From a virus: a DNA stretch of 64,000 nucleotides. Made by a program: the position numbers and the translations under genes. The stretch is taken from positions 1 through 64,000 of the IMG/VR virus record IMGVR_UViG_3300044445_000018. One strand, written 5' to 3'. This document shows, in pieces, positions 1-64,000 of the stretch. The notes beneath the pieces are model-generated. The model did not search any database and was not told the DNA's origin. It saw only the letters and a list, made by a program, of their open reading frames with translations. How positions within the stretch are numbered: position 1 is the first letter of the stretch; each line of letters begins with the position of its first letter.

Positions 1-23
1 TTCTTCTTGATGCTGACAGACAT
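1..23 (-). CDS. 5' end of a CDS that continues left of the window (MSVSIKK...)
   Basis: ATG at 23-21 (minus), 4 nt after GGAGCG. The N-terminus resembles the x-hydrophobic-x-hydrophobic-KK leaders seen in other genes here. Confidence 0.3.
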
Positions 24-58
24 AGTTCGCTCCTCGTGACGATAGGGGCGAACCTATA

Positions 59-94
59 CCAGGGACACTTCGGATGCTACCGTCATGTCCCTGG
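59..94 (-). other. Stem-loop between the polymerase stop and the next gene start
   Basis: CCAGGGACA (59-67) pairs with TGTCCCTGG (86-94). 9-bp stem, 18-nt loop, no clear U-run. Confidence 0.4.
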
Positions 95-116
95 TCGGAC
101 TTGAGCAAGAACCGCC

Positions 117-2513
117 TCAGGCAGCTTGCTTGATCTCCTTGAGATTGGCCATGTCGTAGCCAGCCTCGGCGTCAGCGGGGAAGTTCAGCACCGGGTCCCA
201 TCCCAGCTTGTGGAAGGGCAGGTTCATCATGATCTGCTGCGCCTGTCCCGCGCGCAGGGCCACCTGATCTTCGTCCACGTAGGCGATCATCGCGTCATGG
301 ACCATCCCGACGATGGCGATGTCGTCGTTGGCCCCGTAGTTGGCCTCGATCTCCGCGATGCTCCAGCACATCATGTCTGTCAGGGTGGACTGCACAGGCG
401 CGTTGATGGCCTGACGACGAGCGTCACTGCGGGCCTTCTGATCCCACGACTTGATGGCTGGCAGATGCCGGACACGGCCTAGCGGGGAGCGGACGTGCTC
501 GTACTTGCGCACGAAGTCTGTGATGGCGTCGTGGTAGCCGGGAAGGCCGGGGTAGAGGGCGAAGAACGCAGCGCGAATGTCCTCGGCCTCCTTAAGGGTC
601 AGCTTCAGGCCGTAGCCATTCCACGCGTATGCCTGGAAGCCTTCCGCCGACATGCCGTAGAGCAGACCGAAGTTGGCAGGCTTGGCACGGTCACGCATGA
701 GCTTGAAGAACCCGGAGACGTCGGGGTCCTCGCTGTCCTTCATCAGCAGGAACTCTTCGAGAGGCTTCCCGCACAACTGCGCCCCGGTCACGGCGTGGAG
801 ATCGAGCTTCTTCTCGTAGGCCGCGATCATCTGCTGTTCGTTGGCGATACACGCCACGACCCGCAACTCCCCTTGCGAGAAGTCGAGGTTGAGCATCTTC
901 TTGCCTTTGGGGGCGACGTAGCACTCTCGGATGCGCTTGGCCCACTTGGTCTTCTTGGGGATGATCTGGAACGCCGGGTTCTTGCAGGACAAGCGTCCGG
1001 TGGTGGTCCCGCTCTCAGTGTCGCCTGCCTCTTCGAAGTCGGAGTGCCCCAGGAAGTACGTCGGGTGGATCAGGCCGTCGGGACGGATATGTATTTGGAA
1101 GCCGTCCACGAAGGTTGAGCGCGTCTTGCTGGCCGTGTCCAGGGTGGTCAGAGCTTCCACCATCGCCTTAGCCTCGGGGACGTCCCCGAACTTGCGCAGA
1201 TGGGCCTTCGCCATGCTGGGCTCACCGGACTTGGCGGTGGTCTCCAAGGGCTTCAGGTCCAGGCCGCTCTTGCTGAAGAAGAAGTCCTTCAGGATCGACG
1301 GCAGCATGGGCGACTTGCCGGCTTGTAGCTGCTCGGTAATCCTGTCCCGGTACTTGATCTTCATCCGGGTCGGTAGAAGCTCGATACAGGTCTGCTCGCT
1401 GTTCTTGATCGCAGTCGAGAGGTCGTCCCGCAGGACCGCGAACTTCTGCTGGTCAATGTAGACCCCGCGACGCTCGACGCGCTCAAAGGCCCTGGCGGCG
1501 GGGTGGAGGATGGTCACGTAGAAGTCGGTCAGCTTGCCGTCTTCCGCGAGTTCGTTGCGCAATTGATTGCACACGCGTTGTGCGGCGTCGGTGTCACCCC
1601 CGGCATAGGTCAGGAAGTCGTCCCCTGGGGGGATCGTCTCCATCTTGCCCTTGTCATACTTGTCGTTGAACGCATCGTCGTAGCCGCCCATCTCGGTCTT
1701 GGTCTTGGCGAGATGGTTGAGGGAGTTGGAGCGGTTCTCGTCAAGAAGCGTGCCGGCCAACATCCCGTCGAACTTGAAGTTCGTGCATTCGATGTTCCAC
1801 TTCTTCCATATCCAGATCAGGTCGTACTTGAAGTTCTGACCCCGCGTCCTGACCATCGGCGAGTTGAGCAGCCAGTCGATTTGCGCGCCGACGTCTACCC
1901 CTGGTTCCTCGGGGACAGGGCTCTCGAACTTCGGGCCGCAGTAGAGCAGTTCCGCCATCCCGGCTTCGTCTGTGAAGCTGATCGAGACGATCTCCTTGTC
2001 GTCGTACCAGGGATAGAACCCCATCGTCTCGGTATCACACGACACGTCCTGAGGCTTGCCGGTCTCCGCGTATCGCTTCTTGATGCGCTCGATCATCGGC
2101 GCGTAGGACGCCACGTACTTGTAGGTGCCGATGGGAGGCTTGAGGCTGCCCGTCTTCAGGTAGCGGGCCGCGAGGCTGACGTCCCAGGTGATGGTCTGCT
2201 GCTCGTGGGGCTCGGAGGCCACCACATTGGGATCGAACGTCAACATGTAAAACCCGCCTTCGGGGGCGGGCAGTAGTTTCTCGCGGAGAGATGTGACGGT
2301 GCGGCCCTTCTGGGCTCGGCTGGCCTTCTGGAGTTCCGAGAGACATTTGCTCCCGCAGGCCAGGACGATCTCCCCGGCAGCGGGAACAGGGATTTCGCCA
2401 TCGACGTAGGCAACGAACTTGTGCTGGGGGGTCTCGGGGCGAAGGTCTTTGAGAGCGGCCCCGAGAGTACGGGTGATCGTCTGGGTATTGGCGGCAGTCC
2501 AGATAATGAGCAT
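117..2513 (-). CDS. polA: Family A (Pol I-type) DNA polymerase with 3'-5' exonuclease domain
   Basis: Exo I VSCDTETMG. Motif A DFSQGELRVVA, motif B RDRAKPANFGLLYGM, motif C MVHDAM. ATG at 2513, 6 nt after GGGAG; the track start at 2519 is TTG. Confidence 0.9.
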   Translation of the reverse strand: MLIIWTAANTQTITRTLGAALKDLRPETPQHKFVAYVDGEIPVPAAGEIVLACGSKCLSELQKASRAQKGRTVTSLREKLLPAPEGGFYMLTFDPNVVASEPHEQQTITWDVSLAARYLKTGSLKPPIGTYKYVASYAPMIERIKKRYAETGKPQDVSCDTETMGFYPWYDDKEIVSISFTDEAGMAELLYCGPKFESPVPEEPGVDVGAQIDWLLNSPMVRTRGQNFKYDLIWIWKKWNIECTNFKFDGMLAGTLLDENRSNSLNHLAKTKTEMGGYDDAFNDKYDKGKMETIPPGDDFLTYAGGDTDAAQRVCNQLRNELAEDGKLTDFYVTILHPAARAFERVERRGVYIDQQKFAVLRDDLSTAIKNSEQTCIELLPTRMKIKYRDRITEQLQAGKSPMLPSILKDFFFSKSGLDLKPLETTAKSGEPSMAKAHLRKFGDVPEAKAMVEALTTLDTASKTRSTFVDGFQIHIRPDGLIHPTYFLGHSDFEEAGDTESGTTTGRLSCKNPAFQIIPKKTKWAKRIRECYVAPKGKKMLNLDFSQGELRVVACIANEQQMIAAYEKKLDLHAVTGAQLCGKPLEEFLLMKDSEDPDVSGFFKLMRDRAKPANFGLLYGMSAEGFQAYAWNGYGLKLTLKEAEDIRAAFFALYPGLPGYHDAITDFVRKYEHVRSPLGRVRHLPAIKSWDQKARSDARRQAINAPVQSTLTDMMCWSIAEIEANYGANDDIAIVGMVHDAMIAYVDEDQVALRAGQAQQIMMNLPFHKLGWDPVLNFPADAEAGYDMANLKEIKQAA

Positions 2514-2526
2514 CAACAACTCCCGG

Positions 2527-2934
2527 TCAGGCCGGCACGACTGCCTCCTGCCACAGACGGTCTTTCTTCTTATGGAACAGCGCCACGGTCATGGGCTTTA
2601 GCGACGTCACAACGTCGGCAAGCGCAGGCGTTCCATCAAGGTTCTCGATGTGCTTGTGGAGGGGCTTAGCGCACTTCGCTTGGTCCAGCAAGATCAAGCT
2701 GGCGCGAATACGGCTGTCGAATCCTGCCAGCACTGCACAAGCAAGATTGCCCATCAGTGTTGCGATGACCATCACGCCGTCATCACTGATCATACTGGAC
2801 ACGACGTTGACAGTGACGGGCACTTCGATGCCCTCGATCTCGAAGGTGTGCGTCCGCATGCCGACGATGACGCCTTTGCTCACCATCAGTTCGGTCGCAA
2901 GCTGGTCGGCCAGGGTGTAGATGCTCGACTTCAT
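2527..2934 (-). CDS. hypothetical protein (135 aa)
   Basis: ATGA start/stop overlap with the upstream gene at 2931-2934. GC-rich third codon positions. Confidence 0.5.
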   Translation of the reverse strand: MKSSIYTLADQLATELMVSKGVIVGMRTHTFEIEGIEVPVTVNVVSSMISDDGVMVIATLMGNLACAVLAGFDSRIRASLILLDQAKCAKPLHKHIENLDGTPALADVVTSLKPMTVALFHKKKDRLWQEAVVPA

Positions 2935-3149
2935 GTCAGCTTCCAATCAATTTGCGGCTTGCTGTAGTCGGCGATCCACACGCCGAGGGTAACACCGAAC
3001 CACGTCGCGACGAACGTCACGTTCTTGTGCTCGGTGTTGTGGTTGCGGACCCGTAGCTGCAACGGCTTCGGGGACAGTCCTTTGAGGAGGCTGTCCATCT
3101 GAACAACGTCGCCTTCATCCAGGCTCTGCAAATCATCTTGCGTCAACAT
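2931..3149 (-). CDS. hypothetical protein (72 aa)
   Basis: ATG preceded by GGAGGG. Co-directional ORF. Confidence 0.5.
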   Translation of the reverse strand: MLTQDDLQSLDEGDVVQMDSLLKGLSPKPLQLRVRNHNTEHKNVTFVATWFGVTLGVWIADYSKPQIDWKLT

Positions 3150-3173
3150 GTGCCCTCCGTGGCCGTTACAGGA

Positions 3174-4079
3174 TTACTTGCCCTTGATCTTCTGAAGGTC
3201 GGGCAGGCCGCTGGTGATCTCGATCCCGAGACCCATGATCATGGCGCCCACGATCTTGCGAGCGACGTCGATGGTCGGCGCTTGGACATGCACAGACGCG
3301 TAACCCTTGCTGCCTTTGGGTTCGAGGCCGAGGGCGGCGAGGTTCTTGATGTGCTCCATGAACTTGGGGCCCTCGACGCGAATGGACAGGCTGGCGCCGT
3401 TGTAGCGAGCCGACATGCGGAGGTCGTCGCTGACGGCCACGACATAGTAGCGGCTGCCGCCTGACGTGCCCTGGGTGGGCTGGTAGAGCTTGGTGGCGTC
3501 GCGGAGCTTGATGGGCTCTGCGGTGGTCAGTTCCGACAGCGGGAACTCCCCAGCTTTGTCCACGGGCTGGCCGACAGAGACGGCGGCGGGGGAGGTCTTG
3601 ATGGTCTTGGCGGCGCCTGCCTTGAGCAGGGCGAGGGTGCCGTTCATGGTGGAAAAGTCCTCTGTTTCGATGATGAGCATGATGACTTGAACGACGTCGC
3701 TACAGACTTGCGTCTTCACAAGTTCGGAGGCGAGGCCGTTCTTGATATCTTGGATGGTCGCGTAGTTGATGGGGAGAGTGTGGATCGTGTAGCTCTCGCC
3801 GTCGAAGAACGTGGTCCCGCTGGTTGTGTGCGGGAAATACTCGAAGCGCAGACCCGAAGCCCCGGAGATGCACTTCACTTTCTTAGCGAGTAGTTGCTGG
3901 ATCAGGTCGGCAGGGACCCCGAGTTGCTTGAGCAGGCTGGGCTTCGGCTTATAGCCGGGTTTGGCGGCGGGTGCCTCACCCTTGATCTTGATGTTGACGG
4001 GCATTGGCTTGCTCTCGATTGGCTGGAAGAACGGGTGATTGTCGCTGTACGCGACACAGGTCTGTTCTGCCTTACCCAT
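3174..4079 (-). CDS. hypothetical protein (about 301 aa; start uncertain)
   Basis: The ORF is open to 4169 (TTG). ATG 4079 follows GGAGTGGAC, and GC3 rises only downstream of it. Alternative ATG at 4136. Confidence 0.5.
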   Translation of the reverse strand: MGKAEQTCVAYSDNHPFFQPIESKPMPVNIKIKGEAPAAKPGYKPKPSLLKQLGVPADLIQQLLAKKVKCISGASGLRFEYFPHTTSGTTFFDGESYTIHTLPINYATIQDIKNGLASELVKTQVCSDVVQVIMLIIETEDFSTMNGTLALLKAGAAKTIKTSPAAVSVGQPVDKAGEFPLSELTTAEPIKLRDATKLYQPTQGTSGGSRYYVVAVSDDLRMSARYNGASLSIRVEGPKFMEHIKNLAALGLEPKGSKGYASVHVQAPTIDVARKIVGAMIMGLGIEITSGLPDLQKIKGK

Positions 4080-4185
4080 GTCCACTCCGACGACTTTTGC
4101 GTCTTTAGGTATGGATTGGATGTTTGGTAAGGTCATGAACGTTTTTGACACTGTGACACCGTGGGTCAAGTGAAGTTAACTGCAC

Positions 4186-5010
4186 TCAGCGGGTCGGCCC
4201 GGCGAAGATGCTGCCTTCTGTCGTGAGCGGAGTGTAGACCTCGGGGCCCTTCGCGCGGGGCTTGCTGACTGGGCTGCTCTGGCGGTAACTGCCTTCCTTG
4301 GAGCCCGCGACCTTGGTGACGCCGAAGTGCTCGTGGAGGAAGTTGATCTGCCGGCTGCTCTCGACGGCCTTCTTGCAGTAGTTGGTGCGGACATACGTGA
4401 TGGCGTCAGGCTCCCCGAACTCGGACACGAGGGCTGCGAGGAAGGTGCCGGTGCGGCCATGACCGCCGATGCAGCCGCAGTGGACTTTGAGCCCCTTGTC
4501 CAGTTGCTCGCGGGTCCACTTGATCAGCTTCTTGAACTCGGCTGCGTCGCTGGGCGCGTCCATGTCGGTGATCTTGAACAGGAGTTCGGCACCCTTCTTC
4601 CAGGGCCAGTGCTTCTGTGTGAAGCGCATGCCGCTGTCGAAGCCGATGTACACGTCTGCGTCTTTCACGGACGGGGAGCAGCAGGAGCCGCCGAAAATCT
4701 GAAGGTCGCTGTTGGGGATCGCGAGCGCGGGGTGCGTCTCGTAACAGCGGAGGCTGGTAGTGCTGACCGACGACGACTTATGGCTACCCCACCGGCTGTC
4801 GCTGTCGAGGAAGTCACGGACGCTTGACCCGCCCTGGTTAGGACTGGTGCTGCCGAACTTCTTGGCCTCGGTCTCCTTGCTGAACAGGCGGTCGGTGAAG
4901 CCCTCGCTCACGTCCCCGCCGTAGGTGGCGGTCTTGGGGTAGCTCACGCTGCCACCGCGAATGGTGGCGCGGTCGCCGTGGATGGTGTCATTGAGATTTT
5001 TGCGAGCCAT
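4186..5010 (-). CDS. Cys-based (CX5R) dual-specificity/tyrosine phosphatase-fold protein
   Basis: P-loop HCGCIGGHGRTG, then YVRTNYCKKAVESSRQINFL (KAP/Cdc14-like arrangement). SD GGAGGG. Paralogue of 6203..6802. Confidence 0.65.
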   Translation of the reverse strand: MARKNLNDTIHGDRATIRGGSVSYPKTATYGGDVSEGFTDRLFSKETEAKKFGSTSPNQGGSSVRDFLDSDSRWGSHKSSSVSTTSLRCYETHPALAIPNSDLQIFGGSCCSPSVKDADVYIGFDSGMRFTQKHWPWKKGAELLFKITDMDAPSDAAEFKKLIKWTREQLDKGLKVHCGCIGGHGRTGTFLAALVSEFGEPDAITYVRTNYCKKAVESSRQINFLHEHFGVTKVAGSKEGSYRQSSPVSKPRAKGPEVYTPLTTEGSIFAGPTR

Positions 5011-5034
5011 GATAGTGCCCTCCGTGGCTGATGG

Positions 5035-6066
5035 TTACGCTGCGCGCAGGATTTTCTTGACGTGGAAGCCGGGGTAGATTTCGAGATGCGTCTTGGCGAA
5101 CTCTTCGGCTTCTGCCTTGGCTTTGGCCTCGGCAATGGCTTCTTGCTCGGCGGCCTTCTTTGCAGCGGCCTGGGCCGCGATAGCCGCTTGCTTCTCGGCT
5201 TCTGCCGCGTGCTCGGGGACGCCGTATTTCTCGGCCTGCATGAGCTTGTCGCTCGGGTACATCTTGACTGAGCCAAGTTGTTCGACGGTGTACCAGCACA
5301 CATGTCGCGGAAGATCGTACTTGTCGATCAGCCGTTTCATAAGCGATTCGAGTTGATCATCCACGAAGGGGTTGAGCTTCTTGTCGTAAATGACGGCTGT
5401 CGGGATTTGACCGGAACGCTGAATGTCGAGAAGACGGATCAGCTTGTCCCCGTTGTACATCCCGTACAGATGACCCTTGTTGAAGATCGGGCCGTTGTTG
5501 TGGGAGAGGGTCCAGATGGTGTCAAGCATCATCTCGGCACTGAATGTGCCGGTCACGAAGTTGACGAGGCAGTCGGTGACTTTGCCCCACGCCTTGCCGC
5601 CGTAGCCGCCGGGCCACGAGCAGTTGTAGAACATCCACTGCACGCACTTCGTCAGGTTGCCGATGGTCGTATTGGGTGGGGAGTTCTTCAGGTTCTCGTG
5701 GATGCCGTGCTCGCCCTTGCTGTTCTTCATGAAGTTCGCCATGGGAGCGCCAAACTTCGCCTTGATCTCATCGAACTTGTCGCTGAGGTTCTTGCAGTGG
5801 CGGGCCTCGCGAACGCAGATGATCAGCAGATAGTAGAAGGCGCGAGCAGACTTCTCGGTCATCTGTGCGTGGTAGTTCTTCACGAACTCCAGTTCCTCGG
5901 GAGGCAGGGGCTCCAGGGGATCGAAGTTCTGGGAGATCAGCGCCATGCCATGGTTCATGCCGTAGAACCACAGGGCCTCGTTCTCGGGGATCACGTTCTT
6001 GTTGGTCACGCTCTCCGTGTACAGGGCCATGCGGTGGACCACGTCAGCCGCTGGAATGGCCGACAT
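5035..6066 (-). CDS. hypothetical protein with C-terminal Ala/Glu/Lys-rich helix (343 aa)
   Basis: Long ORF. ATG 6066 (MSAIPAADV) chosen because the region upstream reads like off-frame Arg/Pro-rich sequence. No motif recognised. Confidence 0.5.
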   Translation of the reverse strand: MSAIPAADVVHRMALYTESVTNKNVIPENEALWFYGMNHGMALISQNFDPLEPLPPEELEFVKNYHAQMTEKSARAFYYLLIICVREARHCKNLSDKFDEIKAKFGAPMANFMKNSKGEHGIHENLKNSPPNTTIGNLTKCVQWMFYNCSWPGGYGGKAWGKVTDCLVNFVTGTFSAEMMLDTIWTLSHNNGPIFNKGHLYGMYNGDKLIRLLDIQRSGQIPTAVIYDKKLNPFVDDQLESLMKRLIDKYDLPRHVCWYTVEQLGSVKMYPSDKLMQAEKYGVPEHAAEAEKQAAIAAQAAAKKAAEQEAIAEAKAKAEAEEFAKTHLEIYPGFHVKKILRAA

Positions 6067-6171
6067 GTCCCGATGGGTGGTGAACACTCTGGATAGATGG
6101 TGCCGGAGAGTGTCTGTGGGGTCCGTAATGGGCACAGGAAGCCCCCTTTGGGGTTGAGGGGTGGAACGGTG

Positions 6172-6199
6172 AGTATGGCACAAAGGCCCCGTGGTGGAA
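6172..6199 (-). promoter_or_regulatory. possible sigma70-like promoter TTCCAC-16-CATACT
   Basis: Lies in the 136-nt gap upstream of 5035..6066. TGTGCCATACT resembles the early-promoter -10 regions. Confidence 0.35.
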
Positions 6200-6202
6200 G
6201 GT

Positions 6203-6802
6203 TTATTGCGGCTTGAAGTTCGTGTTGAACGAGCGGGCCACGTCGCCGAAGAACCGCCGGGTCTTGTGCCGCCACGCCCGCGCATGGATCAGGTGTGTGA
6301 TGGGCTTGATGTCGAAGTCGTTGACATAGGCCAACTGGTTCTCCGTCTCGACCGCATGGCTGTAGTAGTTCTTGCGGACGAACTGCACGGGGTCGGGGAT
6401 GCCCGCGCACTTGGCCATGATCGCGAGGAACAGGCCGGTGCGACCCATGCCACCCATACAGCCGACATACACGTCACGGCCGCCGAACGCCGCGTCGAAG
6501 GCGGTCAGCACAGCCGAGGCGACGAGGTCGTATTGCTCGGCGGTGGGGACTTGGAAGTCCACGATGGGAACGACGAGATCGGCGTGCTCCGGGACACGCT
6601 CCTGGCGGACACAGACGCCGAAGGTGTGAGGGTTGCCCTTGGGGTAGCCGTCGAAGGGACCCCCCGTGATGTGGACCTTCTGGTAAGCACCTGCGAAGCC
6701 GAATGACAGGGCGAGTACCCCGTTGGCGCGGGGGAAAGTGACCATCTCGGAGGCGATGTCACGCGAGCGGGGGGAACGAGCTTTGGCCATAGGTGCCCTC
6801 AT
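6203..6802 (-). CDS. Cys-based (CX5R) phosphatase-fold protein, paralogue of 4186..5010
   Basis: P-loop VGCMGGMGRTG, then FVRKNYYSHAVETENQLAYV. SD GAGGG. Confidence 0.65.
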   Translation of the reverse strand: MRAPMAKARSPRSRDIASEMVTFPRANGVLALSFGFAGAYQKVHITGGPFDGYPKGNPHTFGVCVRQERVPEHADLVVPIVDFQVPTAEQYDLVASAVLTAFDAAFGGRDVYVGCMGGMGRTGLFLAIMAKCAGIPDPVQFVRKNYYSHAVETENQLAYVNDFDIKPITHLIHARAWRHKTRRFFGDVARSFNTNFKPQ

Positions 6803-6820
6803 TGGCTGGGTGGAGAATGA

Positions 6821-6848
6821 ATTGTAGGGGATGGACCGGTCTTGTCCA
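6821..6848 (-). promoter_or_regulatory. sigma70-like promoter TGGACA-16-TACAAT
   Basis: Intergenic, upstream of 6203..6802. Confidence 0.5.
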
Positions 6849-6852
6849 ATGG

Positions 6853-7011
6853 CTACATCTGCTTCTGAAACACCGCGAGCAGGTTCAGCAGAGTGTTCTT
6901 CTGCTCGTTTCGGTCATGATCGAAGGGTAAGCTTTCGAGCACGTCGATCAGCGCCAGCACAGCGGCTTCGAGCAACAGATCGCGAGTTTCTTTGGGAACG
7001 TCGAACGGCAT
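6853..7011 (-). CDS. hypothetical small protein (52 aa)
   Basis: ATG 7011 preceded by GGGAGGG. The track start at 7047 lies inside the palindrome. Confidence 0.45.
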   Translation of the reverse strand: MPFDVPKETRDLLLEAAVLALIDVLESLPFDHDRNEQKNTLLNLLAVFQKQM

Positions 7012-7031
7012 TGCAGCGCCCTCCCTGGCTT

Positions 7032-7047
7032 GTGCAATTAATGTCAA
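7032..7047. promoter_or_regulatory. junction palindrome GTGCAATTAATGTCAA
   Basis: Contains the TGA stop of 7044..7244. 20 nt upstream of ATG 7011, with the SD in between. Confidence 0.85.
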
Positions 7048-7244
7048 ATCAGGTCGATGGACTTCACCTTGTTCCCATCGACCCGCAGGACGAACTCATC
7101 GAACCGCCGGTTGCCCAACGGATGCGTGAGATTGGCGGCCCGGCGTGCCATCCGTGCGAGACGGGCCGACACGTTGCCGCCGATCCCCAGGCGCTTGGCC
7201 TGGGTGATGGCTTGATCGGAGATGTCGAAGCCGTGGGCTTCCAT
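7044..7244 (-). CDS. hypothetical small protein (66 aa)
   Basis: TGATG overlap with the stop of 7244..7519. Confidence 0.45.
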   Translation of the reverse strand: MEAHGFDISDQAITQAKRLGIGGNVSARLARMARRAANLTHPLGNRRFDEFVLRVDGNKVKSIDLI

Positions 7245-7519
7245 CACACTTTCTCCCGCAGACACTCACCCCGCAGGATGCGGATGCTACGCGGAGCCGA
7301 CAGAGCGACACGGACAGTCGCGGACGGGGGCATGTCCCCGGCCGACACGAACACGTCGTCCATGATCTCGACAGCGTGTTCGTCGGTCACGGTGTGGAGC
7401 TTGCCGGTTCCGTCGTCGCGCAGGACGAACTCCATGTCGGCAACGATCTGTTGCACGACGAAACGGCGCTCACCCGCGACGAAGTCTTCGCCTTCACGCA
7501 GCGTCAATACCAGGGCCAT
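7244..7519 (-). CDS. CsrA/RsmA-like protein with an internal insertion of about 40 aa
   Basis: MALVLTLREGEDFVAGE resembles CsrA MLILTRRVGETLMIGD. TVRVALSAPRSIRILRGE resembles VRIGVNAPKEVSVHREE. ATG 7519 is 6 nt after GGAG. Confidence 0.4.
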   Translation of the reverse strand: MALVLTLREGEDFVAGERRFVVQQIVADMEFVLRDDGTGKLHTVTDEHAVEIMDDVFVSAGDMPPSATVRVALSAPRSIRILRGECLREKV

Positions 7520-7557
7520 GACAGTCTCCACACCGTTTCTTACTTCTATCTATCTGA

Positions 7558-9702
7558 TCAGGTCAGCACCTGAAAGACCGCATAGTCTGCGGGGGCTGCT
7601 TGCGGAACCACCTTGGTTTCGACCCCGGCTGTCTTGAGCATGTCTTGCAGCTTGGCCCACGCCTCGTCGCCGCCGATGATGTTGGCGATGAAGTCCTTGG
7701 TGGGTGCCCCCGCGCCGTTGAGAAGATCGGCCACGGTGGCGGGGGCTGTGCTGACGAATACGCCCCGAGCCGAGAGGGACTTGAGGGTCCCCTTCGAGAG
7801 AAGCGGTGCGTTGAGTATCGTCAGGCCCTTGAGAGCGTCTGTCGTCCCGAGGTTGATCACGTAGTCGATCACTGTCTTGGCGAACTCCCCGAGGGGCTTG
7901 GCCGTCTGGAACGCGTCGGCCAGGACACTGTCCTCGATATAGGCGAACGACTGCGGGTGCGCGAGATCGAGGATGGTGGTGGATGCCTTACCCCACTCTG
8001 CGATGCCGTCGATGGCCACTTCCATCTCGCTTTCGTCGTCCCACCAGTCGGCCGCGTGAAGCATGATGGGGCGGTCGATGTCCTCGGGGAAGCTCATGCT
8101 CTCCGCGTACCCCGTGATGGACTGAGCCCAGTGTCGCACAGTGTTGAGTTCGACACTGTCGGATGCGTCGATGATCGGCACGTTGCTCTCGGCCCACACA
8201 CGGCCGGTGGAGCCGCAGATGGTGAGCTTCGTGATCTTGGACTTCTGCATGTCGTGGATGTCGAGGCCGGTGCAGCCGACGACACACGGCTTGTCCATCG
8301 CTCTAGCCACGACAGCCGCGTGGCTGGTGGCGCCGCCGGTTGCAGTGAGGATGCCCTGGGCCTTGTTCATGCCTGCGATGTCGTCGGGGTCCGTCTCGTG
8401 GGTGACGAGGATCACAGGGTCCTTGGCAGACACCGCGTCGGCACTGGAGTAGACGGGACGGCCGACAGCCACGCCGGGACAGGCGGGGAGGCCGACAGCA
8501 TCTGGTGTGCCCTTGTACTTGGGGTCGATGGTGGGGCGCCGCATCAGCTTGAACTGAGCACGGGTGAGGCGCTTGATCGCGTCCTGGGGCACGATCTTGC
8601 CTTGCGTCACGAGGTCGATGGCGATCTTGAACGCGGCGAAGGCACTGCGCTTACCCACGCGGGACTGGAGGATGTAGAGCACACCGTCTTGCACGGTGAA
8701 CTCGATATCGACCATGTCGTTGTAGTGAGCCTCCAGATCACCGCAGACGACCGCGATCTTGTTGGCGATCACAGGCCACGGCGCAGGCATCTCCTGCATC
8801 TTCGTGATGTTGAGGGGGGTGCGGATGCCGGCCACAACGTCCTCACCCTGGGCGTTGGGTAGAAACTCGCCCATGATCACGTTTTCCCCGGTGGAGGGGT
8901 CGCGGGTGAAGAGGACGCCCGTGCCGGACTGGTCGTTGAGATTGCCGAAGACCATGGCCTGGACGTTACAGGCGGTGCCCATCGCCGGATCGATCTTGTT
9001 GATCTTGCGGTACTCGATAGCGCGGTCGTTGCCCCACGAGTTGAAGACGGCGCCGATGGCGGCTTTCAACTGTTCCTCGCGGGTGGCTGGGAACGTGTGA
9101 CCGACTGCCTTGGCGAACGCTTTCTCATACTCCACGACGACAACTTTGAGATCGTTTGCGCCGAGTTGCGTGTCCTCGGTAGCCCCGACGTCTTTCTTGA
9201 CCCGTGCCAACTGAAAGTCGAACACGCCCATGTCGATGTCGTATGCGGTAGAGCCGAGCATCTGAATGAGGCGGCGGTAGCTGTCCCACGCAGCACGCTC
9301 GCCGATGCGCTCGATCCACTCGTTGAGATTGTGGTGAGTGAGGCCGACGTTGAGGATGGTGTCCATCATGCCGGGCATAGACACAGGGGCGCCGGAACGA
9401 ACGGAGACGAGGGGAGCGTACCCCATGGTCTCCGTGAGCCACGCATCATGCTTGAGCACTTCCTGCATGAGCACGCTGACGAACTTGTGTTCTTCGGGAG
9501 ACCCTGCGCCGAACTTTGCGAGGATATCCATGAACTGGTTGCAGATGCGGGTGGTGATGCAGAAGGCCGGGGGCACGTTGAGCCCCATGTCAACCATGTC
9601 GTGGAGGCCCGCACCCTTACCCCCGAGGATGGCCTTCTTAGGGGCCTCCTCAGTGTAAGGAGTGCAGGACCCCTTCGCGATACGATAGAAGTTGGTATCC
9701 AC
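7558..9702 (-). CDS. PPDK-like dikinase: ATP-grasp + phosphohistidine swivel domains with a non-PPDK C-terminal ~200 aa
   Basis: Collinear with pyruvate phosphate dikinase through LGGKGAGL, VSVRSGAPVSMPGMMDTILNVGL, NAQGEDVVAGIRTP and TATGGATSHAAVVARAMDKPCVVG. No PEP/pyruvate TIM-barrel motifs follow. GTG start 5 nt after GGAGG. Confidence 0.8.
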   Translation of the reverse strand: MDTNFYRIAKGSCTPYTEEAPKKAILGGKGAGLHDMVDMGLNVPPAFCITTRICNQFMDILAKFGAGSPEEHKFVSVLMQEVLKHDAWLTETMGYAPLVSVRSGAPVSMPGMMDTILNVGLTHHNLNEWIERIGERAAWDSYRRLIQMLGSTAYDIDMGVFDFQLARVKKDVGATEDTQLGANDLKVVVVEYEKAFAKAVGHTFPATREEQLKAAIGAVFNSWGNDRAIEYRKINKIDPAMGTACNVQAMVFGNLNDQSGTGVLFTRDPSTGENVIMGEFLPNAQGEDVVAGIRTPLNITKMQEMPAPWPVIANKIAVVCGDLEAHYNDMVDIEFTVQDGVLYILQSRVGKRSAFAAFKIAIDLVTQGKIVPQDAIKRLTRAQFKLMRRPTIDPKYKGTPDAVGLPACPGVAVGRPVYSSADAVSAKDPVILVTHETDPDDIAGMNKAQGILTATGGATSHAAVVARAMDKPCVVGCTGLDIHDMQKSKITKLTICGSTGRVWAESNVPIIDASDSVELNTVRHWAQSITGYAESMSFPEDIDRPIMLHAADWWDDESEMEVAIDGIAEWGKASTTILDLAHPQSFAYIEDSVLADAFQTAKPLGEFAKTVIDYVINLGTTDALKGLTILNAPLLSKGTLKSLSARGVFVSTAPATVADLLNGAGAPTKDFIANIIGGDEAWAKLQDMLKTAGVETKVVPQAAPADYAVFQVLT

Positions 9703-9737
9703 AATGACCTCCGTGTCTGTATGTGGGTAACAGTTTT

Positions 9738-9765
9738 AATATAGCTGATGGGTCCGTGAGGGGAA
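9738..9765 (-). promoter_or_regulatory. possible sigma70-like promoter TTCCCC-16-TATATT
   Basis: Upstream of the dikinase gene. Confidence 0.4.
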
Positions 9766-9768
9766 GTG

Positions 9769-9894
9769 TTATTTCTTCTGGAAGTCTACCGGGCGCCGAG
9801 ACTTCGGGTCCTGGCTGAGCACCTTGGCGCCCTTCGATTGCTTCGGCTTCGCCGCCGTCTTCGGGGTCGGTTTCGGAAGGACGTGCGTCGTCAT
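9769..9894 (-). CDS. small Lys/Pro-rich protein (41 aa), not in ORF track
   Basis: MTTHVLPKPTPKTAAKPKQSKGAKVLSQDPKSRRPVDFQKK. TGATG overlap with the stop of 9894..10412. Strongly GC-rich third positions. Confidence 0.45.
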   Translation of the reverse strand: MTTHVLPKPTPKTAAKPKQSKGAKVLSQDPKSRRPVDFQKK

Positions 9895-10412
9895 CACGCG
9901 ATAGCCTTTTTCTGGTCGAGCCGCCGGGTGTAGCAGCCCTGGAACTGCGCACGAACGAGCATGTTCTGTGCAGTTGATTTCACTTTGGCGCGGTCGTGCT
10001 TGTAGTCAAGGAGGTCTCCCATGTCCTCGATCTCCGTGTTCACGAGCATGGCCACGAGCACCGCCATGTTGTCCACGTCGGCGAGGTAGCCTTCCTCCAC
10101 GAGCACGAGGATGAACTGCGCACAGCAGTAGAAGCCCTGGACAGGATCACTGGCGCCAACGTCGCGTAAGATCGAGACGGCGAGCCCGTCGATCCGCTTG
10201 GCCACGAGTACCATCCGTTCTTGCGGCAGGGTCGTAATAACAGCCTCGACGGCCTTGTTCAGCTTGTCCACGATATCGGGCCGAAATTGGTAGCCCTTGG
10301 TGTGAGCTTGATCGTGCATCAGGATCATCATGTGCGCGGGCAGGCACTGCTCCGTCACTGACAAGTCCGCCAGGGCGATCTGCTCCTTGTGGGTGAAATT
10401 CACGACGGTCAT
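9894..10412 (-). CDS. hypothetical protein (172 aa)
   Basis: ATG 10412 (MTVVNFTHKEQ). High GC3 from this point onward. Confidence 0.55.
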   Translation of the reverse strand: MTVVNFTHKEQIALADLSVTEQCLPAHMMILMHDQAHTKGYQFRPDIVDKLNKAVEAVITTLPQERMVLVAKRIDGLAVSILRDVGASDPVQGFYCCAQFILVLVEEGYLADVDNMAVLVAMLVNTEIEDMGDLLDYKHDRAKVKSTAQNMLVRAQFQGCYTRRLDQKKAIA

Positions 10413-10575
10413 AGCTTCCAAACTCCTGGGCGATCTCTTCTACGGCGGGGGTGTCGTAGGGGAGCGAGACCGTGTCCCCCTCGACGTAGTGCGAAACTCC
10501 GAGGTCGTCTAGTAAGTCCGCAAATTCGGACGCTGCACCATCGGAACCGTACCTATAGGTGATCCTTCGGTCCAT
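10147..10575 (-). CDS. questionable ORF: only the first ~54 codons (10413..10575) look coding
   Basis: Acidic N-terminal part MDRRITYRYGSDGAASEFADLLDDLGVSHYVEGDTVSLPYDTPAVEEIAQEF. The ORF then runs out of frame through 9894..10412 with low GC3 and no stop until 10147. Confidence 0.25.
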   Translation of the reverse strand: MDRRITYRYGSDGAASEFADLLDDLGVSHYVEGDTVSLPYDTPAVEEIAQEFGSYDRREFHPQGADRPGGLVSDGAVPARAHDDPDARSSSHQGLPISARYRGQAEQGRRGCYYDPAARTDGTRGQADRRARRLDLTRRWRQ

Positions 10576-12617
10576 CGTGTGTCTACCCCTTCCTTGAAGC
10601 GGTCCTGCCGCAGCTTCTCGACGTACGTGATGGACTTCTTGTGGGCCGTCCGCTGCTGTTCCTCCAGCGTCTTGGGGATTTGCCGGATCGAGACACCGTG
10701 CTTGACCCAGATTTCCCGACGCATGGTCAAGCCGTACACGACACCGGCCATCGCATCCGTCAAGTCCTTCGATCCGTTGGGAGGGTGGTCGATGACCCCG
10801 CTGGACGGGACAAGCTCCAACTGTGAGGCTTCCTTGATCGCCTTGATCTGCGGCGGACAGACGACACGCCCGTCATAGATCGCCTGTTTCAGCATGTCGT
10901 AGGCGAGGTTGTCCGTGTCCATTGACTGCGTGCCGGTCGTGAAGCCCTGGCCTGCCAGGATTTGCAGCATGTCCTTGGACTGGTGCGTGTCCGCCGAGAC
11001 CCACTTCAGCTTCACATGCTTGTTGACCATGTAGAGCATCCGGCGAATGCGCCCGTAGTCGATCTCGCCACCCTTGGGCGGCAGCACTTCGAGGATGAAG
11101 TCGAACTGGATGACGGGCAGGATTTCCTTCACGTCCCCGCGATCCACTTCCACGAACTTGGGCACGAACCCGCACGCGACCCCTGTGCTGTCCTTCGTGT
11201 CAGACAGATCGAGATGGGCGAAGCGCGGCTCCTCCTTGTGCATGAAGTGCTTCGGATACATGGCGATCTGGGACGTTACGAAGTCCCCCTTGTCCCGCGA
11301 CAGGACAGAGCGCACGAGGCCGAAGCACGCGGCGATGGCGTCGGTGTTGAGCATGAACGGGTGCATGGCCTGCGTTGCCACACCCACCACGTCACGCAAC
11401 TGCGTGAGCAAGTCCTTCTCCACGAACGCGGCCTTGAACTCGATGGGCACGGCGTGGACGAGATGCCGGTCCTCTTCCTTGAACTCCAGCGGGCTGTCCA
11501 CGAGGCGGGGCTTGCGGGTGCTGTCGCCGACGAAGACGTGGAACCAGAAGGGGTAGTTCTTGCCCCACCGTTCTTCCAGGGCCTCCGTCCGCGTGCCCCT
11601 GTAGAAGCCGAACCGCTCGGGTCTAAGCTCCCAGATGCGGCGGTCGTAGATGTAGATCGTCTTGTTGGTCTTGGCCTCGGCTTCCTTCTTGTCCGTGAAC
11701 TGGCCGGGGTAGTTTCGCGACGACACTAGACAGAGCATCCCCGGCAGCGCGCCTAGCTGGGCGAAGCGGGAGTTCCGGCGGGTGGCGATGCTCTCGTAGT
11801 TCTGGGTGGCCTGATCGTAGGTCTCGCCGTTCTTCGACTGCTTCGACTTCTCGACCACGGCCATGAAGTTGATCTCATCGATAATGCCCCCGATCACGTT
11901 CTGGCCGATAGCCGCCGTGTCCTGGCCCGAGATCGGCTTGATGATCATGTTGCGGGGGAACCGCATGTCGGTCTCACGGTCCTTCTGGTACGGGAAGTTC
12001 TCCTCGAACCAAGGCGAGTTCGACACCATGTCCCGCAGACGCTTGTAGTCCACGTCCTGCGCGACGTTCTTGTTGAGGGACTGGAGCACCATCAGGATTT
12101 CGGAGGACGGATCGAGATCGAAGGTCTCGTGCGGTTCCTCCATGCAGGCCAGCACATACTGCTGGTAGGCGATGGTGTAGATGGCCAGGGTGGTCTTGGC
12201 GACACCGATGGCGCCGGTCAGCACGGCCTCGACGTAGTCCCCCGAGTTGATCCTGACCCCGTGCTCGATGACCTTGGGCCACAGGATGCCGGGCTTGTTC
12301 AGATACTCGGGGCTCTCACAGAACGTGCGGAAGTCAACGGGAAGCTCGCGGTAGCCGATCTTCTCCTTGAGCTTCTTGCGCAGGTGTTTGATCGCGTCGA
12401 GGTAGTAGTCCAGCCGCTGCTGCTGGCTCCAGATCAGGTCTTCCTTGCGCTTGCGAAACTGGGGCTCCGACCCGTCCTGATAGTCCCCGACGTACCACTT
12501 GCCGAGCTTCCAGATGCGTTCCCCGATGGGGCCGAAGTTCTGGAGGATTTGCAGGCACGTCGTCAGTTGCAGGACAATGGGGTCTTGCTGCTTAGGCGAT
12601 GTCTTCGGCGGCTTCAT
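10509..12617 (-). CDS. terL: terminase large subunit
   Basis: 702 aa. Walker-A-like VLTGAIGVAKTT. C-terminal nuclease-like acidic segment AHLDLSDTKDSTG. Lies next to a small-terminase-like gene. Confidence 0.7.
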   Translation of the reverse strand: MKPPKTSPKQQDPIVLQLTTCLQILQNFGPIGERIWKLGKWYVGDYQDGSEPQFRKRKEDLIWSQQQRLDYYLDAIKHLRKKLKEKIGYRELPVDFRTFCESPEYLNKPGILWPKVIEHGVRINSGDYVEAVLTGAIGVAKTTLAIYTIAYQQYVLACMEEPHETFDLDPSSEILMVLQSLNKNVAQDVDYKRLRDMVSNSPWFEENFPYQKDRETDMRFPRNMIIKPISGQDTAAIGQNVIGGIIDEINFMAVVEKSKQSKNGETYDQATQNYESIATRRNSRFAQLGALPGMLCLVSSRNYPGQFTDKKEAEAKTNKTIYIYDRRIWELRPERFGFYRGTRTEALEERWGKNYPFWFHVFVGDSTRKPRLVDSPLEFKEEDRHLVHAVPIEFKAAFVEKDLLTQLRDVVGVATQAMHPFMLNTDAIAACFGLVRSVLSRDKGDFVTSQIAMYPKHFMHKEEPRFAHLDLSDTKDSTGVACGFVPKFVEVDRGDVKEILPVIQFDFILEVLPPKGGEIDYGRIRRMLYMVNKHVKLKWVSADTHQSKDMLQILAGQGFTTGTQSMDTDNLAYDMLKQAIYDGRVVCPPQIKAIKEASQLELVPSSGVIDHPPNGSKDLTDAMAGVVYGLTMRREIWVKHGVSIRQIPKTLEEQQRTAHKKSITYVEKLRQDRFKEGVDTRWTEGSPIGTVPMVQRPNLRTY

Positions 12618-13209
12618 GGTCGATCACTTTCCCCTTCTCGCCTGCGATGCGTGTGTCGGCAATGGCCAACAGCTTGTCAGCCTCTTCGGTCCATGTGAAC
12701 TGCCGGGTCTCGCCCTCTTCGTTCGTCACCATGCCATGCACAGTCTTCGGCGCCCGCTTCATGCCGATGCCGGTCTCCAACTGCATCTTGGAGAGTTCGG
12801 TGGTGGCTTCCTTCAGCAAGCGCAGTTCGTCGGTGGTCTGCTTCAGGAGGATGCCGCCGGGTAGGGACTGCTCTTTCAGCAGCAGCTTCTCCACGCGGGT
12901 CTTCTGGATCGTGCAGATCAACTCCATCTCGTCCAGGGCGATCAGCCGCTTGTGGGTGTTGGCGACGTTCTTGCCCTTCACCTTCTCCACGATTTCCTGC
13001 ACGACGGCAGCTTGCAGATCAACGGAGCGGTAGCGTTCGAGGTTCTTCTTGACCGAGCCCGGCTTGAGGTCCGTGAGTAGCCCCAGTTCCTCTTGCAGGT
13101 ACTTGGCCACGTTCGAGGGCGTATCCCCGCCCAGGAGCCGCTTGTTGACTTCCTCGACTACTGCGGGATCGAGGGTGTGGAGCCGTTTGAAGGCGACCTT
13201 CGAGGCCAT
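12592..13209 (-). CDS. terS: putative terminase small subunit / DNA-binding protein
   Basis: 205 aa directly upstream of terL and overlapping it. Helical N-terminus (TPSNVAKYLQEELG) followed by coiled-coil-like sequence. Confidence 0.4.
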   Translation of the reverse strand: MASKVAFKRLHTLDPAVVEEVNKRLLGGDTPSNVAKYLQEELGLLTDLKPGSVKKNLERYRSVDLQAAVVQEIVEKVKGKNVANTHKRLIALDEMELICTIQKTRVEKLLLKEQSLPGGILLKQTTDELRLLKEATTELSKMQLETGIGMKRAPKTVHGMVTNEEGETRQFTWTEEADKLLAIADTRIAGEKGKVIDHEAAEDIA

Positions 13210-13210
13210 G

Positions 13211-14161
13211 TCACGCCACTCCCTTCAGGCTGTCGAGATGATCCTTGGTCGGGGCCACGGCCATCTTCTTCGGGATCGTGACCATGCTGGTCTTCTTGAC
13301 CAGGGCCGGCATCGTGGGGGTCTCGCCTTGTGCAATTAATTGCAGAGCCGCCCCGACGACGTCGTCAATGGTGCGCTGCTTCTCGATGCACTGTTCCCCG
13401 ATCAGGTCGAGGGCCTTCATCGTCTTGCCTTCGATACGGAGCCACATGCTGCGCTGGCCGCCGTGATCGAACACCATGTAGCCGAAGGGCAGCGTGTCCC
13501 CGAACTTGGTGAACATCTCGTTGAGGAGCTTCGACAGCCCATCGACCGTCTTGATCTCCTTGGCGGCCTCCTTGAACTTGTCCTGGGAGGTCTTGTCGGG
13601 CAGCGCCTTGGCGGTCTGATTGATCAGCTTCTGCCACTCCTTGTCGTCGGAGATGGCGAACGCCTCCTGCATCACGTCAGGCCCGTAGACCTTCTCCAGG
13701 GACTGCACGAGGTCCATGAACGACTGCGGGTCCATCTTACCGTGGATCGCATTCATTCTGACGATCTGGAATTTCTCCGCGTCGTCATCGAAGTCTTCGG
13801 CCATGACGATGGTCACGGGGACTTCATCGAAGTCGAGGTACAGGGCGGCCTTCAGGCGGTGGTGGCCTCCGACGACACGGAAGCGGAGCGACTTGCTCGC
13901 GGCAGCCTTGGCGAAGGTCTCGGGGTCCTGCCCCGCCTTAGTCCAGACCTTCTCACACTCGGAGCGGTCGAGAGGACGAATGAGGATCGGGTCCGTCAAG
14001 CCCGTCTCTTCGATGTTACGACAGAGGTTGTTGAACTCTCGGTCGGACATCTTGTTGGGGTTCAGCGTATTCTCTTCGAGGAGAGCCGGTGCCAGGAAGC
14101 AACGGATGGTCTCCTTGGTTTTCTCAAAAGCGCCCACACCGGCCTCCGTGTCGCGGGACAA
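13211..14161 (-). CDS. ParB-like nuclease (ParB/Srx N-terminal) domain protein
   Basis: Motifs DPILIRPL and RVVGGHHRLKAA. Track start at 14161 is TTG; a GTG at 14137 follows GGAGG. Confidence 0.7.
   Translation of the reverse strand: MSRDTEAGVGAFEKTKETIRCFLAPALLEENTLNPNKMSDREFNNLCRNIEETGLTDPILIRPLDRSECEKVWTKAGQDPETFAKAAASKSLRFRVVGGHHRLKAALYLDFDEVPVTIVMAEDFDDDAEKFQIVRMNAIHGKMDPQSFMDLVQSLEKVYGPDVMQEAFAISDDKEWQKLINQTAKALPDKTSQDKFKEAAKEIKTVDGLSKLLNEMFTKFGDTLPFGYMVFDHGGQRSMWLRIEGKTMKALDLIGEQCIEKQRTIDDVVGAALQLIAQGETPTMPALVKKTSMVTIPKKMAVAPTKDHLDSLKGVA
13330..13345. promoter_or_regulatory. palindrome GTGCAATTAATTGCAG (intragenic)
   Basis: Perfect 14-bp core inside the ParB-like CDS (codes LQLIAQ), 121 nt upstream of the TerS-like start. 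Confidence 0.8.
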
Positions 14162-14197
14162 TTCCGAGACACTTCTACGGGGTGGGCGCTGTCTTTG

Positions 14198-14521
14198 CTA
14201 CTTCGTTGGTTCGCTACGGACCAGGGCCGCGTCCAGCTTGTGCTTGAGGACAGCCACGATATCGCAGATGTCGTACACGATCTCGTTGAAGATACGATCC
14301 GAGACCGCTTGCTGATCGAGCGGTTCGTTGATGTACTCCAGTTCGACGTCACGCTGTAGACGCACGTTGTACTGAACATTGACCGCACCGCCGGGGCCGA
14401 CGAAGCAGCGGATCATCTGCCACAACTCGTGGTCCTCCGCTTCGATCCGGTTCATGGCGGTGACGACTTCATCCCCGATGGGTTCTTCTCTGATGACCAC
14501 TTCCGTCTGATCGTCCGCCAT
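14198..14521 (-). CDS. hypothetical acidic protein (107 aa)
   Basis: ATG 14521 lies 1 nt after the dcd-like stop. Confidence 0.5.
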   Translation of the reverse strand: MADDQTEVVIREEPIGDEVVTAMNRIEAEDHELWQMIRCFVGPGGAVNVQYNVRLQRDVELEYINEPLDQQAVSDRIFNEIVYDICDIVAVLKHKLDAALVRSEPTK

Positions 14522-14522
14522 G

Positions 14523-15170
14523 TCACTTCTCCTTGGTCAGGGCCGCAAGGTGGTCTTTGTCCTCCGTCCAGATACCCGGTGCGCTCTCGAAGCGGGCACC
14601 GTGGGCGCCCTTGGTCTGATGCTGGTACTTCCCGTCGTAGGGGTTCTCCGCATCGGCGTCGAGCCAAGTGAAGATGAACTGGCAGACGGCGTCACCCTTC
14701 TTGTAGCTGACGACCTTCTCGGAGAAGTTCACCAACTCCAGCGTGGCGTTGCCGTGGAAGCCGGGGTCGAAGAAGGTATTGAACGCCGAAACGAAGACGC
14801 GAGCATAAGTGCTCTTGTCACAGACCGCTCCTCCGACGTCTGCTGGGAGATGGAAGTCTTCGACGGTGTACGCCAGCGCGTAGTGAGGCGGTTCGTTGCG
14901 GAGTTCGGACTGTAGGGCGGGTAGATCACGCAGCGCCCTCCACAGTCCTCGGATACTGGCGAAGTCCTGTCTCAGCAGCCAGTCTTTCCAGACGATGCCG
15001 GGGTGTCTCCCGAGAGTGAGGTCGTGATCGATGCTCGCATCGTAGCTCGCGTGACTGAGCCCCTTGCTGGCCCCGTTCACTCTGATCTTCTCGTTGAGGA
15101 ACGGCGAGATCAGCGGCACTTCCGTGTTCGTGCAGAGGTTGCGGATGCTCTGCCCTGTCAACTGCGTCAC
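14523..15170 (-). CDS. dcd: dCTP deaminase/dUTPase-fold protein
   Basis: FDPGFHGNATLELVN signature and SYDASIDHDLTLG. GTG start. Confidence 0.75.
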   Translation of the reverse strand: MTQLTGQSIRNLCTNTEVPLISPFLNEKIRVNGASKGLSHASYDASIDHDLTLGRHPGIVWKDWLLRQDFASIRGLWRALRDLPALQSELRNEPPHYALAYTVEDFHLPADVGGAVCDKSTYARVFVSAFNTFFDPGFHGNATLELVNFSEKVVSYKKGDAVCQFIFTWLDADAENPYDGKYQHQTKGAHGARFESAPGIWTEDKDHLAALTKEK

Positions 15171-15363
15171 GGGTCTGTTCCTCGAAGCTGTGAATATGCG
15201 TGTGGGGGAATGTCTTCAGGATGCCGTCTTCCGTATCGACGGCGAACAGCATGTAGCACCAGGGATGGTACTCGTTCTCCGCGTACTTGCTGTATTGCGG
15301 GTTGACGAGCCGCTTGCGCCGCTCGCCCCTGTGGTTCGTGTAGTCGATCAGCGCATACGTCAT
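14926..15363 (-). CDS. small ORF whose first ~63 codons (15171..15363) look coding
   Basis: MTYALIDYTNHRGERRKRLVNPQYSKYAENEYHPWCYMLFAVDTEDGILKTFPHTHIHSF. The frame then continues 245 nt into the dcd-like gene with low GC3. Confidence 0.35.
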   Translation of the reverse strand: MTYALIDYTNHRGERRKRLVNPQYSKYAENEYHPWCYMLFAVDTEDGILKTFPHTHIHSFEEQTRDAVDRAEHPQPLHEHGSAADLAVPQREDQSERGQQGAQSRELRCEHRSRPHSRETPRHRLERLAAETGLRQYPRTVEGAA

Positions 15364-15373
15364 CCCAAGTACC

Positions 15374-16834
15374 TCAGTTCTTGCTCAGGACACCCGGCGT
15401 ATTCGTGTCCTTCCAGCCAGCCATGTTCAGGTACACCTTGAGCAGGTGCGCGTTGGCTCGCTTGCCCACGGGGATGCCCTTGAACTGGGCAGCGTTCGTC
15501 ACGAATACACCCTGCTCCCGTGCGAAAGCCAAGGCGTCTATCGAGGTCTGTCCAGTCGCCTCGATCTTTGCCACGAGGTCTTTGTACATCTGCCCGCCGT
15601 CCGTCTGCTCCAGCCTCTTGCGGAGGTACACTTCCTGATCGTCCACGAGCTTCTTGACCACGTCCAGCGTCGGATTGTTGGCCGCGCTCTCCACGAGGTC
15701 TCGCCATGTCGTACTCTCCCACTGCTTGAACTTGGCCATCTGGCCTTTGTAGTCGGTCGCGAACTCCCGCACGATGGCATACGCCTCGACGTAGTCGTTG
15801 GCGCGGAAGGGGTAGTCCTTGCCGAGGAAGTCGGCCCACGGGTGCTTGGGCACGATCACGGGCACACCGAACAGCAAGGGCTCGTAGGTGGACAGTGAGA
15901 AGTCCTCCACTGTCGAGAGGTTAACCACGACGTGCGCTTTGCCCTTCAGGAGGGCGTGGAACTGATCGCGGTTGTTGTGCTGCACGTCCATGAAGTCGAT
16001 CTCGCCCACGTTGGACGAACCGCTGGAGGCCGAGTTCGTGGAGACGATGAAGTTCATCTGCTTCTTCGTCGTGACGTGCGAAATGGCGTAGTGGTCCCGG
16101 AAGAGTTCAGCCACTTCTTTGAAGTTGCGGGTCCCGGTCATCCGGCCTGCGAAAACGACGTTCAGTCCTTTCCCAGGCATCTTGATGGTATTCGTAGCGA
16201 GCCTGGAGAGCTTCACGGGGACGCACTCGTGTATGGTCTTCTGCAAATCGAGTGCCTTTGACGGCGTCAGCCACTGCTTGGCGATACGCATCACTTCGCG
16301 TTTCGACCAGAGGTTGTTGATGATCACCGCTCCAGCCGATTGGTAGGCTGCCAAGCTGGTCAAGTCCATGTTGCCTGAGGAGGCCCATGAGACCGTGTCT
16401 CGAAAAGAGAACACTGGCATCTCTTCCAGGCCGATAAACAGCCGTTGGGTCCCTTTGGGGTAATTCCCGACTTCCCGCCCGGCCACATTCCGCATGAAGG
16501 GCAGTTGCGAGATACGCGACGTGAGCACGACATCGAAGTCCCATACCGGTGTATCCCCTGGTGCGAGAATGTGGATGAGCGGGTCAGACAGCTTGAACTG
16601 TTCCTCGACACGGTCGGCTTGCAGGTACGGATACGGCACGAGATGCACGCAGTCCGGTCGGCGGTTGAGGAACTTCCATTCCTCTTCGTTGTTCTTCGAC
16701 GCCTCGGGGTACATCAGGTAGAAGAAGACGTCGTCGCTCTTGGCCCGCAAGCCTTCGATGATCTCCCACGCGAGGTAAGAGGTCGAGCACTTGTGCGCCT
16801 TGCCCGTGTAGATCGGGTCGATCAGGATTTTCAC
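15374..16834 (-). CDS. GT-B fold glycosyltransferase
   Basis: EDFSLSTYEPLLFGVPVIV (E-x7-E region). GTG 16834 after GAAAGG. The track N-terminus upstream reads as off-frame. Confidence 0.6.
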   Translation of the reverse strand: MKILIDPIYTGKAHKCSTSYLAWEIIEGLRAKSDDVFFYLMYPEASKNNEEEWKFLNRRPDCVHLVPYPYLQADRVEEQFKLSDPLIHILAPGDTPVWDFDVVLTSRISQLPFMRNVAGREVGNYPKGTQRLFIGLEEMPVFSFRDTVSWASSGNMDLTSLAAYQSAGAVIINNLWSKREVMRIAKQWLTPSKALDLQKTIHECVPVKLSRLATNTIKMPGKGLNVVFAGRMTGTRNFKEVAELFRDHYAISHVTTKKQMNFIVSTNSASSGSSNVGEIDFMDVQHNNRDQFHALLKGKAHVVVNLSTVEDFSLSTYEPLLFGVPVIVPKHPWADFLGKDYPFRANDYVEAYAIVREFATDYKGQMAKFKQWESTTWRDLVESAANNPTLDVVKKLVDDQEVYLRKRLEQTDGGQMYKDLVAKIEATGQTSIDALAFAREQGVFVTNAAQFKGIPVGKRANAHLLKVYLNMAGWKDTNTPGVLSKN

Positions 16835-16991
16835 GCGCTTGCCTTTCGGTAGACGCGCCAACCCCCATCGGTCTTGCGCGCAGTCTTGCGGTAGTCGATC
16901 CCCAGATGCGTGATGGCCTGGGTCAGTGTTCCGGGGTACTCGCGGATCGAAACGTACTGATCCGGCTCTCCGGGTGCTATAAGACAGCACA

Positions 16992-17486
16992 TCACGCGAG
17001 GGAAGAACATTGAGCCTCCTGCGTCAAGAAGCGTTTGCGGATACGAGAGCCGGGCACGTTCTTGCTGTTCTGGGACTTCGTGGCCCAGCGCAGGTTGCGA
17101 CGGCGACAGTCCAGGGTGTTCCCGTTGCGATGATCCCCGATGCGGTAAGGTCTCCGAGGGCCTTTCCACCGCGTGAGGATTTCACAGTGCAGGAACAGGT
17201 TCCCGTAGCGAGGACGTCCCGAAGGCAAGAACCCGTCGATCTGAACAGACCGGCGGGCATAGATGCCATCAGGGCGCTCTAGGGCGTTCATCCAGGGCAG
17301 GTACTTGCCTGACCCGTACGTGTGGCACCAGAGGAAGTCTTTGGCCCACACGTAGTCTTGGTAGTCGAGCAGGACGTTGAGGTCCCACCGGTTCGACAGG
17401 CAGATCGCGAAGGTCGCGTCCGGTGCCGGTTCCGTGTCCCACGTCCTGGGATCGAATGGATCAGCCAGTAGCAAGTCTTCGAACAT
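16992..17486 (-). CDS. HNH homing-type endonuclease
   Basis: GDHRNGNTLDCRRRNLRWATKSQNSKN. Free-standing, between the glycosyltransferase and methyltransferase-like genes. Confidence 0.75.
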   Translation of the reverse strand: MFEDLLLADPFDPRTWDTEPAPDATFAICLSNRWDLNVLLDYQDYVWAKDFLWCHTYGSGKYLPWMNALERPDGIYARRSVQIDGFLPSGRPRYGNLFLHCEILTRWKGPRRPYRIGDHRNGNTLDCRRRNLRWATKSQNSKNVPGSRIRKRFLTQEAQCSSLA

Positions 17487-17498
17487 GAGCCGCCCCGA

Positions 17499-17514
17499 GT
17501 GACGTTAATTGCAC
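17499..17514. promoter_or_regulatory. junction palindrome GTGACGTTAATTGCAC
   Basis: Abuts the TGA stop at 17515-17517. 12 nt upstream of the HNH ATG. Confidence 0.85.
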
Positions 17515-18198
17515 TCAGATCGGCTCGACTTGCAGCGCGAGACGGAAGGCGTACGGTTCGACCCCTTGCACGTCGGAGTAGCAGGGCACAGACAGAACCG
17601 ATGTCACCGCGAGGTTTTGGTCTGCCAGAACCTCACGATAGGCGGCGATAGCGTCTTCCTCGCTGATGATGCCGTGGGAGCCCACGTCGTAGAACGATGC
17701 TCGCGCTGCCATCCATTTCTTGTAGTTGAACTCGGCGTACTCGTCGTAGCCGTGGGACCCGACCTCCTCCTTGTTGTAGGGCCGCTTGTTCACGTACAGA
17801 ACGATCAACGCCTTGGGCTTGAGCATCCCCTTGATGTGCCGCAGCACGTCGAAGTGCTCGATATGAGCGATCCCGAACGCGTCGTTGTGAATGCCCTGGG
17901 GCGTGTCGATCACGACCATGTCGTACTTGTGGGTGCAGCCACCCATGCTGGTGTACGAACAGCCGATGATGATCTCACGCGGATTGAACTTCTCCAGGGC
18001 CGGACGGTGCTCGGCGTTCAATTCCCACAGGTCGAGGTTGTTGATCTCGGTGTAGTAACGGCTGACGGTGAGCGCCCCATCACGGGCGAACATGTCGAGT
18101 GCATCGGGACCGATCTCGTAGAAGCCGAACAAGGCGTCGAAGAACAGCTTCGCACTGAGCTTGTCCGCGCCGGTCACGTCACAGGTACGAATTTTCAC
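17515..18198 (-). CDS. Rossmann-fold methyltransferase-like protein (RsmD/DNA-MTase-like)
   Basis: Motif I-like LDMFARDGALT. Motif IV position reads VVIDTPQG rather than DPPY. Confidence 0.4.
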   Translation of the reverse strand: MKIRTCDVTGADKLSAKLFFDALFGFYEIGPDALDMFARDGALTVSRYYTEINNLDLWELNAEHRPALEKFNPREIIIGCSYTSMGGCTHKYDMVVIDTPQGIHNDAFGIAHIEHFDVLRHIKGMLKPKALIVLYVNKRPYNKEEVGSHGYDEYAEFNYKKWMAARASFYDVGSHGIISEEDAIAAYREVLADQNLAVTSVLSVPCYSDVQGVEPYAFRLALQVEPI

Positions 18199-18213
18199 GG
18201 GGGCTGTCCTCGA

Positions 18214-19260
18214 TTACGAGCGAAGGTGACGAAGGATTTCGTCGGTGGTTTGGCCTGCGTACATGCCCTCGTCAAGAGGCAAGCAAGCAAACATGGACGC
18301 GACAAGCTCCGCGCCGATGTATCTGCGCTCAGTCGTCAGGTTAAGCGCAGAGATCAACTGGTCGGAAGTCTGGTAGACATGCCCCGAGAACTTTTTGATC
18401 CCGAGACAATCTGCTTCGAGGCGATCCACCGGGTACTTGTACCAGTTGCGGTGGTGGGCTCTGGCGAAGCGGTTGATGGGCTGGATGATCTTGCCGAGTT
18501 GGTGAGCCGCTTCCTCCCGCTTCTCCAGAAGCTCGTTGAGGCGCTTCATCTGGAGGTAGCCGACTGCCGCCGTCCATTCATCCATGCGGAAATTGAAGCC
18601 TCCGCTGCGGTGGCGAAGCACGCCCTCCTTGTCCCGGTACTTCCCGTAGTTGCGGAACTCGCGGCAAGCCTGAAGGAAGTCGGGGTCGCGGCTCACGATG
18701 ATGCCCCCCTCACCCGCAGGCACGGCCTTGGTCGGGTAGAGGGAGAACACCGCACCCTTAGACATGCGGCCGGGTCCGAAGATGCTGTTGACCCTGACGC
18801 CGAGGACGTGGGCCGCATCCTCGAACAGGGGAATGCTGCGCGCCATACAATACGCTGCGATCTGCTCGTAGTGTCGAGAGATTTTGCCCCCAACGTGAGT
18901 GAGGATCACGGCCGAGGGCTGCACAGGTTGGACTTCGAGGTCGTTGACGCACATGGACAGGTCGTCCGGTGTACAGTCAATGGGGATGACGCTGTAGCCC
19001 GCTTCGATAGGCATGGCCCCGGTGGCGAAGAACGTGTTGACGGGGACCGCGACAGGTTTCCCCACCGCGACCCCCGACATACGCAACATGGTGTAGAGGC
19101 CGGTGCCTGCCGAGTTGACAGCGCAGGCGGGAATGCCGCCCCACGCCTCGACGGCCTCTTCGAGAAGCCTGACGTACTTGCCTTCTGTCAGGTGCCCCGA
19201 CAGCCTGATCTCGTCCCAGGCTGCATGGAGGTCTTTCGGATCGACACCGACCACGCTCAT
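18214..19260 (-). CDS. DegT/DnrJ/EryC1-type PLP-dependent sugar aminotransferase
   Basis: AVNSAGTGLY and FSLYPTKAVPAGEGGII (Lys region). ATG 19260 overlaps the upstream stop (TAATG). Confidence 0.8.
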   Translation of the reverse strand: MSVVGVDPKDLHAAWDEIRLSGHLTEGKYVRLLEEAVEAWGGIPACAVNSAGTGLYTMLRMSGVAVGKPVAVPVNTFFATGAMPIEAGYSVIPIDCTPDDLSMCVNDLEVQPVQPSAVILTHVGGKISRHYEQIAAYCMARSIPLFEDAAHVLGVRVNSIFGPGRMSKGAVFSLYPTKAVPAGEGGIIVSRDPDFLQACREFRNYGKYRDKEGVLRHRSGGFNFRMDEWTAAVGYLQMKRLNELLEKREEAAHQLGKIIQPINRFARAHHRNWYKYPVDRLEADCLGIKKFSGHVYQTSDQLISALNLTTERRYIGAELVASMFACLPLDEGMYAGQTTDEILRHLRS

Positions 19261-19442
19261 TACGCCACCTTCGTCAGCGAGTAGCCTTCGAGGTAGTCCG
19301 AGTGGGCCACCCCGCGCTCGTCGGTCCACACGACCTCGAACTTGTCGATGCCTTCGGGATCGCCGACGATGGTCATGATCGGGGCGGTCTCGTCGTCATC
19401 GTTGCGGCGAACGTGATCGCCGGGCTTGAACTTGTCGGCCAT
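19260..19442 (-). CDS. small protein (60 aa), YodC/DUF2158-like
   Basis: KFKPGDHVRR...PIMTIVG pattern. Confidence 0.4.
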   Translation of the reverse strand: MADKFKPGDHVRRNDDDETAPIMTIVGDPEGIDKFEVVWTDERGVAHSDYLEGYSLTKVA

Positions 19443-19444
19443 GG

Positions 19445-20395
19445 TCAGATGTCCTTTCCGTAGAAGCGCAAAGCGTTTGCGCGGTGGTCGGGGGAAAGCT
19501 GGTCGATGTACTCGACCGTTTTACGAATACTGTCCTCGAACGGGACGACGGGCAGGATGCCTTCGCCTTCCCAATAGGACATATCCGCAACCAGATTGAC
19601 GCCGGGCTTCTCGCCTTCGCGCATGGGCACGTTGACGATCTTGGACCCTTTGTCCTTGTAGCGGTACTTCTCGTTGACGATACGCAGGATGGTGTGCGCC
19701 GCGTCCTGGCACGAGATGGCCTTGCCCGAGCCCAGGTCCACGACATCGGCACGACGGCCGAGATTGCGACACGCATGGACGGTCAGGGCGGACAGGTCTT
19801 CCACGTCGATGGGGTCGATGGTCTGCGATCCGTCGCCGTAGACTTCGAGGTCGAAGCCGTACATGGCGAACAGGATCATCATGGGCAGGAACTTCCGCAC
19901 CGGGTACAGGTGCTGGTACGGGCCGACCGCGTTGAGCCAGCGGACGGTGGCCACTTCCATGTCGTACTTCTGCTGGTAGAGGCGGCCGACGAGTTCACCC
20001 GCGTGCTTGGTCAGCGTGTACGAGTTCTCGTCGTAGCCGTCGAAGTGAGGCTTGGCGACGTTGTAGACCCGCTTGACCCCGGCGAGACGGCACGCGTCCA
20101 TGACGTTGTTGGCGCCGACCACGTTGGTCTCACAGGCGAGGCTGGAGATCGCGATCAGTTCCGACGTGCCGAGGATGCCCGCCAGATGGTAGACCTCGTC
20201 CACGCCCTTGAGCGGGGCCAGCAGGGAGGACAGGTTGCGGATGTCCGCGTAGTGGAAGCTGGCCTTCGGCGGCATCCGAACCTGGGGCACCGCGACGTCG
20301 ATCAGGACAAGCTCGGTCTCGGGTTCGTACTTAGCGAACCACAGCATCAGGTTCGTACCGATGAAGCCTGACGATCCGGTGATGGCAACGCGCAT
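19445..20395 (-). CDS. NAD-dependent sugar epimerase/dehydratase (SDR)
   Basis: ITGSSGFIGTNL (GxxGxxG) and YTLTK (YxxxK). Confidence 0.8.
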   Translation of the reverse strand: MRVAITGSSGFIGTNLMLWFAKYEPETELVLIDVAVPQVRMPPKASFHYADIRNLSSLLAPLKGVDEVYHLAGILGTSELIAISSLACETNVVGANNVMDACRLAGVKRVYNVAKPHFDGYDENSYTLTKHAGELVGRLYQQKYDMEVATVRWLNAVGPYQHLYPVRKFLPMMILFAMYGFDLEVYGDGSQTIDPIDVEDLSALTVHACRNLGRRADVVDLGSGKAISCQDAAHTILRIVNEKYRYKDKGSKIVNVPMREGEKPGVNLVADMSYWEGEGILPVVPFEDSIRKTVEYIDQLSPDHRANALRFYGKDI

Positions 20396-20399
20396 GGGT

Positions 20400-21041
20400 C
20401 TATGCTTCCTTCAGATATTTGACATGATAGGCTTCGGCATACTCGGCTCCGCACTGACTGCCCCACACGCGAGCTTGTGCAATTAAGTTCACTGGTGAGC
20501 GGGGTCCTTCGGTGCGGCTCTCGGTGGTGTAGCAGGCCATCGCCTCGATCTTCTTGTCCATGACCTCCTGTGTCATGGGCAGGTAGAAAGAGGGTTGCCG
20601 CACAATACCGTCCAGAGCGAAGAACTCAAGGACGCGGTCGATCTTGCCGAGATTGATCGGACGCAGGGCAATACCACAGACGTGGTTCAGATGTCGATGG
20701 TCTTGATTAAGATCATCACCCGCCGGGATGATGACTTCATCCGGCTCGAAGTTCTTCAGAGCCCATTCGATCTTGCGCAGCAGATCGTAATAACCGACTT
20801 TTCCTGGCTCTCCTTCGGTAGAGGGGCGTCCTGCCGAGACCTCTACGAAATCGAGTAGCTTCTTGGCTTTGAGGAAGTCGGGATATTCCTGCTGCCAGCC
20901 ATCCTTCTGGCCGTGGAAGTACGCCCTGGTAAAGACGACGAGGACGAGAACGTCGATGCCTTCACGACGACGGGCCTGAATGAGGCCCGCGCATGAGATC
21001 GTCTCGTCGTCTAGGTGGGGGGCGATGATCAGCGTTCTCAT
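20400..21041 (-). CDS. PIG-L/LmbE family N-acetylglucosaminyl deacetylase
   Basis: IIAPHLDDETISCAG motif. ATG 21041 in ATGA overlap, 9 nt after GGAGGA. Confidence 0.75.
   Translation of the reverse strand: MRTLIIAPHLDDETISCAGLIQARRREGIDVLVLVVFTRAYFHGQKDGWQQEYPDFLKAKKLLDFVEVSAGRPSTEGEPGKVGYYDLLRKIEWALKNFEPDEVIIPAGDDLNQDHRHLNHVCGIALRPINLGKIDRVLEFFALDGIVRQPSFYLPMTQEVMDKKIEAMACYTTESRTEGPRSPVNLIAQARVWGSQCGAEYAEAYHVKYLKEA
20477..20492. promoter_or_regulatory. palindrome GTGCAATTAAGTTCAC (intragenic, near 3' end)
   Basis: Inside the deacetylase CDS (codes VNLIAQ), 82 nt upstream of the epimerase ATG. Confidence 0.8.
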
Positions 21042-21277
21042 GGTTTCCATTCCTCCATCTGTGTCAGCAAGGGTTCAGCCATTTTGAGGTAGTGCTGCTG
21101 TTCGAGCACAGTGGCCTGTACCCAGGCTTTGTTGCGCTCGTGCATGAGAAGAACACCCGCGACGTAGACTAATCGCCGGTTGCGCAGACGCTTTTTCTGA
21201 CCCTCTTTGCGGTTGCGCGGGACGAGAGGGCCGTTGAGGAGTTCGGCTCTGGTCGCGAGCTTCACTTCGCGGCCCAT
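21038..21277 (-). CDS. hypothetical basic protein (79 aa)
   Basis: Co-directional ORF that overlaps both neighbours by a few nt. Confidence 0.4.
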   Translation of the reverse strand: MGREVKLATRAELLNGPLVPRNRKEGQKKRLRNRRLVYVAGVLLMHERNKAWVQATVLEQQHYLKMAEPLLTQMEEWKP

Positions 21278-22386
21278 TTGCGCTTCTCGTTCAGGATGTG
21301 GATGTTGTCGTACACGATCTGGATGGTCTCAGGCGTGCATAGTTCGGGAGGCAGTCCCTTGCCGAGCATGAAGTTGTAGTCCTGAAACCACTTCATGTCT
21401 TCGAGGGTGGAGGACATGATGCGACGACTGACGCAGCCGCCCTCGGCAATGAAGATCAGCGCGCCCATGGGACCCTTGGTCTTGTCCCACGGGATCATGC
21501 TGAACTGCTCGTGCTTCGTGCAGAGGTGCGTGTGGAAGGCTTTGCTGGCCTTGTTGCCCTGCATCGTGTGCATGTCGAACGCATACGACGGGACGGACTT
21601 GATCTCTTCCACGGGCGGGTAGGCGTCGTCTTGTATGCTGTCGGCCTCGCTGCCGTCTGCCTCTTGGAACATCCGCATGGTGGGGAATAGCGCGAGGGAC
21701 ATGCTGTCGGCGGTACGCTCGAAACTGAGCATGGCAGCCCGTTGCCACGCCACGTCGTGCAGGTTGTCACGGATCACGAGCAGGGCTTCGGTCAGCGCCT
21801 CGATCCCGCCCCCGCGCAGTTTCTTCCGCAGCACACAGGCCGCGATGTAGGAGAACATCGGGTTGGTCGAGGCGAGCACTTGCAGAAGCACGCCCGTGTC
21901 CATGCTGGGCATCTGACGCCACATCTCGGGGTAGTCAGACGGGACTGGCCACGGGGGCTTGGGGTTGCCGTCCTTGTCGGTGCCGTCCGCCTGGATGTCA
22001 CAGCCGAGGGACAGTTCACAGCAGGAGCGGGTCTTGTCCGCGACACAGGCACGGGAAATGAGGCCCGCGTACAGCATCTCGGGCTCCATCTTGTCGCGCA
22101 CGGACTTGAGCGTGCATTGCGTGGAGTAGGCCACGAGGTCGGGATCGCCGAAGCCGATGTCTTCGATGATCATCGTGGCGAGACCCTGCCAGCAATACGT
22201 GTCGTCTGCCGTGTAGACGTACTCACCCATACGCAGGGCTGTCTGGATGTCGCCGCGTCGGATGGACTTCTGGAGGGCGGACTTGACCAGCCACTTGTTG
22301 TTGGCGTTGGACAGGGAACGAGGCGAAAACCCCGGTGCCTGGGCACAGAGGTCTTGCATCTCGTCATAGATGGGATCGTCTGCCAT
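21262..22386 (-). CDS. protein with MgsA/RarA C-terminal-like helical domain, no AAA+ module
   Basis: SALQKSIRRGDIQTAL...MIIEDIGFGDPDL resembles KSxRGSD...EDIGxADP of MgsA_C. Confidence 0.45.
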   Translation of the reverse strand: MADDPIYDEMQDLCAQAPGFSPRSLSNANNKWLVKSALQKSIRRGDIQTALRMGEYVYTADDTYCWQGLATMIIEDIGFGDPDLVAYSTQCTLKSVRDKMEPEMLYAGLISRACVADKTRSCCELSLGCDIQADGTDKDGNPKPPWPVPSDYPEMWRQMPSMDTGVLLQVLASTNPMFSYIAACVLRKKLRGGGIEALTEALLVIRDNLHDVAWQRAAMLSFERTADSMSLALFPTMRMFQEADGSEADSIQDDAYPPVEEIKSVPSYAFDMHTMQGNKASKAFHTHLCTKHEQFSMIPWDKTKGPMGALIFIAEGGCVSRRIMSSTLEDMKWFQDYNFMLGKGLPPELCTPETIQIVYDNIHILNEKRKWAAK

Positions 22387-22412
22387 GTCTGAGGGGTGCT
22401 CTGTGATTGAAC

Positions 22413-22781
22413 TTAGAGTGTATCACTATGGTCGGTCTGTGAAAGGTAAAAGTCGCTGTTGATGACCCAATGCTCGACAGTGACGTCTCTCCCCTCAGAC
22501 CGCAGCTTGGCCCCGAGCAGTTCTGCCAGGACCACGGAGCGGTGCTTGCCGCCGATGCAGCCGAAGCCGACTGTCTTGCCGTGACAAGCCGCAAGGTAGC
22601 CGCGCTGCACGAGGTCTTCTGTCTCCACGGCTTCCTTGACGTACGCCTGGACCTTGGGATCGAGGCCGTTCAGGTGGCGCAGCGCCGGATCGCTGTGCGG
22701 GTTGGGGAGGACGCGGCAGTCGATGCGCATGTCCACGATCTTTGGAGCCCCGAGGCGATAGCTGAAACTAACGATCTTCAC
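22413..22781 (-). CDS. stand-alone RapZ (YhbJ) C-terminal domain homologue
   Basis: VSFSYRLGAPKIVDMRIDCRVLPNPHSDPALRHLNGLDPKV and GCIGGKHRSVVLAELL match the RapZ C-terminal domain. No P-loop N-domain. GTGA overlap with the upstream stop. Confidence 0.75.
   Translation of the reverse strand: MKIVSFSYRLGAPKIVDMRIDCRVLPNPHSDPALRHLNGLDPKVQAYVKEAVETEDLVQRGYLAACHGKTVGFGCIGGKHRSVVLAELLGAKLRSEGRDVTVEHWVINSDFYLSQTDHSDTL
22417..22444 (-). promoter_or_regulatory. possible sigma70-like promoter TTTCAC-16-TACACT
   Basis: Overlaps the 3' end of the RapZ-like CDS. About 30 nt upstream of ATG 22386. Confidence 0.4.
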
Positions 22782-22966
22782 GCGGTCTTGTCCTTCTCGA
22801 TGATGCGCTTGAGCGCCGTATGGTTGCGACGGAGGATGGCTTTGGCAGCGTCGTCCCGCAGAAGCAATTGGGTCGGGATGATGAACTGACGGAACTTGCC
22901 TGTCGCTTTGTGGCGCAGCGTCGTGACGTCTCCGTTGCGGGTCAGGATGTAGTTGGCGTTTTGCAT
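22778..22966 (-). CDS. hypothetical small protein (62 aa)
   Basis: Strong SD AAGGAGGG upstream of the ATG. Confidence 0.55.
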   Translation of the reverse strand: MQNANYILTRNGDVTTLRHKATGKFRQFIIPTQLLLRDDAAKAILRRNHTALKRIIEKDKTA

Positions 22967-22991
22967 TGCTGCCCTCCTTGGTTGCCTTTTG

Positions 22992-23019
22992 AGTATAACC
23001 CCTAGGGACGTGGTGTGAA
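22992..23019 (-). promoter_or_regulatory. sigma70-like promoter TTCACA-16-TATACT
   Basis: The -35 overlaps the palindrome at 23015..23030. Confidence 0.5.
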
Positions 23020-23030
23020 GTTAATTTCAC
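23015..23030. promoter_or_regulatory. junction palindrome GTGAAGTTAATTTCAC
   Basis: Contains the TGA stop of 23027..23500. Confidence 0.85.
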
Positions 23031-23500
23031 TCGATGGCGTCGAAGGCGTCGTCCTTCACGTCGTTGAGCTTCACGCCCCAGGAAATCTGAGCAAGCCGAC
23101 ACGCAGCCCCGCGCACCGACAACGGGTAGTCGCCTCCCCGCAGCCGATACAATGACCCCGTTTCGAGGTCTTCCTGAGTGAACAGGTGCTTGTGTGGGTG
23201 TTCGACGTCTTCCCAGTTGTCGAGCATTTCCTTCGCGATCTGGTCGTACAGCGCGTCGGACAGCAGCGACTTGTTGTGGATGTAGTACAGGTAGCTGGCC
23301 ATGCAGAACCACGGCACGATAGCCATGGGTGCGAGCTTGATCGCCGCACGGCACTCACCGTCCAGCACAGGCTCCACACCGATTGGCGGCGCCGGTTTGG
23401 GCGCAGGCGGCATGATCGGCGCCTTCTTGGGTATGACGAGCGGTGCCGCCACGGGTACGGGAGGCGGGGCGGCGGTGCCCTTCTTGATGATCCTGATCAT
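23027..23500 (-). CDS. hypothetical protein: MIRIIKK leader + Pro/Ala linker + helical domain
   Basis: ATGA overlap at 23497-23500. The N-terminus duplicates that of 23497..23847. Confidence 0.5.
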   Translation of the reverse strand: MIRIIKKGTAAPPPVPVAAPLVIPKKAPIMPPAPKPAPPIGVEPVLDGECRAAIKLAPMAIVPWFCMASYLYYIHNKSLLSDALYDQIAKEMLDNWEDVEHPHKHLFTQEDLETGSLYRLRGGDYPLSVRGAACRLAQISWGVKLNDVKDDAFDAIE

Positions 23501-23847
23501 TTCTGGGGGAGGCTCCGGTAATGCTTGCCATTCATGCACTCTTGCGACTGCGCGGCATTGCAGGGCTTGATGTACCACTGCTTGCAGTGATCGCACTCCT
23601 TAGCCTTGGCGCCCGGCGGGGGCACGCCACCCCACCGCTTGATGCGCTCGGCATCAGTCAGATCGGAGTAGTGCGTGGGCTGGTTCCCAGAAATGGGCTT
23701 GGGAGGCGCCTTGGGCTTGATCGGGATGCGGAGGCCCCCGTTGGGGACGACAGCCGCTGGCGGGGCTGCTGTGGGGACTACAGGGGCCACGACAGGTGCC
23801 GCGATGGGCGGGGCTACGCCGGGGGTCTTCTTAATGATCCTGATCAC
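23497..23847 (-). CDS. hypothetical protein: MIRIIKK leader + Pro/Ala linker + Cys-rich C-terminus
   Basis: GTG start after AGGGAG. C-terminal CDHCKQWYIKPC. Confidence 0.5.
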   Translation of the reverse strand: MIRIIKKTPGVAPPIAAPVVAPVVPTAAPPAAVVPNGGLRIPIKPKAPPKPISGNQPTHYSDLTDAERIKRWGGVPPPGAKAKECDHCKQWYIKPCNAAQSQECMNGKHYRSLPQK

Positions 23848-23925
23848 GCCAGAACTCCCTGATTACGAAGATGGCCAGACACGAGGCGGGCGACGTCTCG
23901 CCTCTGCTCAAAGTCGGGAAAGGCT

Positions 23926-24264
23926 TCACCAGTGTCTGAGGTCATGTTGGGGGTCTCCTTGCAGGGGTCGAAAGATGATGAAGCGGAAGCACGCGCAGTC
24001 GGTCTGGCAGTCTTCCCGCCGGATGCGCTCCACATAGTGCTGTCGCACAGCCTCGTTGAGCACTTTGCGCAGCTTGTGGCTAGGCCAGAGACGGCCTGTG
24101 CGCTGTCGAACCCAGGTCGCCAACGTCGATTGCCCACACCCCTTGAGGAAGGCGTGGGTCTCGCGGTGATAGGTCAGACAGAGGTCGTACCACATGAGAT
24201 TGTCGGCAAGGTAGCCGTTCTCAGTGCGACAGCGGGAGGCGGAACGTTCCTGTCGGCGGCTCAT
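23926..24264 (-). CDS. hypothetical protein (112 aa)
   Basis: ATG 24264 abuts the palindrome. No SD seen. Confidence 0.4.
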   Translation of the reverse strand: MSRRQERSASRCRTENGYLADNLMWYDLCLTYHRETHAFLKGCGQSTLATWVRQRTGRLWPSHKLRKVLNEAVRQHYVERIRREDCQTDCACFRFIIFRPLQGDPQHDLRHW

Positions 24265-24521
24265 GTGCAATTAACTTCACTCGGGTCGAGAATGAAGACT
24301 TGCCCTTCTTGGCCGCCAAGCAGCCAGTCACCGCCTTCGTTTTGAATGGTCTCGCCGGGGTCGGGGCATGGGCCGTCTACTGTGTAACACCCGCTTGCAA
24401 CCCCGACAGGATCAGTTTTCTCGCGGTCTGCTATCCAGGCTTCAGCCTGCGTCAGGGTGGCTGTGTCGGCGACTTGCGTCAGCGTTGTGCCGCGCTCGTA
24501 CTTAATTCTGTAATGCGACAT
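24261..24521 (-). CDS. hypothetical protein (86 aa)
   Basis: ATG 24521. The C-terminal codons SEVNCT are encoded by the palindrome. Confidence 0.45.
   Translation of the reverse strand: MSHYRIKYERGTTLTQVADTATLTQAEAWIADREKTDPVGVASGCYTVDGPCPDPGETIQNEGGDWLLGGQEGQVFILDPSEVNCT
24265..24280. promoter_or_regulatory. junction palindrome GTGCAATTAACTTCAC
   Basis: Covers the last codons of 24261..24521 and is directly followed by ATG 24264. Confidence 0.85.
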
Positions 24522-24528
24522 CAAGCCC

Positions 24529-24813
24529 TCACTCGAACTCGGCGGATACGACAGAGACCTGAGTGATCTGTGCCCAAATCATGGAGCCTGCGAACACTTC
24601 GGGGTTCTCGATCAGCCCTTGCTCCAGGCAGCCTGCCATGGTCTGCGGAGAGACTTCGCTGAAGCCGCTGTCTTCGTGGTCGATGGGATCACTTCCGTGA
24701 GCCACAGCGGCGTCGGACATGGCCTTCAGTTCATCCTTGGTCTGCTGATCCATCTCCTTCTCTTCGATGTTGACCCGCAGCGTCACGAGAAGGGTCTTTC
24801 TGTCGAGCGTCAT
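24529..24813 (-). CDS. hypothetical protein (94 aa)
   Basis: ATG 24813 in ATGA overlap with the upstream stop. Confidence 0.45.
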   Translation of the reverse strand: MTLDRKTLLVTLRVNIEEKEMDQQTKDELKAMSDAAVAHGSDPIDHEDSGFSEVSPQTMAGCLEQGLIENPEVFAGSMIWAQITQVSVVSAEFE

Positions 24814-25085
24814 GATCTTTCCCATTCTGCACTTAGTTGCACGCCTTGTGTCTTCTTGAACCATCGGATCATGCGCTCCACGAATGAGCGATAGCGATCC
24901 CCACTCGCTATGTAGCTGCCAGATACGATGATCAGACTGGATGGCTCAGTAGCATTCTTTGCGTTCTCTTCTTCATCGGCGAGATAGCAAGGGCATCTCT
25001 TGCGCTCAACGACAGAAGCTTTGAACCGCATCATCTGGTGAGGCGTGACCCGAGGACATGCGTGTAGTTTGACAAGGTATCCCAT
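24810..25085 (-). CDS. hypothetical protein (91 aa), locally lower GC
   Basis: ATG 25085 is 5 nt after GGAG. Confidence 0.45.
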   Translation of the reverse strand: MGYLVKLHACPRVTPHQMMRFKASVVERKRCPCYLADEEENAKNATEPSSLIIVSGSYIASGDRYRSFVERMIRWFKKTQGVQLSAEWERS

Positions 25086-25105
25086 GACCACTCCGTGAGG
25101 TTAGT

Positions 25106-25121
25106 GTGCAATTAGCTTCAC
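25106..25121. promoter_or_regulatory. junction palindrome variant GTGCAATTAGCTTCAC
   Basis: Centre is TTAG. Contains the TGA stop of 25118..25420. 20 nt upstream of ATG 25085. Confidence 0.75.
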
Positions 25122-25420
25122 TCTTCGGGAACGATGCTTGTTGACCCGGAAGCGAACGCAGACAGTGCGTCGCGAACACGGGTCAGTGCTTGCTTGTCCG
25201 TCTCCCGCAGAGGCTCGTAAAGAAGGTCCGAGATGGCTTTGACAGCCAAGCGAGCGTCGCCTTGGCAAAGTGCGTGCTCTCTACTCTCATCGTAACTGGT
25301 GCTCACGGTTGTCTCCTGTTGTTCGAGGATGTGGTTCGCCGCCTTGTAGAGCGCCCGACCGCCTCGGCTGAGGATGCTGCTCTGCGGATCGATGTGAAGG
25401 GTGACGCCACGCTTGCTCAT
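25118..25420 (-). CDS. hypothetical protein (100 aa)
   Basis: ATG 25420 is 5 nt after GGAG. Confidence 0.45.
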   Translation of the reverse strand: MSKRGVTLHIDPQSSILSRGGRALYKAANHILEQQETTVSTSYDESREHALCQGDARLAVKAISDLLYEPLRETDKQALTRVRDALSAFASGSTSIVPEE

Positions 25421-25422
25421 GA

Positions 25423-25719
25423 TCACTCCGTCAGGTTGGTGTGGTTGGGCTTGCCGCCGCCGAAGAACTTGAGTTGGCCGCCAGCAATGTCGCCGGGCGT
25501 GATGAGCACGGGGCCTTGCTTGTGGAGTTGGCCGACAGGGAAGCTCTGAGCGTCAGGGTGGTGCGCGCCGACAGTCACACGACGATGGATGGGCGCGAGC
25601 ACGTTGGAGCACGGCGCGGTGCGCTGCTCGGTGGACAGGTCGGGCATGAAGTTGGGACGACGCTTGCCGTGCTTGGCACGAAGGGCGGCGATCTCTGCGG
25701 CACGCTTGGACCACTTCAT
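25423..25719 (-). CDS. hypothetical basic protein (98 aa)
   Basis: ATG 25719 after AAGGAGGGG. Has its own promoter and terminator upstream. Confidence 0.55.
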   Translation of the reverse strand: MKWSKRAAEIAALRAKHGKRRPNFMPDLSTEQRTAPCSNVLAPIHRRVTVGAHHPDAQSFPVGQLHKQGPVLITPGDIAGGQLKFFGGGKPNHTNLTE

Positions 25720-25755
25720 AATCCCCTCCTTGGGATGGAATGAAGGTGAGCCTGT

Positions 25756-25783
25756 AGAATAGAGGATGTGCCGGGGATGTAAA
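25756..25783 (-). promoter_or_regulatory. sigma70-like promoter TTTACA-16-TATTCT
   Basis: Immediately downstream of the terminator at 25787..25818. Confidence 0.6.
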
Positions 25784-25786
25784 GGT

Positions 25787-25818
25787 AAAAGCAAAGAACC
25801 CAGCCGGTGAGGGCTGGG
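25787..25818 (-). terminator. intrinsic terminator
   Basis: Minus strand CCCAGCC-loop-GGCTGGG followed by TTCTTTGCTTTT. Confidence 0.7.
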
Positions 25819-25839
25819 CTCCGAGGTCAGACTACTTGA

Positions 25840-26202
25840 TCAGCCGTCGTCATCGACAAGGCGGTACATGGCCGCCACGAACATGCTCTTGGCCACGTCG
25901 GGGTGGTCGGCCGGAACGAGTTCCCAGGTCCCCGGCGTCTCCCCGCGTTCCAGCCTGAACTTCTCCAAGATCGAGGTCGCGAACTTGACCCCTTCCTCGA
26001 ACGTGCCGGTGGCGACCCGTCCCTCGGTGATCTTGTCGATGTACAGTTGGTTCGAGAACGTGGGCCCCGCCACCGTCGCGAGTTCGTTGGTGGAGCACAT
26101 GTGTCCCCGCGTGACCGGTGCCTTGGTCCGCAGGATTTCGATGCAGCCGTCCACCCCCTTCGTGAACGCGCTGACCTTCGGGGCTACTCGGACTTTTCCC
26201 AT
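25840..26202 (-). CDS. hypothetical protein (120 aa)
   Basis: ATG after GGAGAG. Confidence 0.5.
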   Translation of the reverse strand: MGKVRVAPKVSAFTKGVDGCIEILRTKAPVTRGHMCSTNELATVAGPTFSNQLYIDKITEGRVATGTFEEGVKFATSILEKFRLERGETPGTWELVPADHPDVAKSMFVAAMYRLVDDDG

Positions 26203-26214
26203 GGTCGTCTCTCC

Positions 26215-27489
26215 TTACGCCGCCTTCTGGGGCGGGATCGTGGCGCGCTGCTCGGCAGTCATGTTGGACGTGAAGCCCGAACCCCAGATGGTCGTGACTT
26301 CGTCGTTCGTCAGGAGACGGCCGAGAATGAACTCGCAACACAGCCGCTGGAAATCGCGATAGTCCATCGAGAAGTTCAGCAGGCGGTTGTTGAACGGAGA
26401 CTGGTAGCTGCCCGCATCGAAGAACGCGGCGCTGCTGGCGCGGTAGTCGAGCACCTTGCCGACGATGTCGGACTTGCAGGTGGGTCCCCAGGCGTAGGCA
26501 TGGCAGGACTGGCCATGGTCGGCGCCGAAGTTGCCGTTCTCGCGCATCGTGCGGTGGAACTCGGTCATGGTGGTGAGCATCACGCGCTGGGAGTTGCCGC
26601 TCTGCTCCATGTCGTAGATGAAGGCTTCGATTGCGTCCGAGAACGTCGCCATCATCAGCGCATGACGGCGAGCGCCACGCGGGGTGTTGATCGAGCCACC
26701 GGCATCGGAGTGGTGATCCCAGCCGTCGTAGTCACAGCAGATGTACCGGGCCGGCACGCCTGCGATGATCATCCGCGCCGCGTCCCGCAGCTTCTGCGAC
26801 CAGCTATCCGAAGGATACTTGGGCGCATTGGCGTTGAGGTCCGAGGGCGTCTGAGCGGGGACCGGAAGCGAGCCGAGACCTTCGTTGGTGTCGAGCATCG
26901 CCATTGCCGTGGCGCGACCGGTGACGGCCTCCACGTTGGTCGCCGAGGGAGCGGCCTTCATGAACTTCTTGGCCAGGGCCACCGGCTCGGGCAGCAGAAG
27001 CGGGACGACGCTCTTGGTGGACGCGTACGTCGAGACAAGACCGATGACAGACCGGGTCGGCGCGTTGCCGAGCGAGATCAGATCGAGAGGCGTCGCGACC
27101 GGCGGCTTGAAGAGGCCGGCGAACCGGTTCATGTAGCCCGAGTTCAGGAAGTTGTAGTTGACGCCGCCGCAGTCGATGCGGCCCTGCTCGTAGAAGTGCG
27201 AGCGGGTGGCGGCCGGCGTGCCGAGGGTGAAGAACGCCGTCATCGCGTAGGACGGGTGGTTCCACCGATTGGTCATGGCCTTGAAGCGGGTGTTGAGCCC
27301 GTAGCCCTTCTGGCCTTCCAGTTCGATGGTGTCCGCAATCGCTGCGTGCGAGTTGGGGAAGCGGTTGGCCGAACGGTAGTCGTCCAGCCAGGAGACGCCG
27401 GGGATCGACTTGTGGGCGACGATCTCGTTCGTGCCCATGGCTGCACCACGGCGGAAGATGCAGACTACGATACGCTGGTCGTTTGCCAT
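26215..27489 (-). CDS. DUF1501 (sulfatase/alkaline-phosphatase-like) family protein without Tat signal
   Basis: VVCIFRRGAAMGTNEIV, TRSHFYEQ, GWDHHSD and TEFHRTMRENGNFGADHG match DUF1501 landmarks. The protein starts directly at the mature domain. Confidence 0.75.
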   Translation of the reverse strand: MANDQRIVVCIFRRGAAMGTNEIVAHKSIPGVSWLDDYRSANRFPNSHAAIADTIELEGQKGYGLNTRFKAMTNRWNHPSYAMTAFFTLGTPAATRSHFYEQGRIDCGGVNYNFLNSGYMNRFAGLFKPPVATPLDLISLGNAPTRSVIGLVSTYASTKSVVPLLLPEPVALAKKFMKAAPSATNVEAVTGRATAMAMLDTNEGLGSLPVPAQTPSDLNANAPKYPSDSWSQKLRDAARMIIAGVPARYICCDYDGWDHHSDAGGSINTPRGARRHALMMATFSDAIEAFIYDMEQSGNSQRVMLTTMTEFHRTMRENGNFGADHGQSCHAYAWGPTCKSDIVGKVLDYRASSAAFFDAGSYQSPFNNRLLNFSMDYRDFQRLCCEFILGRLLTNDEVTTIWGSGFTSNMTAEQRATIPPQKAA

Positions 27490-27501
27490 AGATCAGGGTC
27501 C

Positions 27502-29298
27502 TTAGGCTGCGTAGAAGGAGAGGTCGATGCTGGTCACAGCGCGGAACAGTTGCTGGAGCTTCTTGCGAAGCGCCTCGCTGTTCCAGTCGGTCACAGTATC
27601 GAGCGGCATGGCCAGATGGTCGTACAGCGTCTGCAACTGGGCCGCAGTGCCACGATCTCCGAACCAGTAGTGGTTGATGTCCTCGATCAGCTTGCGAGGC
27701 GTGTTGAGCCCTCGACCCTGTAGGTAGCCGGTGTAGTTCACACAGAACGACGCTTGGTTGTTCTGGTTGTTCGGCAGAGAGAAGCCGGTGCGGTAAGCAC
27801 GTTCCGCAAGGTGTCCCGGTGCGAGCCAGTAATCCGGCACGTCGGGGAAGCCTGCGGGCGTCTGGTACGTCAGCGTGTTGTACTCTTCCTTCTCGCAGTA
27901 GCCCTTGATGATGGCCACGTCGCGCTCGGAGAAGAAGCCTTCGCCGAAGTAGTTCAGGAACTTCGCCCAATACTGGATCGGGGTCGAAGTCCGCTTCGCG
28001 GTCGAGTAAGAGCCGCAGAAGTCCTCCGAGAAGAACAGGACGCGGAGCACCTGGGCGATCTGGTCGGGGGCCTTGGCGGTCTCCACCCACTTGTCGATCA
28101 TCTTCTCGCGGAGAGCCGGGCTCGGCTTCACGCCCATGAACCAGATCGCGATCTTGGTACACATGAAGCGGGCGGCGGGCCGATGCGTGGCGAGCATGTC
28201 GATGAACAGGCTGGCCTCGGGGCAGAGGTAGTAGCCTTCGACACCGCGACCCTGCTTCGCAGAACTGAACTCGAAGCCGGGGAAGAAGGTGAAGAACTTC
28301 GGGTCGTGGTCGTGTAGCTTCGGCCAGTGCCAGCCAGTCTGCTGGTGCGAGTTGTACTGGTGGACGCCGGTCGCGTTGTTCCAGTAGATCGCAGGCTCGT
28401 CTTCGCCGAACTGCTTGTCACCCCGCGTGTACGGCCCACGGATGTGCAGCGGGTCGTCATCGATCTTGAAGCCGGCCTCGTCCTTCTTGATTGTCCGCGT
28501 GCCCTGTCCCGAGAAGAGGCGGGTACATTCGATGACGTCCACCACCTGATCGTAGTGCGGAGGCTCGTCTTCGTCGCCGATGCCGAGGAAGAACAGTTCG
28601 AGCACTTCGCGGCCCAAGTTCTCGTTCGGGGCACCTGCGATGTTCAGGTAGTTGTCCATGAAATACTGGAGAACGGCGGTGCGGAGGAAGTGCTTGCCGA
28701 GTTCCGCCGCGTTGCCGAGGCCCTTCTTGAAGCAGGCGTCATCGAACGCCGTCAGACCCGCGAACCGCGTGTTGGCGCGGATTTGGTAGCCGGTCACGAA
28801 GTGGTTCACCCAGAACTCGTGCATCATGGACTGCACGTTCTGACGGCTACCCGCGAGACGGGCGACGTGAAGGGCCTGCGGTCCCAGGTCGTCCGAGAAG
28901 TGGTAGTCCACCATCTCGAAGCCGAGAGGCCACGTCTGGTACTTCCGCTTGGTGTTGACGTCGTGGAACGCCGGGTTCAACTGCCGGTCGATGTACTGCT
29001 CGACGCCGAGAGCGATGATCTCAGCTTCGTCCTGCGGGCCGCCGAACGCGATCCGATCACGGGTCCGCGCAACACTGGGAACGAAGGCCGGACGAACGCT
29101 GGCCGACTGCACGATATCGGTCACATTGGTGATCTTGGGCGACGAGCCTGTGACGTTGGTAGCTGTCTCGATGCAGCGAAGACGACAACCGACGTCGTCG
29201 CCCACGGGGATGTAGGTCAGGTTGGTGGCGCCTGGAATGGCGGTCCAGGGCTCACCAGACCCGAAGTTGTCTCGCTGCCACTGACGGGTGATCTGCAT
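27502..29298 (-). CDS. DUF1800 family protein with an N-terminal Ig-like half-repeat shared with the fibre protein
   Basis: MHEFWVNHF and NENLGREVLELFFLGIGD...YDQVVDVIECTRLFSG match DUF1800. The N-terminal RQWQR..IPGATNLTY..DVGCRLRCIETATNVTGS matches repeats in 29373..31739. Confidence 0.7.
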   Translation of the reverse strand: MQITRQWQRDNFGSGEPWTAIPGATNLTYIPVGDDVGCRLRCIETATNVTGSSPKITNVTDIVQSASVRPAFVPSVARTRDRIAFGGPQDEAEIIALGVEQYIDRQLNPAFHDVNTKRKYQTWPLGFEMVDYHFSDDLGPQALHVARLAGSRQNVQSMMHEFWVNHFVTGYQIRANTRFAGLTAFDDACFKKGLGNAAELGKHFLRTAVLQYFMDNYLNIAGAPNENLGREVLELFFLGIGDEDEPPHYDQVVDVIECTRLFSGQGTRTIKKDEAGFKIDDDPLHIRGPYTRGDKQFGEDEPAIYWNNATGVHQYNSHQQTGWHWPKLHDHDPKFFTFFPGFEFSSAKQGRGVEGYYLCPEASLFIDMLATHRPAARFMCTKIAIWFMGVKPSPALREKMIDKWVETAKAPDQIAQVLRVLFFSEDFCGSYSTAKRTSTPIQYWAKFLNYFGEGFFSERDVAIIKGYCEKEEYNTLTYQTPAGFPDVPDYWLAPGHLAERAYRTGFSLPNNQNNQASFCVNYTGYLQGRGLNTPRKLIEDINHYWFGDRGTAAQLQTLYDHLAMPLDTVTDWNSEALRKKLQQLFRAVTSIDLSFYAA

Positions 29299-29325
29299 AG
29301 TCTGCGCCTCGCGCTAGGGTGCTTC

Positions 29326-29357
29326 AGACGAAGAAACCCCCCGCCGTGAGGCGGGAG
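29326..29357 (-). terminator. intrinsic terminator after the fibre/adhesin gene
   Basis: Minus strand CTCCCGCC-TCAC-GGCGGGGG followed by TTTCTTCGTCT. Confidence 0.6.
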
Positions 29358-29372
29358 GCTCCTGGGGTTGGC

Positions 29373-31739
29373 TTAGGCGCCAGCGGTGCCGTAGTACGAG
29401 CGGGTCGAGGCCAGCATCTTGGCATCGTCCGAGGCCGAAGGCTTGGTGGCGAAGCGGCCGATAGCGGCGATGCCGTTGACCGACGTAGTGGACCCGCCGA
29501 TCTGGAGCTTGCCGCCCTGCACCAGAGCCGGAGCCGTGGTGCTGGTCGCCGGAGCGCCGCCGTCTACGACGATGGTCGTTCCAGCAGCGTCGAAGTCCAC
29601 GGCGATATAGCCGAGGGTTCCTGCCGCCAGCGCCGCCGCTGCCGTGTTAAGGACCGAGCCGCCTTGCTTCAGGGTCTGCACGAAGTGCGTTCCGTTGAAG
29701 CGGACGTGACCCGCGCCTGCCACGGTGCCGCGCACGAGATCGCCGTTACCCGACGAGCGGTGATCGGCCACAATGCGGTAGGACATGGTGGTGTTGCCGG
29801 GGTCGATGTCGATGCTCGGGCTGGAGTGCGCTACGCCGGGGATCGGCATGATCGCCCGGTTGTTCTTGAGCACGATGGCACCGGCCGACACGATCTTGGG
29901 CTGTGCGCCGGACGGGAAGGTCAAGTCCTTGCCGTTGCCTGACTGATCCTTGACCGAGACGATGTACCCCTCACTGGCCGTCACGCGACCCGTGAAGTTC
30001 AGCACAGCGTCGAAGTCGAGGATGTTGGCCGCATCCCACCCGAACTCAGCTTCCAGGCCATCGGCACGACGGATGCGGACGTAGTTGCCCGAACCCATGT
30101 TGGCTGCCGAACGCCGCAAGCTGATCCAGAACTCGGGCTTCTGATCGAGGGTGTCGAGCAGGAAGGCGGCGCTGGAGGCCACGGGGATCGTGATCGGACC
30201 GAGAATGGCCGAACCCGACGTGTCGGTGACGGTGATCTTCACGGTGTCGTAGGTGCCCGCCGTGGTCGGTGTGCCGGTGATGGCGCCGGTCGTGGACGAG
30301 AAGTTCATGCCCGGAGGCAGGGTGCCCTCGAACGTAAAGCCCTTGGTCGAACCATTGCCGCCCGTGACCGCCGGGGTGAAGGTGTAGGCGGACCCGACAG
30401 TGGCGTTGCCAGGGGTGCCACTGATTGCCAGCGGAACGACGGCTGCGGCCACGTTGATGCTGAACGCCGGAAGATCGGCAGTGGCGCCGGCCGCGTCAGT
30501 CGCACGGATGATGATGTTCGCGTAGTTCTGCGCCGAACCCGTAGCCGAACCGCTGACAGCACCCGTATCTACGTTCAGGCTGATGCCCGGCGGGAGAGGG
30601 TTGCTGACGACGCTGTACTTGTAGGGGCCTTGGCCGCCCGCCGCAGCCACCGAGAAGCCACCGTAGGCCGAACCGATGGTCGCCGAGGTCACGGGCGAGC
30701 CCGAGATCGACAGCGCAGAACCCGCCGCGAGGACGGGAGCCGTGGGATCGGAGGTCCGGCTGGTCGAGCCGCCCGCGTTGGTCGCCGTGACGGTACAGGT
30801 GATGGCCGCGTTGAGATCGGCGGCCACCAGCGTGTAGGTGGTCCCGGTGGCGTCGGCGATGTTCGTGCCGTTCCTCTTCCACTGACGGGCGAAGCTCGTC
30901 GGGTTGTTGTCCCAGGTGCCGTTGGAGGCGGTCAGCACCTTGCCGACCTGAACGGTGCCGGTGATGATCGGACGCGACGTGAACACCGGAGCCGCCGGGC
31001 TGACGGTGCCGGTTTCGCCGGAACTCTCCGAACCGGTGCCTGCCGCGTTCTGGGCCGTGACGATGACGGTCAGCACGGCGCCGACGTCTTCCGGGGTGAG
31101 GGCGTAGGTCGGCTGGACAGCACCGGCAATCGGGATGCCGTTGCGGCGCCACTGGTAGCCGTAGGCGCTGGGGGTATCCGACCACGTTCCCGACGTGACG
31201 ACCAGGGTCTGGCCCTGCTGCGGGGTGCCGGTGATGACGGGCGGGGCGATGTTGGTGGGGGCGAACAGTTCCTGCGCGTCGAGCACAGTCACCGTCACCT
31301 GCTTGGTCACGAACTGCGAGAGGTTGCCGGCCGTCGCGCACTTCACGGTGCAGATGTACGAGTTGTTCATGTCCCGGTCGGCCGGGTTCTCGAAGTCCAC
31401 GTTCAGCGCGGGAATGAACTGGAGGATGTCGCCGTCGATCAGGAACGCCGCGTAGTCATCGTTGAGGCCGGGGACAAGAGACCACACCACGTTCGGCTTG
31501 TTGGCGACAAGCTGGGTACGGAACAGCGAGTTCTCGGGGACTGCGAAGGCGCTGCCGATGGCGATGACGGGCGCGGTGTTGTCGGACGGATTGATGCCGA
31601 TGGCCAGGGCGAGGTCGTTCAGACTGCACTCGCCGTAGTTGCCATCGTCGGTGGCAGACGACTTGCTCGGGTCACGGAGCACGAACCGGTGGTTGAGGCC
31701 GGGAGTGATCGGGTTCTGGAAGGGTTGCTTCTGGGCCAT
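29373..31739 (-). CDS. multidomain adhesin / tail-fibre-like protein (788 aa)
   Basis: Cadherin-like N-domain, two Y-QW-R-NG..I-GAT..TY Ig-like repeats, LPPG(I/M)..TGA(V/I)(S/T)G Ig repeats, and a C-terminal lectin/LamG-like region. Confidence 0.6.
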   Translation of the reverse strand: MAQKQPFQNPITPGLNHRFVLRDPSKSSATDDGNYGECSLNDLALAIGINPSDNTAPVIAIGSAFAVPENSLFRTQLVANKPNVVWSLVPGLNDDYAAFLIDGDILQFIPALNVDFENPADRDMNNSYICTVKCATAGNLSQFVTKQVTVTVLDAQELFAPTNIAPPVITGTPQQGQTLVVTSGTWSDTPSAYGYQWRRNGIPIAGAVQPTYALTPEDVGAVLTVIVTAQNAAGTGSESSGETGTVSPAAPVFTSRPIITGTVQVGKVLTASNGTWDNNPTSFARQWKRNGTNIADATGTTYTLVAADLNAAITCTVTATNAGGSTSRTSDPTAPVLAAGSALSISGSPVTSATIGSAYGGFSVAAAGGQGPYKYSVVSNPLPPGISLNVDTGAVSGSATGSAQNYANIIIRATDAAGATADLPAFSINVAAAVVPLAISGTPGNATVGSAYTFTPAVTGGNGSTKGFTFEGTLPPGMNFSSTTGAITGTPTTAGTYDTVKITVTDTSGSAILGPITIPVASSAAFLLDTLDQKPEFWISLRRSAANMGSGNYVRIRRADGLEAEFGWDAANILDFDAVLNFTGRVTASEGYIVSVKDQSGNGKDLTFPSGAQPKIVSAGAIVLKNNRAIMPIPGVAHSSPSIDIDPGNTTMSYRIVADHRSSGNGDLVRGTVAGAGHVRFNGTHFVQTLKQGGSVLNTAAAALAAGTLGYIAVDFDAAGTTIVVDGGAPATSTTAPALVQGGKLQIGGSTTSVNGIAAIGRFATKPSASDDAKMLASTRSYYGTAGA

Positions 31740-31752
31740 TAAGGTCGGTTCC

Positions 31753-32406
31753 TTATGCGACTTTGAGGAGGGGAGTGCCGTCCACGTTCAGCAAGACCGT
31801 CCCATCGACGTTCTTGAGGACGTTGTCGTTGACCGGCTGCTCGATGGGGGTGTTGGCGGTCTGCATGTAGACCGTCTGGGAGATGGGTCCTTTCCCGCTG
31901 GTGTTGAGCGCCGTCACCCGGAAGCGGTAGGTCGTGCCTTCCGCGAGCCCGGTCACAGTGCAATTAACGTCACTCGTGCTGGCGACGAAGGTCGTCCAGG
32001 GGGACGAGCCGCTGCTGCGCCGGTACTCGACCTTGTATCCGGCCGGGGTGCCGCCGCGCTTCGGGGGCTTCCACGCCAGCGCCACGGACTTCGTGGTGAT
32101 GCTGACGGCACGAAACTCATCGACCGGGCCCGGCATGGGCACGTCGGACGCCACGGTGTCCGTGGTGAAAGCGATGATGGTGGTGGGGGCGAACTTCGCC
32201 TTGGCGAAGACCTTCTGACCGGGGAAGTTCACGGGCAGGTTGGGGAGACGATTGTCGAGGGTGAGCCCGTCTCGCGACGTGGCATCCGGCATCGTCTGGC
32301 CGATGTAGACAAGGACGGGGTTAGCGTCTGTCAGGGTGAGCGTCACGGGAGAAGTCCCGAGATCGACCCACGCACCTGGGATCAGGTTCTTTTTCGCGGT
32401 TGACAT
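31753..32406 (-). CDS. fibronectin type III domain structural protein
   Basis: VSITTKSVALAWKPP...YKVEYRR...TVTGLAEGTTYRFRVTALN. ATG 32406. Confidence 0.6.
   Translation of the reverse strand: MSTAKKNLIPGAWVDLGTSPVTLTLTDANPVLVYIGQTMPDATSRDGLTLDNRLPNLPVNFPGQKVFAKAKFAPTTIIAFTTDTVASDVPMPGPVDEFRAVSITTKSVALAWKPPKRGGTPAGYKVEYRRSSGSSPWTTFVASTSDVNCTVTGLAEGTTYRFRVTALNTSGKGPISQTVYMQTANTPIEQPVNDNVLKNVDGTVLLNVDGTPLLKVA
31958..31973. promoter_or_regulatory. palindrome GTGCAATTAACGTCAC (intragenic)
   Basis: Inside the FN3 CDS (codes SDVNCT), about 220 nt upstream of the fibre gene start. Confidence 0.8.
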
Positions 32407-32435
32407 ACAGGGGGACCTCGTCTTGGGACAGTGCG

Positions 32436-32464
32436 TCCGTACGAAGCCCCCCATTTTTTGTCAA
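32436..32464 (-). promoter_or_regulatory. possible promoter TTGACA-17-TACGGA
   Basis: Intergenic, upstream of the FN3 gene. Confidence 0.35.
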
Positions 32465-32494
32465 TTTGCGGTCGCCCATTTGGCCCGGCTTTGA

Positions 32495-32845
32495 TCAGGT
32501 AGCCGCCTGTGCGAACACTTGTATTTTGGTCCCAGGGGACAATGGATCAGGCTCGTACCCTGCAAGATCAAGTAGACTAACAACGGTGGCCATCTTGGCC
32601 CGCGACTTCCTGACGATGAACTGGCAGCCGTTTTTGGTCAGCGATCCGTTGACGATGGTGACGTTGATCGTGCGGTTGTCCGCGTCAGCGATGCCTTGGG
32701 CCCACACGCGCGGAGGGGCGGTGAACAGTCCATCAGGAAAAGTCACCGTCACCAGAGCCGTCGTTGCGACAGCGATGCCTTCGCCGGTCCAGAGCGCGGG
32801 CGCTGGACCTTTCAGGTTGGAGACCTTCTTGATGGTCAGAGGCAT
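32495..32845 (-). CDS. tail-fibre-like protein sharing its N-terminal anchor with 32845..33117
   Basis: MPLTIKKVSNLKGP N-terminus. TAATG overlap with the upstream stop. Confidence 0.5.
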   Translation of the reverse strand: MPLTIKKVSNLKGPAPALWTGEGIAVATTALVTVTFPDGLFTAPPRVWAQGIADADNRTINVTIVNGSLTKNGCQFIVRKSRAKMATVVSLLDLAGYEPDPLSPGTKIQVFAQAAT

Positions 32846-33117
32846 TACTGAACCTCGAACCAGTCTCCTGTGGTCGTGTTCAGCCAGCTATCGCCGACGA
32901 TGGCTGTATCGAGGAACGTGCTGGGGGGATCACCGGCTCCCGACGAGTGACGGGTTCCGCGTGTTCCCGGAGGTCCAGCAACGGTGCTGTCCGATCCCTT
33001 GAGACTGGCGAGCCACTGAGCACGACTTCCTGTGAAGCCTGCGGCGACGGCAACGGTATAAGCATCGTCGCCGGGAGGGCCTTTAAGGTTCGAGACTTTC
33101 TTCATCGTCACGGGCAT
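32845..33117 (-). CDS. short collagen-like tail-fibre-like protein
   Basis: MPVTMKKVSNLKGPPG N-terminus, GPPGTRGT, and C-terminal GDSWLNTTTGDWF. Confidence 0.5.
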   Translation of the reverse strand: MPVTMKKVSNLKGPPGDDAYTVAVAAGFTGSRAQWLASLKGSDSTVAGPPGTRGTRHSSGAGDPPSTFLDTAIVGDSWLNTTTGDWFEVQ

Positions 33118-33385
33118 CGGACATCTCCATCATGTAAACGTCGCCCGTCTTGGCATCGAACGAATACTGGTTCGAGCCGAGAAGGACTTCGGACGGTGTG
33201 AGGGGGACGGCGATGGTACTGTCGGGGGTCAGACCGGTCGCACTGACATAGAGGGTTTGAGAAGGATCGAGGTCAGTTGCTTTATGCCACGCCACCACGG
33301 CGAGCACTTGCTTGCCGCCGACATTCAGCACGGCAAGGTCTGGGACCATTACAGAAGGATAGGTGACGGGTCCGGGTCCTGGCAT
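33083..33385 (-). CDS. hypothetical protein (100 aa)
   Basis: Co-directional ORF with a 35-nt overlap with the next gene. Confidence 0.45.
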   Translation of the reverse strand: MPGPGPVTYPSVMVPDLAVLNVGGKQVLAVVAWHKATDLDPSQTLYVSATGLTPDSTIAVPLTPSEVLLGSNQYSFDAKTGDVYMMEMSDARDDEESLEP

Positions 33386-33394
33386 GGGAACCTC

Positions 33395-33802
33395 CTAGTA
33401 TCGGAGGACACGGACAGTGGAGGCTTTGCCCGACGCTGTCACCCCGAACATGGCACGCTGCGTCCGACCCAGACGGTCCTGAGTGAAGGGTTGGCCTGGA
33501 CGGAGCGGGTAGCCCTTCTCGGGTGTCACGTCATCACCACCGAGCCAGATGGTCTCCTGGCCGTCGTTCAGCACAACGCTGAAGACGAAGTCGGTGTACC
33601 CGAACAGGATGGGTGTCGGGTCGTCGGTGACAGGTAAGGCGTCGGTGAACACGTCGTTGTCAGACGGAGGCGCGTCGCTGGCAGCAACACCAGGGACAGT
33701 GACGAGGGCGTAAGCCCCGCTCTCCAGTCTGTGCAGGGCCATGGGGACTGGACGTCCGTTGAAGACGTTCAGTACGAGGATGGTTTCCTCTCCGGTTTCC
33801 AT
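33395..33802 (-). CDS. hypothetical protein (135 aa)
   Basis: ATG 33802 lies 5 nt after the terminator U-run. Confidence 0.5.
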   Translation of the reverse strand: METGEETILVLNVFNGRPVPMALHRLESGAYALVTVPGVAASDAPPSDNDVFTDALPVTDDPTPILFGYTDFVFSVVLNDGQETIWLGGDDVTPEKGYPLRPGQPFTQDRLGRTQRAMFGVTASGKASTVRVLRY

Positions 33803-33803
33803 A

Positions 33804-33829
33804 GCAAAACCCCGCCGGTAGCGACGGGG
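33804..33829 (-). terminator. intrinsic terminator after the XRE gene
   Basis: Minus strand CCCCGTCG-CTAC-CGGCGGGG followed by TTTTGCT. Confidence 0.65.
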
Positions 33830-33859
33830 CTGGATAACATAATCGTGAATAAAATCAAC

Positions 33860-34165
33860 CTAGCGGGGGAATGTGAAGCCCGCAATCAGTGCAGCAGCAA
33901 TGCGACTTCTCTGCGTAGGATCAGCCTCTGCTTTTAGACGCTTCGTCCTGACCTCCTGCAATGTCTCGGTCGGCTCTGCTTCTAATTCGTAACCTAGATA
34001 CTCAAGTACAGTCTCGATGATCGTGATGTCACCGCCGCCGTCTTGCTCGATACGGCGTAGTGTAGACCTGTTGACAGACGTGGCCGATGCAAGCTGTCGT
34101 TGAGACAACCCTTGCTGCATCCGCAGATCGACAATCAACTTGCCCCAGAACATCGGATCGGCCAT
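33860..34165 (-). CDS. XRE-family helix-turn-helix transcriptional regulator (101 aa)
   Basis: QGLSQRQLASATSVNRSTLRRIEQ HTH. ATG 34165 lies 11 nt after the GNAT stop. Confidence 0.75.
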   Translation of the reverse strand: MADPMFWGKLIVDLRMQQGLSQRQLASATSVNRSTLRRIEQDGGGDITIIETVLEYLGYELEAEPTETLQEVRTKRLKAEADPTQRSRIAAALIAGFTFPR

Positions 34166-34176
34166 GACGTCTGCCC

Positions 34177-34605
34177 TCAGAACTGGAGAACGTGGGTCTT
34201 GGTCTTGGGCGCCATCTTCAGGGCGTACGTCGCGTGGGTCATCTCGGCGTTGCCGAAGGACATGTCCACGACAATCCGGTTGATGCCTGCCTTCCGCCCG
34301 ATGAACTTCAGATGCTCGAACATTTGCCGGAAAGCGCCCTGACGACGGCTGGTCTGCTCGACGTAGGCTAGGGTGACTTCGTAGGAACGGTGATCCATCT
34401 GCTCGTACGTCAGGATACCGACGATGTCCTTGGCCTTGGCGTCGATAGCCAAGATCGCAGGGCTGTTCAGATCGACAGGATACAGACCCTCGGGCCAATG
34501 CTCCAAGCCCGCCTGCATGATCTCGTGGCAGCCCTCGTAGACGACAGACGCACCCTGCGACGAGCCAACGTGATCGACGTCTACGATAGTGAACTTTTCC
34601 GACAC
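34177..34605 (-). CDS. GNAT family N-acetyltransferase
   Basis: VTLAYVEQTSRRQGAFRQMFEHLKFIGRKAGINRI (motif A). GTG 34605 is 5 nt after AAGGAGGG. Confidence 0.6.
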   Translation of the reverse strand: MSEKFTIVDVDHVGSSQGASVVYEGCHEIMQAGLEHWPEGLYPVDLNSPAILAIDAKAKDIVGILTYEQMDHRSYEVTLAYVEQTSRRQGAFRQMFEHLKFIGRKAGINRIVVDMSFGNAEMTHATYALKMAPKTKTHVLQF

Positions 34606-34625
34606 CGTGACCCTCCTTGGCCTTA

Positions 34626-34641
34626 GTGCAATTAATGTCAT
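34626..34641. promoter_or_regulatory. junction palindrome GTGCAATTAATGTCAT
   Basis: 7 nt upstream of the GNAT SD. Confidence 0.85.
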
Positions 34642-34691
34642 TCCTGACTTAGGACCCGACTGCGTGCGTGTCAATCGGGTCCGTGGGATTG

Positions 34692-34976
34692 TCAGGCGGC
34701 TTTTACAGGAAGGCTCCAGGCTTCGATGAAACGCTCGACATGGTCGAACTTCATCTCCAGGCGCTTGAAGCCAGTATCCCGCTTGAGCATTTCTTCCCGC
34801 GTAGCCAGTAACAGTTCGCGAATGTCGGGCTTCTCAACTACACCGTCAACTGTAACCTTGATGCTGACGTTGATTTCCTTGCCGGACTTCACGAGAACGC
34901 CTTGAACTTCTTCGTGCTCCGTAGCGACGATTGTGTCACCGGCTTCGTTGAGCGACAGAACCCAGATACGCTTCAT
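34692..34976 (-). CDS. hypothetical protein (94 aa)
   Basis: ORF-track ORF with an ATG start. Confidence 0.5.
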   Translation of the reverse strand: MKRIWVLSLNEAGDTIVATEHEEVQGVLVKSGKEINVSIKVTVDGVVEKPDIRELLLATREEMLKRDTGFKRLEMKFDHVERFIEAWSLPVKAA

Positions 34977-35046
34977 AGGGGGTGCGCCTCCTTGCGCAAA
35001 AAAGCGCCCCAGGTTGCCCCAGGACGCTCGTTACAGTCTGGAAGGA

Positions 35047-35376
35047 TCAGGAACGCTTGCCGGTGACTTGCGGGGCGTCAGCGGGCTTCCCAGGCGCCGG
35101 AGCGTCCTGTGCCGGCTGCACACGCCCGTCCTGAATGATGGGGGCTGCATCGGTCGGCGAGGAACGGGCCGCGCCCTCGGACTGGTTCACGCCGTCCTTG
35201 GCGATGGGCTGCCCCGCCGCCTCCTGAGCCGATGCCTCGGCGAGCTTGCGCTGCTGGTTGGCGCGGCGCTGGAAGCAGTCGGCGAGGATGTGGGCCGGGA
35301 CGCCGGTCGCCGCGCCGATGATGCTGTCGAGCGCGTCTTCGACACCGCGATACGCTTCCTGAAAATTCTGGGACAT
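35047..35376 (-). CDS. hypothetical protein (109 aa)
   Basis: ORF-track ORF with an ATG start. Confidence 0.45.
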   Translation of the reverse strand: MSQNFQEAYRGVEDALDSIIGAATGVPAHILADCFQRRANQQRKLAEASAQEAAGQPIAKDGVNQSEGAARSSPTDAAPIIQDGRVQPAQDAPAPGKPADAPQVTGKRS

Positions 35377-35439
35377 GGGACCGTCTCCTGTTATGCGGCC
35401 GGGGCCGGGGGGTTAACCTACACTATGAGATCGCTACAG

Positions 35440-36453
35440 TCACTCGTCTTCGTCGGATATAGGACTGTTACCCGGCGGGACTAGGGTCGAGGCGACCTCG
35501 AAATCGGGATCGCTGGGCTGGAGATCGTAGCGGTCGATCTTGTACCCCTTGGCGCGGAGCACCTTGACCTGTTGGGGGGTCGGCTTGTGGGTCGTCCAGT
35601 CTCCTGCCAGCGTGCCGGGGACTTCGCCCATCGTGTACCACAAGGCGCCGCGATAGCCCCCACGCAGCTTGGCCCAGCCAAGAGCATCGAGCCGCTTCTC
35701 CGACGTGCCGATAATGCTGCTGGCGGTGTAGCTGTGACCGCTGCTATCGCAGCCGTAGAAGGTGCCATCCGGGGCGAGCCAGCCGGTGTCTGAGGTCTCG
35801 TCACAGGTCGCTGGGTCGTCGTAGAACATGTCCCAGTTCTGGGCGATCTGTGTCTTGATCACCTTGTCGGTCACTCTTTTCGGGGAGCCGCCGCCCGCCG
35901 AGTTGTAATAGTAGTTCCGCTTCTCGTCGTACTGCCACCACGTCTGCACGCCGAAGTTGTCGAGCAGGTGGAAGGTCAGGGCCTCTTCGCTGTTGTGAGC
36001 CCACAGGCGGTAGACGTTCTCACCCTCCGCGCCGACGTTGTACGCGACGATCTCGAAGTGGAAGTCCCCGATGTCGATGGGCACGTTCTCCGGTCTGGAG
36101 ATGTACAGCGCGTCGCCGTTGCACAGATACCGCTCGAACACGACGCTCGCGAAGCCGTTGTGACAGGGCCGGGCGATGATCATGCAGTCCAGACGCTCGA
36201 TCTCTATCCAGTCCGTGGTGGCGTCGAGGATTTTGATGTCCGGTACGCACGCCTGTTCCTTCGGGTAGAGGTCGTACGCTTTCACGTCGAACCCCTTGTC
36301 CCGCATCTGTCGGGTGAGGCAGCCCATGCCCGCGCCGATGTCGTGGAACTGCTTGTGCCGCCAGGGCAGCTTGTTCAGAAACTCCCAGAAGTTCTCGTTG
36401 GGTTGGAAGAACACAAGCCCGCCCTTGAACATGAAGTCTGCGATCTGATCCAT
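35440..36453 (-). CDS. SAM-dependent methyltransferase domain fused to an unknown C-terminal domain
   Basis: Motif I FHDIGAGMGCLT, then DVKAYDL. The C-terminal ~170 aa has no recognised motif. Confidence 0.5.
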   Translation of the reverse strand: MDQIADFMFKGGLVFFQPNENFWEFLNKLPWRHKQFHDIGAGMGCLTRQMRDKGFDVKAYDLYPKEQACVPDIKILDATTDWIEIERLDCMIIARPCHNGFASVVFERYLCNGDALYISRPENVPIDIGDFHFEIVAYNVGAEGENVYRLWAHNSEEALTFHLLDNFGVQTWWQYDEKRNYYYNSAGGGSPKRVTDKVIKTQIAQNWDMFYDDPATCDETSDTGWLAPDGTFYGCDSSGHSYTASSIIGTSEKRLDALGWAKLRGGYRGALWYTMGEVPGTLAGDWTTHKPTPQQVKVLRAKGYKIDRYDLQPSDPDFEVASTLVPPGNSPISDEDE

Positions 36454-36454
36454 G

Positions 36455-36712
36455 TCAGTCTCCGAGAGGAAGGAGGGCGATGGCCGACAGCATCAACTTA
36501 CGCCGAGCTTTGTCGGACGCAACTGCTACGGCGATGCTCATGTAAATCGGAGCCGGGCACTCGTCGGGAGGGCACTGCTTGTCGGGGCGCAGCGCGAACG
36601 CCGCGTTCTGCAACTGCTGCCCGAGCTTCACGATGGCTGGGTTTAGCTGGCAGTTGCGCTCGTAGTCGTCACGCACACTCGGCGGGGTGTGCTTGGGGAG
36701 TTTGAAAGCCAT
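36455..36712 (-). CDS. hypothetical protein (85 aa)
   Basis: ATG after AAGGAGGG. Own promoter at 36800..36827. Confidence 0.5.
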   Translation of the reverse strand: MAFKLPKHTPPSVRDDYERNCQLNPAIVKLGQQLQNAAFALRPDKQCPPDECPAPIYMSIAVAVASDKARRKLMLSAIALLPLGD

Positions 36713-36799
36713 GATTGCGCCCTCCTTGGCGGCTTACGAAAGTGCCCAACACATCCCCAGGCTGCGATGTTGGGGGATGGTTGGGGTGGTGATGAAGTG

Positions 36800-36827
36800 A
36801 GATTAGAGGAAAGTGCAAGGGTGTAAA
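36800..36827 (-). promoter_or_regulatory. sigma70-like promoter TTTACA-16-TAATCT
   Basis: Intergenic. Leader of about 85 nt to ATG 36712. Confidence 0.6.
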
Positions 36828-36834
36828 TAGGGTA

Positions 36835-37005
36835 TTATCGAGGACCAAAGTTGATGATGACTTCCGCCCCCCAGCCCGCGATCACGTACAGGATGCAGAT
36901 CAGGAACAGCCAGCGCGTGTCCCCGCACATCTGGTTCACCTTCATGACGTACCAGAAGATCAGCAACATGGTGAAGACGAGCAGGGCGACTTGATCGAGC
37001 GGCAT
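36835..37005 (-). CDS. small membrane protein (56 aa)
   Basis: MPLDQVALLVFTMLLIFWYV... has two hydrophobic stretches. ATG 4 nt after AGGAGGG. Confidence 0.5.
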   Translation of the reverse strand: MPLDQVALLVFTMLLIFWYVMKVNQMCGDTRWLFLICILYVIAGWGAEVIINFGPR

Positions 37006-37016
37006 GACGCCCTCCT

Positions 37017-37032
37017 GTGAAATTAATGTCAT
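37017..37032. promoter_or_regulatory. junction palindrome GTGAAATTAATGTCAT
   Basis: Contains the TGA stop of 37029..37139 and abuts the SD of 36835..37005. Confidence 0.85.
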
Positions 37033-37139
37033 TCCTCGGGGATGACGTAGGACAGCATGATAAACAGGACGAGCCCGACAAGCACCACCATCCAGATCAC
37101 GTCTGCGTGCTCACCGAGCCGCACGAGCCACTTGTTCAT
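37029..37139 (-). CDS. small membrane protein (36 aa), not in ORF track
   Basis: MNKWLVRLGEHADVIWMVVLVGLVLFIMLSYVIPEE. ATGA overlap with the upstream stop. Confidence 0.45.
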   Translation of the reverse strand: MNKWLVRLGEHADVIWMVVLVGLVLFIMLSYVIPEE

Positions 37140-37567
37140 GGCTTCCTAGCCTTCTTTCCGAGCACCACGTCGAGCGGTCCCCTGATCTGGGTCATGAGCA
37201 TCCGCATGTGGTCCCACACGCGCTTCTGCCGGTCGTTGTACGCGTCGGTAATCCCGTCCCGCTCCTTCACCTGCTGGCAGGCCAGGATTTCCTCACAGGT
37301 GTCGTGCATCTGCACGGTGAGCGCGGCGCCGGCCACGAGGGCGTGCCCCTTGGTCAGCAGGGCCTCCACGAGGATGCGGGTCTGATGGTCTCCCTCGGCG
37401 AACCCTAGTGTGAACACCAGCCGACCGTCTGCATCCACGACCTTGTAGAAGTCCACCGGCCCGTCTTTCTGCTTGGGCTGCGGCTTCATCTTCCACTGAT
37501 TGGATTTGCCGATCTGCGTCATGAGTTGCAGATCATCCAAGATCGAGGCGGCGGTCGGCTGGCTCAT
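37136..37567 (-). CDS. hypothetical protein (143 aa)
   Basis: ORF-track ORF with an ATG start. Confidence 0.5.
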   Translation of the reverse strand: MSQPTAASILDDLQLMTQIGKSNQWKMKPQPKQKDGPVDFYKVVDADGRLVFTLGFAEGDHQTRILVEALLTKGHALVAGAALTVQMHDTCEEILACQQVKERDGITDAYNDRQKRVWDHMRMLMTQIRGPLDVVLGKKARKP

Positions 37568-37589
37568 GGGTCCCTCCTTGGAGCAGGTG

Positions 37590-37889
37590 TCAGAGGCGTT
37601 CGAGAACGGCAGCGGTGGTCGGATGGGGGCGATCCACGACGAGCGCCTTCACCATGACCCCGCCGTTTTCACGCTTGCAGGAGAACTGGACGTGCGCCCA
37701 GTGTCCGTCCTTGAGGCCGAGCAGCTTGGTCATGGCCAGGGCCGCTTCGAAGACAGACGCCGGGATGCTCTCGGTGGTGACGGTGATGGCCTGCTCGTCG
37801 CCCGGCGTCGTGGTCTCGATGTTGGCCTTGAGCAGGGTGTCCTGCGAGTAGAGCTTCGCGTTGAACGCGGCGATGTCGGTGTCTTTCAT
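37590..37889 (-). CDS. hypothetical protein (99 aa)
   Basis: ORF-track ORF with an ATG start. Confidence 0.5.
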   Translation of the reverse strand: MKDTDIAAFNAKLYSQDTLLKANIETTTPGDEQAITVTTESIPASVFEAALAMTKLLGLKDGHWAHVQFSCKRENGGVMVKALVVDRPHPTTAAVLERL

Positions 37890-37937
37890 AGGACGAACTC
37901 CGTCTTCGTGTACTTGATCAGGGTGAGGTTGCCGTCG

Positions 37938-38210
37938 CTACTTCTTCGGATGCTTGACGCCGGGCAGGGTCTTGAGCACCCGGCCGCTCTCCGCGTAGTT
38001 CTGGCGGTTGTAGAGGGCGCAGTAGAGTTCCTTGCTGGTGACACCGCTCTCTCCGACTTTCTTCAGCGTGACCTCCGAGAGGGTGCTGTCGATCCCGTCG
38101 TTGCGAAGCGCCGTCATGTGCCTCTCCGCGAAGACTTTGGTTGTGAACATCGCGTCCTCGAACATCCCCGTCCCGATGATGCGGTGCTGAACTTTGTAGA
38201 GCGTGGTCAT
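37938..38210 (-). CDS. hypothetical protein (90 aa)
   Basis: ATG after AAGGA. Confidence 0.5.
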   Translation of the reverse strand: MTTLYKVQHRIIGTGMFEDAMFTTKVFAERHMTALRNDGIDSTLSEVTLKKVGESGVTSKELYCALYNRQNYAESGRVLKTLPGVKHPKK

Positions 38211-38280
38211 GGTGGTGTCCTTACTAATGGAGAAGGCCCCTGTAGCAGCCTAAAACCGCCCCAGGAAGCCCTTTAACGTC

Positions 38281-38430
38281 CTACAGGGCCCACAGGGGCC
38301 TCAACGTGACCTTGACGGCCCTGGCGAGGATTGTTCCCCACTGGAGGACCGCCAAGTTGAAGAAGAACAGCATGTGGTAGACGAGGGACCCCATGATGAT
38401 CTGATTGAACAGCCGCCGTCGTGGGCTCAT
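38281..38430 (-). CDS. small membrane protein (49 aa)
   Basis: MSPRRRLFNQIIMGSLVYHMLFFFNLAVL. ATGA overlap with 38427..38597. Confidence 0.45.
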   Translation of the reverse strand: MSPRRRLFNQIIMGSLVYHMLFFFNLAVLQWGTILARAVKVTLRPLWAL

Positions 38431-38597
38431 CGCGTATACCACGAGACCGCAAGGGTGACAGCCCCGAGGGCAATGCAGAGCACCATGAAGGACTGCCCGA
38501 TCACGAACCTCCACCGAGCCGCGTTGCGCCGTTTGCGAGCCCTGATCAGCAGTTCCTCCCGCAGCATCGTCTTCAGTTCTTGGTCGAGGTCCATCAT
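38427..38597 (-). CDS. small membrane protein (56 aa), not in ORF track
   Basis: MMDLDQELKTMLREELLIRARKRRNAARWRFVIGQSFMVLCIALGAVTLAVSWYTR. ATGA overlaps at both ends. High GC3. Confidence 0.5.
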   Translation of the reverse strand: MMDLDQELKTMLREELLIRARKRRNAARWRFVIGQSFMVLCIALGAVTLAVSWYTR

Positions 38598-38920
38598 GTC
38601 GGGTTCTTTTTGTTAAGCGCGTTGGCGACTTCCGGGACCTCGTTGACAGGCCGCAGCCCAGAAAGCTCCTCGTCGGTCATCTCCGCGTCGTCGTCAGGCT
38701 CTGCCTTGGGGGCCTGGGCATCGGCCGCGTTCTGCGCAACGTTGAGCATGGACTGTTGCAGCTTGAGGGCGTCCGCTTCGAGCACGTACCCCGAGATCGA
38801 CATCGCGACCGGGACCATGGCCTGCCCGTTCACCTGAATGACCCGTTCCGTGAGGACGCGGGTCTGTAAGGCGACAGGGCTGGGGTTCTGTAGGATGGGG
38901 GTGGTGGGGCCTTCACTCAC
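38594..38920 (-). CDS. hypothetical protein (108 aa)
   Basis: GTG 38920 is 6 nt after GGAGG, in a GTGA overlap. Confidence 0.45.
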   Translation of the reverse strand: MSEGPTTPILQNPSPVALQTRVLTERVIQVNGQAMVPVAMSISGYVLEADALKLQQSMLNVAQNAADAQAPKAEPDDDAEMTDEELSGLRPVNEVPEVANALNKKNPT

Positions 38921-39060
38921 TGGAAACCTCCGAGGATGATCTTGAGGATGACGAAGCCGACCGGCCCGAGGGCCACGGCGACGAGCAGGGCGATGACGAT
39001 CCACTCGAACGTCTTGTTGCGCGGCGGATCGAGCGGGTCGTAATCAGGGTCGTCGTTCAC
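38917..39060 (-). CDS. small membrane protein (47 aa)
   Basis: GTG 39060 after AAGGAGG. TM stretch WIVIALLVAVALGPVGFVILKII. Confidence 0.45.
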   Translation of the reverse strand: MNDDPDYDPLDPPRNKTFEWIVIALLVAVALGPVGFVILKIILGGFQ

Positions 39061-39245
39061 GGGCGTGTCCTCCTTGTGACGGTGCGGACCAGGGTGAAGA
39101 CAATGGCGTACACGCTGTAGCTGCCCAAGAGCAACCATGCCCCGACTTCTCTGAGGGATGCTGGAGGGTCCCTGACCCGCGCGAATTTTTTTGGAGGGGA
39201 TTTGGGGGTGGGGTTCGGGGGGAACGCGCGCTCAGCCTTGCCCAT
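39057..39245 (-). CDS. small membrane protein (62 aa)
   Basis: ATG 39245. TM stretch WLLLGSYSVYAIVFTLV. Confidence 0.4.
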   Translation of the reverse strand: MGKAERAFPPNPTPKSPPKKFARVRDPPASLREVGAWLLLGSYSVYAIVFTLVRTVTRRTRP

Positions 39246-39549
39246 CTTTGAACTCCTTGAGAGCTTTGATGATGCTGCCACCCGTCACGAACCACATCTT
39301 GACCGTCTCCCCGTTGGCATTCCGAAACCGGACGACATTGCCATCGACCCGGTAACGGACGGCGCCTTCCGGGGCTCTGGTCGTCCATGCTTTGATCAGC
39401 ACTCCTTGGGGGCTGTCCAGTCTCAAGACGGTGAGCGACTGCCCGGCCTTGCAGGGCCCGTACTCGAACCCTCCGTTGAAGAAGGGGCTCACCATCCACC
39501 AGCTTCCCGACTTTGCTGCCGTGATGGCTGCCATGTTCGCTATCGCCAC
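39232..39549 (-). CDS. hypothetical protein (105 aa)
   Basis: GTG 39549 is 5 nt after GGAGGGAGG. Confidence 0.5.
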   Translation of the reverse strand: MAIANMAAITAAKSGSWWMVSPFFNGGFEYGPCKAGQSLTVLRLDSPQGVLIKAWTTRAPEGAVRYRVDGNVVRFRNANGETVKMWFVTGGSIIKALKEFKDGQG

Positions 39550-39572
39550 TGCGTCCTCCCTCCGTCGAATGG

Positions 39573-39689
39573 TCCCACCAATTTTCCCACCAATTTCCCC
39601 CTATTCCCAGGCTCAACACCCAGAGACAAGTTCGACGCCAATTCCCCCACCCACCGCCAGGGACAAGTTCCCGACCTTTCCCACCAATT
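39573..39689. repeat. dispersed direct repeats TCCCACCAATT (x3, plus one variant) with GACAAGTTC partners
   Basis: Copies at 39573, 39585 and 39679, with a variant at 39647. GACAAGTTC at about 39625 and 39662. All lie in a 277-nt ORF-free gap. Confidence 0.6.
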
Positions 39690-39826
39690 CCGGGCGCCTA
39701 GCGACGACGCCTCCCTCTGCAACTGGCTTCATCGTGCAAATTCACCAGACCTGCTGGCAGGCTGGCCTTCTCACTGCACCTGGGGGGCAGGGCTCCCGGC
39801 TGGGGGCCCCACCCTTCTGTCATCTG

Positions 39827-39976
39827 TCACTCAACAGCAGCAGCAACTGCCTCACGGACATCAGAAGGCATGCTATCAAGCAGGCCGATCAGGGCATCTG
39901 CCTTCTCACTGTCGCCCGCCTCAACGGCTGCTTCAATCTGGGCTACCATCATGTCGATCAGGTCTTGGCTGGTCAT
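39827..39976 (-). CDS. small acidic protein (49 aa), not in ORF track
   Basis: MTSQDLIDMMVAQIEAAVEAGDSEKADALIGLLDSMPSDVREAVAAAVE. Preceded by the conserved GGAAAAGGAGTTCC block. Confidence 0.5.
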   Translation of the reverse strand: MTSQDLIDMMVAQIEAAVEAGDSEKADALIGLLDSMPSDVREAVAAAVE

Positions 39977-40005
39977 GGGGAACTCCTTTTCCTTGACTAC
40001 GACTT

Positions 40006-40033
40006 ACCGTAGCACGGGACGACACCTTGTCCA
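40006..40033 (-). promoter_or_regulatory. early-type promoter P1 TGGACA-16-TACGGT
   Basis: Upstream of 39827..39976. Confidence 0.55.
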
Positions 40034-40184
40034 CCCAAATCGACCTTCGTCTGCCTATTCCCGTACACCGGACTAGCGTCCTGTCAGGCGGACTTGCTGT
40101 CTTCTCCCAGACATCTGCCTTCCATGCCTACGTCCTTCTCCCGACTACGCCTCCGTGACTTCTGACGGTCAGCGTCACACGTCA

Positions 40185-40200
40185 GTGCAACTAACTTCAC
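40185..40200. promoter_or_regulatory. palindrome variant GTGCAACTAACTTCAC
   Basis: Centre is CTAA. Intergenic, adjacent to the iteron array. Confidence 0.7.
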
Positions 40201-40213
40201 ACAGGCAGGCAGG

Positions 40214-40329
40214 CACCTAGCCTGCTCCACCTAGTCTGCTTCGTCTGGCCTGCATGCGCCTTGTCTGCAATCGCCTAGTCTGCATCGACCTAGCCTGCTT
40301 CGGCTAGTCTGCTTCTGGTCTAGTCGTCC
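40214..40329. repeat. tandem array of about 8 degenerate 14-16 bp units CCTAG(C/T)CTGC(T/A)TCG
   Basis: Units begin at 40216, 40230, 40244, 40259, 40274, 40289, 40303 and 40319. Confidence 0.8.
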
Positions 40330-40520
40330 AGGCCCAACGTCCAATCCCTGTACGTCTCGAACCTCGGGACATGCGGACGCTCGGCATACTGGCACACGAG
40401 GCTGATCGGCTCGACGTCCCCACACTGCATGCGGTACGCGCGGGCTTGCAGACGGGTACGGACTTCCCAGTACGCGACGGGGGAGGCGATCAGCAGGGCG
40501 GCGATGACGTACCAGAACAT
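40320..40520 (-). CDS. small membrane protein (66 aa)
   Basis: MFWYVIAALLIASPVAYW. ATG 6 nt after AAGGAAG. Confidence 0.45.
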   Translation of the reverse strand: MFWYVIAALLIASPVAYWEVRTRLQARAYRMQCGDVEPISLVCQYAERPHVPRFETYRDWTLGLDD

Positions 40521-40599
40521 GTCGGACTTCCTTCTATACATACGAGCGGGGGGATGGGGAGCACACTGACTTGCAGGGCTCCCCGAGGCTGTGCGGTCC

Positions 40600-40776
40600 T
40601 TACAGAGCAGCGTCCTCTCGGGCTTCTTCCTCCTCCTCGATCTCCTGCTTGGCCAAGTCCCAGGCTGCTGCACTGTCAGAGCAGCCCCTGAAGCGGGCGT
40701 AGTGGGCGATCTCCTCCTGCCACTTCGGGTCGGTCAGCATGGCGGCGGAACGGGCGGCGATCAGCTTGGCGGACAT
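40600..40776 (-). CDS. small acidic protein (58 aa)
   Basis: ATG 40776 after GGAAAAGGAGTTCC. Confidence 0.5.
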   Translation of the reverse strand: MSAKLIAARSAAMLTDPKWQEEIAHYARFRGCSDSAAAWDLAKQEIEEEEEAREDAAL

Positions 40777-40816
40777 CTTGGAACTCCTTTTCCGGGGGCT
40801 CGCTTGCCCCACGAGT

Positions 40817-40844
40817 ACGATGGCACAAGGGCAGGGACAGGCAA
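40817..40844 (-). promoter_or_regulatory. early-type promoter P2 TTGCCT-16-CATCGT
   Basis: GGTGTTTTT block directly upstream of the -35. Confidence 0.45.
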
Positions 40845-40861
40845 GTGAAAAACACCTGCCT

Positions 40862-40877
40862 GTGCAATTAACGTCAG
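40862..40877. promoter_or_regulatory. junction palindrome GTGCAATTAACGTCAG
   Basis: Contains the TGA stop of 40874..41128. Its centre is 28 bp from the P2 -35 centre. Confidence 0.85.
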
Positions 40878-41128
40878 TACCCCATGCGGGCGCGGCGGTC
40901 CTCGTACATCTGCTGGGCTTTCGTCTCGGCCGCCTGTTCCAGGCTCATCCTCTTCTGCCGCTGGGCGAGGCTGCGTTCGATCCGCTCCTCATCCAACTCC
41001 CGGTCGGTCGCCTCGGTCCTCAGGTACATCTCCCGCTCGCCGTACGCTCGGGCGCCCTGGGCGACTTTCGTCACGCTGTGGGTGCGGGCGGCTTGCTCGG
41101 CGAGGGCGCGGAGGGCAGCTTTGGTCAT
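40874..41128 (-). CDS. small charged helical protein (84 aa)
   Basis: ATG after GGAAAAGGAGTTTCC. Confidence 0.5.
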   Translation of the reverse strand: MTKAALRALAEQAARTHSVTKVAQGARAYGEREMYLRTEATDRELDEERIERSLAQRQKRMSLEQAAETKAQQMYEDRRARMGY

Positions 41129-41161
41129 CTGAGGAAACTCCTTTTCCCTGGGACTGACTTA

Positions 41162-41189
41162 ACGATGGCACAATGGCGACGGATGTAAA
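41162..41189 (-). promoter_or_regulatory. early-type promoter P3 TTTACA-16-CATCGT
   Basis: Directly follows the hairpin at 41195..41218. Confidence 0.55.
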
Positions 41190-41194
41190 GAGGA

Positions 41195-41218
41195 GGGGGA
41201 CCTTTTTAGGGGTCCCCC
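41195..41218 (-). terminator. GC-rich hairpin (possible terminator)
   Basis: GGGGGACC-CCTAAAAA-GGTCCCCC, then TCCTCTTT. Confidence 0.45.
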
Positions 41219-41228
41219 AACTAGGTAG

Positions 41229-41459
41229 TTATTCCCCGTCTGGGAGGGGGGAGAAATGGCACTGGAAGATGTCTGAGAGCCTTTCCACCAAATTGTGATC
41301 TGAGGAGATGGAGATGGTGTGGCTCTCCTGGGGGTCTATTCTGATGGTGACTGAGCCCCCTGTGGGGGGTGTGTTTTCCCCATCTGAGTTGATGTAGTCT
41401 GAGGCTTCTTGGGTAATGATGTCTAGGAACTGCTGAACTGTGATCTGGAAGGCTGCCAT
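41229..41459 (-). CDS. small protein (76 aa), locally lower GC
   Basis: ATG 41459 after GGAAAAGGAGTTCC. Confidence 0.5.
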   Translation of the reverse strand: MAAFQITVQQFLDIITQEASDYINSDGENTPPTGGSVTIRIDPQESHTISISSDHNLVERLSDIFQCHFSPLPDGE

Positions 41460-41490
41460 CTGGGGAACTCCTTTTCCTGGTGACACTTAG

Positions 41491-41518
41491 ACGATAGCCC
41501 CAGAGCAACTACTGTAAA
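41491..41518 (-). promoter_or_regulatory. early-type promoter P4 TTTACA-16-TATCGT
   Basis: Directly follows the hairpin at 41521..41545. Confidence 0.6.
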
Positions 41519-41520
41519 GA

Positions 41521-41545
41521 GGGGCCCGCCAAAAAAGCGAGCCCC
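41521..41545 (-). terminator. GC-rich hairpin (possible terminator)
   Basis: Minus strand GGGGCTCGC-TTTTTTG-GCGGGCCCC. Confidence 0.45.
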
Positions 41546-41556
41546 GTCGCCTTATT

Positions 41557-41742
41557 CTACTCCGGGATTTCCGTGTTGAGGCACGTAAAGAACACCGTGA
41601 ACCCCTCCTCCGTCCACATCACCTTTGCGTACTCCACCGCCTCCGCCCTATCTGCTGCGGAGATGATTGCAAACCGCCATTCCGGGTCTGCGTCTCCGAG
41701 GCTGCAAGAACCGTTCACCAAAAAAGTCTGCTCCGGCATCAC
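41557..41742 (-). CDS. small protein (61 aa)
   Basis: GTG/ATG start after GGAAAAGGAGTTC. Confidence 0.5.
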   Translation of the reverse strand: MMPEQTFLVNGSCSLGDADPEWRFAIISAADRAEAVEYAKVMWTEEGFTVFFTCLNTEIPE

Positions 41743-41771
41743 CTGAACTCCTTTTCCGTGTTGACCTCTAC

Positions 41772-41799
41772 ACGGTAGCCCAGGGTCTGCGCACGTAAA
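41772..41799 (-). promoter_or_regulatory. early-type promoter P5 TTTACG-16-TACCGT
   Basis: Directly follows the hairpin at 41802..41828. Confidence 0.55.
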
Positions 41800-41801
41800 G
41801 A

Positions 41802-41828
41802 GGGGACCCGCCTATTTGACGAGCCCCC
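41802..41828 (-). terminator. GC-rich hairpin (possible terminator)
   Basis: Minus strand GGGGGCTCG-loop-CGGGTCCCC, with G-U pairs. Confidence 0.4.
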
Positions 41829-41847
41829 GTCCTTTTGTCTTCTGGGA

Positions 41848-42255
41848 TCAGACCGCGAGGGCCTGGAGCTTGCGGTCCTTCACCCCACGCTCGGGCAGGG
41901 TCACTTCCCAGACACCGTCCGTCTCAGCCCAGGCGGTCAGGAGCCGCTTCTCGAACCAGCGCGGGCGGCCCCCGAACTCCGGGGTGATGATGTAGAGGGG
42001 CGTCTCCTTGGTGCCAACCGGGCACCGCAGGGTCATCGTCTTCACCCGAGGCAGGTCTTTCACCGTCTCGCCGGGGATCACGGTCAGTGCCGTGCAGGGC
42101 TGAGCGGCCAGTATCTGGACACCCGTGCTCTCGCTGAACTCGCTCACGATCTCCGGGGTGTGGAGCAGGATGGCCTGGGGCTGGCAGTCCGCATCGAACA
42201 GCTTGGCGTCGAAGGACTTGGCATTGCGGGAGAGGCTGATCTTCTTGGCGGCCAT
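41848..42255 (-). CDS. PRWFEKR-family early protein, paralogue 1 (135 aa)
   Basis: MTLRCPVGTKETPLYIITPEFGGRPRWFEKRLLTAW is shared with 43701..44072 and 44489..45052. Confidence 0.6.
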   Translation of the reverse strand: MAAKKISLSRNAKSFDAKLFDADCQPQAILLHTPEIVSEFSESTGVQILAAQPCTALTVIPGETVKDLPRVKTMTLRCPVGTKETPLYIITPEFGGRPRWFEKRLLTAWAETDGVWEVTLPERGVKDRKLQALAV

Positions 42256-42316
42256 GGTGGAAACTCCTTTTTCCGGTGGCTGGTGGGCTGGGGTGTTTCC
42301 CCGTTGCCCATGATTT

Positions 42317-42344
42317 AACGTAGACCCTGTGCGACTGCTGTAAA
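42317..42344 (-). promoter_or_regulatory. early-type promoter P6 TTTACA-16-TACGTT
   Basis: Upstream of 41848..42255. Confidence 0.6.
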
Positions 42345-42371
42345 GAGGTTTTTCGCTGGGTCTGTCGATTT

Positions 42372-42387
42372 GTGCAATTAATGTCAG
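42372..42387. promoter_or_regulatory. palindrome GTGCAATTAATGTCAG
   Basis: Its centre is 38 bp from the P6 -35 centre. Confidence 0.85.
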
Positions 42388-42492
42388 ACGCTGGAGGTCT
42401 GCTCGAAGGCTGCGTCTGCGGGGTCATAATTACGAATAACGTATACGGCTTCGCACGAGGGAGAGGGGCTGGTGGGCCCCTCCCGTCTTCTG

Positions 42493-42702
42493 TCAAATCC
42501 TGTTGATCACGCCCGCCTCCTCGGCGTCTTCCAGTACATTGTTGCAGAAGCGCATAAGTAGCTTGTCTTCCGGGTCCGTCTCGGTGGTCTCAATCTTCCT
42601 GCTCAAGGTGAAGGTCTCGGACCCGCCACCAATGGGGCTCACCGCGTAGAGGGCAACCTTGATGAGGAGCAATTCGCGATCCGTGAGGGTGATGGTCTTC
42701 AT
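42493..42702 (-). CDS. small protein (69 aa)
   Basis: ATG after GGAAAAGGAGTTC. Confidence 0.5.
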   Translation of the reverse strand: MKTITLTDRELLLIKVALYAVSPIGGGSETFTLSRKIETTETDPEDKLLMRFCNNVLEDAEEAGVINRI

Positions 42703-42746
42703 GTCCAGAACTCCTTTTCCGGGGTGGGGTTTGTTGCCCCACGAAT

Positions 42747-42774
42747 ACCGTAGCCCAGGCCCGGTGCATGTCCA
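42747..42774 (-). promoter_or_regulatory. early-type promoter P7 TGGACA-16-TACGGT
   Basis: Upstream of 42493..42702. Confidence 0.55.
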
Positions 42775-42791
42775 GGGAAATGTCGCCTCCC

Positions 42792-42807
42792 GTGCAATTA
42801 ATTGCAG
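42792..42807. promoter_or_regulatory. palindrome GTGCAATTAATTGCAG
   Basis: Perfect 14-bp core. Its centre is 28 bp from the P7 -35 centre. Confidence 0.85.
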
Positions 42808-42862
42808 ACGGGCCAGTTCGAGGGCTGCGTCACCGGCAGCATCTGGCGTGCCATTCCCAGGG

Positions 42863-42886
42863 CCCCTCCCTTTTTAGGGGGAGGGG
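42863..42886 (-). terminator. GC-rich hairpin after 42899..43141
   Basis: CCCCTCCC-CCTAAAAA-GGGAGGGG. Same loop as the hairpin at 41195..41218. No U-run. Confidence 0.4.
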
Positions 42887-42898
42887 TGATGAGTGACG

Positions 42899-43141
42899 TC
42901 AAACGTCAGTGGTCAGGGTCCGTAAGGTGAGATGGGTCCAGTCAATTATGGGTTGAAATTCTGAGACCTCCACCAACTCCCCAACTTCCAACAGCCGCAG
43001 GGCGTCAGGGTTTTGGGCCAGTTGGTAGTAGTCATTCTTTTTGAGCCACCGCTCCAGGCCCACGGAGGGGTGGATGATGGAGATGGCCTCGGCCCCCTCC
43101 TCGTTGAACCCGTAGAGAATGTGAGTGGTGATCTGGGCCAT
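42899..43141 (-). CDS. small protein (80 aa)
   Basis: ATG after GGAAACGGAGTTCC. Confidence 0.5.
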   Translation of the reverse strand: MAQITTHILYGFNEEGAEAISIIHPSVGLERWLKKNDYYQLAQNPDALRLLEVGELVEVSEFQPIIDWTHLTLRTLTTDV

Positions 43142-43185
43142 TTGGAACTCCGTTTCCAGGGGGGTTGTTTTTGCCCCCGTGATTT

Positions 43186-43213
43186 AACGTAACACGGGTG
43201 GTCGTCAGGGAAA
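43186..43213 (-). promoter_or_regulatory. early-type promoter P8 TTTCCC-16-TACGTT
   Basis: GGTGTTTTT block upstream of the -35. Confidence 0.45.
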
Positions 43214-43274
43214 GGGAAAAACACCTGCGTGCGCCTAAAAGATCATGCCATGTCGTGTGGTGTTTCTGCCTTCA

Positions 43275-43290
43275 GTGCAATTAATGTCAC
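43275..43290. promoter_or_regulatory. palindrome GTGCAATTAATGTCAC
   Basis: Lies in the ORF-free region 43225..43700. Confidence 0.85.
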
Positions 43291-43551
43291 TCGCCTGGGA
43301 AGGGTCTGGACGGCCCTGGACTGGGGGCGGGCCCAGGCATGAACCTTCGTTGACGGTCCTGTCAAATCTGCGACTGGCGTGCCCATACGGGCTTTGACTG
43401 GCCATTGACTAGCCTCCGAAGCTGCTAGGCTGCGCCTTCATGACGAATGTCGCCCAGCGTCAGGCGTCACCAAGTGACGATTGACGTCAAGCATCACACG
43501 GTGTCGTCATTCTTCATTCGTCACCAACTGCGTGCATACGTGCGTGCGCTC

Positions 43552-43614
43552 GCCTAGCCTGCTTCGTACGTGCATGCGCCTAGCCTGCTCCATACGCTCG
43601 TACGCCTAGCCTGC
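43552..43614. repeat. three exact GCCTAGCCTGC copies at 26-bp spacing
   Basis: Copies at 43552, 43578 and 43604. Confidence 0.85.
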
Positions 43615-43650
43615 ATTTTTCAGTTCGAAGGCTGCGTCAGGCGTCTGCGC

Positions 43651-43675
43651 ACAAAAACGGGACCCGAGGGCCCCG
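43651..43675 (-). terminator. intrinsic terminator after paralogue 2
   Basis: Minus strand CGGGGCC-CTCG-GGTCCCG followed by TTTTTGTG. Confidence 0.65.
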
Positions 43676-43700
43676 CCTTGCTTACTTCTGGTGCCTTGTG

Positions 43701-44072
43701 TCAGGCGATGTAGGCAGTCAGCTTCCGCTCTTTGACACCCCGCTCTGCCAGCGTCACCAAGTAGCTGTCACCGTCAGCCACCCATGCGGAGAGCAGGCGC
43801 TTCTCGAACCAACGGGGCTTCCCACCCATCTCCGGGGTGATGACATACAGGGGGGTCTCCTTCGTCCCGACCGGGCAGCGGAGCGTCACCATCTTCGGGG
43901 TGGGCTTGCGGGCCGGGGTGAGGTCGATCACGCCTTCACCGGGGATGAGGGCCAGGGCCGTGCCGGTGGGCTTGGGCTGGGAGAGGAACGCCGTGACGTG
44001 AGCGTCGTGCGAGAGGAGGGCCGCGTCGAACTTCTTGGCGTTCTTGGAGAGGGTGATGGACTTGCGAGCCAT
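43701..44072 (-). CDS. PRWFEKR-family early protein, paralogue 2 (123 aa)
   Basis: ATG 44072 (MARKSITLSKNAKKF) after GGAAAAGGAGTTCC. Confidence 0.6.
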   Translation of the reverse strand: MARKSITLSKNAKKFDAALLSHDAHVTAFLSQPKPTGTALALIPGEGVIDLTPARKPTPKMVTLRCPVGTKETPLYVITPEMGGKPRWFEKRLLSAWVADGDSYLVTLAERGVKERKLTAYIA

Positions 44073-44125
44073 GGGGAACTCCTTTTCCCGTTTGCCCTGG
44101 GAGGTGTTTCCCTTGGGCATGATTT

Positions 44126-44153
44126 AACGTAGCACTGGCCCGACTGCTGTAAA
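44126..44153 (-). promoter_or_regulatory. early-type promoter P9 TTTACA-16-TACGTT
   Basis: GGTGTTTTT block upstream of the -35. Confidence 0.6.
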
Positions 44154-44356
44154 GGGAAAAACACCTTCTTCTGTCGATTGACGATTGACGCCCAGCGTCA
44201 GTCTTCAGGCTGCGTGCGTGCGCCTCGTTCGAAGGCTGCGTCACCGTGACGAATGTCGTCAAGCATCAGTCGTCAGTGCTGACAAACAGCACCATCGTCA
44301 GGTTACATCTGCCGTCATCGTCATCTGACTGCGTGCGTACATACGAGCATGCGTGC

Positions 44357-44423
44357 GCCTTGTCTGCTTTTCGTGCGTGCGTCCGAGCGTGCGTACGCCT
44401 AGCCTGCATGTGCGCCTAGCCTG
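44357..44423. repeat. iteron-like copies (GCCTTGTCTGC, GCCTAGCCTGC x2)
   Basis: Copies at 44357, 44397 and 44413. Confidence 0.8.
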
Positions 44424-44431
44424 CTTCGCAC

Positions 44432-44458
44432 AAAAAAACCCCGCTCTTGCGAGCGAGG
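44432..44458 (-). terminator. intrinsic terminator after paralogue 3
   Basis: Minus strand CCTCGCTC-GCAA-GAGCGGGG followed by TTTTTTTG. Confidence 0.7.
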
Positions 44459-44461
44459 CTT

Positions 44462-44477
44462 GTGAAGTTAACTGCAC
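44462..44477. promoter_or_regulatory. palindrome GTGAAGTTAACTGCAC
   Basis: Between the stop at 44489 and the terminator hairpin. Confidence 0.85.
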
Positions 44478-44488
44478 TGGGTGGCTGG

Positions 44489-45052
44489 TCAGGCAGCCTG
44501 GGCGGGGACGCTGAGTTCGACCGCGTCGGTCTCGGGGCCCATGTGCTCGGTCTGCAACTCGATGGGCGCGGGCTCCTCGTTGGCCTTCGTGTCGAGTTGG
44601 GCGAGCAGGTGGCCCAGGCCACGCGAGGTCAGTTCCTTCGTGTTGCAGGTGATCCGCACACCACCCTGGATGGCCTCGGCACTGTCGAGGCGCTTGCGCT
44701 CGAACCAGCGGGGCTTGCTGCCGAGCACGGGGGTGATCACGTACTGGGCGGTCAGCTTGGCGCCGTCGATCTCCAGGGTGACAGTGCTGCCGTGCATCAC
44801 CTTCTGGGTGGGAGGCGTCTCGTTGATGATGTCGTCGGCCTCGTTCATGAGGTCCGTCGCCGCCGATAGGTTGTCGGAGGTCTCGCTCGAAGGCTGCGTC
44901 ACCGAAGCCGTCTCGACGCTGACCGGGTTGGAGAGCACGACCTCGTACTTGCCGTTGCTCTCGACCACGACGTACTGGGCGTCGGGGGTGGACTTCTTGG
45001 CCGCGATCTTCTGGGCGGTCTCGGCGGAAGCGTAGGACTTGATGACGGGCAT
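44489..45052 (-). CDS. PRWFEKR-family early protein, paralogue 3 (187 aa)
   Basis: C-terminal YVITPVLGSKPRWFERKRL. ATG after GGAAATGGAGTTCC. Confidence 0.6.
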   Translation of the reverse strand: MPVIKSYASAETAQKIAAKKSTPDAQYVVVESNGKYEVVLSNPVSVETASVTQPSSETSDNLSAATDLMNEADDIINETPPTQKVMHGSTVTLEIDGAKLTAQYVITPVLGSKPRWFERKRLDSAEAIQGGVRITCNTKELTSRGLGHLLAQLDTKANEEPAPIELQTEHMGPETDAVELSVPAQAA

Positions 45053-45112
45053 TGGGGAACTCCATTTCCCTCACCGCTGAACCCTGGGATGTGGGTGGCT
45101 GGTGATGCTTAG

Positions 45113-45140
45113 ACGATATCCTGTGTGCGGGGGCTGTAAA
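45113..45140 (-). promoter_or_regulatory. early-type promoter P10 TTTACA-16-TATCGT
   Basis: GGTGTTTTTT block upstream of the -35. Confidence 0.6.
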
Positions 45141-45157
45141 GGAAAAAACACCATTCT

Positions 45158-45173
45158 GTGCAATTAACTTCAC
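45158..45173. promoter_or_regulatory. palindrome GTGCAATTAACTTCAC
   Basis: 10 nt after the stop at 45184. Its centre is 28 bp from the P10 -35 centre. Confidence 0.85.
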
Positions 45174-45183
45174 AGCCCTTATG

Positions 45184-45489
45184 TCATTCCCCTTGCATGC
45201 GTGCGCGCTTCTTCGCGCGGCTGCGTGCGTTCATCTCCGACTGCGTCATCGGGCGGTCGCCGAGCGTCGGACGTCCGCGCTTCTTCGGGGCGGGCTGCGT
45301 GTCAGCGTGCGTGCGTGCCGCCCCATGCGTCCGCCTAGCCTGCTTTTCAGACGGGCGTGCATCCGAACTCGTATGCACCTGGCCTGCATCCTGCGGGCTT
45401 GCGGGCGTGGCTTCAGGCATAGCTGCATGCGCCTGGCCTGCATTTTTCAGGGCATTGTCGGCAGCGATCTGGGCAAGCGAGCGTATCAT
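45184..45489 (-). CDS. basic protein with AT-hook-like KKRGRP C-terminal region (101 aa)
   Basis: ATG 45489 is 6 nt after AAGGAG. The CDS contains three iteron-like copies. Confidence 0.45.
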   Translation of the reverse strand: MIRSLAQIAADNALKNAGQAHAAMPEATPASPQDAGQVHTSSDARPSEKQARRTHGAARTHADTQPAPKKRGRPTLGDRPMTQSEMNARSRAKKRARMQGE

Positions 45490-45501
45490 CTGCAACTCCT
45501 T

Positions 45502-45558
45502 TTCCTAACCATTTTCCTAATCATTTCCTAACCATGCGTCAAGCAATTTCCTAATCAT
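45502..45558. repeat. four copies of TTCCTAA(C/T)CAT
   Basis: Copies at 45502, 45514, 45525 and 45548, just upstream of the 45184..45489 start. Confidence 0.8.
45514..45542 (-). promoter_or_regulatory. weak candidate promoter TTGACG-17-TAGGAA
   Basis: Embedded in the TTCCTAAYCAT repeats. Confidence 0.3.
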
Positions 45559-45828
45559 TTCCGTTACGCCATGCACCTAGCCTGCATGGGCTAAGTGACT
45601 GATTTCATTCATGCAAACGTCCCATTTCCGGCATGCAAATCGGCCGCCGTCAAACTGGAGCGTACTGCGCCTACGGCGGGGGCTACTGGTTTCTATGGCT
45701 CTTGCAATAGCTACAGTTCTTCCGCCCCAACGTGCTTGGATTTTCCCTGGGCGGGGTGTACGGGCTTTTCCCGGGATTTTTCCAGGCTTTGGATACACGA
45801 ACGCCCCGGATTTGGGGTCCAGGGCGTT

Positions 45829-45844
45829 GTGCAATTAACTGCAT
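45829..45844. promoter_or_regulatory. palindrome GTGCAATTAACTGCAT
   Basis: 17 nt after the stop of 45862..46260. Confidence 0.8.
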
Positions 45845-45861
45845 GAGATCGTTTTGGTTTT

Positions 45862-46260
45862 TCAGCCTCCCGACTGCTGCCAATCCCTATCCAGACCATC
45901 GGTCTCTGCTGTGTCGTCCAGAGTTTCCCCGACCTCGGTCTGTCCCAGGAAACCGCGTCCCGGAGATGTCTTGCTAGTGAGGGTGCTTTTGCCTTGCAGA
46001 TAGCCGTTCTGGTAGGCTCTCTCCAGTCCCTCGAAGACACCCTGGATCGCCTCAGGTTCACCCAGGACAACGGCTCCCGGAAGTTCTCGGAACGCGGTCT
46101 GATGCTCGTACGCGTCTTCCTCAGTCTTGTACGTGAGGGTCAAGGGTTTCCCGCAAACTTGCAGGATTTGGAACCCGAAGGTGCGGGCAGTGTCGTCCGG
46201 CCCCACGGCATTGGGCGTGACGGGTCCGACGTAGGTAATAGGGGTGCCTCGTCTGGTCAT
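45862..46260 (-). CDS. hypothetical protein (132 aa)
   Basis: ORF-track ORF with an ATG start. Confidence 0.5.
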   Translation of the reverse strand: MTRRGTPITYVGPVTPNAVGPDDTARTFGFQILQVCGKPLTLTYKTEEDAYEHQTAFRELPGAVVLGEPEAIQGVFEGLERAYQNGYLQGKSTLTSKTSPGRGFLGQTEVGETLDDTAETDGLDRDWQQSGG

Positions 46261-46269
46261 GTGTTCTCC

Positions 46270-46518
46270 TTACGAGAATGGGCCTTCGGTGCGGGGCGCG
46301 TTGGCTTCATCCAGGGCGACACGATCCCGCTCCTCGACCAGGGCTGCACAGACGGCTCTGTCGATCTCACGCTCGATGTAGCGCGCCATGGTCACAACCC
46401 CGTCCACGGTGATGGTGCCGAAGGGCTGGTCTCGCTTGGAGATGATCTGCCCGCCTTGCTCCAGGGCCTTCTTGATGGCCTCGGCGTGACGGATGCTCTC
46501 GCTCACGGTATTGTCCAT
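46270..46518 (-). CDS. hypothetical protein (82 aa)
   Basis: ORF-track ORF with an ATG start. Confidence 0.5.
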   Translation of the reverse strand: MDNTVSESIRHAEAIKKALEQGGQIISKRDQPFGTITVDGVVTMARYIEREIDRAVCAALVEERDRVALDEANAPRTEGPFS

Positions 46519-46520
46519 AG

Positions 46521-47027
46521 TCAGCCTCCAAAATCGTTGCTGGCGTTGTCGAGCGCGATGTCTTGTTCACGCTCCTTGACCGCTGCTTCCACGGCGGTAT
46601 CGATGGTATAGATCAGTTCGGACATGTCCAACCACGCAAAGGCTGTCAGGCCCATATCTTCCAGGGCCAGAGGGTACGAACCCTCGGGATGCTGTGGGTA
46701 GAGCTTGCCGTGGTCAGCACAGGTGCAGACGATGGTCCTAATGTTCTCGGGCTCGTCCTTGTTGAAGGCCGCCACAGCCATCCGCTCATGAGGCCAGGGG
46801 GCCTTGTGCTCGGACATGGGGCGCCACTTGCCCAGCATGCCGTTGTGGGTCAGGAAGTCCACGGCGGCCCTGTCGAGGTCGTACAGGCCGTTGAGGACTG
46901 TTCCCCCGTCCTTGATCGGGGTGAAGGGCCCCTTGCCCTCCCGGTTGGGATCGTTGGGGTTCTTCTCGTCCTTGATCAGGGCGTCGAACAGCAACACCCC
47001 GAGGGTCTTCATGCTGGGCTCGTTCAT
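46521..47027 (-). CDS. hypothetical protein (168 aa)
   Basis: ATG 47027 is 5 nt after AAGGAGAG, in a TGATG overlap. Confidence 0.5.
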   Translation of the reverse strand: MNEPSMKTLGVLLFDALIKDEKNPNDPNREGKGPFTPIKDGGTVLNGLYDLDRAAVDFLTHNGMLGKWRPMSEHKAPWPHERMAVAAFNKDEPENIRTIVCTCADHGKLYPQHPEGSYPLALEDMGLTAFAWLDMSELIYTIDTAVEAAVKEREQDIALDNASNDFGG

Positions 47028-47209
47028 CACTTCTCTCCTTTGTAGCCTTGCTCGATCTTGTTGAAGAACGACCCGAACTCCTTGGGGTCGGTTGCGATCT
47101 TGTAGAGGATGACGGCCCCCATCCCCCAGATGCAGAGGATGATGACGAGTAGTCCCGCGTAGAACAGGTTGTGCCAGCGCGTGTCGATCAGGTGCTCGCG
47201 CTTACGCAT
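47027..47209 (-). CDS. small membrane protein (60 aa)
   Basis: TM stretch LFYAGLLVIILCIWGMGAVILY. GTGATG start region. Confidence 0.45.
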   Translation of the reverse strand: MRKREHLIDTRWHNLFYAGLLVIILCIWGMGAVILYKIATDPKEFGSFFNKIEQGYKGEK

Positions 47210-47757
47210 CACTTCACGAACCTGATCACAGCGTCTGCCTGCTTGCGGGCGGCATCAAGCTTGTCTTGCCACTCCTTACTCTCCCCAAGCATTTGCTCGT
47301 ATTCGAGGAGGTCGATGATGTCGGCCTCGCTCAGCCCGTCGTACGCAGAGACAAGAATTACCCACGCCATTCTCTCGCGACGCTCGTGTGCCTTTTCCTC
47401 GTCTGAAGCCCTGCGGCGCAGGTTCTTCGCGCTGAAGATGTGCAAGCTTTTGCGGTCATCCTCCACCACATAGCGACGCTGACCATCCCGCTTGAGGAAT
47501 GACGCCACGACGGTTCCGGGGAACAGGTACTCGCCCCCATTCTTCTCGACAGGCGTGGTGATGGGGAATGGGTCGTCGGGGTCGGTCAACAAGACCTGTG
47601 CGTCGAGCACAGGCATTTGAGCAAACTGCTCCAGAATACGTGCCGCCTCTTTGAGCGTGTCTTTGCTAATCTCGTCAGGGATGCGGGCGCGCTCTTTGCA
47701 CCTGTAGGCGACATCCTCAGCTTCCATCACGAGGTCATTGATTTTCTTACCGGTCAC
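47209..47757 (-). CDS. hypothetical protein (182 aa)
   Basis: GTG 47757 is 5 nt after AAGGAGG. Confidence 0.5.
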   Translation of the reverse strand: MTGKKINDLVMEAEDVAYRCKERARIPDEISKDTLKEAARILEQFAQMPVLDAQVLLTDPDDPFPITTPVEKNGGEYLFPGTVVASFLKRDGQRRYVVEDDRKSLHIFSAKNLRRRASDEEKAHERRERMAWVILVSAYDGLSEADIIDLLEYEQMLGESKEWQDKLDAARKQADAVIRFVK

Positions 47758-47917
47758 GCGGACCTCCTTGCTCAAAGCGGTTGTCTTGGACGCGGCCCGC
47801 CAGGGTGACGGGCTTGCGCTTGTTGGCCGAGGGTGCCGCGACCATGCGGTACACGTCCTTCAGGCACTCTCGATCAGACTTGGGCCGCACGTTGATGGAC
47901 TTGATCGTTCTGATCAT
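47747..47917 (-). CDS. small basic protein (56 aa), not in ORF track
   Basis: MIRTIKSINVRPKSDRECLKDVYRMVAAPSANKRKPVTLAGRVQDNRFEQGGPRDR. Very GC-rich third positions. Overlaps both neighbours. Confidence 0.45.
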   Translation of the reverse strand: MIRTIKSINVRPKSDRECLKDVYRMVAAPSANKRKPVTLAGRVQDNRFEQGGPRDR

Positions 47918-48209
47918 CTTCTCGCTCTGTGACGTCAGTAGACGGGTGGGGGCTGTCGAAGTCCCCGTGCCAAAGGTCCAGGCTCATGATCATCGTATGC
48001 CGGTGACGATCATTGACCGTCACTTTCTCGTACTGGCTCGGCTTAACCTCTGGTTTCGTGAATTGCAGCGCGCACGCGACAGCACTGTCGAGGTCACGGA
48101 AAGCCTGAGAAGTCGTCCCGCCCTCACGCGAGAGGGTGATGACGACGTAGCGAGCGGCGTCACGAGCCCATAAACCTCCCCCCACTTTCTTGAACCCGTT
48201 GTCGCTCAT
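47874..48209 (-). CDS. hypothetical protein (111 aa)
   Basis: ATG after AAGGA. Confidence 0.5.
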   Translation of the reverse strand: MSDNGFKKVGGGLWARDAARYVVITLSREGGTTSQAFRDLDSAVACALQFTKPEVKPSQYEKVTVNDRHRHTMIMSLDLWHGDFDSPHPSTDVTEREDDQNDQVHQRAAQV

Positions 48210-48222
48210 GATCTGTGTCCTT

Positions 48223-48238
48223 GTGACGTTAATTGCAC
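48223..48238. promoter_or_regulatory. junction palindrome GTGACGTTAATTGCAC
   Basis: 4 nt after the stop at 48243. Abuts the SD of 47874..48209. Confidence 0.85.
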
Positions 48239-48242
48239 ACGC

Positions 48243-48959
48243 TCAGCGCCAGCGACGGTTGGCCACTTCCCGCCGTAGTTCCTCGGAGACCTCGGTGGTC
48301 TTGTCGAGCATGGCCACGAGTTCGTTGTACTGGTCCTCGTTCACGCGCAGCAGGCCCGGTGAAGTCTCTGCCGAACCCAAGACGGCCAGGGCCCCATGCA
48401 GGTAGTTGGATAAGTCCAGGGCCTCCTCATAGGCATGGCGCAGTAACTGCTCGTGGGTGAGCTTGGAGTTCCCCAGGGTCACACCGTACTTCTTGACGCC
48501 AAGGCGAGAGCGGGATCGAAGGTCTTGCACCACGCCCTCGATCACGGTGTCCGCGCAGGGATCGTCGCCCTTGATCTGGTTGAGGCCGATTACAGGTCCC
48601 TGCTCGCTGGTCAGCATGTCCTTGGCCGACTGCTCGACATCCTGCATGGTGGGGGACTTAGGTGCGTCGTAGGCCCCGCACAGCACGAACACCATCATGG
48701 CATAATTGGCGACGTCAGCCGCACGCTTTACTACCTCGATGCGTGACTGCGCCTCGGTATGCCCGGTGTGTAGGTTCCAAGCGCCGATAGCGTCATCGAG
48801 CCTATAGTGGACGCGTTCGAGATGCTGCGAGGCGACATAGGGGCAGTCCCATTGCTCCCAGGTTTGCCCGTGGTACTTCTTGTCACCACGACGGAGGCGC
48901 CGCTCCATCTCCTGGGCGAACGCGAGGACTTCGGGGCGCAGCGTTAATGTCTCGGACAT
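48243..48959 (-). CDS. tandem MazG-like nucleotide pyrophosphohydrolase-fold protein
   Basis: Two helical repeats: VKRAADVANYAMMV, and KKYGVTL...HAYEEALDLSNYL. ATG 48959. Confidence 0.45.
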   Translation of the reverse strand: MSETLTLRPEVLAFAQEMERRLRRGDKKYHGQTWEQWDCPYVASQHLERVHYRLDDAIGAWNLHTGHTEAQSRIEVVKRAADVANYAMMVFVLCGAYDAPKSPTMQDVEQSAKDMLTSEQGPVIGLNQIKGDDPCADTVIEGVVQDLRSRSRLGVKKYGVTLGNSKLTHEQLLRHAYEEALDLSNYLHGALAVLGSAETSPGLLRVNEDQYNELVAMLDKTTEVSEELRREVANRRWR

Positions 48960-48969
48960 GATGGTCTCC

Positions 48970-49215
48970 CTAGCGAAAGGCGATGATGTAGCCGCGATCC
49001 CAGCCCGTACAGACAGCACCCTTGACGTGCCGTCCGCTGGGACTGGTGGCGCGAAAGCCGGTGGATCGTGTGTCGTTGTGCCCACACATCAGAACGTCGA
49101 ACCCGGTGATCTCGATGTCCGTGTAGCCTGCTTTGGTGAGGACACGACGAGCCGTGGGTTCATCGCTACAAGCAGACAGCGCGAGCACAGTCAGGATGAC
49201 AGCTACCTGCTTCAT
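48970..49215 (-). CDS. lipoprotein (81 aa)
   Basis: MKQVAVILTVLALSAC signal peptide with lipobox. Confidence 0.55.
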   Translation of the reverse strand: MKQVAVILTVLALSACSDEPTARRVLTKAGYTDIEITGFDVLMCGHNDTRSTGFRATSPSGRHVKGAVCTGWDRGYIIAFR

Positions 49216-49239
49216 GGCGACCTCTGTGTACAATGGATG

Positions 49240-49512
49240 TCAGTTCAGGGTGACTTCTGCCCCCGTCATCTCTGCGATCACGTCCCACTCTGCATGGGAC
49301 AGACCGTGGAGACGCACTTCGTACTGAGTACCGGGGCGGTAGACCACGATCTCTTCTCCGAGATGGGTGACAGTCTCGTACTCGATGTGACTGTCGCTGC
49401 CGTTTATCTGGTTGTCGATCATGACGGTCGCTTCGATAAACGCTGCGACCACGCTCCTGGCGGTGGCAAAGTTCTGAACTTTGTCGCCGTACACAATACT
49501 GTACTGGTCCAT
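49240..49512 (-). CDS. hypothetical protein (90 aa)
   Basis: ORF-track ORF with an ATG start. Confidence 0.5.
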   Translation of the reverse strand: MDQYSIVYGDKVQNFATARSVVAAFIEATVMIDNQINGSDSHIEYETVTHLGEEIVVYRPGTQYEVRLHGLSHAEWDVIAEMTGAEVTLN

Positions 49513-49517
49513 GAATA

Positions 49518-50501
49518 CTAGCCCTTTTCTGTGAGGGGTGGTGAGTTAACTTTACCTTGTTGGACGCCTTGGTAAATGAGGAATTGCGAGGGGACTGGCA
49601 CGTCATGGCCTGCCTCAGAATTGGTCCCCACCATGTCGAGGTACTTCCACAGCTTCAGCTTCCCGAGGGCCGGGGTCTTGATCGCCATGTTCCAGTGCTG
49701 CTTGACAAGGTCTTTGGCTATGAACGCGACGCTCGTCTTGGCGAGGTAGCACAAACCCCCGGCCGGGTTGTCGGGATCGATGTACTTGTAGAACTCAGGG
49801 GTCTCCCCCACGATCATGTCGAACGGCACCTTGAACAGGTAGAACTGAGGCGTGAATGCTTTTGGCGCTTTGTCTACCGTCTTGACGCCGACTAGATAGC
49901 TGCCGACCTGGGTTTTAGCATTAGGATCAATCGTCAGGACGCCGTTGTCGTCTATACTCACCCCTGGCGGATTGCCTTGCACCGACCACTTTGCCTTGCC
50001 CGTGTTACCTGTCTTGGTCTCCGTAAATGTCGGCTTGTAAACTCCCGGCTCGGTGGGGACGCCCGAGATCGTCATACCGTCGTCGCTGACCTCGACCCCT
50101 GGCGGGAGACCGGACCACTTGTACGTGTGACCGGTGGGCTCAGCACTCCAGGCACCCTCTCCCATGGTGGCAGGTTTGCCGGAAATCGTGGGTGCAGCAG
50201 CCCCCGTCACTTTTAGCGGGTCGTAAGGCGCGCTCATGGCGGGTTTGATCCCGGCATGGACGGTCGGCATAATGGGCTTCTTCTTGGGTGTCGGGATCAT
50301 CTTGGACTTTATGGCGTGGTCCGAGACGAGAGACTTGCCCGAGAAGGCGGGCTCGTCGCTGCCGGGGTCGATGCTGACCTCAGGCTCCTTCACCACCCAT
50401 CCCGCCGGGGTCTTCTCGACCCAATGGTGCAGGCCGGTCTTCTTGAACTTCTTCGCCGCGACTTGACTGGCGATCAGTTCGCTCAGGTAGGTCTTCTCCA
50501 T
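49518..50501 (-). CDS. hypothetical protein with Ig-like LPPGV..G..ISG repeats (327 aa)
   Basis: GLPPGVEVSDDGMTISGVPTEPGVY and NPPGVSIDDNGVLTIDP. Confidence 0.5.
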   Translation of the reverse strand: MEKTYLSELIASQVAAKKFKKTGLHHWVEKTPAGWVVKEPEVSIDPGSDEPAFSGKSLVSDHAIKSKMIPTPKKKPIMPTVHAGIKPAMSAPYDPLKVTGAAAPTISGKPATMGEGAWSAEPTGHTYKWSGLPPGVEVSDDGMTISGVPTEPGVYKPTFTETKTGNTGKAKWSVQGNPPGVSIDDNGVLTIDPNAKTQVGSYLVGVKTVDKAPKAFTPQFYLFKVPFDMIVGETPEFYKYIDPDNPAGGLCYLAKTSVAFIAKDLVKQHWNMAIKTPALGKLKLWKYLDMVGTNSEAGHDVPVPSQFLIYQGVQQGKVNSPPLTEKG

Positions 50502-50502
50502 G

Positions 50503-51120
50503 TTAGGCTTCCTTCGGTATGTGGAGGCGGGGCGCCTGCTTGGGGGTCTCTTGCTCGATGGCAGCCATAGCCATGGAATGGCCGAACGCGGGGTCCAGTT
50601 GTACTCCCGCTCTCCAGTACGTCACGGCGACGTAGGGCTGCCTCGGTTTGAAATACGAGGTCGTGGGCTGGGGAAGCTCTTTCGCTCCCGTGGTCATCAC
50701 CGCCACGAACAGTTCAGGCTGACCGGGGTCCTGGGTGTTGTCTGCCAGGATGTGTGCCGTCTTGTCGGACAGGGTCTGTGCGTCGATCCTGTGAGCGTAG
50801 GAGGGCATCGCCAGGAAGGGGCAGACTTGCAGGGCGTACTCCACGCACTCCTTGTGCATGGCAGGGTCCACGTAGGCCCCGTGAGGGTGGAAGGCTGACT
50901 TCGGCCCGCCCACGTACCAACGCCCGCGCAGCAACTTCTGACCGCAGATCGAGCAGCGATCCTCGCGGATAGCCTTGGCCCGCATGACGTCGGAGTTGAT
51001 CGTGAAGTGCGGTCGGCCCGTGCTGTCCCGGAACACGATGTACGGCACGGGGTAGCCCCGCCTGTCTTTCGACATGCCAATCATACGCACAGGGATGGCG
51101 ACGTTGAGGAACGGCTTCAC
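50503..51120 (-). CDS. hypothetical Cys-containing protein (205 aa)
   Basis: GTG 51120 is 6 nt after AAGGAG. CSICGQK...HKECVEYALQVCP. Confidence 0.5.
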   Translation of the reverse strand: MKPFLNVAIPVRMIGMSKDRRGYPVPYIVFRDSTGRPHFTINSDVMRAKAIREDRCSICGQKLLRGRWYVGGPKSAFHPHGAYVDPAMHKECVEYALQVCPFLAMPSYAHRIDAQTLSDKTAHILADNTQDPGQPELFVAVMTTGAKELPQPTTSYFKPRQPYVAVTYWRAGVQLDPAFGHSMAMAAIEQETPKQAPRLHIPKEA

Positions 51121-51132
51121 GATCAACTCCTT

Positions 51133-51148
51133 GTGCAGTTAATTGCAG
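51133..51148. promoter_or_regulatory. junction palindrome GTGCAGTTAATTGCAG
   Basis: 4 nt after the stop at 51153. Abuts the SD AAGGAG. Confidence 0.85.
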
Positions 51149-51152
51149 ATGG

Positions 51153-51839
51153 TCAGCCCTTAACGACGTGCTCGACGCCGCTTTCGAGGACGATCACGAT
51201 GCGGTCACACTGCGAGAGCAGGTATTGAGACACCGCACGGTAATTGCCGAAGTCCCGCATGTCCTTCTTATGATCGTCCACGTCAGCCCGAGTGAGACGC
51301 AGTTCGATCCTCTTGCCTTCTTGTCTGGCAAGCGAGCGAATGGTTCTGAACCGTTCCCCGATAGCGACGTCCGTGTTCCCGTTCTCGGACAGTTCCGCCA
51401 TCGTCACGACACGATGCTTGACGGTATCGGTCTTTGGTACGCGCGGAGTTCCCATCGGGCCGGGGTCGTCGCCGTGCAGACATTTGAACGTCATCATGGT
51501 CTGGATTTGCATCGCCCTGATGACTTCGAGCAGGCTCATGATCTGGAGGTTGTTCGCGACACACGTCAGCGATCCGAGGTCTCGGTTGTCCGCGATGCTC
51601 TGCGACTTGACGGTCAGTTCCTCGATCAATTGATCACAGAGGTCTTCGAGCTTCCAGCCGGTCGGGTAGCCCTGCTGCATCAGGACACCGGGGTACTCGT
51701 TCAGCGGTTTAACCCTGACGTCTAGGGTCCCTGGTCCCTTGAAATGCGCCTCGACCGCGTCTCGGGCGTACCCGACCGCCGTGTTGTCCATGTCGTTATC
51801 CACGGTGTCGAACGACACGACGTAAGCCAATTTGGTCAT
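51153..51839 (-). CDS. hypothetical protein (228 aa)
   Basis: ATG 51839 after AAGGAGAG. The track N-terminus upstream reads as off-frame. Confidence 0.5.
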   Translation of the reverse strand: MTKLAYVVSFDTVDNDMDNTAVGYARDAVEAHFKGPGTLDVRVKPLNEYPGVLMQQGYPTGWKLEDLCDQLIEELTVKSQSIADNRDLGSLTCVANNLQIMSLLEVIRAMQIQTMMTFKCLHGDDPGPMGTPRVPKTDTVKHRVVTMAELSENGNTDVAIGERFRTIRSLARQEGKRIELRLTRADVDDHKKDMRDFGNYRAVSQYLLSQCDRIVIVLESGVEHVVKG

Positions 51840-51841
51840 GG

Positions 51842-52159
51842 TCACTCTCCTTCTTCGAACAGGTTGACTTCGGTGATGGTTTCCATCCGCTGCACGATGC
51901 GCAGCGCATAGGGGTGCTTGCGAGCACGGATGAACGCCCACAGGTTCATGGCTGCCATCGGCGTGGCCACGATCATGCGCTCGCGGGCGAAGTCTATCCC
52001 GGTGTGGTTGACCACGCCAGGGAACTCCCGCAACTCCTGCCAGTCGGTGATGCACGTCCGCGCGCAATCACACCACTGCGGGTTGTTCATGCTGACGTTT
52101 AACATGGCCTGCACGACGTAGTACGTGGCGTCTCGATGACGGATGCGGTCAGACGACAT
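51842..52159 (-). CDS. hypothetical protein (105 aa)
   Basis: ORF-track ORF. Confidence 0.5.
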   Translation of the reverse strand: MSSDRIRHRDATYYVVQAMLNVSMNNPQWCDCARTCITDWQELREFPGVVNHTGIDFARERMIVATPMAAMNLWAFIRARKHPYALRIVQRMETITEVNLFEEGE

Positions 52160-52469
52160 AGTGGAGTCCCCAGCCTAGGGCCATGCCGATCAGCACAGCC
52201 GTGGTCATGACGGTGTTGTGGTGAGGAGCCCGCACGTACTTCTCGCGAATGACGCGGACAGTCTCGGGGACGGGCTCGGTGCCCTTGGACACAGCCATCT
52301 CGGGGGATGGTGTGGGGACGGTCTTGAGCACGGGGACGATGCGGATGTCCGCACTGTCGCTGATCTTGCCCGCCTTGACGAGGGCGCGGATGGCTTTGTC
52401 AGCCTTGCCGAAGTCCTCGTACTCGGTGGGCTGCCGCTTGCCGTCGATCTGAAGCTGAAGTGCGGGCAT
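52149..52469 (-). CDS. hypothetical protein with C-terminal TM segment (106 aa)
   Basis: ORF-track ORF. C-terminal VMTTAVLIGMALGWGL. Confidence 0.5.
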   Translation of the reverse strand: MPALQLQIDGKRQPTEYEDFGKADKAIRALVKAGKISDSADIRIVPVLKTVPTPSPEMAVSKGTEPVPETVRVIREKYVRAPHHNTVMTTAVLIGMALGWGLHYVV

Positions 52470-52702
52470 TAGCCGACCCGCATGAAGTGCTTGGCGGCGA
52501 TGGCTTCCATGTCGCGGAAGTCGCGGCCGTCGAGGTCGCCCACGTTGAACGACAGGATGTCCACGGCGTTGCGCAGCGTGGCGGGGTAGCCCGTCGCGTT
52601 GACGTAGAAGTCAATCTCGCGTTGCTGGACTTTGTAGCCGGTGTGCTCCTCGACGGCGAGGGCGGCGGCACGGGCGAGAGCGGGACGGAAAATGTTGGTC
52701 AC
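52469..52702 (-). CDS. hypothetical protein (77 aa)
   Basis: GTG start after AAGGAGGGG. Own promoter at 52740..52767. Confidence 0.5.
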   Translation of the reverse strand: MTNIFRPALARAAALAVEEHTGYKVQQREIDFYVNATGYPATLRNAVDILSFNVGDLDGRDFRDMEAIAAKHFMRVG

Positions 52703-52739
52703 AGGAAACCCCTCCTTGGGTTAGTGGAACCTGAGAATG

Positions 52740-52767
52740 AGTATAGGGGGAGGGGCGACAATGTAAA
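52740..52767 (-). promoter_or_regulatory. sigma70-like promoter TTTACA-16-TATACT
   Basis: Intergenic, upstream of 52469..52702. Confidence 0.65.
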
Positions 52768-52773
52768 GAAGGA

Positions 52774-52983
52774 TCAGACCTTCTGCGCCTTATAGCCTTC
52801 GAGGAAGTCGGCAGTACAGTGATCGCAGATGCGAAGGTCCCAAGGACCGTACCGCAAGCGGTGGCCCTTGGAACAGCGGACTGCCTGGACGTACTCAGCC
52901 CGCTCCTTGTTCGTCAGCTTCGTGAAGGCGAACTCGGAGAGGCCGTTACGGTCGAGCGATCTTGACGACATGCTGCACGCCAT
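52774..52983 (-). CDS. hypothetical small protein (69 aa)
   Basis: ORF-track ORF. Confidence 0.4.
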   Translation of the reverse strand: MACSMSSRSLDRNGLSEFAFTKLTNKERAEYVQAVRCSKGHRLRYGPWDLRICDHCTADFLEGYKAQKV

Positions 52984-53425
52984 CTTCGTCCATGTCGGAC
53001 AGTTCGACTTCTCGGGCCTGCCCGTTCTGCACGAAGTACGAGCGCGACCCCGACTTCACGAGAAAGCGGAGAGGCTTCTTCCCTTGATCGGTCGTGGCGT
53101 TGTAGAGGAACGCCGAGAACGGACCCTCCTGCCATGCCGCCGGAAAGCCGGGATCGACGTGACAGGTGATGACCTCCTGATCCACGGGAAAGGTCATGAC
53201 GACCTTGCACTTGTCGGGGCGCATCTCGGGGGGCAGGGCGTTGGGAGCCTCCTGAGACTGGAGCCACACGCAAGCGTAGTCATGGCACGACTGCGGCCGG
53301 GTCTCATATATCTTGCAGCCCTTACCGGGGTGCGTGTGCTTGCACCACTGGTTGATCGGCTTGTCGAACTCCTTGATCCCAAGCACCTTACAGCAGAGCG
53401 TGCAGGTTCCGCAGTCGCCAGCCAT
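52946..53425 (-). CDS. YkgJ-like CxxCxxCC zinc/iron-chelating domain protein
   Basis: MAGDCGTCTLCC at the N-terminus, with further Cys/His pairs. ATG after GGAAGGAAG. Confidence 0.55.
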   Translation of the reverse strand: MAGDCGTCTLCCKVLGIKEFDKPINQWCKHTHPGKGCKIYETRPQSCHDYACVWLQSQEAPNALPPEMRPDKCKVVMTFPVDQEVITCHVDPGFPAAWQEGPFSAFLYNATTDQGKKPLRFLVKSGSRSYFVQNGQAREVELSDMDEDGVQHVVKIARP

Positions 53426-53426
53426 T

Positions 53427-53633
53427 TTAGTCTTCCTTCCACACGAAGTTGACCGTATCACCGTCCGTCGCTGTGTGCCGCTGCTGCCGGTCAACGAGGC
53501 GGTACACGCCGGGCTTCATGTTGTGGGCTTTGGCATCATCGTATGCGCCGATGGCGAACGGGGGCAGGCTGAACTCCATCGCCCGGCTCTGTCCGTGCCG
53601 TGGCCCGCCTTGGTACGTGATGATGATCTGCAT
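53427..53633 (-). CDS. hypothetical protein (68 aa)
   Basis: ATG 6 nt after AAGGAG. Confidence 0.5.
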   Translation of the reverse strand: MQIIITYQGGPRHGQSRAMEFSLPPFAIGAYDDAKAHNMKPGVYRLVDRQQRHTATDGDTVNFVWKED

Positions 53634-53645
53634 GTCAGTCTCCTT

Positions 53646-53661
53646 GTGCAGTTAATGTCAC
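53646..53661. promoter_or_regulatory. junction palindrome GTGCAGTTAATGTCAC
   Basis: Contains the TGA stop of 53658..53858 and abuts the next SD. Confidence 0.85.
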
Positions 53662-53858
53662 AACTGGCCGATCCCGATCAGAACCAGCATGATCACCAGG
53701 GCCAGGGTGATGGCCCCTAGATGGATGTGCCAGATGAGGGCTAGGGGCTCCGTAGAAGGCCGTGGAGCGGCTTGAGGGGGTGTTGAGTAGGGATTGGTCC
53801 CTGTTACCTCCCTGAACGCCTTGTTGAACTCTGGACGTAGCTCTACCGGGTCGGCCAC
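53658..53858 (-). CDS. small protein with C-terminal TM segment (66 aa)
   Basis: GTG start after GAGGA. LGAITLALVIMLVLIGIG. Confidence 0.45.
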   Translation of the reverse strand: MADPVELRPEFNKAFREVTGTNPYSTPPQAAPRPSTEPLALIWHIHLGAITLALVIMLVLIGIGQL

Positions 53859-53865
53859 GGTGTCC

Positions 53866-54123
53866 TCACAGTTTGGCGAGATCGACGGTGAAGGTCTTCT
53901 TGCCGACCGGAGCGCGCTTCAGTTCGCCGGTCGGGAGGATGGCTGCGGCCACGCCCTTGTGATGGCGGATGAAGATAGCCGACTTGCCCCGGTACGTGCT
54001 GATCTTCTCGACGGACCAGCCGAGGCCGGTCACGTTAGTCACGCGCTCGGCCTGAATAGGCGTGCTGCGCTCAATGGCGATGTCGAGAAGCTCGGACTGC
54101 GACTGAACTCGGATGGTGCCCAT
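53866..54123 (-). CDS. hypothetical protein (85 aa)
   Basis: ATG after AAGGAGGG. Own promoter at 54162..54189. Confidence 0.5.
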   Translation of the reverse strand: MGTIRVQSQSELLDIAIERSTPIQAERVTNVTGLGWSVEKISTYRGKSAIFIRHHKGVAAAILPTGELKRAPVGKKTFTVDLAKL

Positions 54124-54161
54124 GATGCCCTCCTTGGCTGGGGTAGGTGTGACCTGGGATG

Positions 54162-54189
54162 ATCCTAGGGAAAATACGTCCCTTGTAAA
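54162..54189 (-). promoter_or_regulatory. sigma70-like promoter TTTACA-16-TAGGAT
   Basis: Directly follows the terminator at 54190..54220. Confidence 0.55.
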
Positions 54190-54220
54190 GAAGAAGCCCC
54201 CGCACCGTGAGGCGCGAGGG
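54190..54220 (-). terminator. intrinsic terminator
   Basis: Minus strand CCCTCGCGCC-TCAC-GGTGCGGGGG followed by CTTCTTCTTT. Confidence 0.6.
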
Positions 54221-54277
54221 CGTGAAGCTCAGTCACTTGGGAGGAAGGCCCCACCATAGTGGCGGGGCCGTCTTGTG

Positions 54278-55576
54278 TCAACCCAGATTGCCGTCCTCGG
54301 GAAGCTCGACGTTCACGACCACATTCGGGAACGCCGCCTCGATAGCGGCGAAGGCTTCCTCGACACCCGCCGCCTTGATCTGCTCGGCGAGGGACGGAAG
54401 CCCCTGGGCCTTGCCGCTGGCCTTGGCGTTGCCCGCGAGGAAGTCGAGACAGATGAAGTCGAGCGCCACGGTATCGACGGCGGTGCCGCTGTCCTTCTTC
54501 GCCTTCTCGATGGCGAGTTCGATGTTCTTCTTCTGGTCCTCGTGGACCTTGAAGGTCTTCGTGGTGACGGTGACGGCGGCGCCTTCCTGCACCTGGGCCG
54601 TGGTCTCGCCCTGGCTGGCCGCCGCCTTCTTGGCCGCCTTGACGCTGTCGATCAGTTGCAGGACCGTCTGGCTCTTGGCCAGTTCGACCCACTGATCCAC
54701 GTTCTCCGGGGTGATGACGTCCGCGATCTCCTTGAGCTTGGTCCAGCCGACGTCCTTGACGCTGTCCCAGGCGATCTTGTTCTCGACCAGGGCGTTGTAG
54801 ATGCCGACGTAGTACAGGGCCGTGCGGTACTGGAGGCCGTGGACCTGCTCGATGTACTCGCGGAAGGACGCGTAGGGGGCGTACCAGCCGTTGGACTGGA
54901 TCACCGCGAGGACGCCGCCGAGACGGAAGTAGGTGAGTTCAGTCTGGTCGTTCAGGATGGCCGCGAGTTCGAGCGCGTCCTTCTCCTTCAGGTTCTCGAC
55001 GTGGTGGGCGAAGTCCGCGATGGCGTCCTTGCCGGTCAGGTCCGCGACGACACCCGCCTTGGCCTTAGCCGGGGTGGTCTTGCCGCCCTTGGGCGCGGTG
55101 GCCGGCGCAGCGGTGGCAGCAGCGGGAGCAGCCGGGACTTCGGCAGCCACGGTCTCCGCAGCCGCTTCCGTGGTGGCCTCGGCCTCACCTTCGCCGCCGA
55201 ACATCTTCTTGATGATGGCTCGCTTCTCGGCGACCTTCATCTTGGCGAAGCCCTCGGGCATGTCCGCCTCGTAGCCGGCCTCCTTGATCATCTTGTCGAT
55301 CTCGGCGGACGACATCTTGTCCACGTCCACTTCCTGGGCCTCCTCGTTGACGGCCTCGGTGGTCGTCTCCGTGGCAGCCTCGGCGGCAGCGGTCTCGGCC
55401 GGGGTGGGTGTGGGGGTCTCGACCACGGGCGCGGTGGGCGCAGCGGCCTTGGTGCCGAACTTGATGCCGCCGGTCTTGGCGGGGGCAGCAGCCGGGGCCG
55501 GGGTGGCGGCAGCAGCGGGGACTTCGGCGGGCTTGGTCTTGCCCTTCAACAGCATAAGCGACGGGGAAGCGGTCAT
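54278..55576 (-). CDS. hypothetical protein: Ala/Pro/Glu-rich N-half, helical DNA-binding-like C-half (432 aa)
   Basis: ATG 6 nt after AAGGAGGA. No specific motif recognised. Confidence 0.5.
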   Translation of the reverse strand: MTASPSLMLLKGKTKPAEVPAAAATPAPAAAPAKTGGIKFGTKAAAPTAPVVETPTPTPAETAAAEAATETTTEAVNEEAQEVDVDKMSSAEIDKMIKEAGYEADMPEGFAKMKVAEKRAIIKKMFGGEGEAEATTEAAAETVAAEVPAAPAAATAAPATAPKGGKTTPAKAKAGVVADLTGKDAIADFAHHVENLKEKDALELAAILNDQTELTYFRLGGVLAVIQSNGWYAPYASFREYIEQVHGLQYRTALYYVGIYNALVENKIAWDSVKDVGWTKLKEIADVITPENVDQWVELAKSQTVLQLIDSVKAAKKAAASQGETTAQVQEGAAVTVTTKTFKVHEDQKKNIELAIEKAKKDSGTAVDTVALDFICLDFLAGNAKASGKAQGLPSLAEQIKAAGVEEAFAAIEAAFPNVVVNVELPEDGNLG

Positions 55577-55621
55577 GGTCCATCCTCCTTGATGCCCAAC
55601 GGGGGCTTGATGGGTGAGTTG

Positions 55622-55649
55622 ATGATAGAGGTTTGGCCGTCAATGACAA
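55622..55649 (-). promoter_or_regulatory. sigma70-like promoter TTGTCA-16-TATCAT
   Basis: Between the RuvC stop and 54278..55576. Confidence 0.5.
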
Positions 55650-55652
55650 CGG

Positions 55653-56189
55653 TTAGTTTGAAATTAACTGCATTTCCCCGACCACTTCGTTCTGGATCGT
55701 GGTCAGGTTTGTCAGGAGCCCCTTGTAGGCGAGGCCCATGACGGCCAGTCCGTAAGCGTCTGCGATGTCGTTGGAGGCGGGCTCGAAGCCCCACCGCTTG
55801 TAGACTTGCAGCATGACTTGGTCTTTGTCCGAGTTTCCCTTGCCTGTCACGAACCTTTTCAGTTCGCTGGCGCGGGGGTCGGCCCAGGAGAGGCCGTCGA
55901 GTTTGAGACAAAAGCGCAGAAGCCCTCCGAGTTCCACGAGGGGGATCACGGAGGACGCGTTCTTCATGTTCAGGCTGTAGCCCTCGATCACGATGACGTC
56001 GGGTTGCCACTCCGTAATGCGCTCCATGATCTCCGATACGATCCACTGAGCCCGGTCGATCCCCGCGAGCTTCTTGGGGACGAGCGTGCCTGCAAACAGC
56101 GTCTGAGGGACCTTGATCTTGTCGGCCGCGTAGAGATGCACGAGACCCGTGGCCTTAGTAGACGGGTCGATGCCGAGGGCCGTAGTCAT
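55653..56189 (-). CDS. ruvC: RuvC-like Holliday junction resolvase
   Basis: ALGIDPSTKATG, VIVIEGYS, VTGKGNSDKDQV and NDIADAYGLA. ATGA overlap at 56186-56189. Confidence 0.75.
   Translation of the reverse strand: MTTALGIDPSTKATGLVHLYAADKIKVPQTLFAGTLVPKKLAGIDRAQWIVSEIMERITEWQPDVIVIEGYSLNMKNASSVIPLVELGGLLRFCLKLDGLSWADPRASELKRFVTGKGNSDKDQVMLQVYKRWGFEPASNDIADAYGLAVMGLAYKGLLTNLTTIQNEVVGEMQLISN
55658..55673. promoter_or_regulatory. palindrome TTGAAATTAACTGCAT
   Basis: Covers the last codons (MQLISN) of RuvC, 2 nt before its TAA stop. Confidence 0.75.
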
Positions 56190-57103
56190 GCGTCGTTCCA
56201 CTCGTACTGCGGGGGATGTTTGCCGCTGAAGCACAGCGCCTTGCGGTCGCAGAACTGCGCACGCTTCACGTTGGCTGTCGAGCAGATGCCGTGGGGCATG
56301 GGCACTTGCTTGGCCCGGAACGCTTTGATCACGGCAGCCCGCAGAACGAGATGTTCGGTCTTCTCGTCGTTACGGTGGACGACATACTCCTTGAACGGGG
56401 AGAACTGGTCGGACAGGTTCCACGCCTTCAGATCGGGATCGAGGCAGCCGAAGCCGCCTTTGGTGGTGTAGAGGATGTCTCCCTTCTCCGTGTCGATCTT
56501 CCAGCCGTTGACGTTCGTGTTGAACCCGCTCTCAGCGATGATCCGCAAGTACAGGTTGGTCCGCAGCTTGTGCTCAGCCAGGGGCGCCACGAGACCCTTG
56601 AACTGATCCTTGTCCATCGTCTTGATCTCGGTCACACGAAGTAAGCCGGGAGCCACGATCCGCAGCATGTCGATGCCGCAGTCCGCCGCGTTGAGGCTCG
56701 ACTGGAACCGGCACTCGATGGGCTTGAACTTCTTACACCCGCACTCACACTGCTTGGGCCGGGCCTGGAACGTGTGGTTCTTCTCGCAGGCAAGACACTC
56801 CCAGTCCCCGATGCACTTGCCCATGTCGGCGAAAGCGTGGACGAGCCGGTCCTGAATGTCGTGGCCGATGTCGTACGTCACGACTTCCGAGGCCGTCAGC
56901 CACTCGTCCGCAGGTTTCGTCTGGCCTGCATCGTGAAGGGCGTAGTAGCGGGGACATAGCCCTTCAGCCTTAGTCAAGGCCGAGGCGTGAACCTTGGACA
57001 GAGACCGCGCTGGCTGTGCCCCGGTCAGGTGGCTGTGCAGTTGATACCGCATCGATCCCGTGGGGATGACAGCGGACAGCTTCTTGAGGAACGTCAATGC
57101 CAC
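56186..57103 (-). CDS. Cas4/RecB-like PD-(D/E)XK exonuclease with Cys clusters
   Basis: GIDMLR...RVTEIKT (D...ExK). One N-terminal Cys (LCPRYY) and C-terminal CSTANVKRAQFCDRKALC. GTG start after GGGAG. Confidence 0.6.
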   Translation of the reverse strand: MALTFLKKLSAVIPTGSMRYQLHSHLTGAQPARSLSKVHASALTKAEGLCPRYYALHDAGQTKPADEWLTASEVVTYDIGHDIQDRLVHAFADMGKCIGDWECLACEKNHTFQARPKQCECGCKKFKPIECRFQSSLNAADCGIDMLRIVAPGLLRVTEIKTMDKDQFKGLVAPLAEHKLRTNLYLRIIAESGFNTNVNGWKIDTEKGDILYTTKGGFGCLDPDLKAWNLSDQFSPFKEYVVHRNDEKTEHLVLRAAVIKAFRAKQVPMPHGICSTANVKRAQFCDRKALCFSGKHPPQYEWNDA

Positions 57104-57104
57104 G

Positions 57105-57923
57105 TCAGGCTCCCGATTTCTTGCTCAGAGCCAGCAACGTGCTCTGCGTGCCGATAAGCTGCGTGTGCAGCGACTGCATCTGTGTTTGCAGGGTATAGAT
57201 GTCTTTCGCCATCCCGTCGATCATATTCGTCAACTCGCCGAAGACATGTGCCGGAACAAACTCCATCGGAAGATCAGTGACTTTGCCGACAAGATCGTTC
57301 AGGGACATGGCAACGTTCCAGAGCATCATCCCGTTGTCAGCAGCCTGATTGATCATCCCCGGATTGACGCCCGAGACAGCCGGAACGAAGGGCTTCCACA
57401 CTTTGTCCTTGTGCGCTGGGAAGGGCGCGTAATTAAGCATCTCAGGCTCTTTCGGAAAGAACGTGAAAGGCTTTTCGTATGCCGGCTTGGAGTAGACGCC
57501 CGACATCTTCTCTTTGAGCTTTTCCATGTCGATGGAGACGGGCTTGTCGTATTCCGACATGGGGGTAATGTGGGGTTCGTCTTTTGGCAGCAGGTAGTCT
57601 TCGAGATAGAACGGCTTCTTCTCGGCGCTGTGCCCTTTGAGCAGGACGTGCTCGATGTCGGCTTGGATGCCTGCCTGCAACTTGTTGATCACGAACGCTT
57701 GCAACTGCTTGGTGCTGGAGTCGGTGGCTTGGTCGTGGAAGCTCTCCCCCAGCTTCATCTTACCCAGGTTTTCACTGTTGGCGTTGCTCGGCTTGTTGGG
57801 GTCGAACGGCCACCACGGATTGTCCGCCGCGTTGAGTTCAGGAAGCTCAAGCACCGCGCCGGGAATGAGCTTGGGGTAGCTCGTGTGTGCAGCTAATTTC
57901 ACCACGGTCTTGAGCCACCGCAC
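57105..57923 (-). CDS. hypothetical protein (272 aa)
   Basis: GTG 57923 is 4 nt after GGGAGGG. Confidence 0.5.
   Translation of the reverse strand: MRWLKTVVKLAAHTSYPKLIPGAVLELPELNAADNPWWPFDPNKPSNANSENLGKMKLGESFHDQATDSSTKQLQAFVINKLQAGIQADIEHVLLKGHSAEKKPFYLEDYLLPKDEPHITPMSEYDKPVSIDMEKLKEKMSGVYSKPAYEKPFTFFPKEPEMLNYAPFPAHKDKVWKPFVPAVSGVNPGMINQAADNGMMLWNVAMSLNDLVGKVTDLPMEFVPAHVFGELTNMIDGMAKDIYTLQTQMQSLHTQLIGTQSTLLALSKKSGA
57887..57902. promoter_or_regulatory. palindrome variant GTGCAGCTAATTTCAC (intragenic)
   Basis: Centre is CTAA. Covers codons 8-12 of 57105..57923. Confidence 0.7.
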
Positions 57924-57924
57924 G

Positions 57925-58440
57925 TCACCCTCCCTTGCGCTTGCTGATGTAGTGGATGCCGGGGGTCGCGTCGTAACGCCAGTCCCAGTAGTACCACGCC
58001 AGTTGCTCGTCCCCGACGCACACGAACTTCGCGGCGAAGGGCAGCTTGTCGAACACAGGAGCGAACAAGGGGTTGGCGTCGAGGCTGTGCTTGGCCAGCA
58101 GGAGGACCGCGCCGTCGTTCAAGTCCATGAGATCGAGAGCGTGTTCGACCCACTGTGTGTTACCGCACTGCTCGGGTCTGAGACGAGTGCAGATCAGCTT
58201 GATCGAGGGATCGACGTTATCGACGGCCAGGAGATCGTCCACGCCATCACAGGCTTCCCACTTGGGGCGCACGGTGTCGGTGGCCAGCACCTTGAACTCC
58301 CGTCTGCGAAGCACTTCCGTGATATGCCCTTCCCCGCAGAGCGGGTCCCAGACCACGGTGTCGAGGACAGGCAGGATGCCCTTGTCGAGCACCCGGTGAA
58401 CGATCCAGTGTTGCGTCACCACTCCGAGAGACATGCTCAT
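57925..58440 (-). CDS. methyltransferase-like protein with atypical motif IV
   Basis: Motif I VWDPLCGEGHI. The NPPY position reads LICTRLRPEQ. ATGA overlap at 58437-58440. Confidence 0.4.
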   Translation of the reverse strand: MSMSLGVVTQHWIVHRVLDKGILPVLDTVVWDPLCGEGHITEVLRRREFKVLATDTVRPKWEACDGVDDLLAVDNVDPSIKLICTRLRPEQCGNTQWVEHALDLMDLNDGAVLLLAKHSLDANPLFAPVFDKLPFAAKFVCVGDEQLAWYYWDWRYDATPGIHYISKRKGG

Positions 58441-58793
58441 TCTCCGACTAGCAATCGCCAGTCTGCTAAAGGGATACAGACCCATTCCCCGGATGGGACG
58501 GGCCTGCCGTCAGGATTGATGAAGGAGAGGGCCAGGGCCGGCGTCTTGCCTTCTGAGCGGGCTTCCTTGGCGATCTTGGCCAACCACTCGTGTTTGAGCC
58601 CCATAGAGGCCCCTTCCGTGGACTTGGCTTCCATGAGGACGGACCCGAGGTCGATGTCGCCCTTGGCCCCTTCCATGGCCCCGGAGGCCGGGCGTACCCG
58701 ACCCCCTAGTTTCTTGGCGAGGCGGGTTTCCGAGGCCCGACCTCCCTTGCCGATGGTGTGCTGACTGCGGCGGTCGAGGTACTTATTCGGCAT
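58437..58793 (-). CDS. PD-(D/E)XK (Hjc/resolvase-like) nuclease
   Basis: SGAMEGAKGDIDLGSVLMEAKST (D...EAK). Confidence 0.45.
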   Translation of the reverse strand: MPNKYLDRRSQHTIGKGGRASETRLAKKLGGRVRPASGAMEGAKGDIDLGSVLMEAKSTEGASMGLKHEWLAKIAKEARSEGKTPALALSFINPDGRPVPSGEWVCIPLADWRLLVGE

Positions 58794-59847
58794 CTCCGAT
58801 CCCGTTCTGCTCGCGCACGAACGAGATGATGGCTGCCCTCACTTCGTCCCCGAACGCCTTCTGGCCATAGATGCGATCCTTGAAATCGCTGATCTTGTCG
58901 TACTGGTCGCCGAGGATCGTGTACCCCTTGCCCTTCGCATTCGGTTCGAAGTGCCCGAAGTTCTTCAGATACTCGGAGATCGTGTTGAAGTCGTCGGTAT
59001 TGCCGACCGACAGCCCCTTGTGGGGCATGGTGATCATCGAGAACATGCCCGACGCGCCGATGATCGGGCACTTCCACTTCTTGACGACGAAGCTCACTTC
59101 CTTCGCCACCGGCATACTGTCGCTGATCTTCGTGTCCTTGACGTTCTTGCCGTAGACACGCAGCGAGATCGCCGCTTGATACTTGGGTGCGTTGCCTCCC
59201 GGCATCGTCTCAGGATCACCGAACATGACCCCGATCTTGAACCGGATTTGGTTGATGTAGAACAGGGTCGGCCGATACCCCTGCTTCTCAGCCTCGGCCA
59301 GCGCCGCTGTGGTCTTGCGGACGAGTTTGCCGGTGACGAGACCGGACCCGCCCACATTGGCCTTCTCGGCGCTGCTGTTGCTCTCCTGGGTGGTCACGAG
59401 GGCCGCGAGGCTATCGATGATGATGACCCCGATGTCCTCGGCCCCCAGGAGCCCTTCGACTTGATCGACCATCTGCTCTGCGTACGATGGCCGCATCACG
59501 ATCAGGTCGTCTACCTTGACCCCGAGCTTCGCCGCCCACGCTGGGTCGAAGCTGTGCTCTATGTCGAAGAAGACGTTCTTCTTCTCCGGGTAGATGCGCT
59601 GGTGCATCGCGACCGCCATGAGCGCGATGTTCGTCTTGCAGGAGCTTTCGGGCCCCCAGATGATGCTGGCCTTGCCCATCGGGAAGCCCCCGCCCAACGC
59701 GAGGTCGAGGGGGAACAGGCCGGTGGGCAGTCGAGGGGCGTTGGTCAGTTCGCCCCCGTAGGTGCCGATGTCGTCCCCACTGTCTTTCTTGAAGGCAGTG
59801 AGGAGACCATCGACAGAGGCTTTCTTGGCCTTATCGACTGCGGCCAT
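58783..59847 (-). CDS. recA: RecA-family recombinase
   Basis: Walker A WGPESSCKT, IIIDSLAAL, and INQIRFKIGVMFGDPETMPGGNAPKYQA. Confidence 0.85.
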   Translation of the reverse strand: MAAVDKAKKASVDGLLTAFKKDSGDDIGTYGGELTNAPRLPTGLFPLDLALGGGFPMGKASIIWGPESSCKTNIALMAVAMHQRIYPEKKNVFFDIEHSFDPAWAAKLGVKVDDLIVMRPSYAEQMVDQVEGLLGAEDIGVIIIDSLAALVTTQESNSSAEKANVGGSGLVTGKLVRKTTAALAEAEKQGYRPTLFYINQIRFKIGVMFGDPETMPGGNAPKYQAAISLRVYGKNVKDTKISDSMPVAKEVSFVVKKWKCPIIGASGMFSMITMPHKGLSVGNTDDFNTISEYLKNFGHFEPNAKGKGYTILGDQYDKISDFKDRIYGQKAFGDEVRAAIISFVREQNGIGDAE

Positions 59848-60099
59848 TTACTTGATCCGTTCGAAGCTGATGCTCTCGCCGTCAACACCGATGGAGTAAT
59901 CCGGGATATCCTCCTCGTCTCCCAGGGTCTCGAACTCGTCACAGATCAGCAGATAGCGGATGCTGTCCGTGAGCGGGTTCGGGGTCGCTGAGAGCACGAG
60001 GCACTGCCCGAAGATCGCCTTCACGATATCCGGGTGTTCGTCCATGGTGGCGACTTCGACGTCGAGGAAGCCGGACTTGCTGCGGTCGATGGCTGACAT
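59848..60099 (-). CDS. hypothetical acidic protein (83 aa)
   Basis: ATG 60099 is 9 nt after GGAGAG. The track start lies upstream of the palindrome. Confidence 0.45.
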   Translation of the reverse strand: MSAIDRSKSGFLDVEVATMDEHPDIVKAIFGQCLVLSATPNPLTDSIRYLLICDEFETLGDEEDIPDYSIGVDGESISFERIK

Positions 60100-60116
60100 G
60101 GTTTTGATCTCTCCGA

Positions 60117-60132
60117 GTGACATTAATTGCAG
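60117..60132. promoter_or_regulatory. junction palindrome GTGACATTAATTGCAG
   Basis: 11 nt after the stop at 60144 and 17 nt before ATG 60099. Confidence 0.85.
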
Positions 60133-60143
60133 AAGGGCTCGGG

Positions 60144-60632
60144 TTACTCGCCGGAACCCGTGAGGCCGGAGACGGCGGCTTGCATCTTCGTGTTGCACCA
60201 GCCCTCCACGAACTCGTACACTTCATCGATCTCGTCAGCGGCACACGGCACCGACAGGCTCACGCCGATGCGGGTGCTGTTGTAGTTGCCGAGGTTGTGC
60301 GTGTAGCTGGCATCCACGGTGATGCGGCAGAGAGCCTGCGCGTCGCTTGTGGCCTGGGCCGACGAGGGCGGAACGACGACCTTCTGCTGGGTCTGCTCCG
60401 TGTCCACGATGGTGCCCTTGTGGATGTTGTCCTTCGTGACGGTGGCGCTCCCGAGGATCGGCTTGCTGGGGTCGGCCTTCGCCGCTTCCGCCGGGGTCTC
60501 CTTCAGCACTTCGGCGACGGACTTCTTGCCGATCTGAATGCCGCCCTTCTTCGGGGCGGGGGTGTCCGCCGCCGTCACCGGAGCCGGGTCCTCGGCAGCC
60601 GGGGCGTCCTTCTTCTTGATGTTGATACCCAC
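60144..60632 (-). CDS. hypothetical protein with MGINIKKK leader and Ala/Pro linker (162 aa)
   Basis: GTG start 4 nt after AGGAGAG. Confidence 0.5.
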   Translation of the reverse strand: MGINIKKKDAPAAEDPAPVTAADTPAPKKGGIQIGKKSVAEVLKETPAEAAKADPSKPILGSATVTKDNIHKGTIVDTEQTQQKVVVPPSSAQATSDAQALCRITVDASYTHNLGNYNSTRIGVSLSVPCAADEIDEVYEFVEGWCNTKMQAAVSGLTGSGE

Positions 60633-60659
60633 TGGTCTCTCCTGAGTTACGAGATCGCC

Positions 60660-62024
60660 TCATGCAATCTCTTTGATCACGCAGCCAATCGACTTGTACC
60701 ACTTCAGCCGACTGTCCGCGTAACTCTCGAACACCGGACTGTCGGTATCGACGTAGTCCAGTACAACGATGGCAGCCTTGTTCTCGTATTCGCGTCGGAT
60801 GCGGCCGACGATCTGAATGACGTTCGAACGAGGCATTGCAAGGGAGCATGTGTCGAGCCAGGGGAAGTTCGTTCCCTCGGAACACATGGAGAAGGTGGTG
60901 AGCATGATCGGGCGGGCCAGAGCCTTGTCCCGTTCAGCAATCTCGGCCTTGGTCGTGGCTCCGATGTACTTGCCAATATCCTTACCAGGGATACCGAGCT
61001 TTACGCAAGCCCTGAGGATGTTGTCCAGATGCTCTAGGGTCGAAGAGAAGACCACATGCTTGCGGCCCTTCTGGTAGACGTCCAGGGTGTTCCTAGCGAT
61101 CAGCGCATTCCGCTCGTCGTTGTTGGCCAGCATCTTCTCCACATGGGCCGTCTTGCCGGCCGAATGCGGGACCTTGATGACGGAACGCTCGCCGGTCTCC
61201 TTGTTGACACGGATCGTCTTGGGGCACTTCCACTCGGTCTCGACCCGCAACACCTTCGGCACCATCAGTTCCGCTTCGGTCTGAGCACGAATGGGGCCGA
61301 TATGCGCGTTGAGCATCAGGTCTTTGCCGTCCTGCCTCTCCTTGGTGGCGGTGAGGCCGAGGCGGACGCGAGCCGGGAACATCCAGGCCACCTTGGAGAA
61401 GTGCTCTGCCGGGAGGCGGTGGCACTCGTCAAAGATGACCAGCCCGAACTCCTTGAATATCCAGTCGGGATACTTGCCTTCGCGAGACAGGGAGTGGATC
61501 AGCGCCACGCAGAACTTCGTGCCGATGATCTCGCACTTGTCCTGCCTGATCTCGCCGACCTCACTGGGTTTGATCCCGAGAAAGGTGGGGGCGTCGGCGA
61601 TCCACTGATCGTAGATGTCGGACTTGGTGGTGATGACCAGGGTCTTGCACTGGCGGACCCAGGCTGCCCGGTAGCCGAGCCACGTCTTGCCCCATCCGGT
61701 GTAGCAGCACACGAGGCCCGACTTGCCCGCTTTGATGAAGGCGTCCACTTCCTCCATCACGGCGACTTGGTTGGGCCGGGGTTTGGGCTCCTTGGGGAAG
61801 ACCGTCGCTACGCCGTCTGTCCTGGCATCCGTCATGCCGATGGGGCACAGGGCACGCGGCAGGTGGATGAAGTTGCCCTCGACCTTGTGCAGCGGCACGA
61901 CTTCGTCATCGAAGCGGCTCTTGAACGTGTACTTCTGGGCCAGCTTCAGATCGTACCCGTAGACGGCGGATGCACCGGTCTTGATCGGGACGGCTGTCGT
62001 AGCCAGTGTACGGATCGAGGACAT
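60660..62024 (-). CDS. superfamily 2 DEAD/DEAH-box (ResIII-type) DNA helicase
   Basis: Walker A YTGWGKTW, DEXH box VIFDECHR, and C-terminal helicase domain motifs. Confidence 0.8.
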   Translation of the reverse strand: MSSIRTLATTAVPIKTGASAVYGYDLKLAQKYTFKSRFDDEVVPLHKVEGNFIHLPRALCPIGMTDARTDGVATVFPKEPKPRPNQVAVMEEVDAFIKAGKSGLVCCYTGWGKTWLGYRAAWVRQCKTLVITTKSDIYDQWIADAPTFLGIKPSEVGEIRQDKCEIIGTKFCVALIHSLSREGKYPDWIFKEFGLVIFDECHRLPAEHFSKVAWMFPARVRLGLTATKERQDGKDLMLNAHIGPIRAQTEAELMVPKVLRVETEWKCPKTIRVNKETGERSVIKVPHSAGKTAHVEKMLANNDERNALIARNTLDVYQKGRKHVVFSSTLEHLDNILRACVKLGIPGKDIGKYIGATTKAEIAERDKALARPIMLTTFSMCSEGTNFPWLDTCSLAMPRSNVIQIVGRIRREYENKAAIVVLDYVDTDSPVFESYADSRLKWYKSIGCVIKEIA

Positions 62025-62034
62025 CGTGTTTCCT

Positions 62035-62066
62035 TACAGCAGAAGGGGACCGGTCGCCCGATCCCC
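62035..62066 (-). terminator. hairpin / possible terminator upstream of the helicase gene
   Basis: Minus strand GGGGATCGG-GCGA-CCGGTCCCC followed by TTCTGCTGT. Confidence 0.5.
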
Positions 62067-62077
62067 CGTAGGTATGC

Positions 62078-62200
62078 GCCTAGCCTGCTTGCGACAGGTT
62101 GTTCAGATGCCTCACGGCGTCTTGGTAGCGGTAGGTCGCAGCAGGGGAGACGTTCCCGAGAAGCGAGCGGGCAATATGCGGGCACGCCCGCCTAGCCTGC
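62078..62200. repeat. two exact GCCTAGCCTGC copies
   Basis: Copies at 62078 and 62190. The second lies inside CDS 62080..62439; the first straddles its stop codon at 62080-62082. Confidence 0.8.
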
Positions 62201-62439
62201 TTATCGACCGGGGTCTCGGTGACGGCGACCTTGTCGGTCTTCGGCTTGCGAGGAGCGCGAGGCTTCTTGGGTTGGGCCTTCACGAGATCGACCTGACCGT
62301 CAGTCTCGCCGAGTACGACATGGGCCGGGGCCACCTTCTTGGCACGGGGCTTGGGCAGCTTCTGCATCTCGGGGTCGGTCGGGGTGCGGGCGGTGGCAGT
62401 CTTGCCGAGCTTCTTGAGCTTGTCAGCCATCTCAGTCAT
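62080..62439 (-). CDS. hypothetical basic protein (119 aa)
   Basis: ATG after GAGGAAG. Confidence 0.5.
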   Translation of the reverse strand: MTEMADKLKKLGKTATARTPTDPEMQKLPKPRAKKVAPAHVVLGETDGQVDLVKAQPKKPRAPRKPKTDKVAVTETPVDKQARRACPHIARSLLGNVSPAATYRYQDAVRHLNNLSQAG

Positions 62440-62452
62440 GTCGCTTCCTCAA

Positions 62453-62468
62453 GTGACGTTAATTGCAC
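62453..62468. promoter_or_regulatory. junction palindrome GTGACGTTAATTGCAC
   Basis: 13 nt upstream of ATG 62439. Confidence 0.85.
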
Positions 62469-62534
62469 AAACCCCTAGGAGAGGGAGGGGGTGGAAAGAG
62501 TGTATCCCCTCCCCGCCCTATGGGAAGGGTTTTG

Positions 62535-63011
62535 TCAAAGGACGTGAGGCCACAACTGGCCTCTCGCGATCTTGTTGACCGTCGACTGATTGACCCCGAA
62601 CAGAACTGCGAGAGCAGCCCCGCCGTTGATAGGATTGCCTTTGACAAAACGCTTGCGTATCTCTCGCACGGTTTCTTCGGTCAGCTTTGCGTTATGGACT
62701 TTTTCGCCTCGGGTTTGGCGTCCCTTCGAGACGCTGTCGTCGTAATTCTCTTTCTTGGTTCCTGCGGACAAGTGCTGAGGATTGCAGCAGGGCCTGTTAT
62801 CACACGAATGAAGGACGCACGATCTCGCAGGCACTGATCCGCCTTCAGCACGGAAAGCGTAGACGTGAGCGCCGACAAGCTCACCATGAGCAACAGCGAA
62901 CAGACCGTAGCCGCTGCTCTTGTCAATCGCTGCGGTCCAGGGCCAGCAGGCTTCAGGCCCACCAGACTTGTCCACTTTGCTCCAAAAGCGTTCGGCTACG
63001 GTCTGCTTCAT
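62535..63011 (-). CDS. HNH endonuclease with C-terminal HTH
   Basis: CWPW...GYGLF...VLHSCDNRPCCNPQHL...GTKKEN, then a C-terminal NQSTVNKIARG helix-turn-helix. Confidence 0.8.
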   Translation of the reverse strand: MKQTVAERFWSKVDKSGGPEACWPWTAAIDKSSGYGLFAVAHGELVGAHVYAFRAEGGSVPARSCVLHSCDNRPCCNPQHLSAGTKKENYDDSVSKGRQTRGEKVHNAKLTEETVREIRKRFVKGNPINGGAALAVLFGVNQSTVNKIARGQLWPHVL

Positions 63012-63012
63012 A

Positions 63013-63861
63013 TCACAACTCCGAGGCCAGATCGGACTTGGACTTGTCCTTCATCCCGCTCTCGTAGCCGATGCCCGAGGGCTTCTTGCCCACACCGAGT
63101 TCGATCAGTTCATCCGGGGTGCGGTAGGACAGTTCGTTTTCGTAGTCGGCCGGCTGCACGTCGGTGAGGGGGATGTTGTACTTCGCCGCGAGTTCTTCGA
63201 GAGACTGCTTCTCCACAAACTCGAACGTGTCACCCACAGCCGCCGACTTGTCCCCGCCACGGCTCACGTCGAAGGTGCAGCCCACGAGGCCGCCGCGCTT
63301 GGCTGCCTGCTTCATCAGGGTCTTGTGGGTGGTCTTCTTGCAGGCGAACAGCTTGCGGGAGTTGGAGATGACCTTGCCCTGGTTCTTGCCGCTCTGAACT
63401 GTGTAGGGCGTGTGGTCGATCACAGTCAGGTAGACCATCATCGTGGACGGGCTGTCGCCACGCTCACAGAGAGGGCAGGCCACGGACTTGTCCGTGTCGG
63501 CCGTACACATGAAGTTCTCGGATCGGCCGTTGAGCTTGATCCGGTGCTCGTAACCGATGGTGACGTCGAGTAGACCGTCTGCGTCAAGGTCGCCGTCGAG
63601 GAAGGTGATCTTCCGCTCGGTGTCCTCGTTCATCCAGAAGCGGAACATCTTGCCGTAGCTCTCCTTCTGGAGATCGGCCTTGTGTTCCTCCTTCTTGACG
63701 GTCTCCCGCGCATCAGCGCCGCGCTTGAGAAACGAAAAGCCGCCAGCCTTCTTCGGCGGGGACGAACCCTGCGCCGGTAGGGCTGACGGCTTGTTGGTGG
63801 TGGAGGGGGCTGAAGGGGTCGCTGCGGGGGGAGCGGTCTTCTTGACGAAGTTGAAAGGCAT
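63013..63861 (-). CDS. putative gp32-like single-stranded DNA-binding protein
   Basis: KMFRFWMNEDTERKITFLDG...EH...F.C...CPLCERGD resembles the T4 gp32 Zn/OB core. Sits at the head of the replication module. Confidence 0.45.
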   Translation of the reverse strand: MPFNFVKKTAPPAATPSAPSTTNKPSALPAQGSSPPKKAGGFSFLKRGADARETVKKEEHKADLQKESYGKMFRFWMNEDTERKITFLDGDLDADGLLDVTIGYEHRIKLNGRSENFMCTADTDKSVACPLCERGDSPSTMMVYLTVIDHTPYTVQSGKNQGKVISNSRKLFACKKTTHKTLMKQAAKRGGLVGCTFDVSRGGDKSAAVGDTFEFVEKQSLEELAAKYNIPLTDVQPADYENELSYRTPDELIELGVGKKPSGIGYESGMKDKSKSDLASEL

Positions 63862-63933
63862 GTCGCTATCCGAGGGGTTCTGAGTGTTTCCAAGTTGTCC
63901 ATAGGACAGGACTAACCTAGCACACCCTAAACC

Positions 63934-64000
63934 CTAGTCAAGGACAAGATCGTCAAGATCGAAGTGCTCCCCGATGACTTCGGCAAGCTCCTGCACAGTC
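63934..64000 (-). CDS. 3' end of a CDS entering from the right (...TVQELAEVIGEHFDLDDLVLD)
   Basis: Open frame to the window edge, ending at the TAG at 63934-63936. Confidence 0.4.
   Translation of the reverse strand, partial: TVQELAEVIGEHFDLDDLVLD

Follow-up and report, generated by a model that had tools for sequence, protein, structure and literature searches.

A single-domain, virus-borne relative of the RapZ C-terminal domain in a phage genome and its probable XRE-type HTH partner

What role can the C-terminal domain (CTD) of RapZ play in a phage that encodes it as a protein of its own, just in front of a set of sugar genes? The question arises from the window analyzed here, a 64,000-nucleotide stretch of a one-strand phage genome with terminase-like, ParB-like, RecA, RuvC and PolA genes. 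An ORF of 122 codons plus stop occupies precisely positions 22413-22781 of its minus strand, and the GTG start of this ORF at 22781 overlaps the TGA of a 62-aa ORF (GTGA, 22778-22781). A Shine-Dalgarno-like sequence (GAAGGA) is placed about 9 nt 5' of the start codon, and the codon-position GC of the gene (0.66/0.39/0.77) is similar to that of its neighbours. The elements at this end of the locus are:

22413..22781, minus strand: stand-alone RapZ C-terminal-domain gene (RapZ-C), 122 aa, GTG start, TAA/TGA stop included
22778..22966, minus strand: 62-aa ORF 5' of RapZ-C, translationally coupled to it through the GTGA overlap, no known family
22992..23019, minus strand: candidate promoter of sigma-70-like type, TTCACA-16-TATACT, in the gap 5' of the 62-aa ORF

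The promoter is considered only a candidate because the promoter and terminator scan gave match counts in this region no higher than chance. The 62-aa ORF had no Pfam or PHROG match and no homologue in the related loci; the tRNA scan and PADLOC returned nothing relevant. A word-indexed protein search with the 122-aa protein as single query gave a sole match, a 99%-identical 122-aa product on a 101,273-bp JGI contig.

By profile, sequence and predicted fold, the 122-aa protein is a RapZ CTD. Residues 2-105 matched Pfam PF22740 (RapZ_C) over profile positions 4-118 of 121 (E=5.8e-27), and the score of 94.7 bits exceeds the gathering threshold of 27. The NCBIfam equivalog for RapZ, NF003828, was matched at model positions 163-275 of 278 only, with 86 bits where the cut-off is 244, and therefore just the C-terminal half of RapZ is present. 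PHROG 18111 (E=1.3e-14) and, in a phmmer search of the PDB, the E. coli RapZ CTD 5O5S (E=3.2e-16) were also matched. The fold predicted by AlphaFold2 from a 96-sequence alignment had a pLDDT of 93.1 and a pTM of 0.85 (the single-sequence model, with a pLDDT of 44, was unusable), and in Foldseek its top 17 PDB matches were all RapZ (TM 0.80, rmsd 2.0 A, 36-37% identity). A sequence-only reading of this locus had aligned the protein to the RapZ/YhbJ CTD, and both the alignment and the motifs quoted for it (SFSYRLGAP, DCRVLPNPHSDPALRHLNGLD and GCIGGKHRSV) were borne out. Its further claim that the N-terminal P-loop domain is missing was equally correct: the ORF begins at the CTD, the 122-aa protein has no P-loop NTPase domain (PF03668, Walker A/B) of the kind that defines the RapZ family, and no such domain is encoded 5' of it, where the preceding ORF is the unrelated 62-aa protein.

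What has been kept of the CTD is, above all, its phosphate pocket. In E. coli RapZ this pocket binds sulfate or malonate, touches the backbone of GlmZ and is the proposed site for GlcN6P (PMC5737377, PMC9841335, PMC7073468). It is intact in the 122-aa protein (H29, C75, G77, G78, H80, R81, S82), where E. coli H190, C247, G249, H252 and R253 correspond to H29, C75, G77, H80 and R81; the sole difference is I76 for T248, a residue with a backbone contribution only. Compared with the E. coli CTD structures (5O5S / 8B0I), the shared positions extend to G250, K251 and S254 of the pocket, to D182 of the dimer strand and to the basic K170, R184 and R196. The segments concerned, together with the tail, are:

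22536..22559, minus strand: P-loop C75-I-G-G-K-H-R-S82 (C247-S254 in E. coli RapZ), the phosphate/ligand pocket with its C-x5-R-S pattern
22695..22703, minus strand: N27-P28-H29 loop, equivalent to E. coli N188-P189-H190, in which H190 lines the pocket (PMC5737377, PMC9841335)
22719..22730, minus strand: predicted strand M18-R-I-D21, counterpart of Y179-V-F-D182, the dimer strand of the E. coli CTD
22416..22460, minus strand: 15-residue acidic C-terminal tail, NSDFYLSQTDHSDTL, at the site of the E. coli basic RNA-binding tail

Among 96 stand-alone proteins, N27, P28, G39, C75, G78, H80 and R81 were invariant and D21, R23, V44, G77, S82, V83, E87 and H104 were conserved in at least 90%; the invariant positions are likewise invariant in two-domain RapZ. 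The His of the N-P-H loop is present in 72% of the stand-alone members. In either group, about 90% of the proteins have a basic residue at the positions of E. coli K170, R184, R196 and K251. The strand Y179-V-F-D182 has a role in dimerization of the E. coli CTD (PMC5737377), and its Asp is retained in 96% of the family. Because position 19 is Arg where the usual residue is Val (E. coli V180, needed for CTD dimerization), we only infer that the 122-aa protein dimerizes. The invariant Cys in a C-x5-R-S loop resembles an active site more than a sensor site, an observation that goes against reading the protein as a regulator.

This loop, C75-I-G-G-K-H-R81-S82, which follows a strand (71-75) and precedes a helix (81-95), raises the question of whether the protein could be an autonomous minimal Cys-dependent phosphatase or phosphotransferase acting on a sugar phosphate, a nucleotide or the terminal phosphate of a nucleic acid. 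Its conservation would fit catalysis, the C247S variant of E. coli RapZ is inactive and GlcN6P density in the CTD pocket was described as looking "chemically transformed" (PMC9841335). Among 177,635 PDB sequences, archaeal tyrosine phosphatases (PTPs) were the only natural non-RapZ proteins that aligned at the motif level. In Thermococcus PTP 5Z59 the helix, the strand, C-x-G-G-x-x-R-S and the following helix align residue by residue, in register, yet these PTP alignments fall short of significance (E 0.1-0.4), no fold likeness was detected and no general acid could be assigned, so this is a lead and not a case of membership. A PDB profile gave E values of 0.1-0.9 only against phosphatases, and Foldseek likewise gave no significant similarity to them (best E about 1.5, all at least 1.5, probability at most 0.14). 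Phosphatase activity has been reported for YvcJ and HpaP, as cited in PMC7525490 and PMC9742497; the literature text accessible to us does not map this activity to the CTD and describes no PTP loop in RapZ, YvcJ or HpaP. Nucleotide-metabolism genes are frequent neighbours of the family, as described below, and would suit an enzyme. On balance we consider the catalytic reading quite unlikely.

Other features of RapZ have been lost. The basic tail consensus RxRxKNxQxRHRTxxKRK (K270, K281, R282, K283) is replaced by RSEGRDVTVEHWV and the acidic 15-mer, which has a net charge of -3 and a pLDDT of 52-58; more than 80% of the family members end before residue 114. E. coli R238 is deleted and K194 is replaced by Ala. 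At the position of W191, which in E. coli RapZ takes part in the N-/C-domain contacts of the tetramer, there is a Ser, and the N-domain itself is absent; an aromatic residue occupies this position in 94% of two-domain RapZ proteins vs 11% of the stand-alone ones.

These losses bear on the annotation "RNA binding protein" given to actinophage homologues in SEA-PHAGES genomes, that is, on a generic binder of structured RNA acting post-transcriptionally and independently of sugars and of any HTH protein. The E. coli CTD dimer reads the shape of an A-form helix, with backbone phosphates in the pocket and K170, R184, R196 and K251 alongside (PMC9841335), and the stand-alone proteins keep basic residues at these four positions. 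They are also mostly basic as a family (median pI 8.9; core of the 122-aa protein +3), and the actinophage copies lie among early and replication genes. However, E. coli RapZ no longer binds RNA when its tail is mutated (PMC5737377), and here that tail is missing, with an acidic one instead; R238 is deleted, and RNA binding alone leaves the invariant Cys unexplained. Bacillus subtilis YvcJ, which acts with GlmR and, like the 122-aa protein, is a RapZ-family member without the enterobacterial RNA-binding tail, has shown no evidence of RNA binding (PMC7525490). YvcJ has a link to UDP-GlcNAc homeostasis without GlmZ (PMC7525490), but it is a two-domain protein whose UDP-GlcNAc binding needs the N-domain Walker A absent here. 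A generic RNA binder is thus unlikely.

In the sequence-only reading, a domain-only copy could be a decoy or dominant-negative; it would titrate the ligands of host RapZ (sRNA, GlcN6P) or poison its oligomers, so that GlmS is de-repressed and amino-sugar supply to the adjacent pathway rises. The pocket residues that E. coli RapZ needs to bind GlmZ, which are also those proposed to bind GlcN6P, are indeed all present (PMC9841335), but the basic RNA-binding tail, R238 and K194 are not. On its own, the E. coli CTD dimerizes and still binds GlmY as well as GlcN6P, yet it is unable to activate QseE/F (PMC7073468, PMC5737377), which makes a ligand-binding, output-dead copy conceivable. With the docking aromatic for the N-domain lost, insertion into the tetramer of host RapZ is not favoured, and a stoichiometric sink for a sub-millimolar metabolite would be implausible. 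As for the host circuit that the decoy presupposes, two-domain RapZ is encoded by Alphaproteobacteria, the hosts of the closest isolates, but an Rfam search of the 64-kb window found no GlmZ/GlmY-like RNA. The GlmZ/GlmY sRNAs are not known outside enterobacteria. In favour of the decoy, RapZ-C is 26 nt 5' of enzymes that plausibly use UDP-GlcNAc-type precursors, and a sugar dehydratase gene also stands 3' of one of the HTH-RapZ-C fusions described below. Considering also the origin and distribution of the gene, we strongly doubt this explanation.

That origin is viral. From sequence comparison, the 122-aa protein appears to be a member of a distinct virus-borne clade of about 110 aa marked by a deletion of about 10 residues, and not a host-derived mimic as a decoy would be; recent copying from host RapZ is not supported by the sequences. 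The 122-aa protein lacks E. coli residues 227-234 (and, within 238-241, residues 238-239 and 241); 227-234 are missing in 89-97% of the 96 stand-alone members, and none of 16 two-domain CTDs has gaps at these deletion columns. The span from N-P to C-x-G-G-x-H-R-S is 67 residues in all 80 cellular loci listed vs a viral median of 58 (mostly 56-58). Single-domain architecture was found in 88 of 89 viral loci and the two-domain one in 80 of 80 genome loci listed; the latter are the matches listed for the genome collection (at least 80), a set that has little bearing on stand-alone prophage copies. The 122-aa product, a single domain in a phage genome, falls within the size of such proteins (about 105-130 aa).

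The family is already widespread and annotated in viruses. Matches occurred in 74 GenBank phage records, under annotations such as "RapZ-like protein" in Rhodobacter phage RcZahn. The actinophage proteins (Gordonia Tarzan gp64, Streptomyces BabyGotBac gp56) resemble the 122-aa protein in being single-domain (128-131 aa, 36-45% identity) and in lying within lytic-cycle gene blocks; they differ in their replication, recombination and HNH neighbours, the lack of nearby sugar genes, their Actinobacteria hosts and an annotation made from similarity only. Giant viruses of eukaryotes also hold the RapZ CTD fold, although their hosts are without a RapZ circuit and RNase E, which again counts against a decoy. 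Klosneuvirus KNV1 A0A1V0SIZ8 (118 aa) shares the predicted fold and partly the size (Foldseek E=1e-4, TM 0.72), but the likeness of the giant-virus proteins is by predicted fold, with only about 20% identity. No common neighbour of RapZ-C was found outside the lineage of the window in about 65 IMG/VR loci and the actinophages, and an all-against-all clustering of the neighbours in 83 loci yielded no universal partner; the neighbours were often nucleotide-metabolism genes (dCTP-deaminase-like, dCMP deaminase, ThyX).

Concerning the amino-sugar module of which RapZ-C had been called the head, the genes on its 3' side are:

21262..22386, minus strand: first gene of the cassette, 374-aa protein that lacks a P-loop and has at its N-terminus the C-terminal (lid) domain of MgsA/RarA
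20400..21050, minus strand: PIG-L family deacetylase (PF02585 E=3e-11; PHROG 11796 E=1e-33)
19445..20395, minus strand: SDR sugar-nucleotide dehydratase/epimerase (Pfam Epimerase E=9e-27)
18214..19260, minus strand: DegT/PseC-like sugar aminotransferase (PF01041 E=8e-50), likely start M24 of the mechanical ORF
17515..18198, minus strand: 227-aa methyltransferase-like protein, no Pfam match
15374..16990, minus strand: 538-aa GT4-like glycosyltransferase, last gene of the cassette; Pfam GT4 matches weak, below cut-off
14523..15170, minus strand: dCTP deaminase-like gene (PF22769 E=6.5e-15)

The 374-aa protein had a PDB profile match to 2QW6/2R9G (E=1.5e-8), and its RcZahn homologue is annotated "AAA-ATPase". 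It was considered as a displaced N-domain of RapZ and rejected, as only the MgsA/RarA lid was detectable and no Walker A was seen. The best NCBIfam match of the SDR protein was dTDP-glucose 4,6-dehydratase, below cut-off (relatives 56-73% identical), and that of the aminotransferase to PseC (E=3e-41) was below cut-off as well. Homologues of the 227-aa protein are annotated "methyltransferase" (RcZahn) or "Erm" (DLP_3, 48% identity), and those of the 538-aa protein as glycosyltransferase in 7 phages. As single-sequence queries of viral contigs, the glycosyltransferase and the 374-aa protein gave no matches, and alignments were needed. DNA modification by the cassette was also considered, given a weak GT4-conflict match and the dCTP-deaminase-like and ParB-like genes; neither a hydroxymethylase nor other support was found in the 64 kb.

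The position of the gene argues for RapZ-C being a dedicated subunit of this pathway, a sensor or accessory enzyme that binds a sugar phosphate or nucleotide sugar together with the 374-aa MgsA_C-like protein and the glycosyltransferase. It is on the same strand, with no terminator detected in the 26-nt gap to the 374-aa gene. The window, RcZahn, Rhizobium phage RHph_TM16 and the IMG/VR loci L003, L006, L011/L012 and L013 share the order RapZ-C, MgsA_C-like gene, sugar enzymes, glycosyltransferase, as does RHph_Y1_11 by separate match positions. RapZ proteins are tied to GlcN6P and UDP-GlcNAc in E. coli and Bacillus (PMC7073468, PMC7525490). However, these co-occurrences are all confined to one lineage, where synteny can account for them, and RapZ-C and the cassette dissociate in both directions. 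RapZ-C without the cassette was found in about 65 unrelated phage loci and in six close relatives: L010 and five others (L004, L005, L007, L008, L014) in which the dCTP deaminase-like gene is directly 3' of it. The p702 protein ("terminase") of the six is 50-54% identical, as close as in the cassette-bearing relatives, and none of them (contigs up to 99.9 kb) is among the 7 contigs that carry the cassette SDR gene. Conversely, the cassette, whether it includes the MgsA_C-like gene or not, is carried by at least six phages or contigs that have no RapZ-C: DLP_3 (Stenotrophomonas), KarBoss (Vibrio), L163, L164/L230, L227 and L229. In about 20 other phage contigs, pairs of MgsA_C-like and PIG-L genes likewise occur without RapZ-C. 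The link is thus physical and not obligate: the place at the head of the module stands, while RapZ-C is a core gene of the lineage and not a dedicated part of the pathway. A pathway subunit is decidedly improbable, and the same dissociation weighs against the decoy. Caution is advisable in annotating RapZ-C as a sugar-pathway gene, the 374-aa protein as "AAA-ATPase" and the methyltransferase as "Erm".

RcZahn gp140 ("RapZ-like protein", 42% identity) and RHph_TM16 EVB27_119 ("ATPase domain-containing protein", 50%) are orthologues of the 122-aa protein with the same size, the same place 5' of the MgsA_C-like gene and cassette, and a one-strand genome of about 100 kb. No function has been published for either, and the RcZahn paper is silent on the gene. 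The RHph_TM16 cassette is without the PIG-L and methyltransferase genes, and an HNH gene stands inside the cassette only in the window. These phages also differ from the window in what lies upstream, an XRE-type HTH gene 0.1-1.8 kb from RapZ-C vs 11 kb in the window, where a terminator-like hairpin intervenes. The window genes concerned are:

33860..34165, minus strand: XRE-type HTH gene (HMM E=5.9e-26), orthologue of the HTH adjoining or fused to RapZ-C in relatives
34177..34674, minus strand: GNAT acetyltransferase-like gene, preceding the HTH gene as in relatives and resembling the Acetyltransf_1 neighbour cluster

In 16 loci of the lineage, the same XRE-HTH gene stands 86-1830 nt upstream of RapZ-C and in the same orientation, and the gene order GNAT-HTH-RapZ-C was seen in relatives. 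Since these loci come from one phage lineage, the neighbourhood may reflect shared ancestry and not selection. In two metagenomic proteins, P0044 (206 aa) and P0103 (189 aa), the HTH is fused to a RapZ-C of the stand-alone type. Their HTH parts are 44-55% identical to the unfused HTHs (E about 1e-20), and both keep the gene order of the lineage: one has a sugar dehydratase and then an MgsA_C-like gene on its 3' side, the other has ParB directly next to it there. Such fusion clusters numbered only two among 150 representatives, and a second search had none among its best 120. Other fusions join Cys-rich, zinc-ribbon-like N-termini to RapZ-C, which fits an accessory domain of nucleic-acid-binding regulators. 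The HTH fusion is also more typical of a sensor domain than of an enzyme. Judging from these sequences, the likeliest functional partner of RapZ-C is the XRE-HTH, better supported in this role than the cassette, and RapZ-C itself is most likely a dimeric, phospho-ligand-binding regulatory module.

Our best explanation, which we hold tentatively, is that RapZ-C is a phospho-ligand-binding module encoded by a backbone gene and a partner of the upstream XRE-HTH. The viral domain has shed its ties to the N-terminal NTPase domain and to the enterobacterial sRNAs. Its core retains the central basic residues and the pocket, which is formed by the unit of strand, C-x-G-G-K/R-H-R-S loop and helix together with the N-P-H loop. 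It is a backbone gene in a lineage of about 100 kb (RcZahn, RHph_TM16 and relatives) and there may serve, with the XRE-HTH, as the ligand-sensing and/or oligomerizing half of a transcription regulator. This regulator would stand at the head of a rightward operon, a place where variable cassettes such as the amino-sugar one may be inserted and from which the operon would run on into the dCTP-deaminase-like, ParB-like and large-terminase genes. Dimerization, physical contact with the HTH protein and a regulatory output would all be part of such a mechanism, and the ligand could be a nucleotide sugar, the backbone phosphate of a nucleic acid or a sugar phosphate, for instance GlcN6P. A bolder version, which seems to us rather unlikely, would make these proteins virus-wide phosphate-pocket modules, from phages to giant viruses. 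In this phage lineage, RapZ-C would then be the metabolite-sensing half of a split, sometimes fused, XRE factor and would couple the status of envelope precursors, GlcN6P/UDP-GlcNAc-type ligands bound or turned over at the PTP-like C-x5-R loop, to expression of the late operon and of the sugar cassettes inserted behind it.

This family bears on the biochemical role of the RapZ CTD outside enterobacteria. The pocket residues, including the essential Cys, are invariant across bacteria without GlmZ. Viruses have isolated this domain from its N-domain contacts and its RNA tail and, in some instances, have joined a DNA-binding HTH to it. They thus offer a natural minimal system of 110 aa for the study of binding and catalysis in the pocket, with RcZahn and Rhodobacter capsulatus as a tractable pair. 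A RapZ-C that senses amino-sugar phosphates would mean that a phage monitors the envelope-precursor supply of its host; if RapZ-C is a Cys-phosphatase-like enzyme, RapZ itself would be redefined.

The stand-alone RapZ C-terminal-domain protein (RapZ-C) is encoded by an ORF of 122 codons plus a stop at 22413-22781 on the minus strand. Its GTG start overlaps the stop codon of the upstream 62-aa ORF (GTGA), and a ribosome-binding-like GAAGGA lies about 9 nucleotides upstream. Codon-position GC of the gene (0.66/0.39/0.77) is like that of the neighbouring genes; the window has 60.6% GC, with every credible gene on the minus strand. A 122-aa protein 99% identical to RapZ-C was called on a 101,273-bp JGI contig. 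The sequence-only reading had taken this protein for a RapZ C-terminal domain (CTD) devoid of the P-loop N-domain, and profile, sequence and structure comparisons bore out both points. Pfam PF22740 (RapZ_C) matched with E=5.8e-27 over profile positions 4-118 of 121, the E. coli RapZ CTD (PDB 5O5S) matched with E=3e-16, and an AlphaFold2 model (96 homologues as input, pLDDT 93) found only RapZ chains as its best 17 PDB matches (TM 0.80, rmsd 2.0 A). Of the NCBI RapZ equivalog only the C-terminal positions 163-275 were covered, at a score far under the cut-off.

HMMER, run exhaustively against 1.84 billion cluster representatives, yielded 2916 relatives, and 106 of the 150 best of them are 95-145 aa long. 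RapZ-C is single-domain in 88 of 89 viral loci; an in-frame N-domain was found in all 80 genome loci among the matches listed (a strict Walker A pattern identified 68, and variant patterns the other 12, of which five were inspected). The short proteins and the CTDs of two-domain RapZ have the invariant pocket and core residues in common. The short proteins differ by a deletion of E. coli positions 227-234 (gaps in 89-97%), loss of R238 and of the otherwise invariant T248, Cys at position 183, and an aromatic residue at position 191 in 11% of members versus 94% of two-domain RapZ. An alignment-free measure, the span from N-P to C-x-G-G-x-H-R-S, agrees with the deletion: it measures 67 residues in every one of the 80 cellular loci among the matches listed, and the viral median is 58 (mostly 56-58). 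In a subfamily of RapZ-C proteins (P0078, P0105, P0072 and P0124) N-P-W replaces N-P-H and the N-terminal extension is Cys-rich and zinc-ribbon-like; in L236 (5654-6651) one of this subfamily lies directly after a dCMP deaminase within a phage-like array of small genes.

Matches to RapZ-C occur in 74 GenBank phage records. Several with 115-residue-type matches (H9, H16, H36 and similar) appear to be fragments of host RapZ or pieces of host genome and not phage genes, the suspect records including a Salmonella houtenae contig, Enterococcus 'phage Efs 1-1-1' and a 2.4-kb 'Salmonella phage' record, so phage counts from this collection are slightly inflated. The fold is also present in Klosneuvirus, Yasminevirus, Pithovirus, Marseillevirus and other giant viruses. 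Since gp140 of Rhodobacter phage RcZahn is labelled 'RapZ-like protein' and several actinophage genes 'RNA binding protein', the family is already recognised in annotation; we found no experimental work on viral stand-alone RapZ-C in the literature. The window protein adds a member to a viral family that is annotated but uncharacterised.

In E. coli RapZ the CTD pocket is formed by H190, T248, G249, H252 and R253, with C247 adjacent. In crystals this pocket is occupied by sulfate or malonate, and in the cryo-EM complex by backbone phosphates of the RNA; it is also the proposed GlcN6P site. GlmZ binding and cleavage are abolished by H190A, G249W, R253A, K170A and even C247S, and joint mutation of K270 and the tail residues K281, R282 and K283 eliminates RNA binding. 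The isolated CTD dimerizes via strand 179-182 and can bind both GlmY and GlcN6P, and W191 docks the N-domain (PMC5737377, PMC9841335, PMC7073468). RapZ-C of the window shares with E. coli RapZ H29, C75, G77, G78, K79, H80, R81, S82, D21, R23 and R35, and has Arg at the K170 position, whereas W191 is replaced by Ser and K194 by Ala, R238 has no counterpart, and the basic C-terminal tail gives way to an acidic, disordered tail of 15 residues. Absence of the RNA- and GlcN6P-binding residues would speak against the sequence-only reading, in which RapZ-C could be a decoy or dominant-negative deregulating host amino-sugar supply; they are half absent, since the pocket is kept but the enterobacterial RNA tail is gone. 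The same residues bear both ways on a rival reading of RapZ-C as a plain RNA binder. The decoy mechanism may apply but is improbable; comparison with relatives lends it no support, and a number of features speak against it.

A further rival is that RapZ-C is an enzyme. Its invariant segment (strand, C-x-G-G-(K/R)-H-R-S, helix) has a C-x5-R-S pattern, and a search of all PDB sequences with a 45-column sub-profile retrieved, after RapZ, mainly archaeal protein tyrosine phosphatases, with Cys, Gly-Gly, Arg and Ser in register but E-values that are not significant (0.1-0.4). Foldseek detected no phosphatase fold likeness in the RapZ-C model. In E. coli RapZ the C247S substitution is lethal and the GlcN6P density in the CTD looks 'chemically transformed' (PMC9841335); phosphatase activity of YvcJ and HpaP is reported in citing passages of PMC7525490 and PMC9742497. 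A phosphatase-like pocket would fit all three observations, and we regard it as a lead.

Downstream of RapZ-C lies the amino-sugar cassette, followed by further genes, in this order:

21262-22386, minus strand: 374-aa protein with an N-terminal MgsA/RarA lid domain (not an ATPase), first gene downstream of RapZ-C
minus strand: 79-aa ORF
minus strand: PIG-L deacetylase
minus strand: SDR dehydratase/epimerase
minus strand: 60-aa ORF
minus strand: PseC-like aminotransferase
17515-18198, minus strand: methyltransferase-like protein
16992-17486, minus strand: HNH gene (HNH_3 endonuclease)
minus strand: GT4-like glycosyltransferase
minus strand: dCTP-deaminase-like gene, then a ParB-like gene, then a protein called large terminase in the annotation of relatives

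The cassette order recurs in RcZahn, Rhizobium phage RHph_TM16 and several IMG/VR contigs. The HNH_3 gene is present in no relative and therefore looks like a recent mobile insertion. The RcZahn homologue of the 374-aa protein is labelled 'AAA-ATPase'; the one domain that could be detected is the MgsA/RarA C-terminal lid (PDB 2QW6, E=1.5e-8), and no P-loop motif was seen on reading the 374-aa sequence. The methyltransferase-like protein is 48% identical to gp099 of Stenotrophomonas phage DLP_3 (L222, 5649-6329), labelled 'Erm'; because the cassette gene lies between those for a sugar aminotransferase and a glycosyltransferase, a sugar N-methyltransferase is more likely than an rRNA methylase. 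Downstream of the terminase-like gene, a 714-aa protein (7558-9702, minus strand) combines a pyruvate-phosphate-dikinase ATP-grasp domain (E=3e-44) with a PEP-utilising mobile His domain (E=2.5e-24), and is conserved in relatives (L014, L223, L224 and L226, at 41-55% identity).

RapZ-C had been placed at the head of this amino-sugar module, which is correct physically, the cassette lying downstream on the same strand; an obligate tie does not hold, as the two dissociate in both directions. Six relatives (L004, L005, L007, L008, L010 and L014) have RapZ-C and no cassette gene; with 50-54% identity in the terminase-like protein, they are as close as the cassette-bearing relatives. In five of the six the dCTP-deaminase-like gene directly follows RapZ-C, L010 being without it. 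The highly conserved SDR occurs in seven contigs, the cassette-less relatives (some of 92-100 kb) not among them. Conversely, DLP_3, Vibrio phage KarBoss and the contig loci L163, L164/L230, L227 and L229 carry the cassette without RapZ-C. We conclude that RapZ-C belongs to the backbone, whereas the cassette is accessory and was inserted behind it; what ties RapZ-C to the amino-sugar pathway is synteny within a variable region, not an obligate partnership. The rival reading of RapZ-C as a cassette subunit has the recurrent gene order on its side and this dissociation against it. Outside the lineage of ~100-kb phages, RapZ-C lies among replication, recombination or nucleotide-metabolism genes, where no common neighbour was found. 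An MgsA_C-like gene lies within 2-4 kb of PIG-L in some 20 IMG/VR phage contigs (L163-L219) that are otherwise unrelated and have no RapZ-C; this recurrence suggests an undescribed two-gene unit. Another variable set, comprising a ~165-aa protein resembling DUF488 (by reading its sequence) and two ~300-aa unknowns, lies between the dCTP-deaminase-like and ParB-like genes of L004, L005, L007 and L008, ~0.9-4.5 kb downstream of RapZ-C.

A better-supported partner lies upstream: 16 lineage loci have the same XRE-type HTH gene 86-1830 nt from RapZ-C, and in most of them a GNAT gene precedes the HTH. In the window this GNAT-HTH pair (33860-34674) lies 11 kb upstream, parted from RapZ-C by an inserted block; spacing in relatives is only 0.1-1.8 kb.

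25795-32454, minus strand: inserted block encoding fn3 (233 aa), He_PIG/Ig-repeat (788 aa), DUF1800 (598 aa) and DUF1501 (424 aa) proteins and a 120-aa ORF

The fn3/He_PIG/DUF1800/DUF1501 block is unusual for a phage, and ends in a strong terminator-like hairpin with an 11-bp stem (25795-25822). A 189-aa protein (23027-23596, minus strand) begins with a Pro/Ala-rich stretch and contains NAD+-ligase domain Ia on its own (Nlig-Ia, E=1.2e-8); relatives keep it 0.9-6 kb upstream of RapZ-C.

An HTH_3 domain is fused to a stand-alone-type RapZ-C in P0044 and P0103, both metagenomic proteins, whose HTH portions are 44-55% identical (E ~1e-20) to the unfused HTHs of the lineage. Both contexts keep the lineage order: GNAT, fusion, CapD-type dehydratase and MgsA_C-like gene in one, and GNAT, fusion and ParB-like gene in the other, whose contig has 41% GC. 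Cys-rich, zinc-ribbon-like N-termini are fused to other RapZ-C members. By the usual logic of gene fusions, these fusions point to RapZ-C as partner of a DNA-binding regulator, for which it would serve in ligand sensing, oligomerization or both. The case is thin, coming from two fusion clusters and one lineage, and we infer interaction, ligand and output alike. Our preferred reading, held tentatively and at somewhat less than even confidence, is that RapZ-C may be a regulatory module that dimerizes, binds a phospho-ligand and works together with the XRE-HTH of its lineage.

Follow-up and report, generated by a model that had tools for sequence, protein, structure and literature searches.

Proteins of the DUF1800 and DUF1501 families normally occur as an exported, chromosomally encoded pair in bacteria, and finding both genes side by side in a phage raises the question of what function they could serve during infection. 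Both are large and widespread bacterial families without assigned function, and the literature yielded no substrate for either. Planctomycetes show a great expansion of both, and both are found widely among bacteria of soils and waters. The pair studied here lies in a stretch of 64,000 nucleotides (hereafter the window) taken from the IMG/VR record IMGVR_UViG_3300044445_000018. An initial annotation, made from the sequence alone, had described the pair as embedded in a tail-fibre module and had proposed a virion-associated enzyme pair, for example a depolymerase or desulfatase. Both reading frames exist with all the motifs quoted for them, and the idea that a chromosomal pair, normally exported, has here been adapted to a phage was borne out.

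The genome behind the window is that of a complete, circularly permuted RcZahn-like siphophage of about 101 kb. Two independent assemblies of about 101.2 kb, the second from another sample, are identical over 17,265 bp and circularly permuted relative to each other, and the window encodes a DNA polymerase, a terminase, a helicase, a RecA-like protein and a Cas4-like protein. The pair closes a short adhesin-like operon within an island of about 10 kb (23.6-33.9 kb) that has no counterpart in the syntenic relative RcZahn and whose two flanks are collinear with that phage. Being missing from RcZahn, the island is therefore dispensable for this type of virion. Its genes all share one strand, are packed in the manner of phages and have TAAGGA ribosome-binding sites, and its GC content is slightly higher than that of the window (0.634 vs 0.606). 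An 18-nt phage motif found genome-wide has four copies between 23.6 and 34.7 kb, three of which fall within the island or at its edge and the fourth just past its high end. A few kb away is a sugar cluster (PIG-L deacetylase, epimerase, DegT aminotransferase, methyltransferase and glycosyltransferase) that is fully kept in RcZahn. PADLOC defence profiles gave no match among the five island proteins scanned, alkaline-phosphatase-fold defence such as BREX PglZ having been considered.

The surroundings of the pair differ from those first described. Fibre- or adhesin-like genes of the island are found upstream of it only (29.4-33.8 kb), not on both sides; what follows downstream is a conserved 120-aa gene, then a strong terminator and then eight small genes, none with a fibre-like PHROG match and seven without any PHROG match. 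Rather than belonging to a tail-fibre module, the pair is part of an accessory island, and about 25 kb separate it from the main portal-to-tail block, which follows the DNA polymerase gene and lies past the window's low end.

The Pfam check placed both proteins in the families first named. The DUF1800 protein (27502..29298, minus strand, 598 aa) matched PF08811 with 165.4 bits (cut-off 26.1, E-value 3.2e-48), its residues 81-564 aligning with profile positions 4-395 of 419. Residues W163, N225, E226, N227, R230, E231 and E234 were invariant or nearly so in alignments of 23 and 44 sequences, window protein included. Its AF2 model (pLDDT 82.6) displayed a mostly alpha-helical core without a solved relative, as no fold match was found in the PDB at E<=1e-3. 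The DUF1501 protein (26215..27489, minus strand, 424 aa) matched PF07394 with 48.6 bits (cut-off 27, E-value 8.9e-13), the aligned part comprising residues 236-332 only. Its homology to cellular members is full-length, as follows from phmmer coverage of 80-96% of the query and from an AF2 model with an alkaline-phosphatase fold (pLDDT 92.3). All 55 Foldseek matches in the PDB at E<=1e-3 were sulfatases, alkaline phosphatases, PMH, LtaS, MCR-1 or YejM. The top structural neighbours (S1 sulfatases, alkaline phosphatases, PMH, LtaS and MCR-1) had probabilities of about 1, with TM-scores of only 0.3-0.4 and identities of about 10%, and sequence-level searches of the PDB, profile search included, gave no match.

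Judging from their N-termini, both phage-clade proteins have lost their export signals. The DUF1501 protein has no Tat signal, as had been noted initially: it starts 5 residues ahead of beta-strand 1 (3-5 residues across the phage clade), whereas every aligned cellular homologue has an RR leader of 35-45 aa. The DUF1800 protein likewise lacks an export signal, an Ig-type module forming its N-terminus; among the cellular DUF1800 proteins whose N-termini were inspected, some (e.g., P0013 and P0016) carry RR-type leaders.

The catalytic core of DUF1501 has been largely kept. The motifs TRSHF, GWDHH, TEFxRTxRxNG and GADHG are present in 15 of the 15 full-length phage-clade sequences, among which R96, S97, H98, D258, H259, H260, E310, D324, H325 and others are invariant at identities of 40-64%, indicating selection for a predicted activity. 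The metal-ligand Asp of beta-1 (RGAADGLN) has been lost from all 15, being M18 here and A, G, N or W in the relatives; the chemistry may therefore be altered or lost. Glu22, four residues after the lost Asp, is invariant in the phage clade and could stand in as a metal ligand. A regular-expression search of the whole protein found neither [CS].P.R nor [CS].[PA].R, and the nucleophile region reads ATRSHFYEQ. A classical formylglycine (type I) desulfatase is thus disfavoured, given the missing C/S-x-P-x-R signature and the conserved nucleophile motif T-R-S-H, and the alternative suggestion of a depolymerase gained no specific support.

The DUF1800 protein begins with a truncated Ig-like module of the AIR9/A9 type (29104..29298, minus strand, about 65 aa), recognised by BLASTP and in the model. 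The half repeat first described held up, as residues 5-66 match both Ig repeats of the adjacent 788-aa protein (BLASTP, E-values of 4e-8 and 3e-6). Where the protein begins is pinned down by a stop codon in frame, 4 codons ahead of the start, and by a GAGG ribosome-binding site. The module covers roughly the C-terminal two-thirds of the domain, with the first strands missing, and begins at the same W-x-R position in the relatives P0002-P0004. It is not a recent local duplication, because unrelated PF23197 proteins match better (51-55%). The model places beta strands at residues 2-9, 40-48 and 51-60 (pLDDT 74-87), and can be overlaid on the Ig domain of SCAB1 and on Ig-like domains of phages with an rmsd of about 2-3.4 Å over 63-65 residues. 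Ig-type matches in PHROG and BFVD were to proteins labelled 'virion structural', 'Hoc-like' and 'major tail'. Fraser et al. are said to have reported in 2006 that phages carry Ig-like domains almost exclusively on proteins of the virion. No known anchor family matched the N-terminal 65 aa. At another phage locus (L011), the N-terminal extension differs from the Ig module of the window, and its residues 3-41 match residues 935-974 of the neighbouring 1187-aa Ig protein (L011_1187) at 55%; extensions thus match the adjacent large protein in two different ways. These conserved, adhesin-matched or Ig-type sequences suggest attachment to something. A truncated Ig domain alone cannot form a full sandwich, and a docking role is speculative.

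The 788-aa adhesin-like protein (29373..31739, minus strand) carries two AIR9-type Ig repeats (approximately residues 160-340), two He_PIG domains and a C-terminal LamG/ConA-like domain; in Pfam, He_PIG scored 2.2e-15, and IG_AIR9, Ig_2 and Laminin_G_3 were below threshold. Its PHROG matches to virion structural and tail proteins come via the Ig repeats, and its homologues include L002_781 (52%) and the C-terminal part of L001_839 (39%). Genes of this type are the usual upstream neighbour of the pair. Further upstream, all on the minus strand, are an FN3-domain protein of 217-233 aa (31753..32454; Pfam fn3 6.3e-17, PHROG tail-protein matches via FN3), two small adjacent genes of 116 and 90 aa with their first 14 residues in common (32495..33117), and two more small genes of 100 and 135 aa, without RcZahn homologues, with which the same-strand operon of the island begins at its 5′ end (33083..33802). 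The 90-aa protein has a tail-fibre N-terminal-type motif, with PHROG matches to tail fibre and tail assembly proteins (best 7.4e-11).

A third gene belongs to the unit, which we refer to as the cassette. It encodes the conserved 120-aa protein (25840..26202, minus strand), follows DUF1501 by 12 nt and has an AAGGAG ribosome-binding site. A small homologue of about 100-120 aa directly follows DUF1501 in every examined locus where the contig reaches past that gene. This protein had only 14 matches among 1.84 billion representatives, about nine of them small proteins, and no match in Pfam, PHROG, NCBIfam or PADLOC. DUF1800 precedes DUF1501 in the same orientation in all phage loci with both genes, as well as in the cellular loci L012 and L024. 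The gap between the two is 12 nt here, gaps within the cassette range from -8 to +12 nt across loci, and the pairwise identities of DUF1800 and DUF1501 are correlated (r = 0.93). The three genes thus form a translationally packed, co-evolving unit that has moved together between unrelated tailed phages. After the small gene, a strong intrinsic-terminator-like hairpin ends the operon (25795..25822, minus strand; 11-bp stem with 7 G-C pairs and a T-rich tail). A weaker one lies in the 74-nt gap between the 788-aa and DUF1800 genes (29336..29352, minus strand); it may be an attenuator, although the site is only suggestive. The region has 10 terminator-like sites, which is not above the shuffled expectation of 7.8.

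The pair belongs to a phage clade that is discrete and rare. Scores of at least 298 bits are reached by about 16 DUF1501 clusters, the relatives P0029-P0043 among them, vs at most 89 bits for all cellular matches, and the DUF1800 relatives P0002-P0006 score at least 325 bits, vs at most 96 bits for the remaining matches. Among phage databases, INPHARED contained no genuine phage copy of the cassette, IMG/VR pattern scans returned none, and PHROG had no match for the pair. Signature patterns of the clade found no copy in the representative genomes of 185,579 species, and the sole viral precedent is one DUF1800 entry in BFVD.

The cassette usually comes directly after a large Ig/LamG adhesin-like gene, in late modules close to morphogenesis or lysis genes. 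It lies inside the virion morphogenesis module in L001, L008, L011 and L019-L023, and outside it in the genome of the window. P2-type tail genes precede it in L001, where tube, TAC, tape measure, gpU and gpX come first and genes for a 358-aa protein and an 839-aa Ig/LamG protein stand between these and the cassette. In L011 the order is terminase, portal, other genes, the 1187-aa Ig protein, cassette, other genes and major head protein, and in L008 the cassette is just upstream of a P22-type coat gene. Lysis genes follow elsewhere: DPBB and GH108 endolysin in L009 and L010, and in L019-L022, where a big Ig protein and a 153-aa protein precede the cassette, a 467-aa protein and a PG_binding_1 protein come after it, placing it before the endolysin genes.

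Based on these findings, we postulate, with a probability of roughly 0.45, that the cassette is a mobile, phage-specific three-gene unit derived from the Tat-exported periplasmic DUF1800/DUF1501 system of bacteria, and that its products form a complex that rides on the virion. The proteins would be made late and would fold in the cytoplasm, and Tat would not be needed for that reason. DUF1800 would act as the obligate partner of DUF1501, which is predicted to be a metallo-enzyme of the alkaline-phosphatase superfamily with Ser97 as nucleophile, probably acting on a phospho-ester and less likely on a sulfo-ester. The virion would carry the complex to an extracytoplasmic substrate, either a component of the host envelope or a surface glycan, with the truncated Ig-like module of DUF1800 docking it to the adhesin or the virion. 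For docking, other lineages may use another N-terminal segment or a stand-alone protein of 120-153 aa, and the small third protein could be a phage-specific assembly factor, adaptor or inhibitor. Comparative gene context adds real support to a link of the cassette with the virion or with a late function, and virion association itself is plausible. A bolder version, which we consider possible but doubtful, is a particle-delivered periplasmic enzyme system, the first complex of the alkaline-phosphatase superfamily on phage virions, in which the Ig module or its lineage-specific substitute would dock to the Ig/LamG adhesin by strand complementation and a phospho-ester decoration of the host surface glycan would be removed or transferred during adsorption. 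Several observations run against a virion-borne enzyme complex, among them the distance of about 25 kb between the island and the structural block, the absence of the island from RcZahn, the hairpin between the cassette and the 788-aa gene, the loss of the beta-1 Asp, the incomplete Ig domain and the lack of copies in INPHARED and in the IMG/VR scans.

Some of the same observations suit soluble late enzymes that stay outside the virion and are freed at lysis, for instance to destroy receptors on debris or neighbouring cells, or to loosen matrix or capsule so that progeny can spread, with the Ig/LamG protein as an independent adhesin. Signal loss is accounted for equally well by such enzymes, and in L009/L010 and L019-L022 endolysin genes come directly after the cassette; here, moreover, the hairpin parts it from the adhesin gene, and its accessory island is at a distance from the structural block. 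We nevertheless hold this to be unlikely, although a serious alternative, since free enzymes of the lysis phase would not usually be encoded between portal and capsid genes (L011, L008) or behind P2-type tail genes (L001), and the Ig-type or adhesin-matched extensions point to attachment. For proteins without signals, the simplest reading would be action within the infected cell, for example with envelope precursors, nucleotide-sugars or a glycan or DNA modification step of the phage itself as the target. The nearby sugar cluster could be taken in its favour, as could the co-transfer of cellular DUF1800/DUF1501 pairs with chitin-synthase and sugar-epimerase operons (PMC5122149). It is quite improbable, however: RcZahn has the whole cluster without the cassette, none of the other cassette loci has sugar genes nearby, their neighbours being structural or lysis genes, and the ancestral system is extracytoplasmic.

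We give slightly less credence again to pseudo-enzymes, that is, non-catalytic structural or binding proteins such as a receptor-binding module. The canonical beta-1 Asp is gone from every full-length phage-clade sequence and Pfam aligns just about a quarter of the DUF1501 protein, but no other motif of the catalytic site varies at the divergence given above, the putative nucleophile Ser97 and the two D-H pairs included, Glu22 could replace the lost ligand, and the invariant polar residues of DUF1800 are also retained. Phage auxiliary genes such as phoA and pstS exist, and the fold is that of the alkaline-phosphatase superfamily, so an auxiliary metabolic gene that boosts the phosphate supply of the host was also considered. 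It is very unlikely, because phosphate scavenging requires export and both signals are lost, the obligate DUF1800 partner and the small gene would be left unexplained, and the contexts are structural and lysis modules, not metabolic islands. Host DNA beside a prophage, which the initial annotation had named as fatal to its proposal, or a mis-assembly, can be regarded as refuted. The slightly raised GC content and the absence of the island from RcZahn would fit it, but phage genes collinear with RcZahn on both flanks, same-strand genes with phage-style packing and ribosome-binding sites, the identical sequence in the circularly permuted contig of about 101 kb from the second sample, the four copies of the 18-nt motif and the lack of clade patterns in the representative genomes all argue against it.

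The pairing, the Tat export and the chitin-synthase co-transfer were already known from the searchable literature, whereas the phage clade, the third gene, the co-evolution and the clade-wide loss of the Asp are new. Signals stripped, a catalytic core kept, a small partner added and a late placement beside adhesins together narrow down where the proteins probably act, namely at the cell envelope. The cassette is also an example of hopping between siphovirus-type, P2-type and P22-coat-type backbones, and offers a compact, cytoplasm-soluble three-protein system for expression, structure determination and substrate screening. It would add an enzyme class to the functions by which phages modify host surfaces and, were particle delivery true, phages with the cassette and their hosts would be the first tractable genetic and biochemical system for finding the DUF1800/DUF1501 substrate.

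Compared with the Tat-exported pairs of Planctomycetota, Verrucomicrobiota, Acidobacteriota, Proteobacteria and Actinobacteria, the phage pair has both Pfam families above threshold, the same DUF1800-DUF1501 order, the same alkaline-phosphatase-type fold of DUF1501, the motifs TRSHF, GWDHH, EFxRT and DHG, and the FWxNHF / NENxGRExLEL core of DUF1800. It differs from them in the missing Tat signals, the replacement of the beta-1 Asp with an invariant Glu four residues later, identities to cellular members of at most 28% with a large score gap, the extra conserved small gene, the N-terminal extension of DUF1800 and the location in phage late modules. In structure, the DUF1501 model comes closest to S1 sulfatases and E. 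coli-type alkaline phosphatases, yet DUF1501 is without C/S-x-P-x-R.

Phages also carry receptor-modifying enzymes on their virions, among them tailspike depolymerases, the G7C gp63.1 esterase, phi29 gp12 and baseplate proteins with GDPD domains that act on teichoic acid, and some of these enzymes cleave phosphodiesters. Like these, the cassette is coded at the host-recognition end of the late genes, by adhesin-like proteins, and would need no signal peptide because the particle would deliver the enzyme. Unlike them, it has no beta-helix or trimeric fibre architecture and lies outside the main tail block here; to our knowledge, neither an enzyme of the alkaline-phosphatase superfamily nor a two-protein enzyme has been described in virions. 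Ig-like domains are displayed on phage structural proteins such as Hoc (the class of Fraser et al. 2006). The DUF1800 module is of the same AIR9/A9-type family as such virion-protein repeats, but amounts to about two-thirds of one domain and is fused to an enzyme-family protein instead of a capsid or tail protein.

The DUF1800/DUF1501 pair exists and was identified correctly, although the initial annotation had its context partly wrong. Both annotated reading frames are present with all of the motifs quoted for them: 27502..29298 (minus strand) encodes a protein of 598 aa, and 26215..27489 (minus strand) one of 424 aa. Pfam confirmed the family of each. The larger protein matched DUF1800 over residues 81-564 (3.2e-48, 165 bits), and the smaller one matched DUF1501 at 8.9e-13 (48.6 bits against a cut-off of 27), with only residues 236-332 aligned. 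In phmmer searches, the 424-aa protein aligned to cellular DUF1501 proteins with 80-96% coverage and 24-28% identity. Its AF2 model (pLDDT 92.3) had Foldseek neighbours in the PDB that all belong to the alkaline-phosphatase superfamily (S1 sulfatases, alkaline phosphatases, phosphonate monoester hydrolase, LtaS, MCR-1, and YejM), at a probability of about 1 and TM-scores of just 0.3-0.4. This coverage and the high-confidence model with such neighbours indicate that the protein is homologous to cellular DUF1501 over its full length. Meanwhile, the DUF1800 core is mostly helical (AF2 pLDDT 82.6) and had no Foldseek match in the PDB at E<=1e-3. Single-sequence and profile searches of the PDB retrieved no sequence relatives of either protein. 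Profile scans of the trio formed by these genes and a 120-aa gene (25840..26202, minus strand) gave no PHROG, NCBIfam, or PADLOC match, the last of which excludes membership in a defence system at the profile level. Long antisense ORFs, such as 25903-27723 on the plus strand, were discarded as artefacts of high GC content.

The two proteins have relatives in a phage clade. DUF1501 relatives (P0029-P0043) displayed 39-64% identity and at least 298 bits, with all other matches at 89 bits or less; for DUF1800 (P0002-P0006) these scores were at least 325 and at most 96 bits. By these gaps in score, the clade is discrete. An alignment of 97 homologues bears out the proposed lack of a Tat signal in DUF1501: the 15 full-length phage-clade proteins begin 3-5 residues before beta-1, whereas all cellular proteins shown carry an RR leader of 35-45 aa. 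RR-type leaders also occur among the inspected N-termini of cellular DUF1800 proteins (e.g., P0013 and P0016) and are absent from the phage ones. Within the DUF1501 phage clade, the motifs TRSHF, GWDHH, TEFxRTxRxNG, and GADHG are invariant. The model places Ser97 at the N-terminus of helix 98-107, following strand 82-90, which we take to be the canonical nucleophile position of the alkaline-phosphatase superfamily. In 15 out of 15 full-length phage-clade sequences, another residue stands in place of the Asp of the cellular RGAADGLN motif, and an invariant Glu (E22) lies four residues past this position. The C/S-x-P-x-R sulfatase signature is absent from the DUF1501 protein.

The DUF1800 protein does begin with the half Ig repeat ascribed to it, as residues 5-66 align to both repeats of the adhesin-like 788-aa protein encoded next to it (29373..31739, minus strand; E-values of 4e-8 and 3e-6). 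Its start codon is preceded by a GAGG ribosome-binding site and by an in-frame stop four codons upstream. This stop, together with a 74-nt gap that holds no Ig-like frame, led us to reject a frameshifted first half of the repeat upstream. The same module with the same W-x-R start occurs in P0002-P0004, relatives which are only 46-57% identical, and the truncation is therefore conserved rather than a chance scar. In the AF2 model, the module forms beta strands (pLDDT 74-87) that superpose on phage Ig-like domains as well as on the Ig domain of SCAB1. We also rejected recent copying from the neighbour's repeat as the origin of the module, since unrelated PF23197 (IG_AIR9) proteins match the module better (51-55%) than those repeats do. 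The 788-aa protein also had a sub-threshold NCBIfam match to ZirU at residues 167-276 (28.6 bits against a cut-off of 100), which probably reflects just common Ig-like repeats.

Other loci of the phage clade displayed different N-terminal arrangements. In L011, the first ~40 residues of DUF1800 (7999-8125) are 55% identical to residues 935-974 of the 1187-aa Ig protein encoded upstream (4436-7999), a different piece from the Ig module of the window lineage. This sharing suggests either that the genes of adhesin and enzyme have recombined repeatedly or that the segment serves both proteins for docking. Where DUF1800 has no extension, a separate gene for a protein of 120-153 aa lies immediately upstream (L007, 855-1223; L008, 732-1094; L019, 3197-3658; L023, 2992-3453). 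These proteins are homologous to each other, belong to no known family, and may be stand-alone counterparts of the fused module.

A third gene of 100-120 aa directly follows DUF1501 in every locus in which the contig reaches past the latter, and is not seen in the cellular loci examined (L012 and L024). Its product belongs to no family in any scanned library and matched only 14 of 1.84 billion representative proteins, of which some nine are small. Gaps within the trio range from -8 to +12 nt in eight loci, and the pairwise identities of DUF1800 and DUF1501 are correlated (r = 0.93); by these genomic measures, the trio behaves as one unit. The phage clade is rare. Scans of IMG/VR with the single DUF1800 protein and a phage-clade DUF1501 profile retrieved no relatives, and INPHARED (50,697 phage records) held no genuine record: tblastn found no match to DUF1800 and one weak match to DUF1501, MT837425. 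The latter was rejected as a phage copy, as it proved to be an unverified contig of bacterial chromosome on which housekeeping genes surround those for the Tat-signal proteins. This 6.9-kb record (MT837425.1, "UNVERIFIED: Bacteriophage sp."; L024) looks like high-GC bacterial chromosomal DNA, encodes DUF1800 and a Tat-signal DUF1501, and has flanking ORFs whose translations resemble a response regulator, a pyruvate-kinase fragment, an acetyltransferase, and a membrane protein. The record has apparently entered the phage collection as a contaminant. Signature patterns of the phage clade were absent from representative genomes of 185,579 species (GTDB), a scan of JGI metagenomes retrieved only four short contigs, and BFVD held one distant viral DUF1800 (A0A6J5M749, TM 0.55).

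The window encodes a DNA polymerase, large terminase, PPDK-like kinase, ParB-like nuclease, helicase, UvsX/RecA-like recombinase, and Cas4-like exonuclease. Its best relatives are siphoviruses of ~100 kb, namely Rhodobacter phage RcZahn (kinase 51% identical), Rhizobium phage RHph_TM16, and Stenotrophomonas phage DLP_5. The RcZahn genome is circularly permuted, with 101,599 bp and 60.7% GC (PMC8601537). A search for tRNA genes in the window was negative, and 20 kb of it gave no megablast match in the phage collection. The exact DUF1800 protein also occurs on a 101,273-bp JGI contig and, from another sample, on a 101,168-bp Logan contig that is 100% identical to the window across 17,265 bp and ends inside it at about 34,766. 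As these assemblies are identical over this stretch yet permuted, they are circular permutations of one complete genome, and the pair does not lie in host DNA flanking a prophage.

According to tblastn of all ORFs, positions 117-23,596 of the window are strictly collinear with RcZahn from 94.1 kb, across the wrap, to 13.4 kb, and collinearity resumes from 33,860 onward (RcZahn gp135, an HTH protein). The intervening 23.6-33.86 kb has no RcZahn counterpart, and RcZahn has ~1 kb at that place. The portal, capsid, tape-measure, and tail block of RcZahn comes after the DNA polymerase gene; by this synteny, the corresponding block must lie past the low end of the window. Thus, the pair is located in an accessory island of ~10 kb and not in the main tail module, contrary to the initial annotation. 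All island genes are on the minus strand, in the order of 135-, 100-, 90-, and 116-aa genes, an FN3 protein, the 788-aa protein (two AIR9-type Ig repeats, two He_PIG domains, and a LamG-like C-terminus), DUF1800, DUF1501, and the 120-aa gene, and the gene just upstream of the island encodes an HTH regulator. Past the 120-aa gene there is a strong terminator-like hairpin (25822-25795), and a weaker one lies between the 788-aa gene and DUF1800 (29336-29352). The description of the pair as lying between fibre-like genes holds upstream, where the genes are fibre- or adhesin-like and the 90-aa protein matches tail-fibre PHROGs (to 7e-11), but not downstream. There, the lower part of the island (23600-25800, minus strand) contains seven or eight tightly packed genes of 86-116 aa, none with a Pfam match, a fibre-like PHROG match, or an RcZahn homologue; seven of them match no PHROG of any kind. 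Direct or inverted repeats bordering the island were limited to short, imperfect matches and were rejected as insertion scars.

Other elements of the window were also recorded. The 116-aa (32495-32845, minus strand) and 90-aa (32845-33117, minus strand) proteins have their first 14 residues in common (MPxTxKKVSNLKGP) and then diverge; the latter bears a motif of the tail-fibre N-terminal type, and its gene shares 35 nt with the 100-aa gene that precedes it. One possibility is that the two proteins present alternative heads on the same kind of N-terminal adaptor. An 18-nt near-palindromic motif, GTGCAATTAACTTCACTC, with core GTGAAGTTAACTTCAC, occurs at 18 sites with up to 3 mismatches, against 0.04 expected (e.g., 4168-4187, 17497-17514, 23013-23032, 24265-24282, 25106-25123, 31958-31975, 34626-34643, 45158-45175, and 62451-62468). 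Of the four copies in 23.6-34.7 kb, three lie within the island or at its edge. Among the sites compared with ORF boundaries, those at 24265, 25106, and 34626 are just upstream of minus-strand gene starts, and that at 31958 is within the FN3 gene. The motif probably acts as an operator, a promoter element, or an RNA hairpin specific to the phage. In addition, 7558-9702 and 15374-22386 (minus strand) hold a set of sugar or DNA-modification genes syntenic with RcZahn gp140-146 and gp6: the PPDK-like kinase (phrog_18609), a glycosyltransferase, a methyltransferase-like protein, a DegT aminotransferase, an NAD epimerase/dehydratase (73% identical to RcZahn gp143), a PIG-L deacetylase, a homologue of RcZahn gp141 (AAA-ATPase), and a RapZ/PapZ_C-like protein. 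This set, which is independent of the cassette, may constitute a pathway for DNA hypermodification or for a glycan.

In other genomes, the cassette usually comes directly after a large Ig-rich protein. L001 displays a P2-type tube, TAC, tape measure, gpU, gpX, a 358-aa protein, an 839-aa Ig/LamG protein, and the cassette. In L011, a 51-kb MAG contig, the order is terminase, portal, 373-aa, 194-aa, and 1187-aa Ig proteins, cassette, 332-aa protein, and major head protein. The cassette is followed by a P22-type coat gene in L008 and by DPBB and a GH108 endolysin in L009/L010, while in L019-L023 the order is big Ig protein, 153-aa protein, cassette, 467-aa protein, and PG_binding_1 protein. These contexts indicate that the cassette is mobile among unrelated backbones, consistently in late modules. 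Collectively, comparison of proteins and loci shows a signal-less, three-gene late unit that travels with adhesin-like genes and is predicted to be catalytically conserved.

Based on these findings, we postulate that the proteins would assemble in the cytoplasm and that their substrate would be an extracytoplasmic one in the envelope, reached, as our best guess, on the virus particle. DUF1501 would perform phospho-ester chemistry with a Ser nucleophile, judged likelier than sulfate ester hydrolysis, and DUF1800 would be its obligate partner. Docking would fall to the N-terminus, whether Ig-type or adhesin-matched, or else to the separate 120-153-aa protein, and the small third protein would be an adaptor, chaperone, or inhibitor. 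A virion-associated enzyme pair, as proposed by the initial annotation, is thus a plausible but unproven reading. Three observations count against virion delivery: the cassette lies away from the structural block in the window's genome, a hairpin precedes DUF1800, and one metal ligand of DUF1501 is lost. The main rival keeps the envelope substrate and has it reached after lysis. Less probably, the proteins act in the cytoplasm, where signal-less products would remain, or in phosphate scavenging. They might also be pseudo-enzymes, a rival to be set against the invariant motifs as well as beside the lost ligand. Delivery on the particle is the reading we retain as a best guess.

In the literature, the pair is an uncharacterised Tat-exported operon, co-transferred with bacterial chitin-synthase genes (PMC5122149). 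Other mentions are passing only, and no phage copy is described in the searchable literature. Nothing on function emerged from papers that mention DUF1800 in Entotheonella vesicles or in Emiliania expression data, and a phage paper naming DUF1501 was set aside as irrelevant, as it concerns a weak CDD match of 61 aa. The main interest of the cassette is that it opens two large DUF families to experiment, and it may also stand for a new class of phage enzyme that acts on the host surface. Compared with virion-borne receptor-modifying enzymes, it is alike in genomic logic only. It belongs to both Pfam families of the cellular DUF1800/DUF1501 system but lacks the export feature and has one active-site feature altered. 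It is a new form, specific to phages, of a system that is known but uncharacterised.
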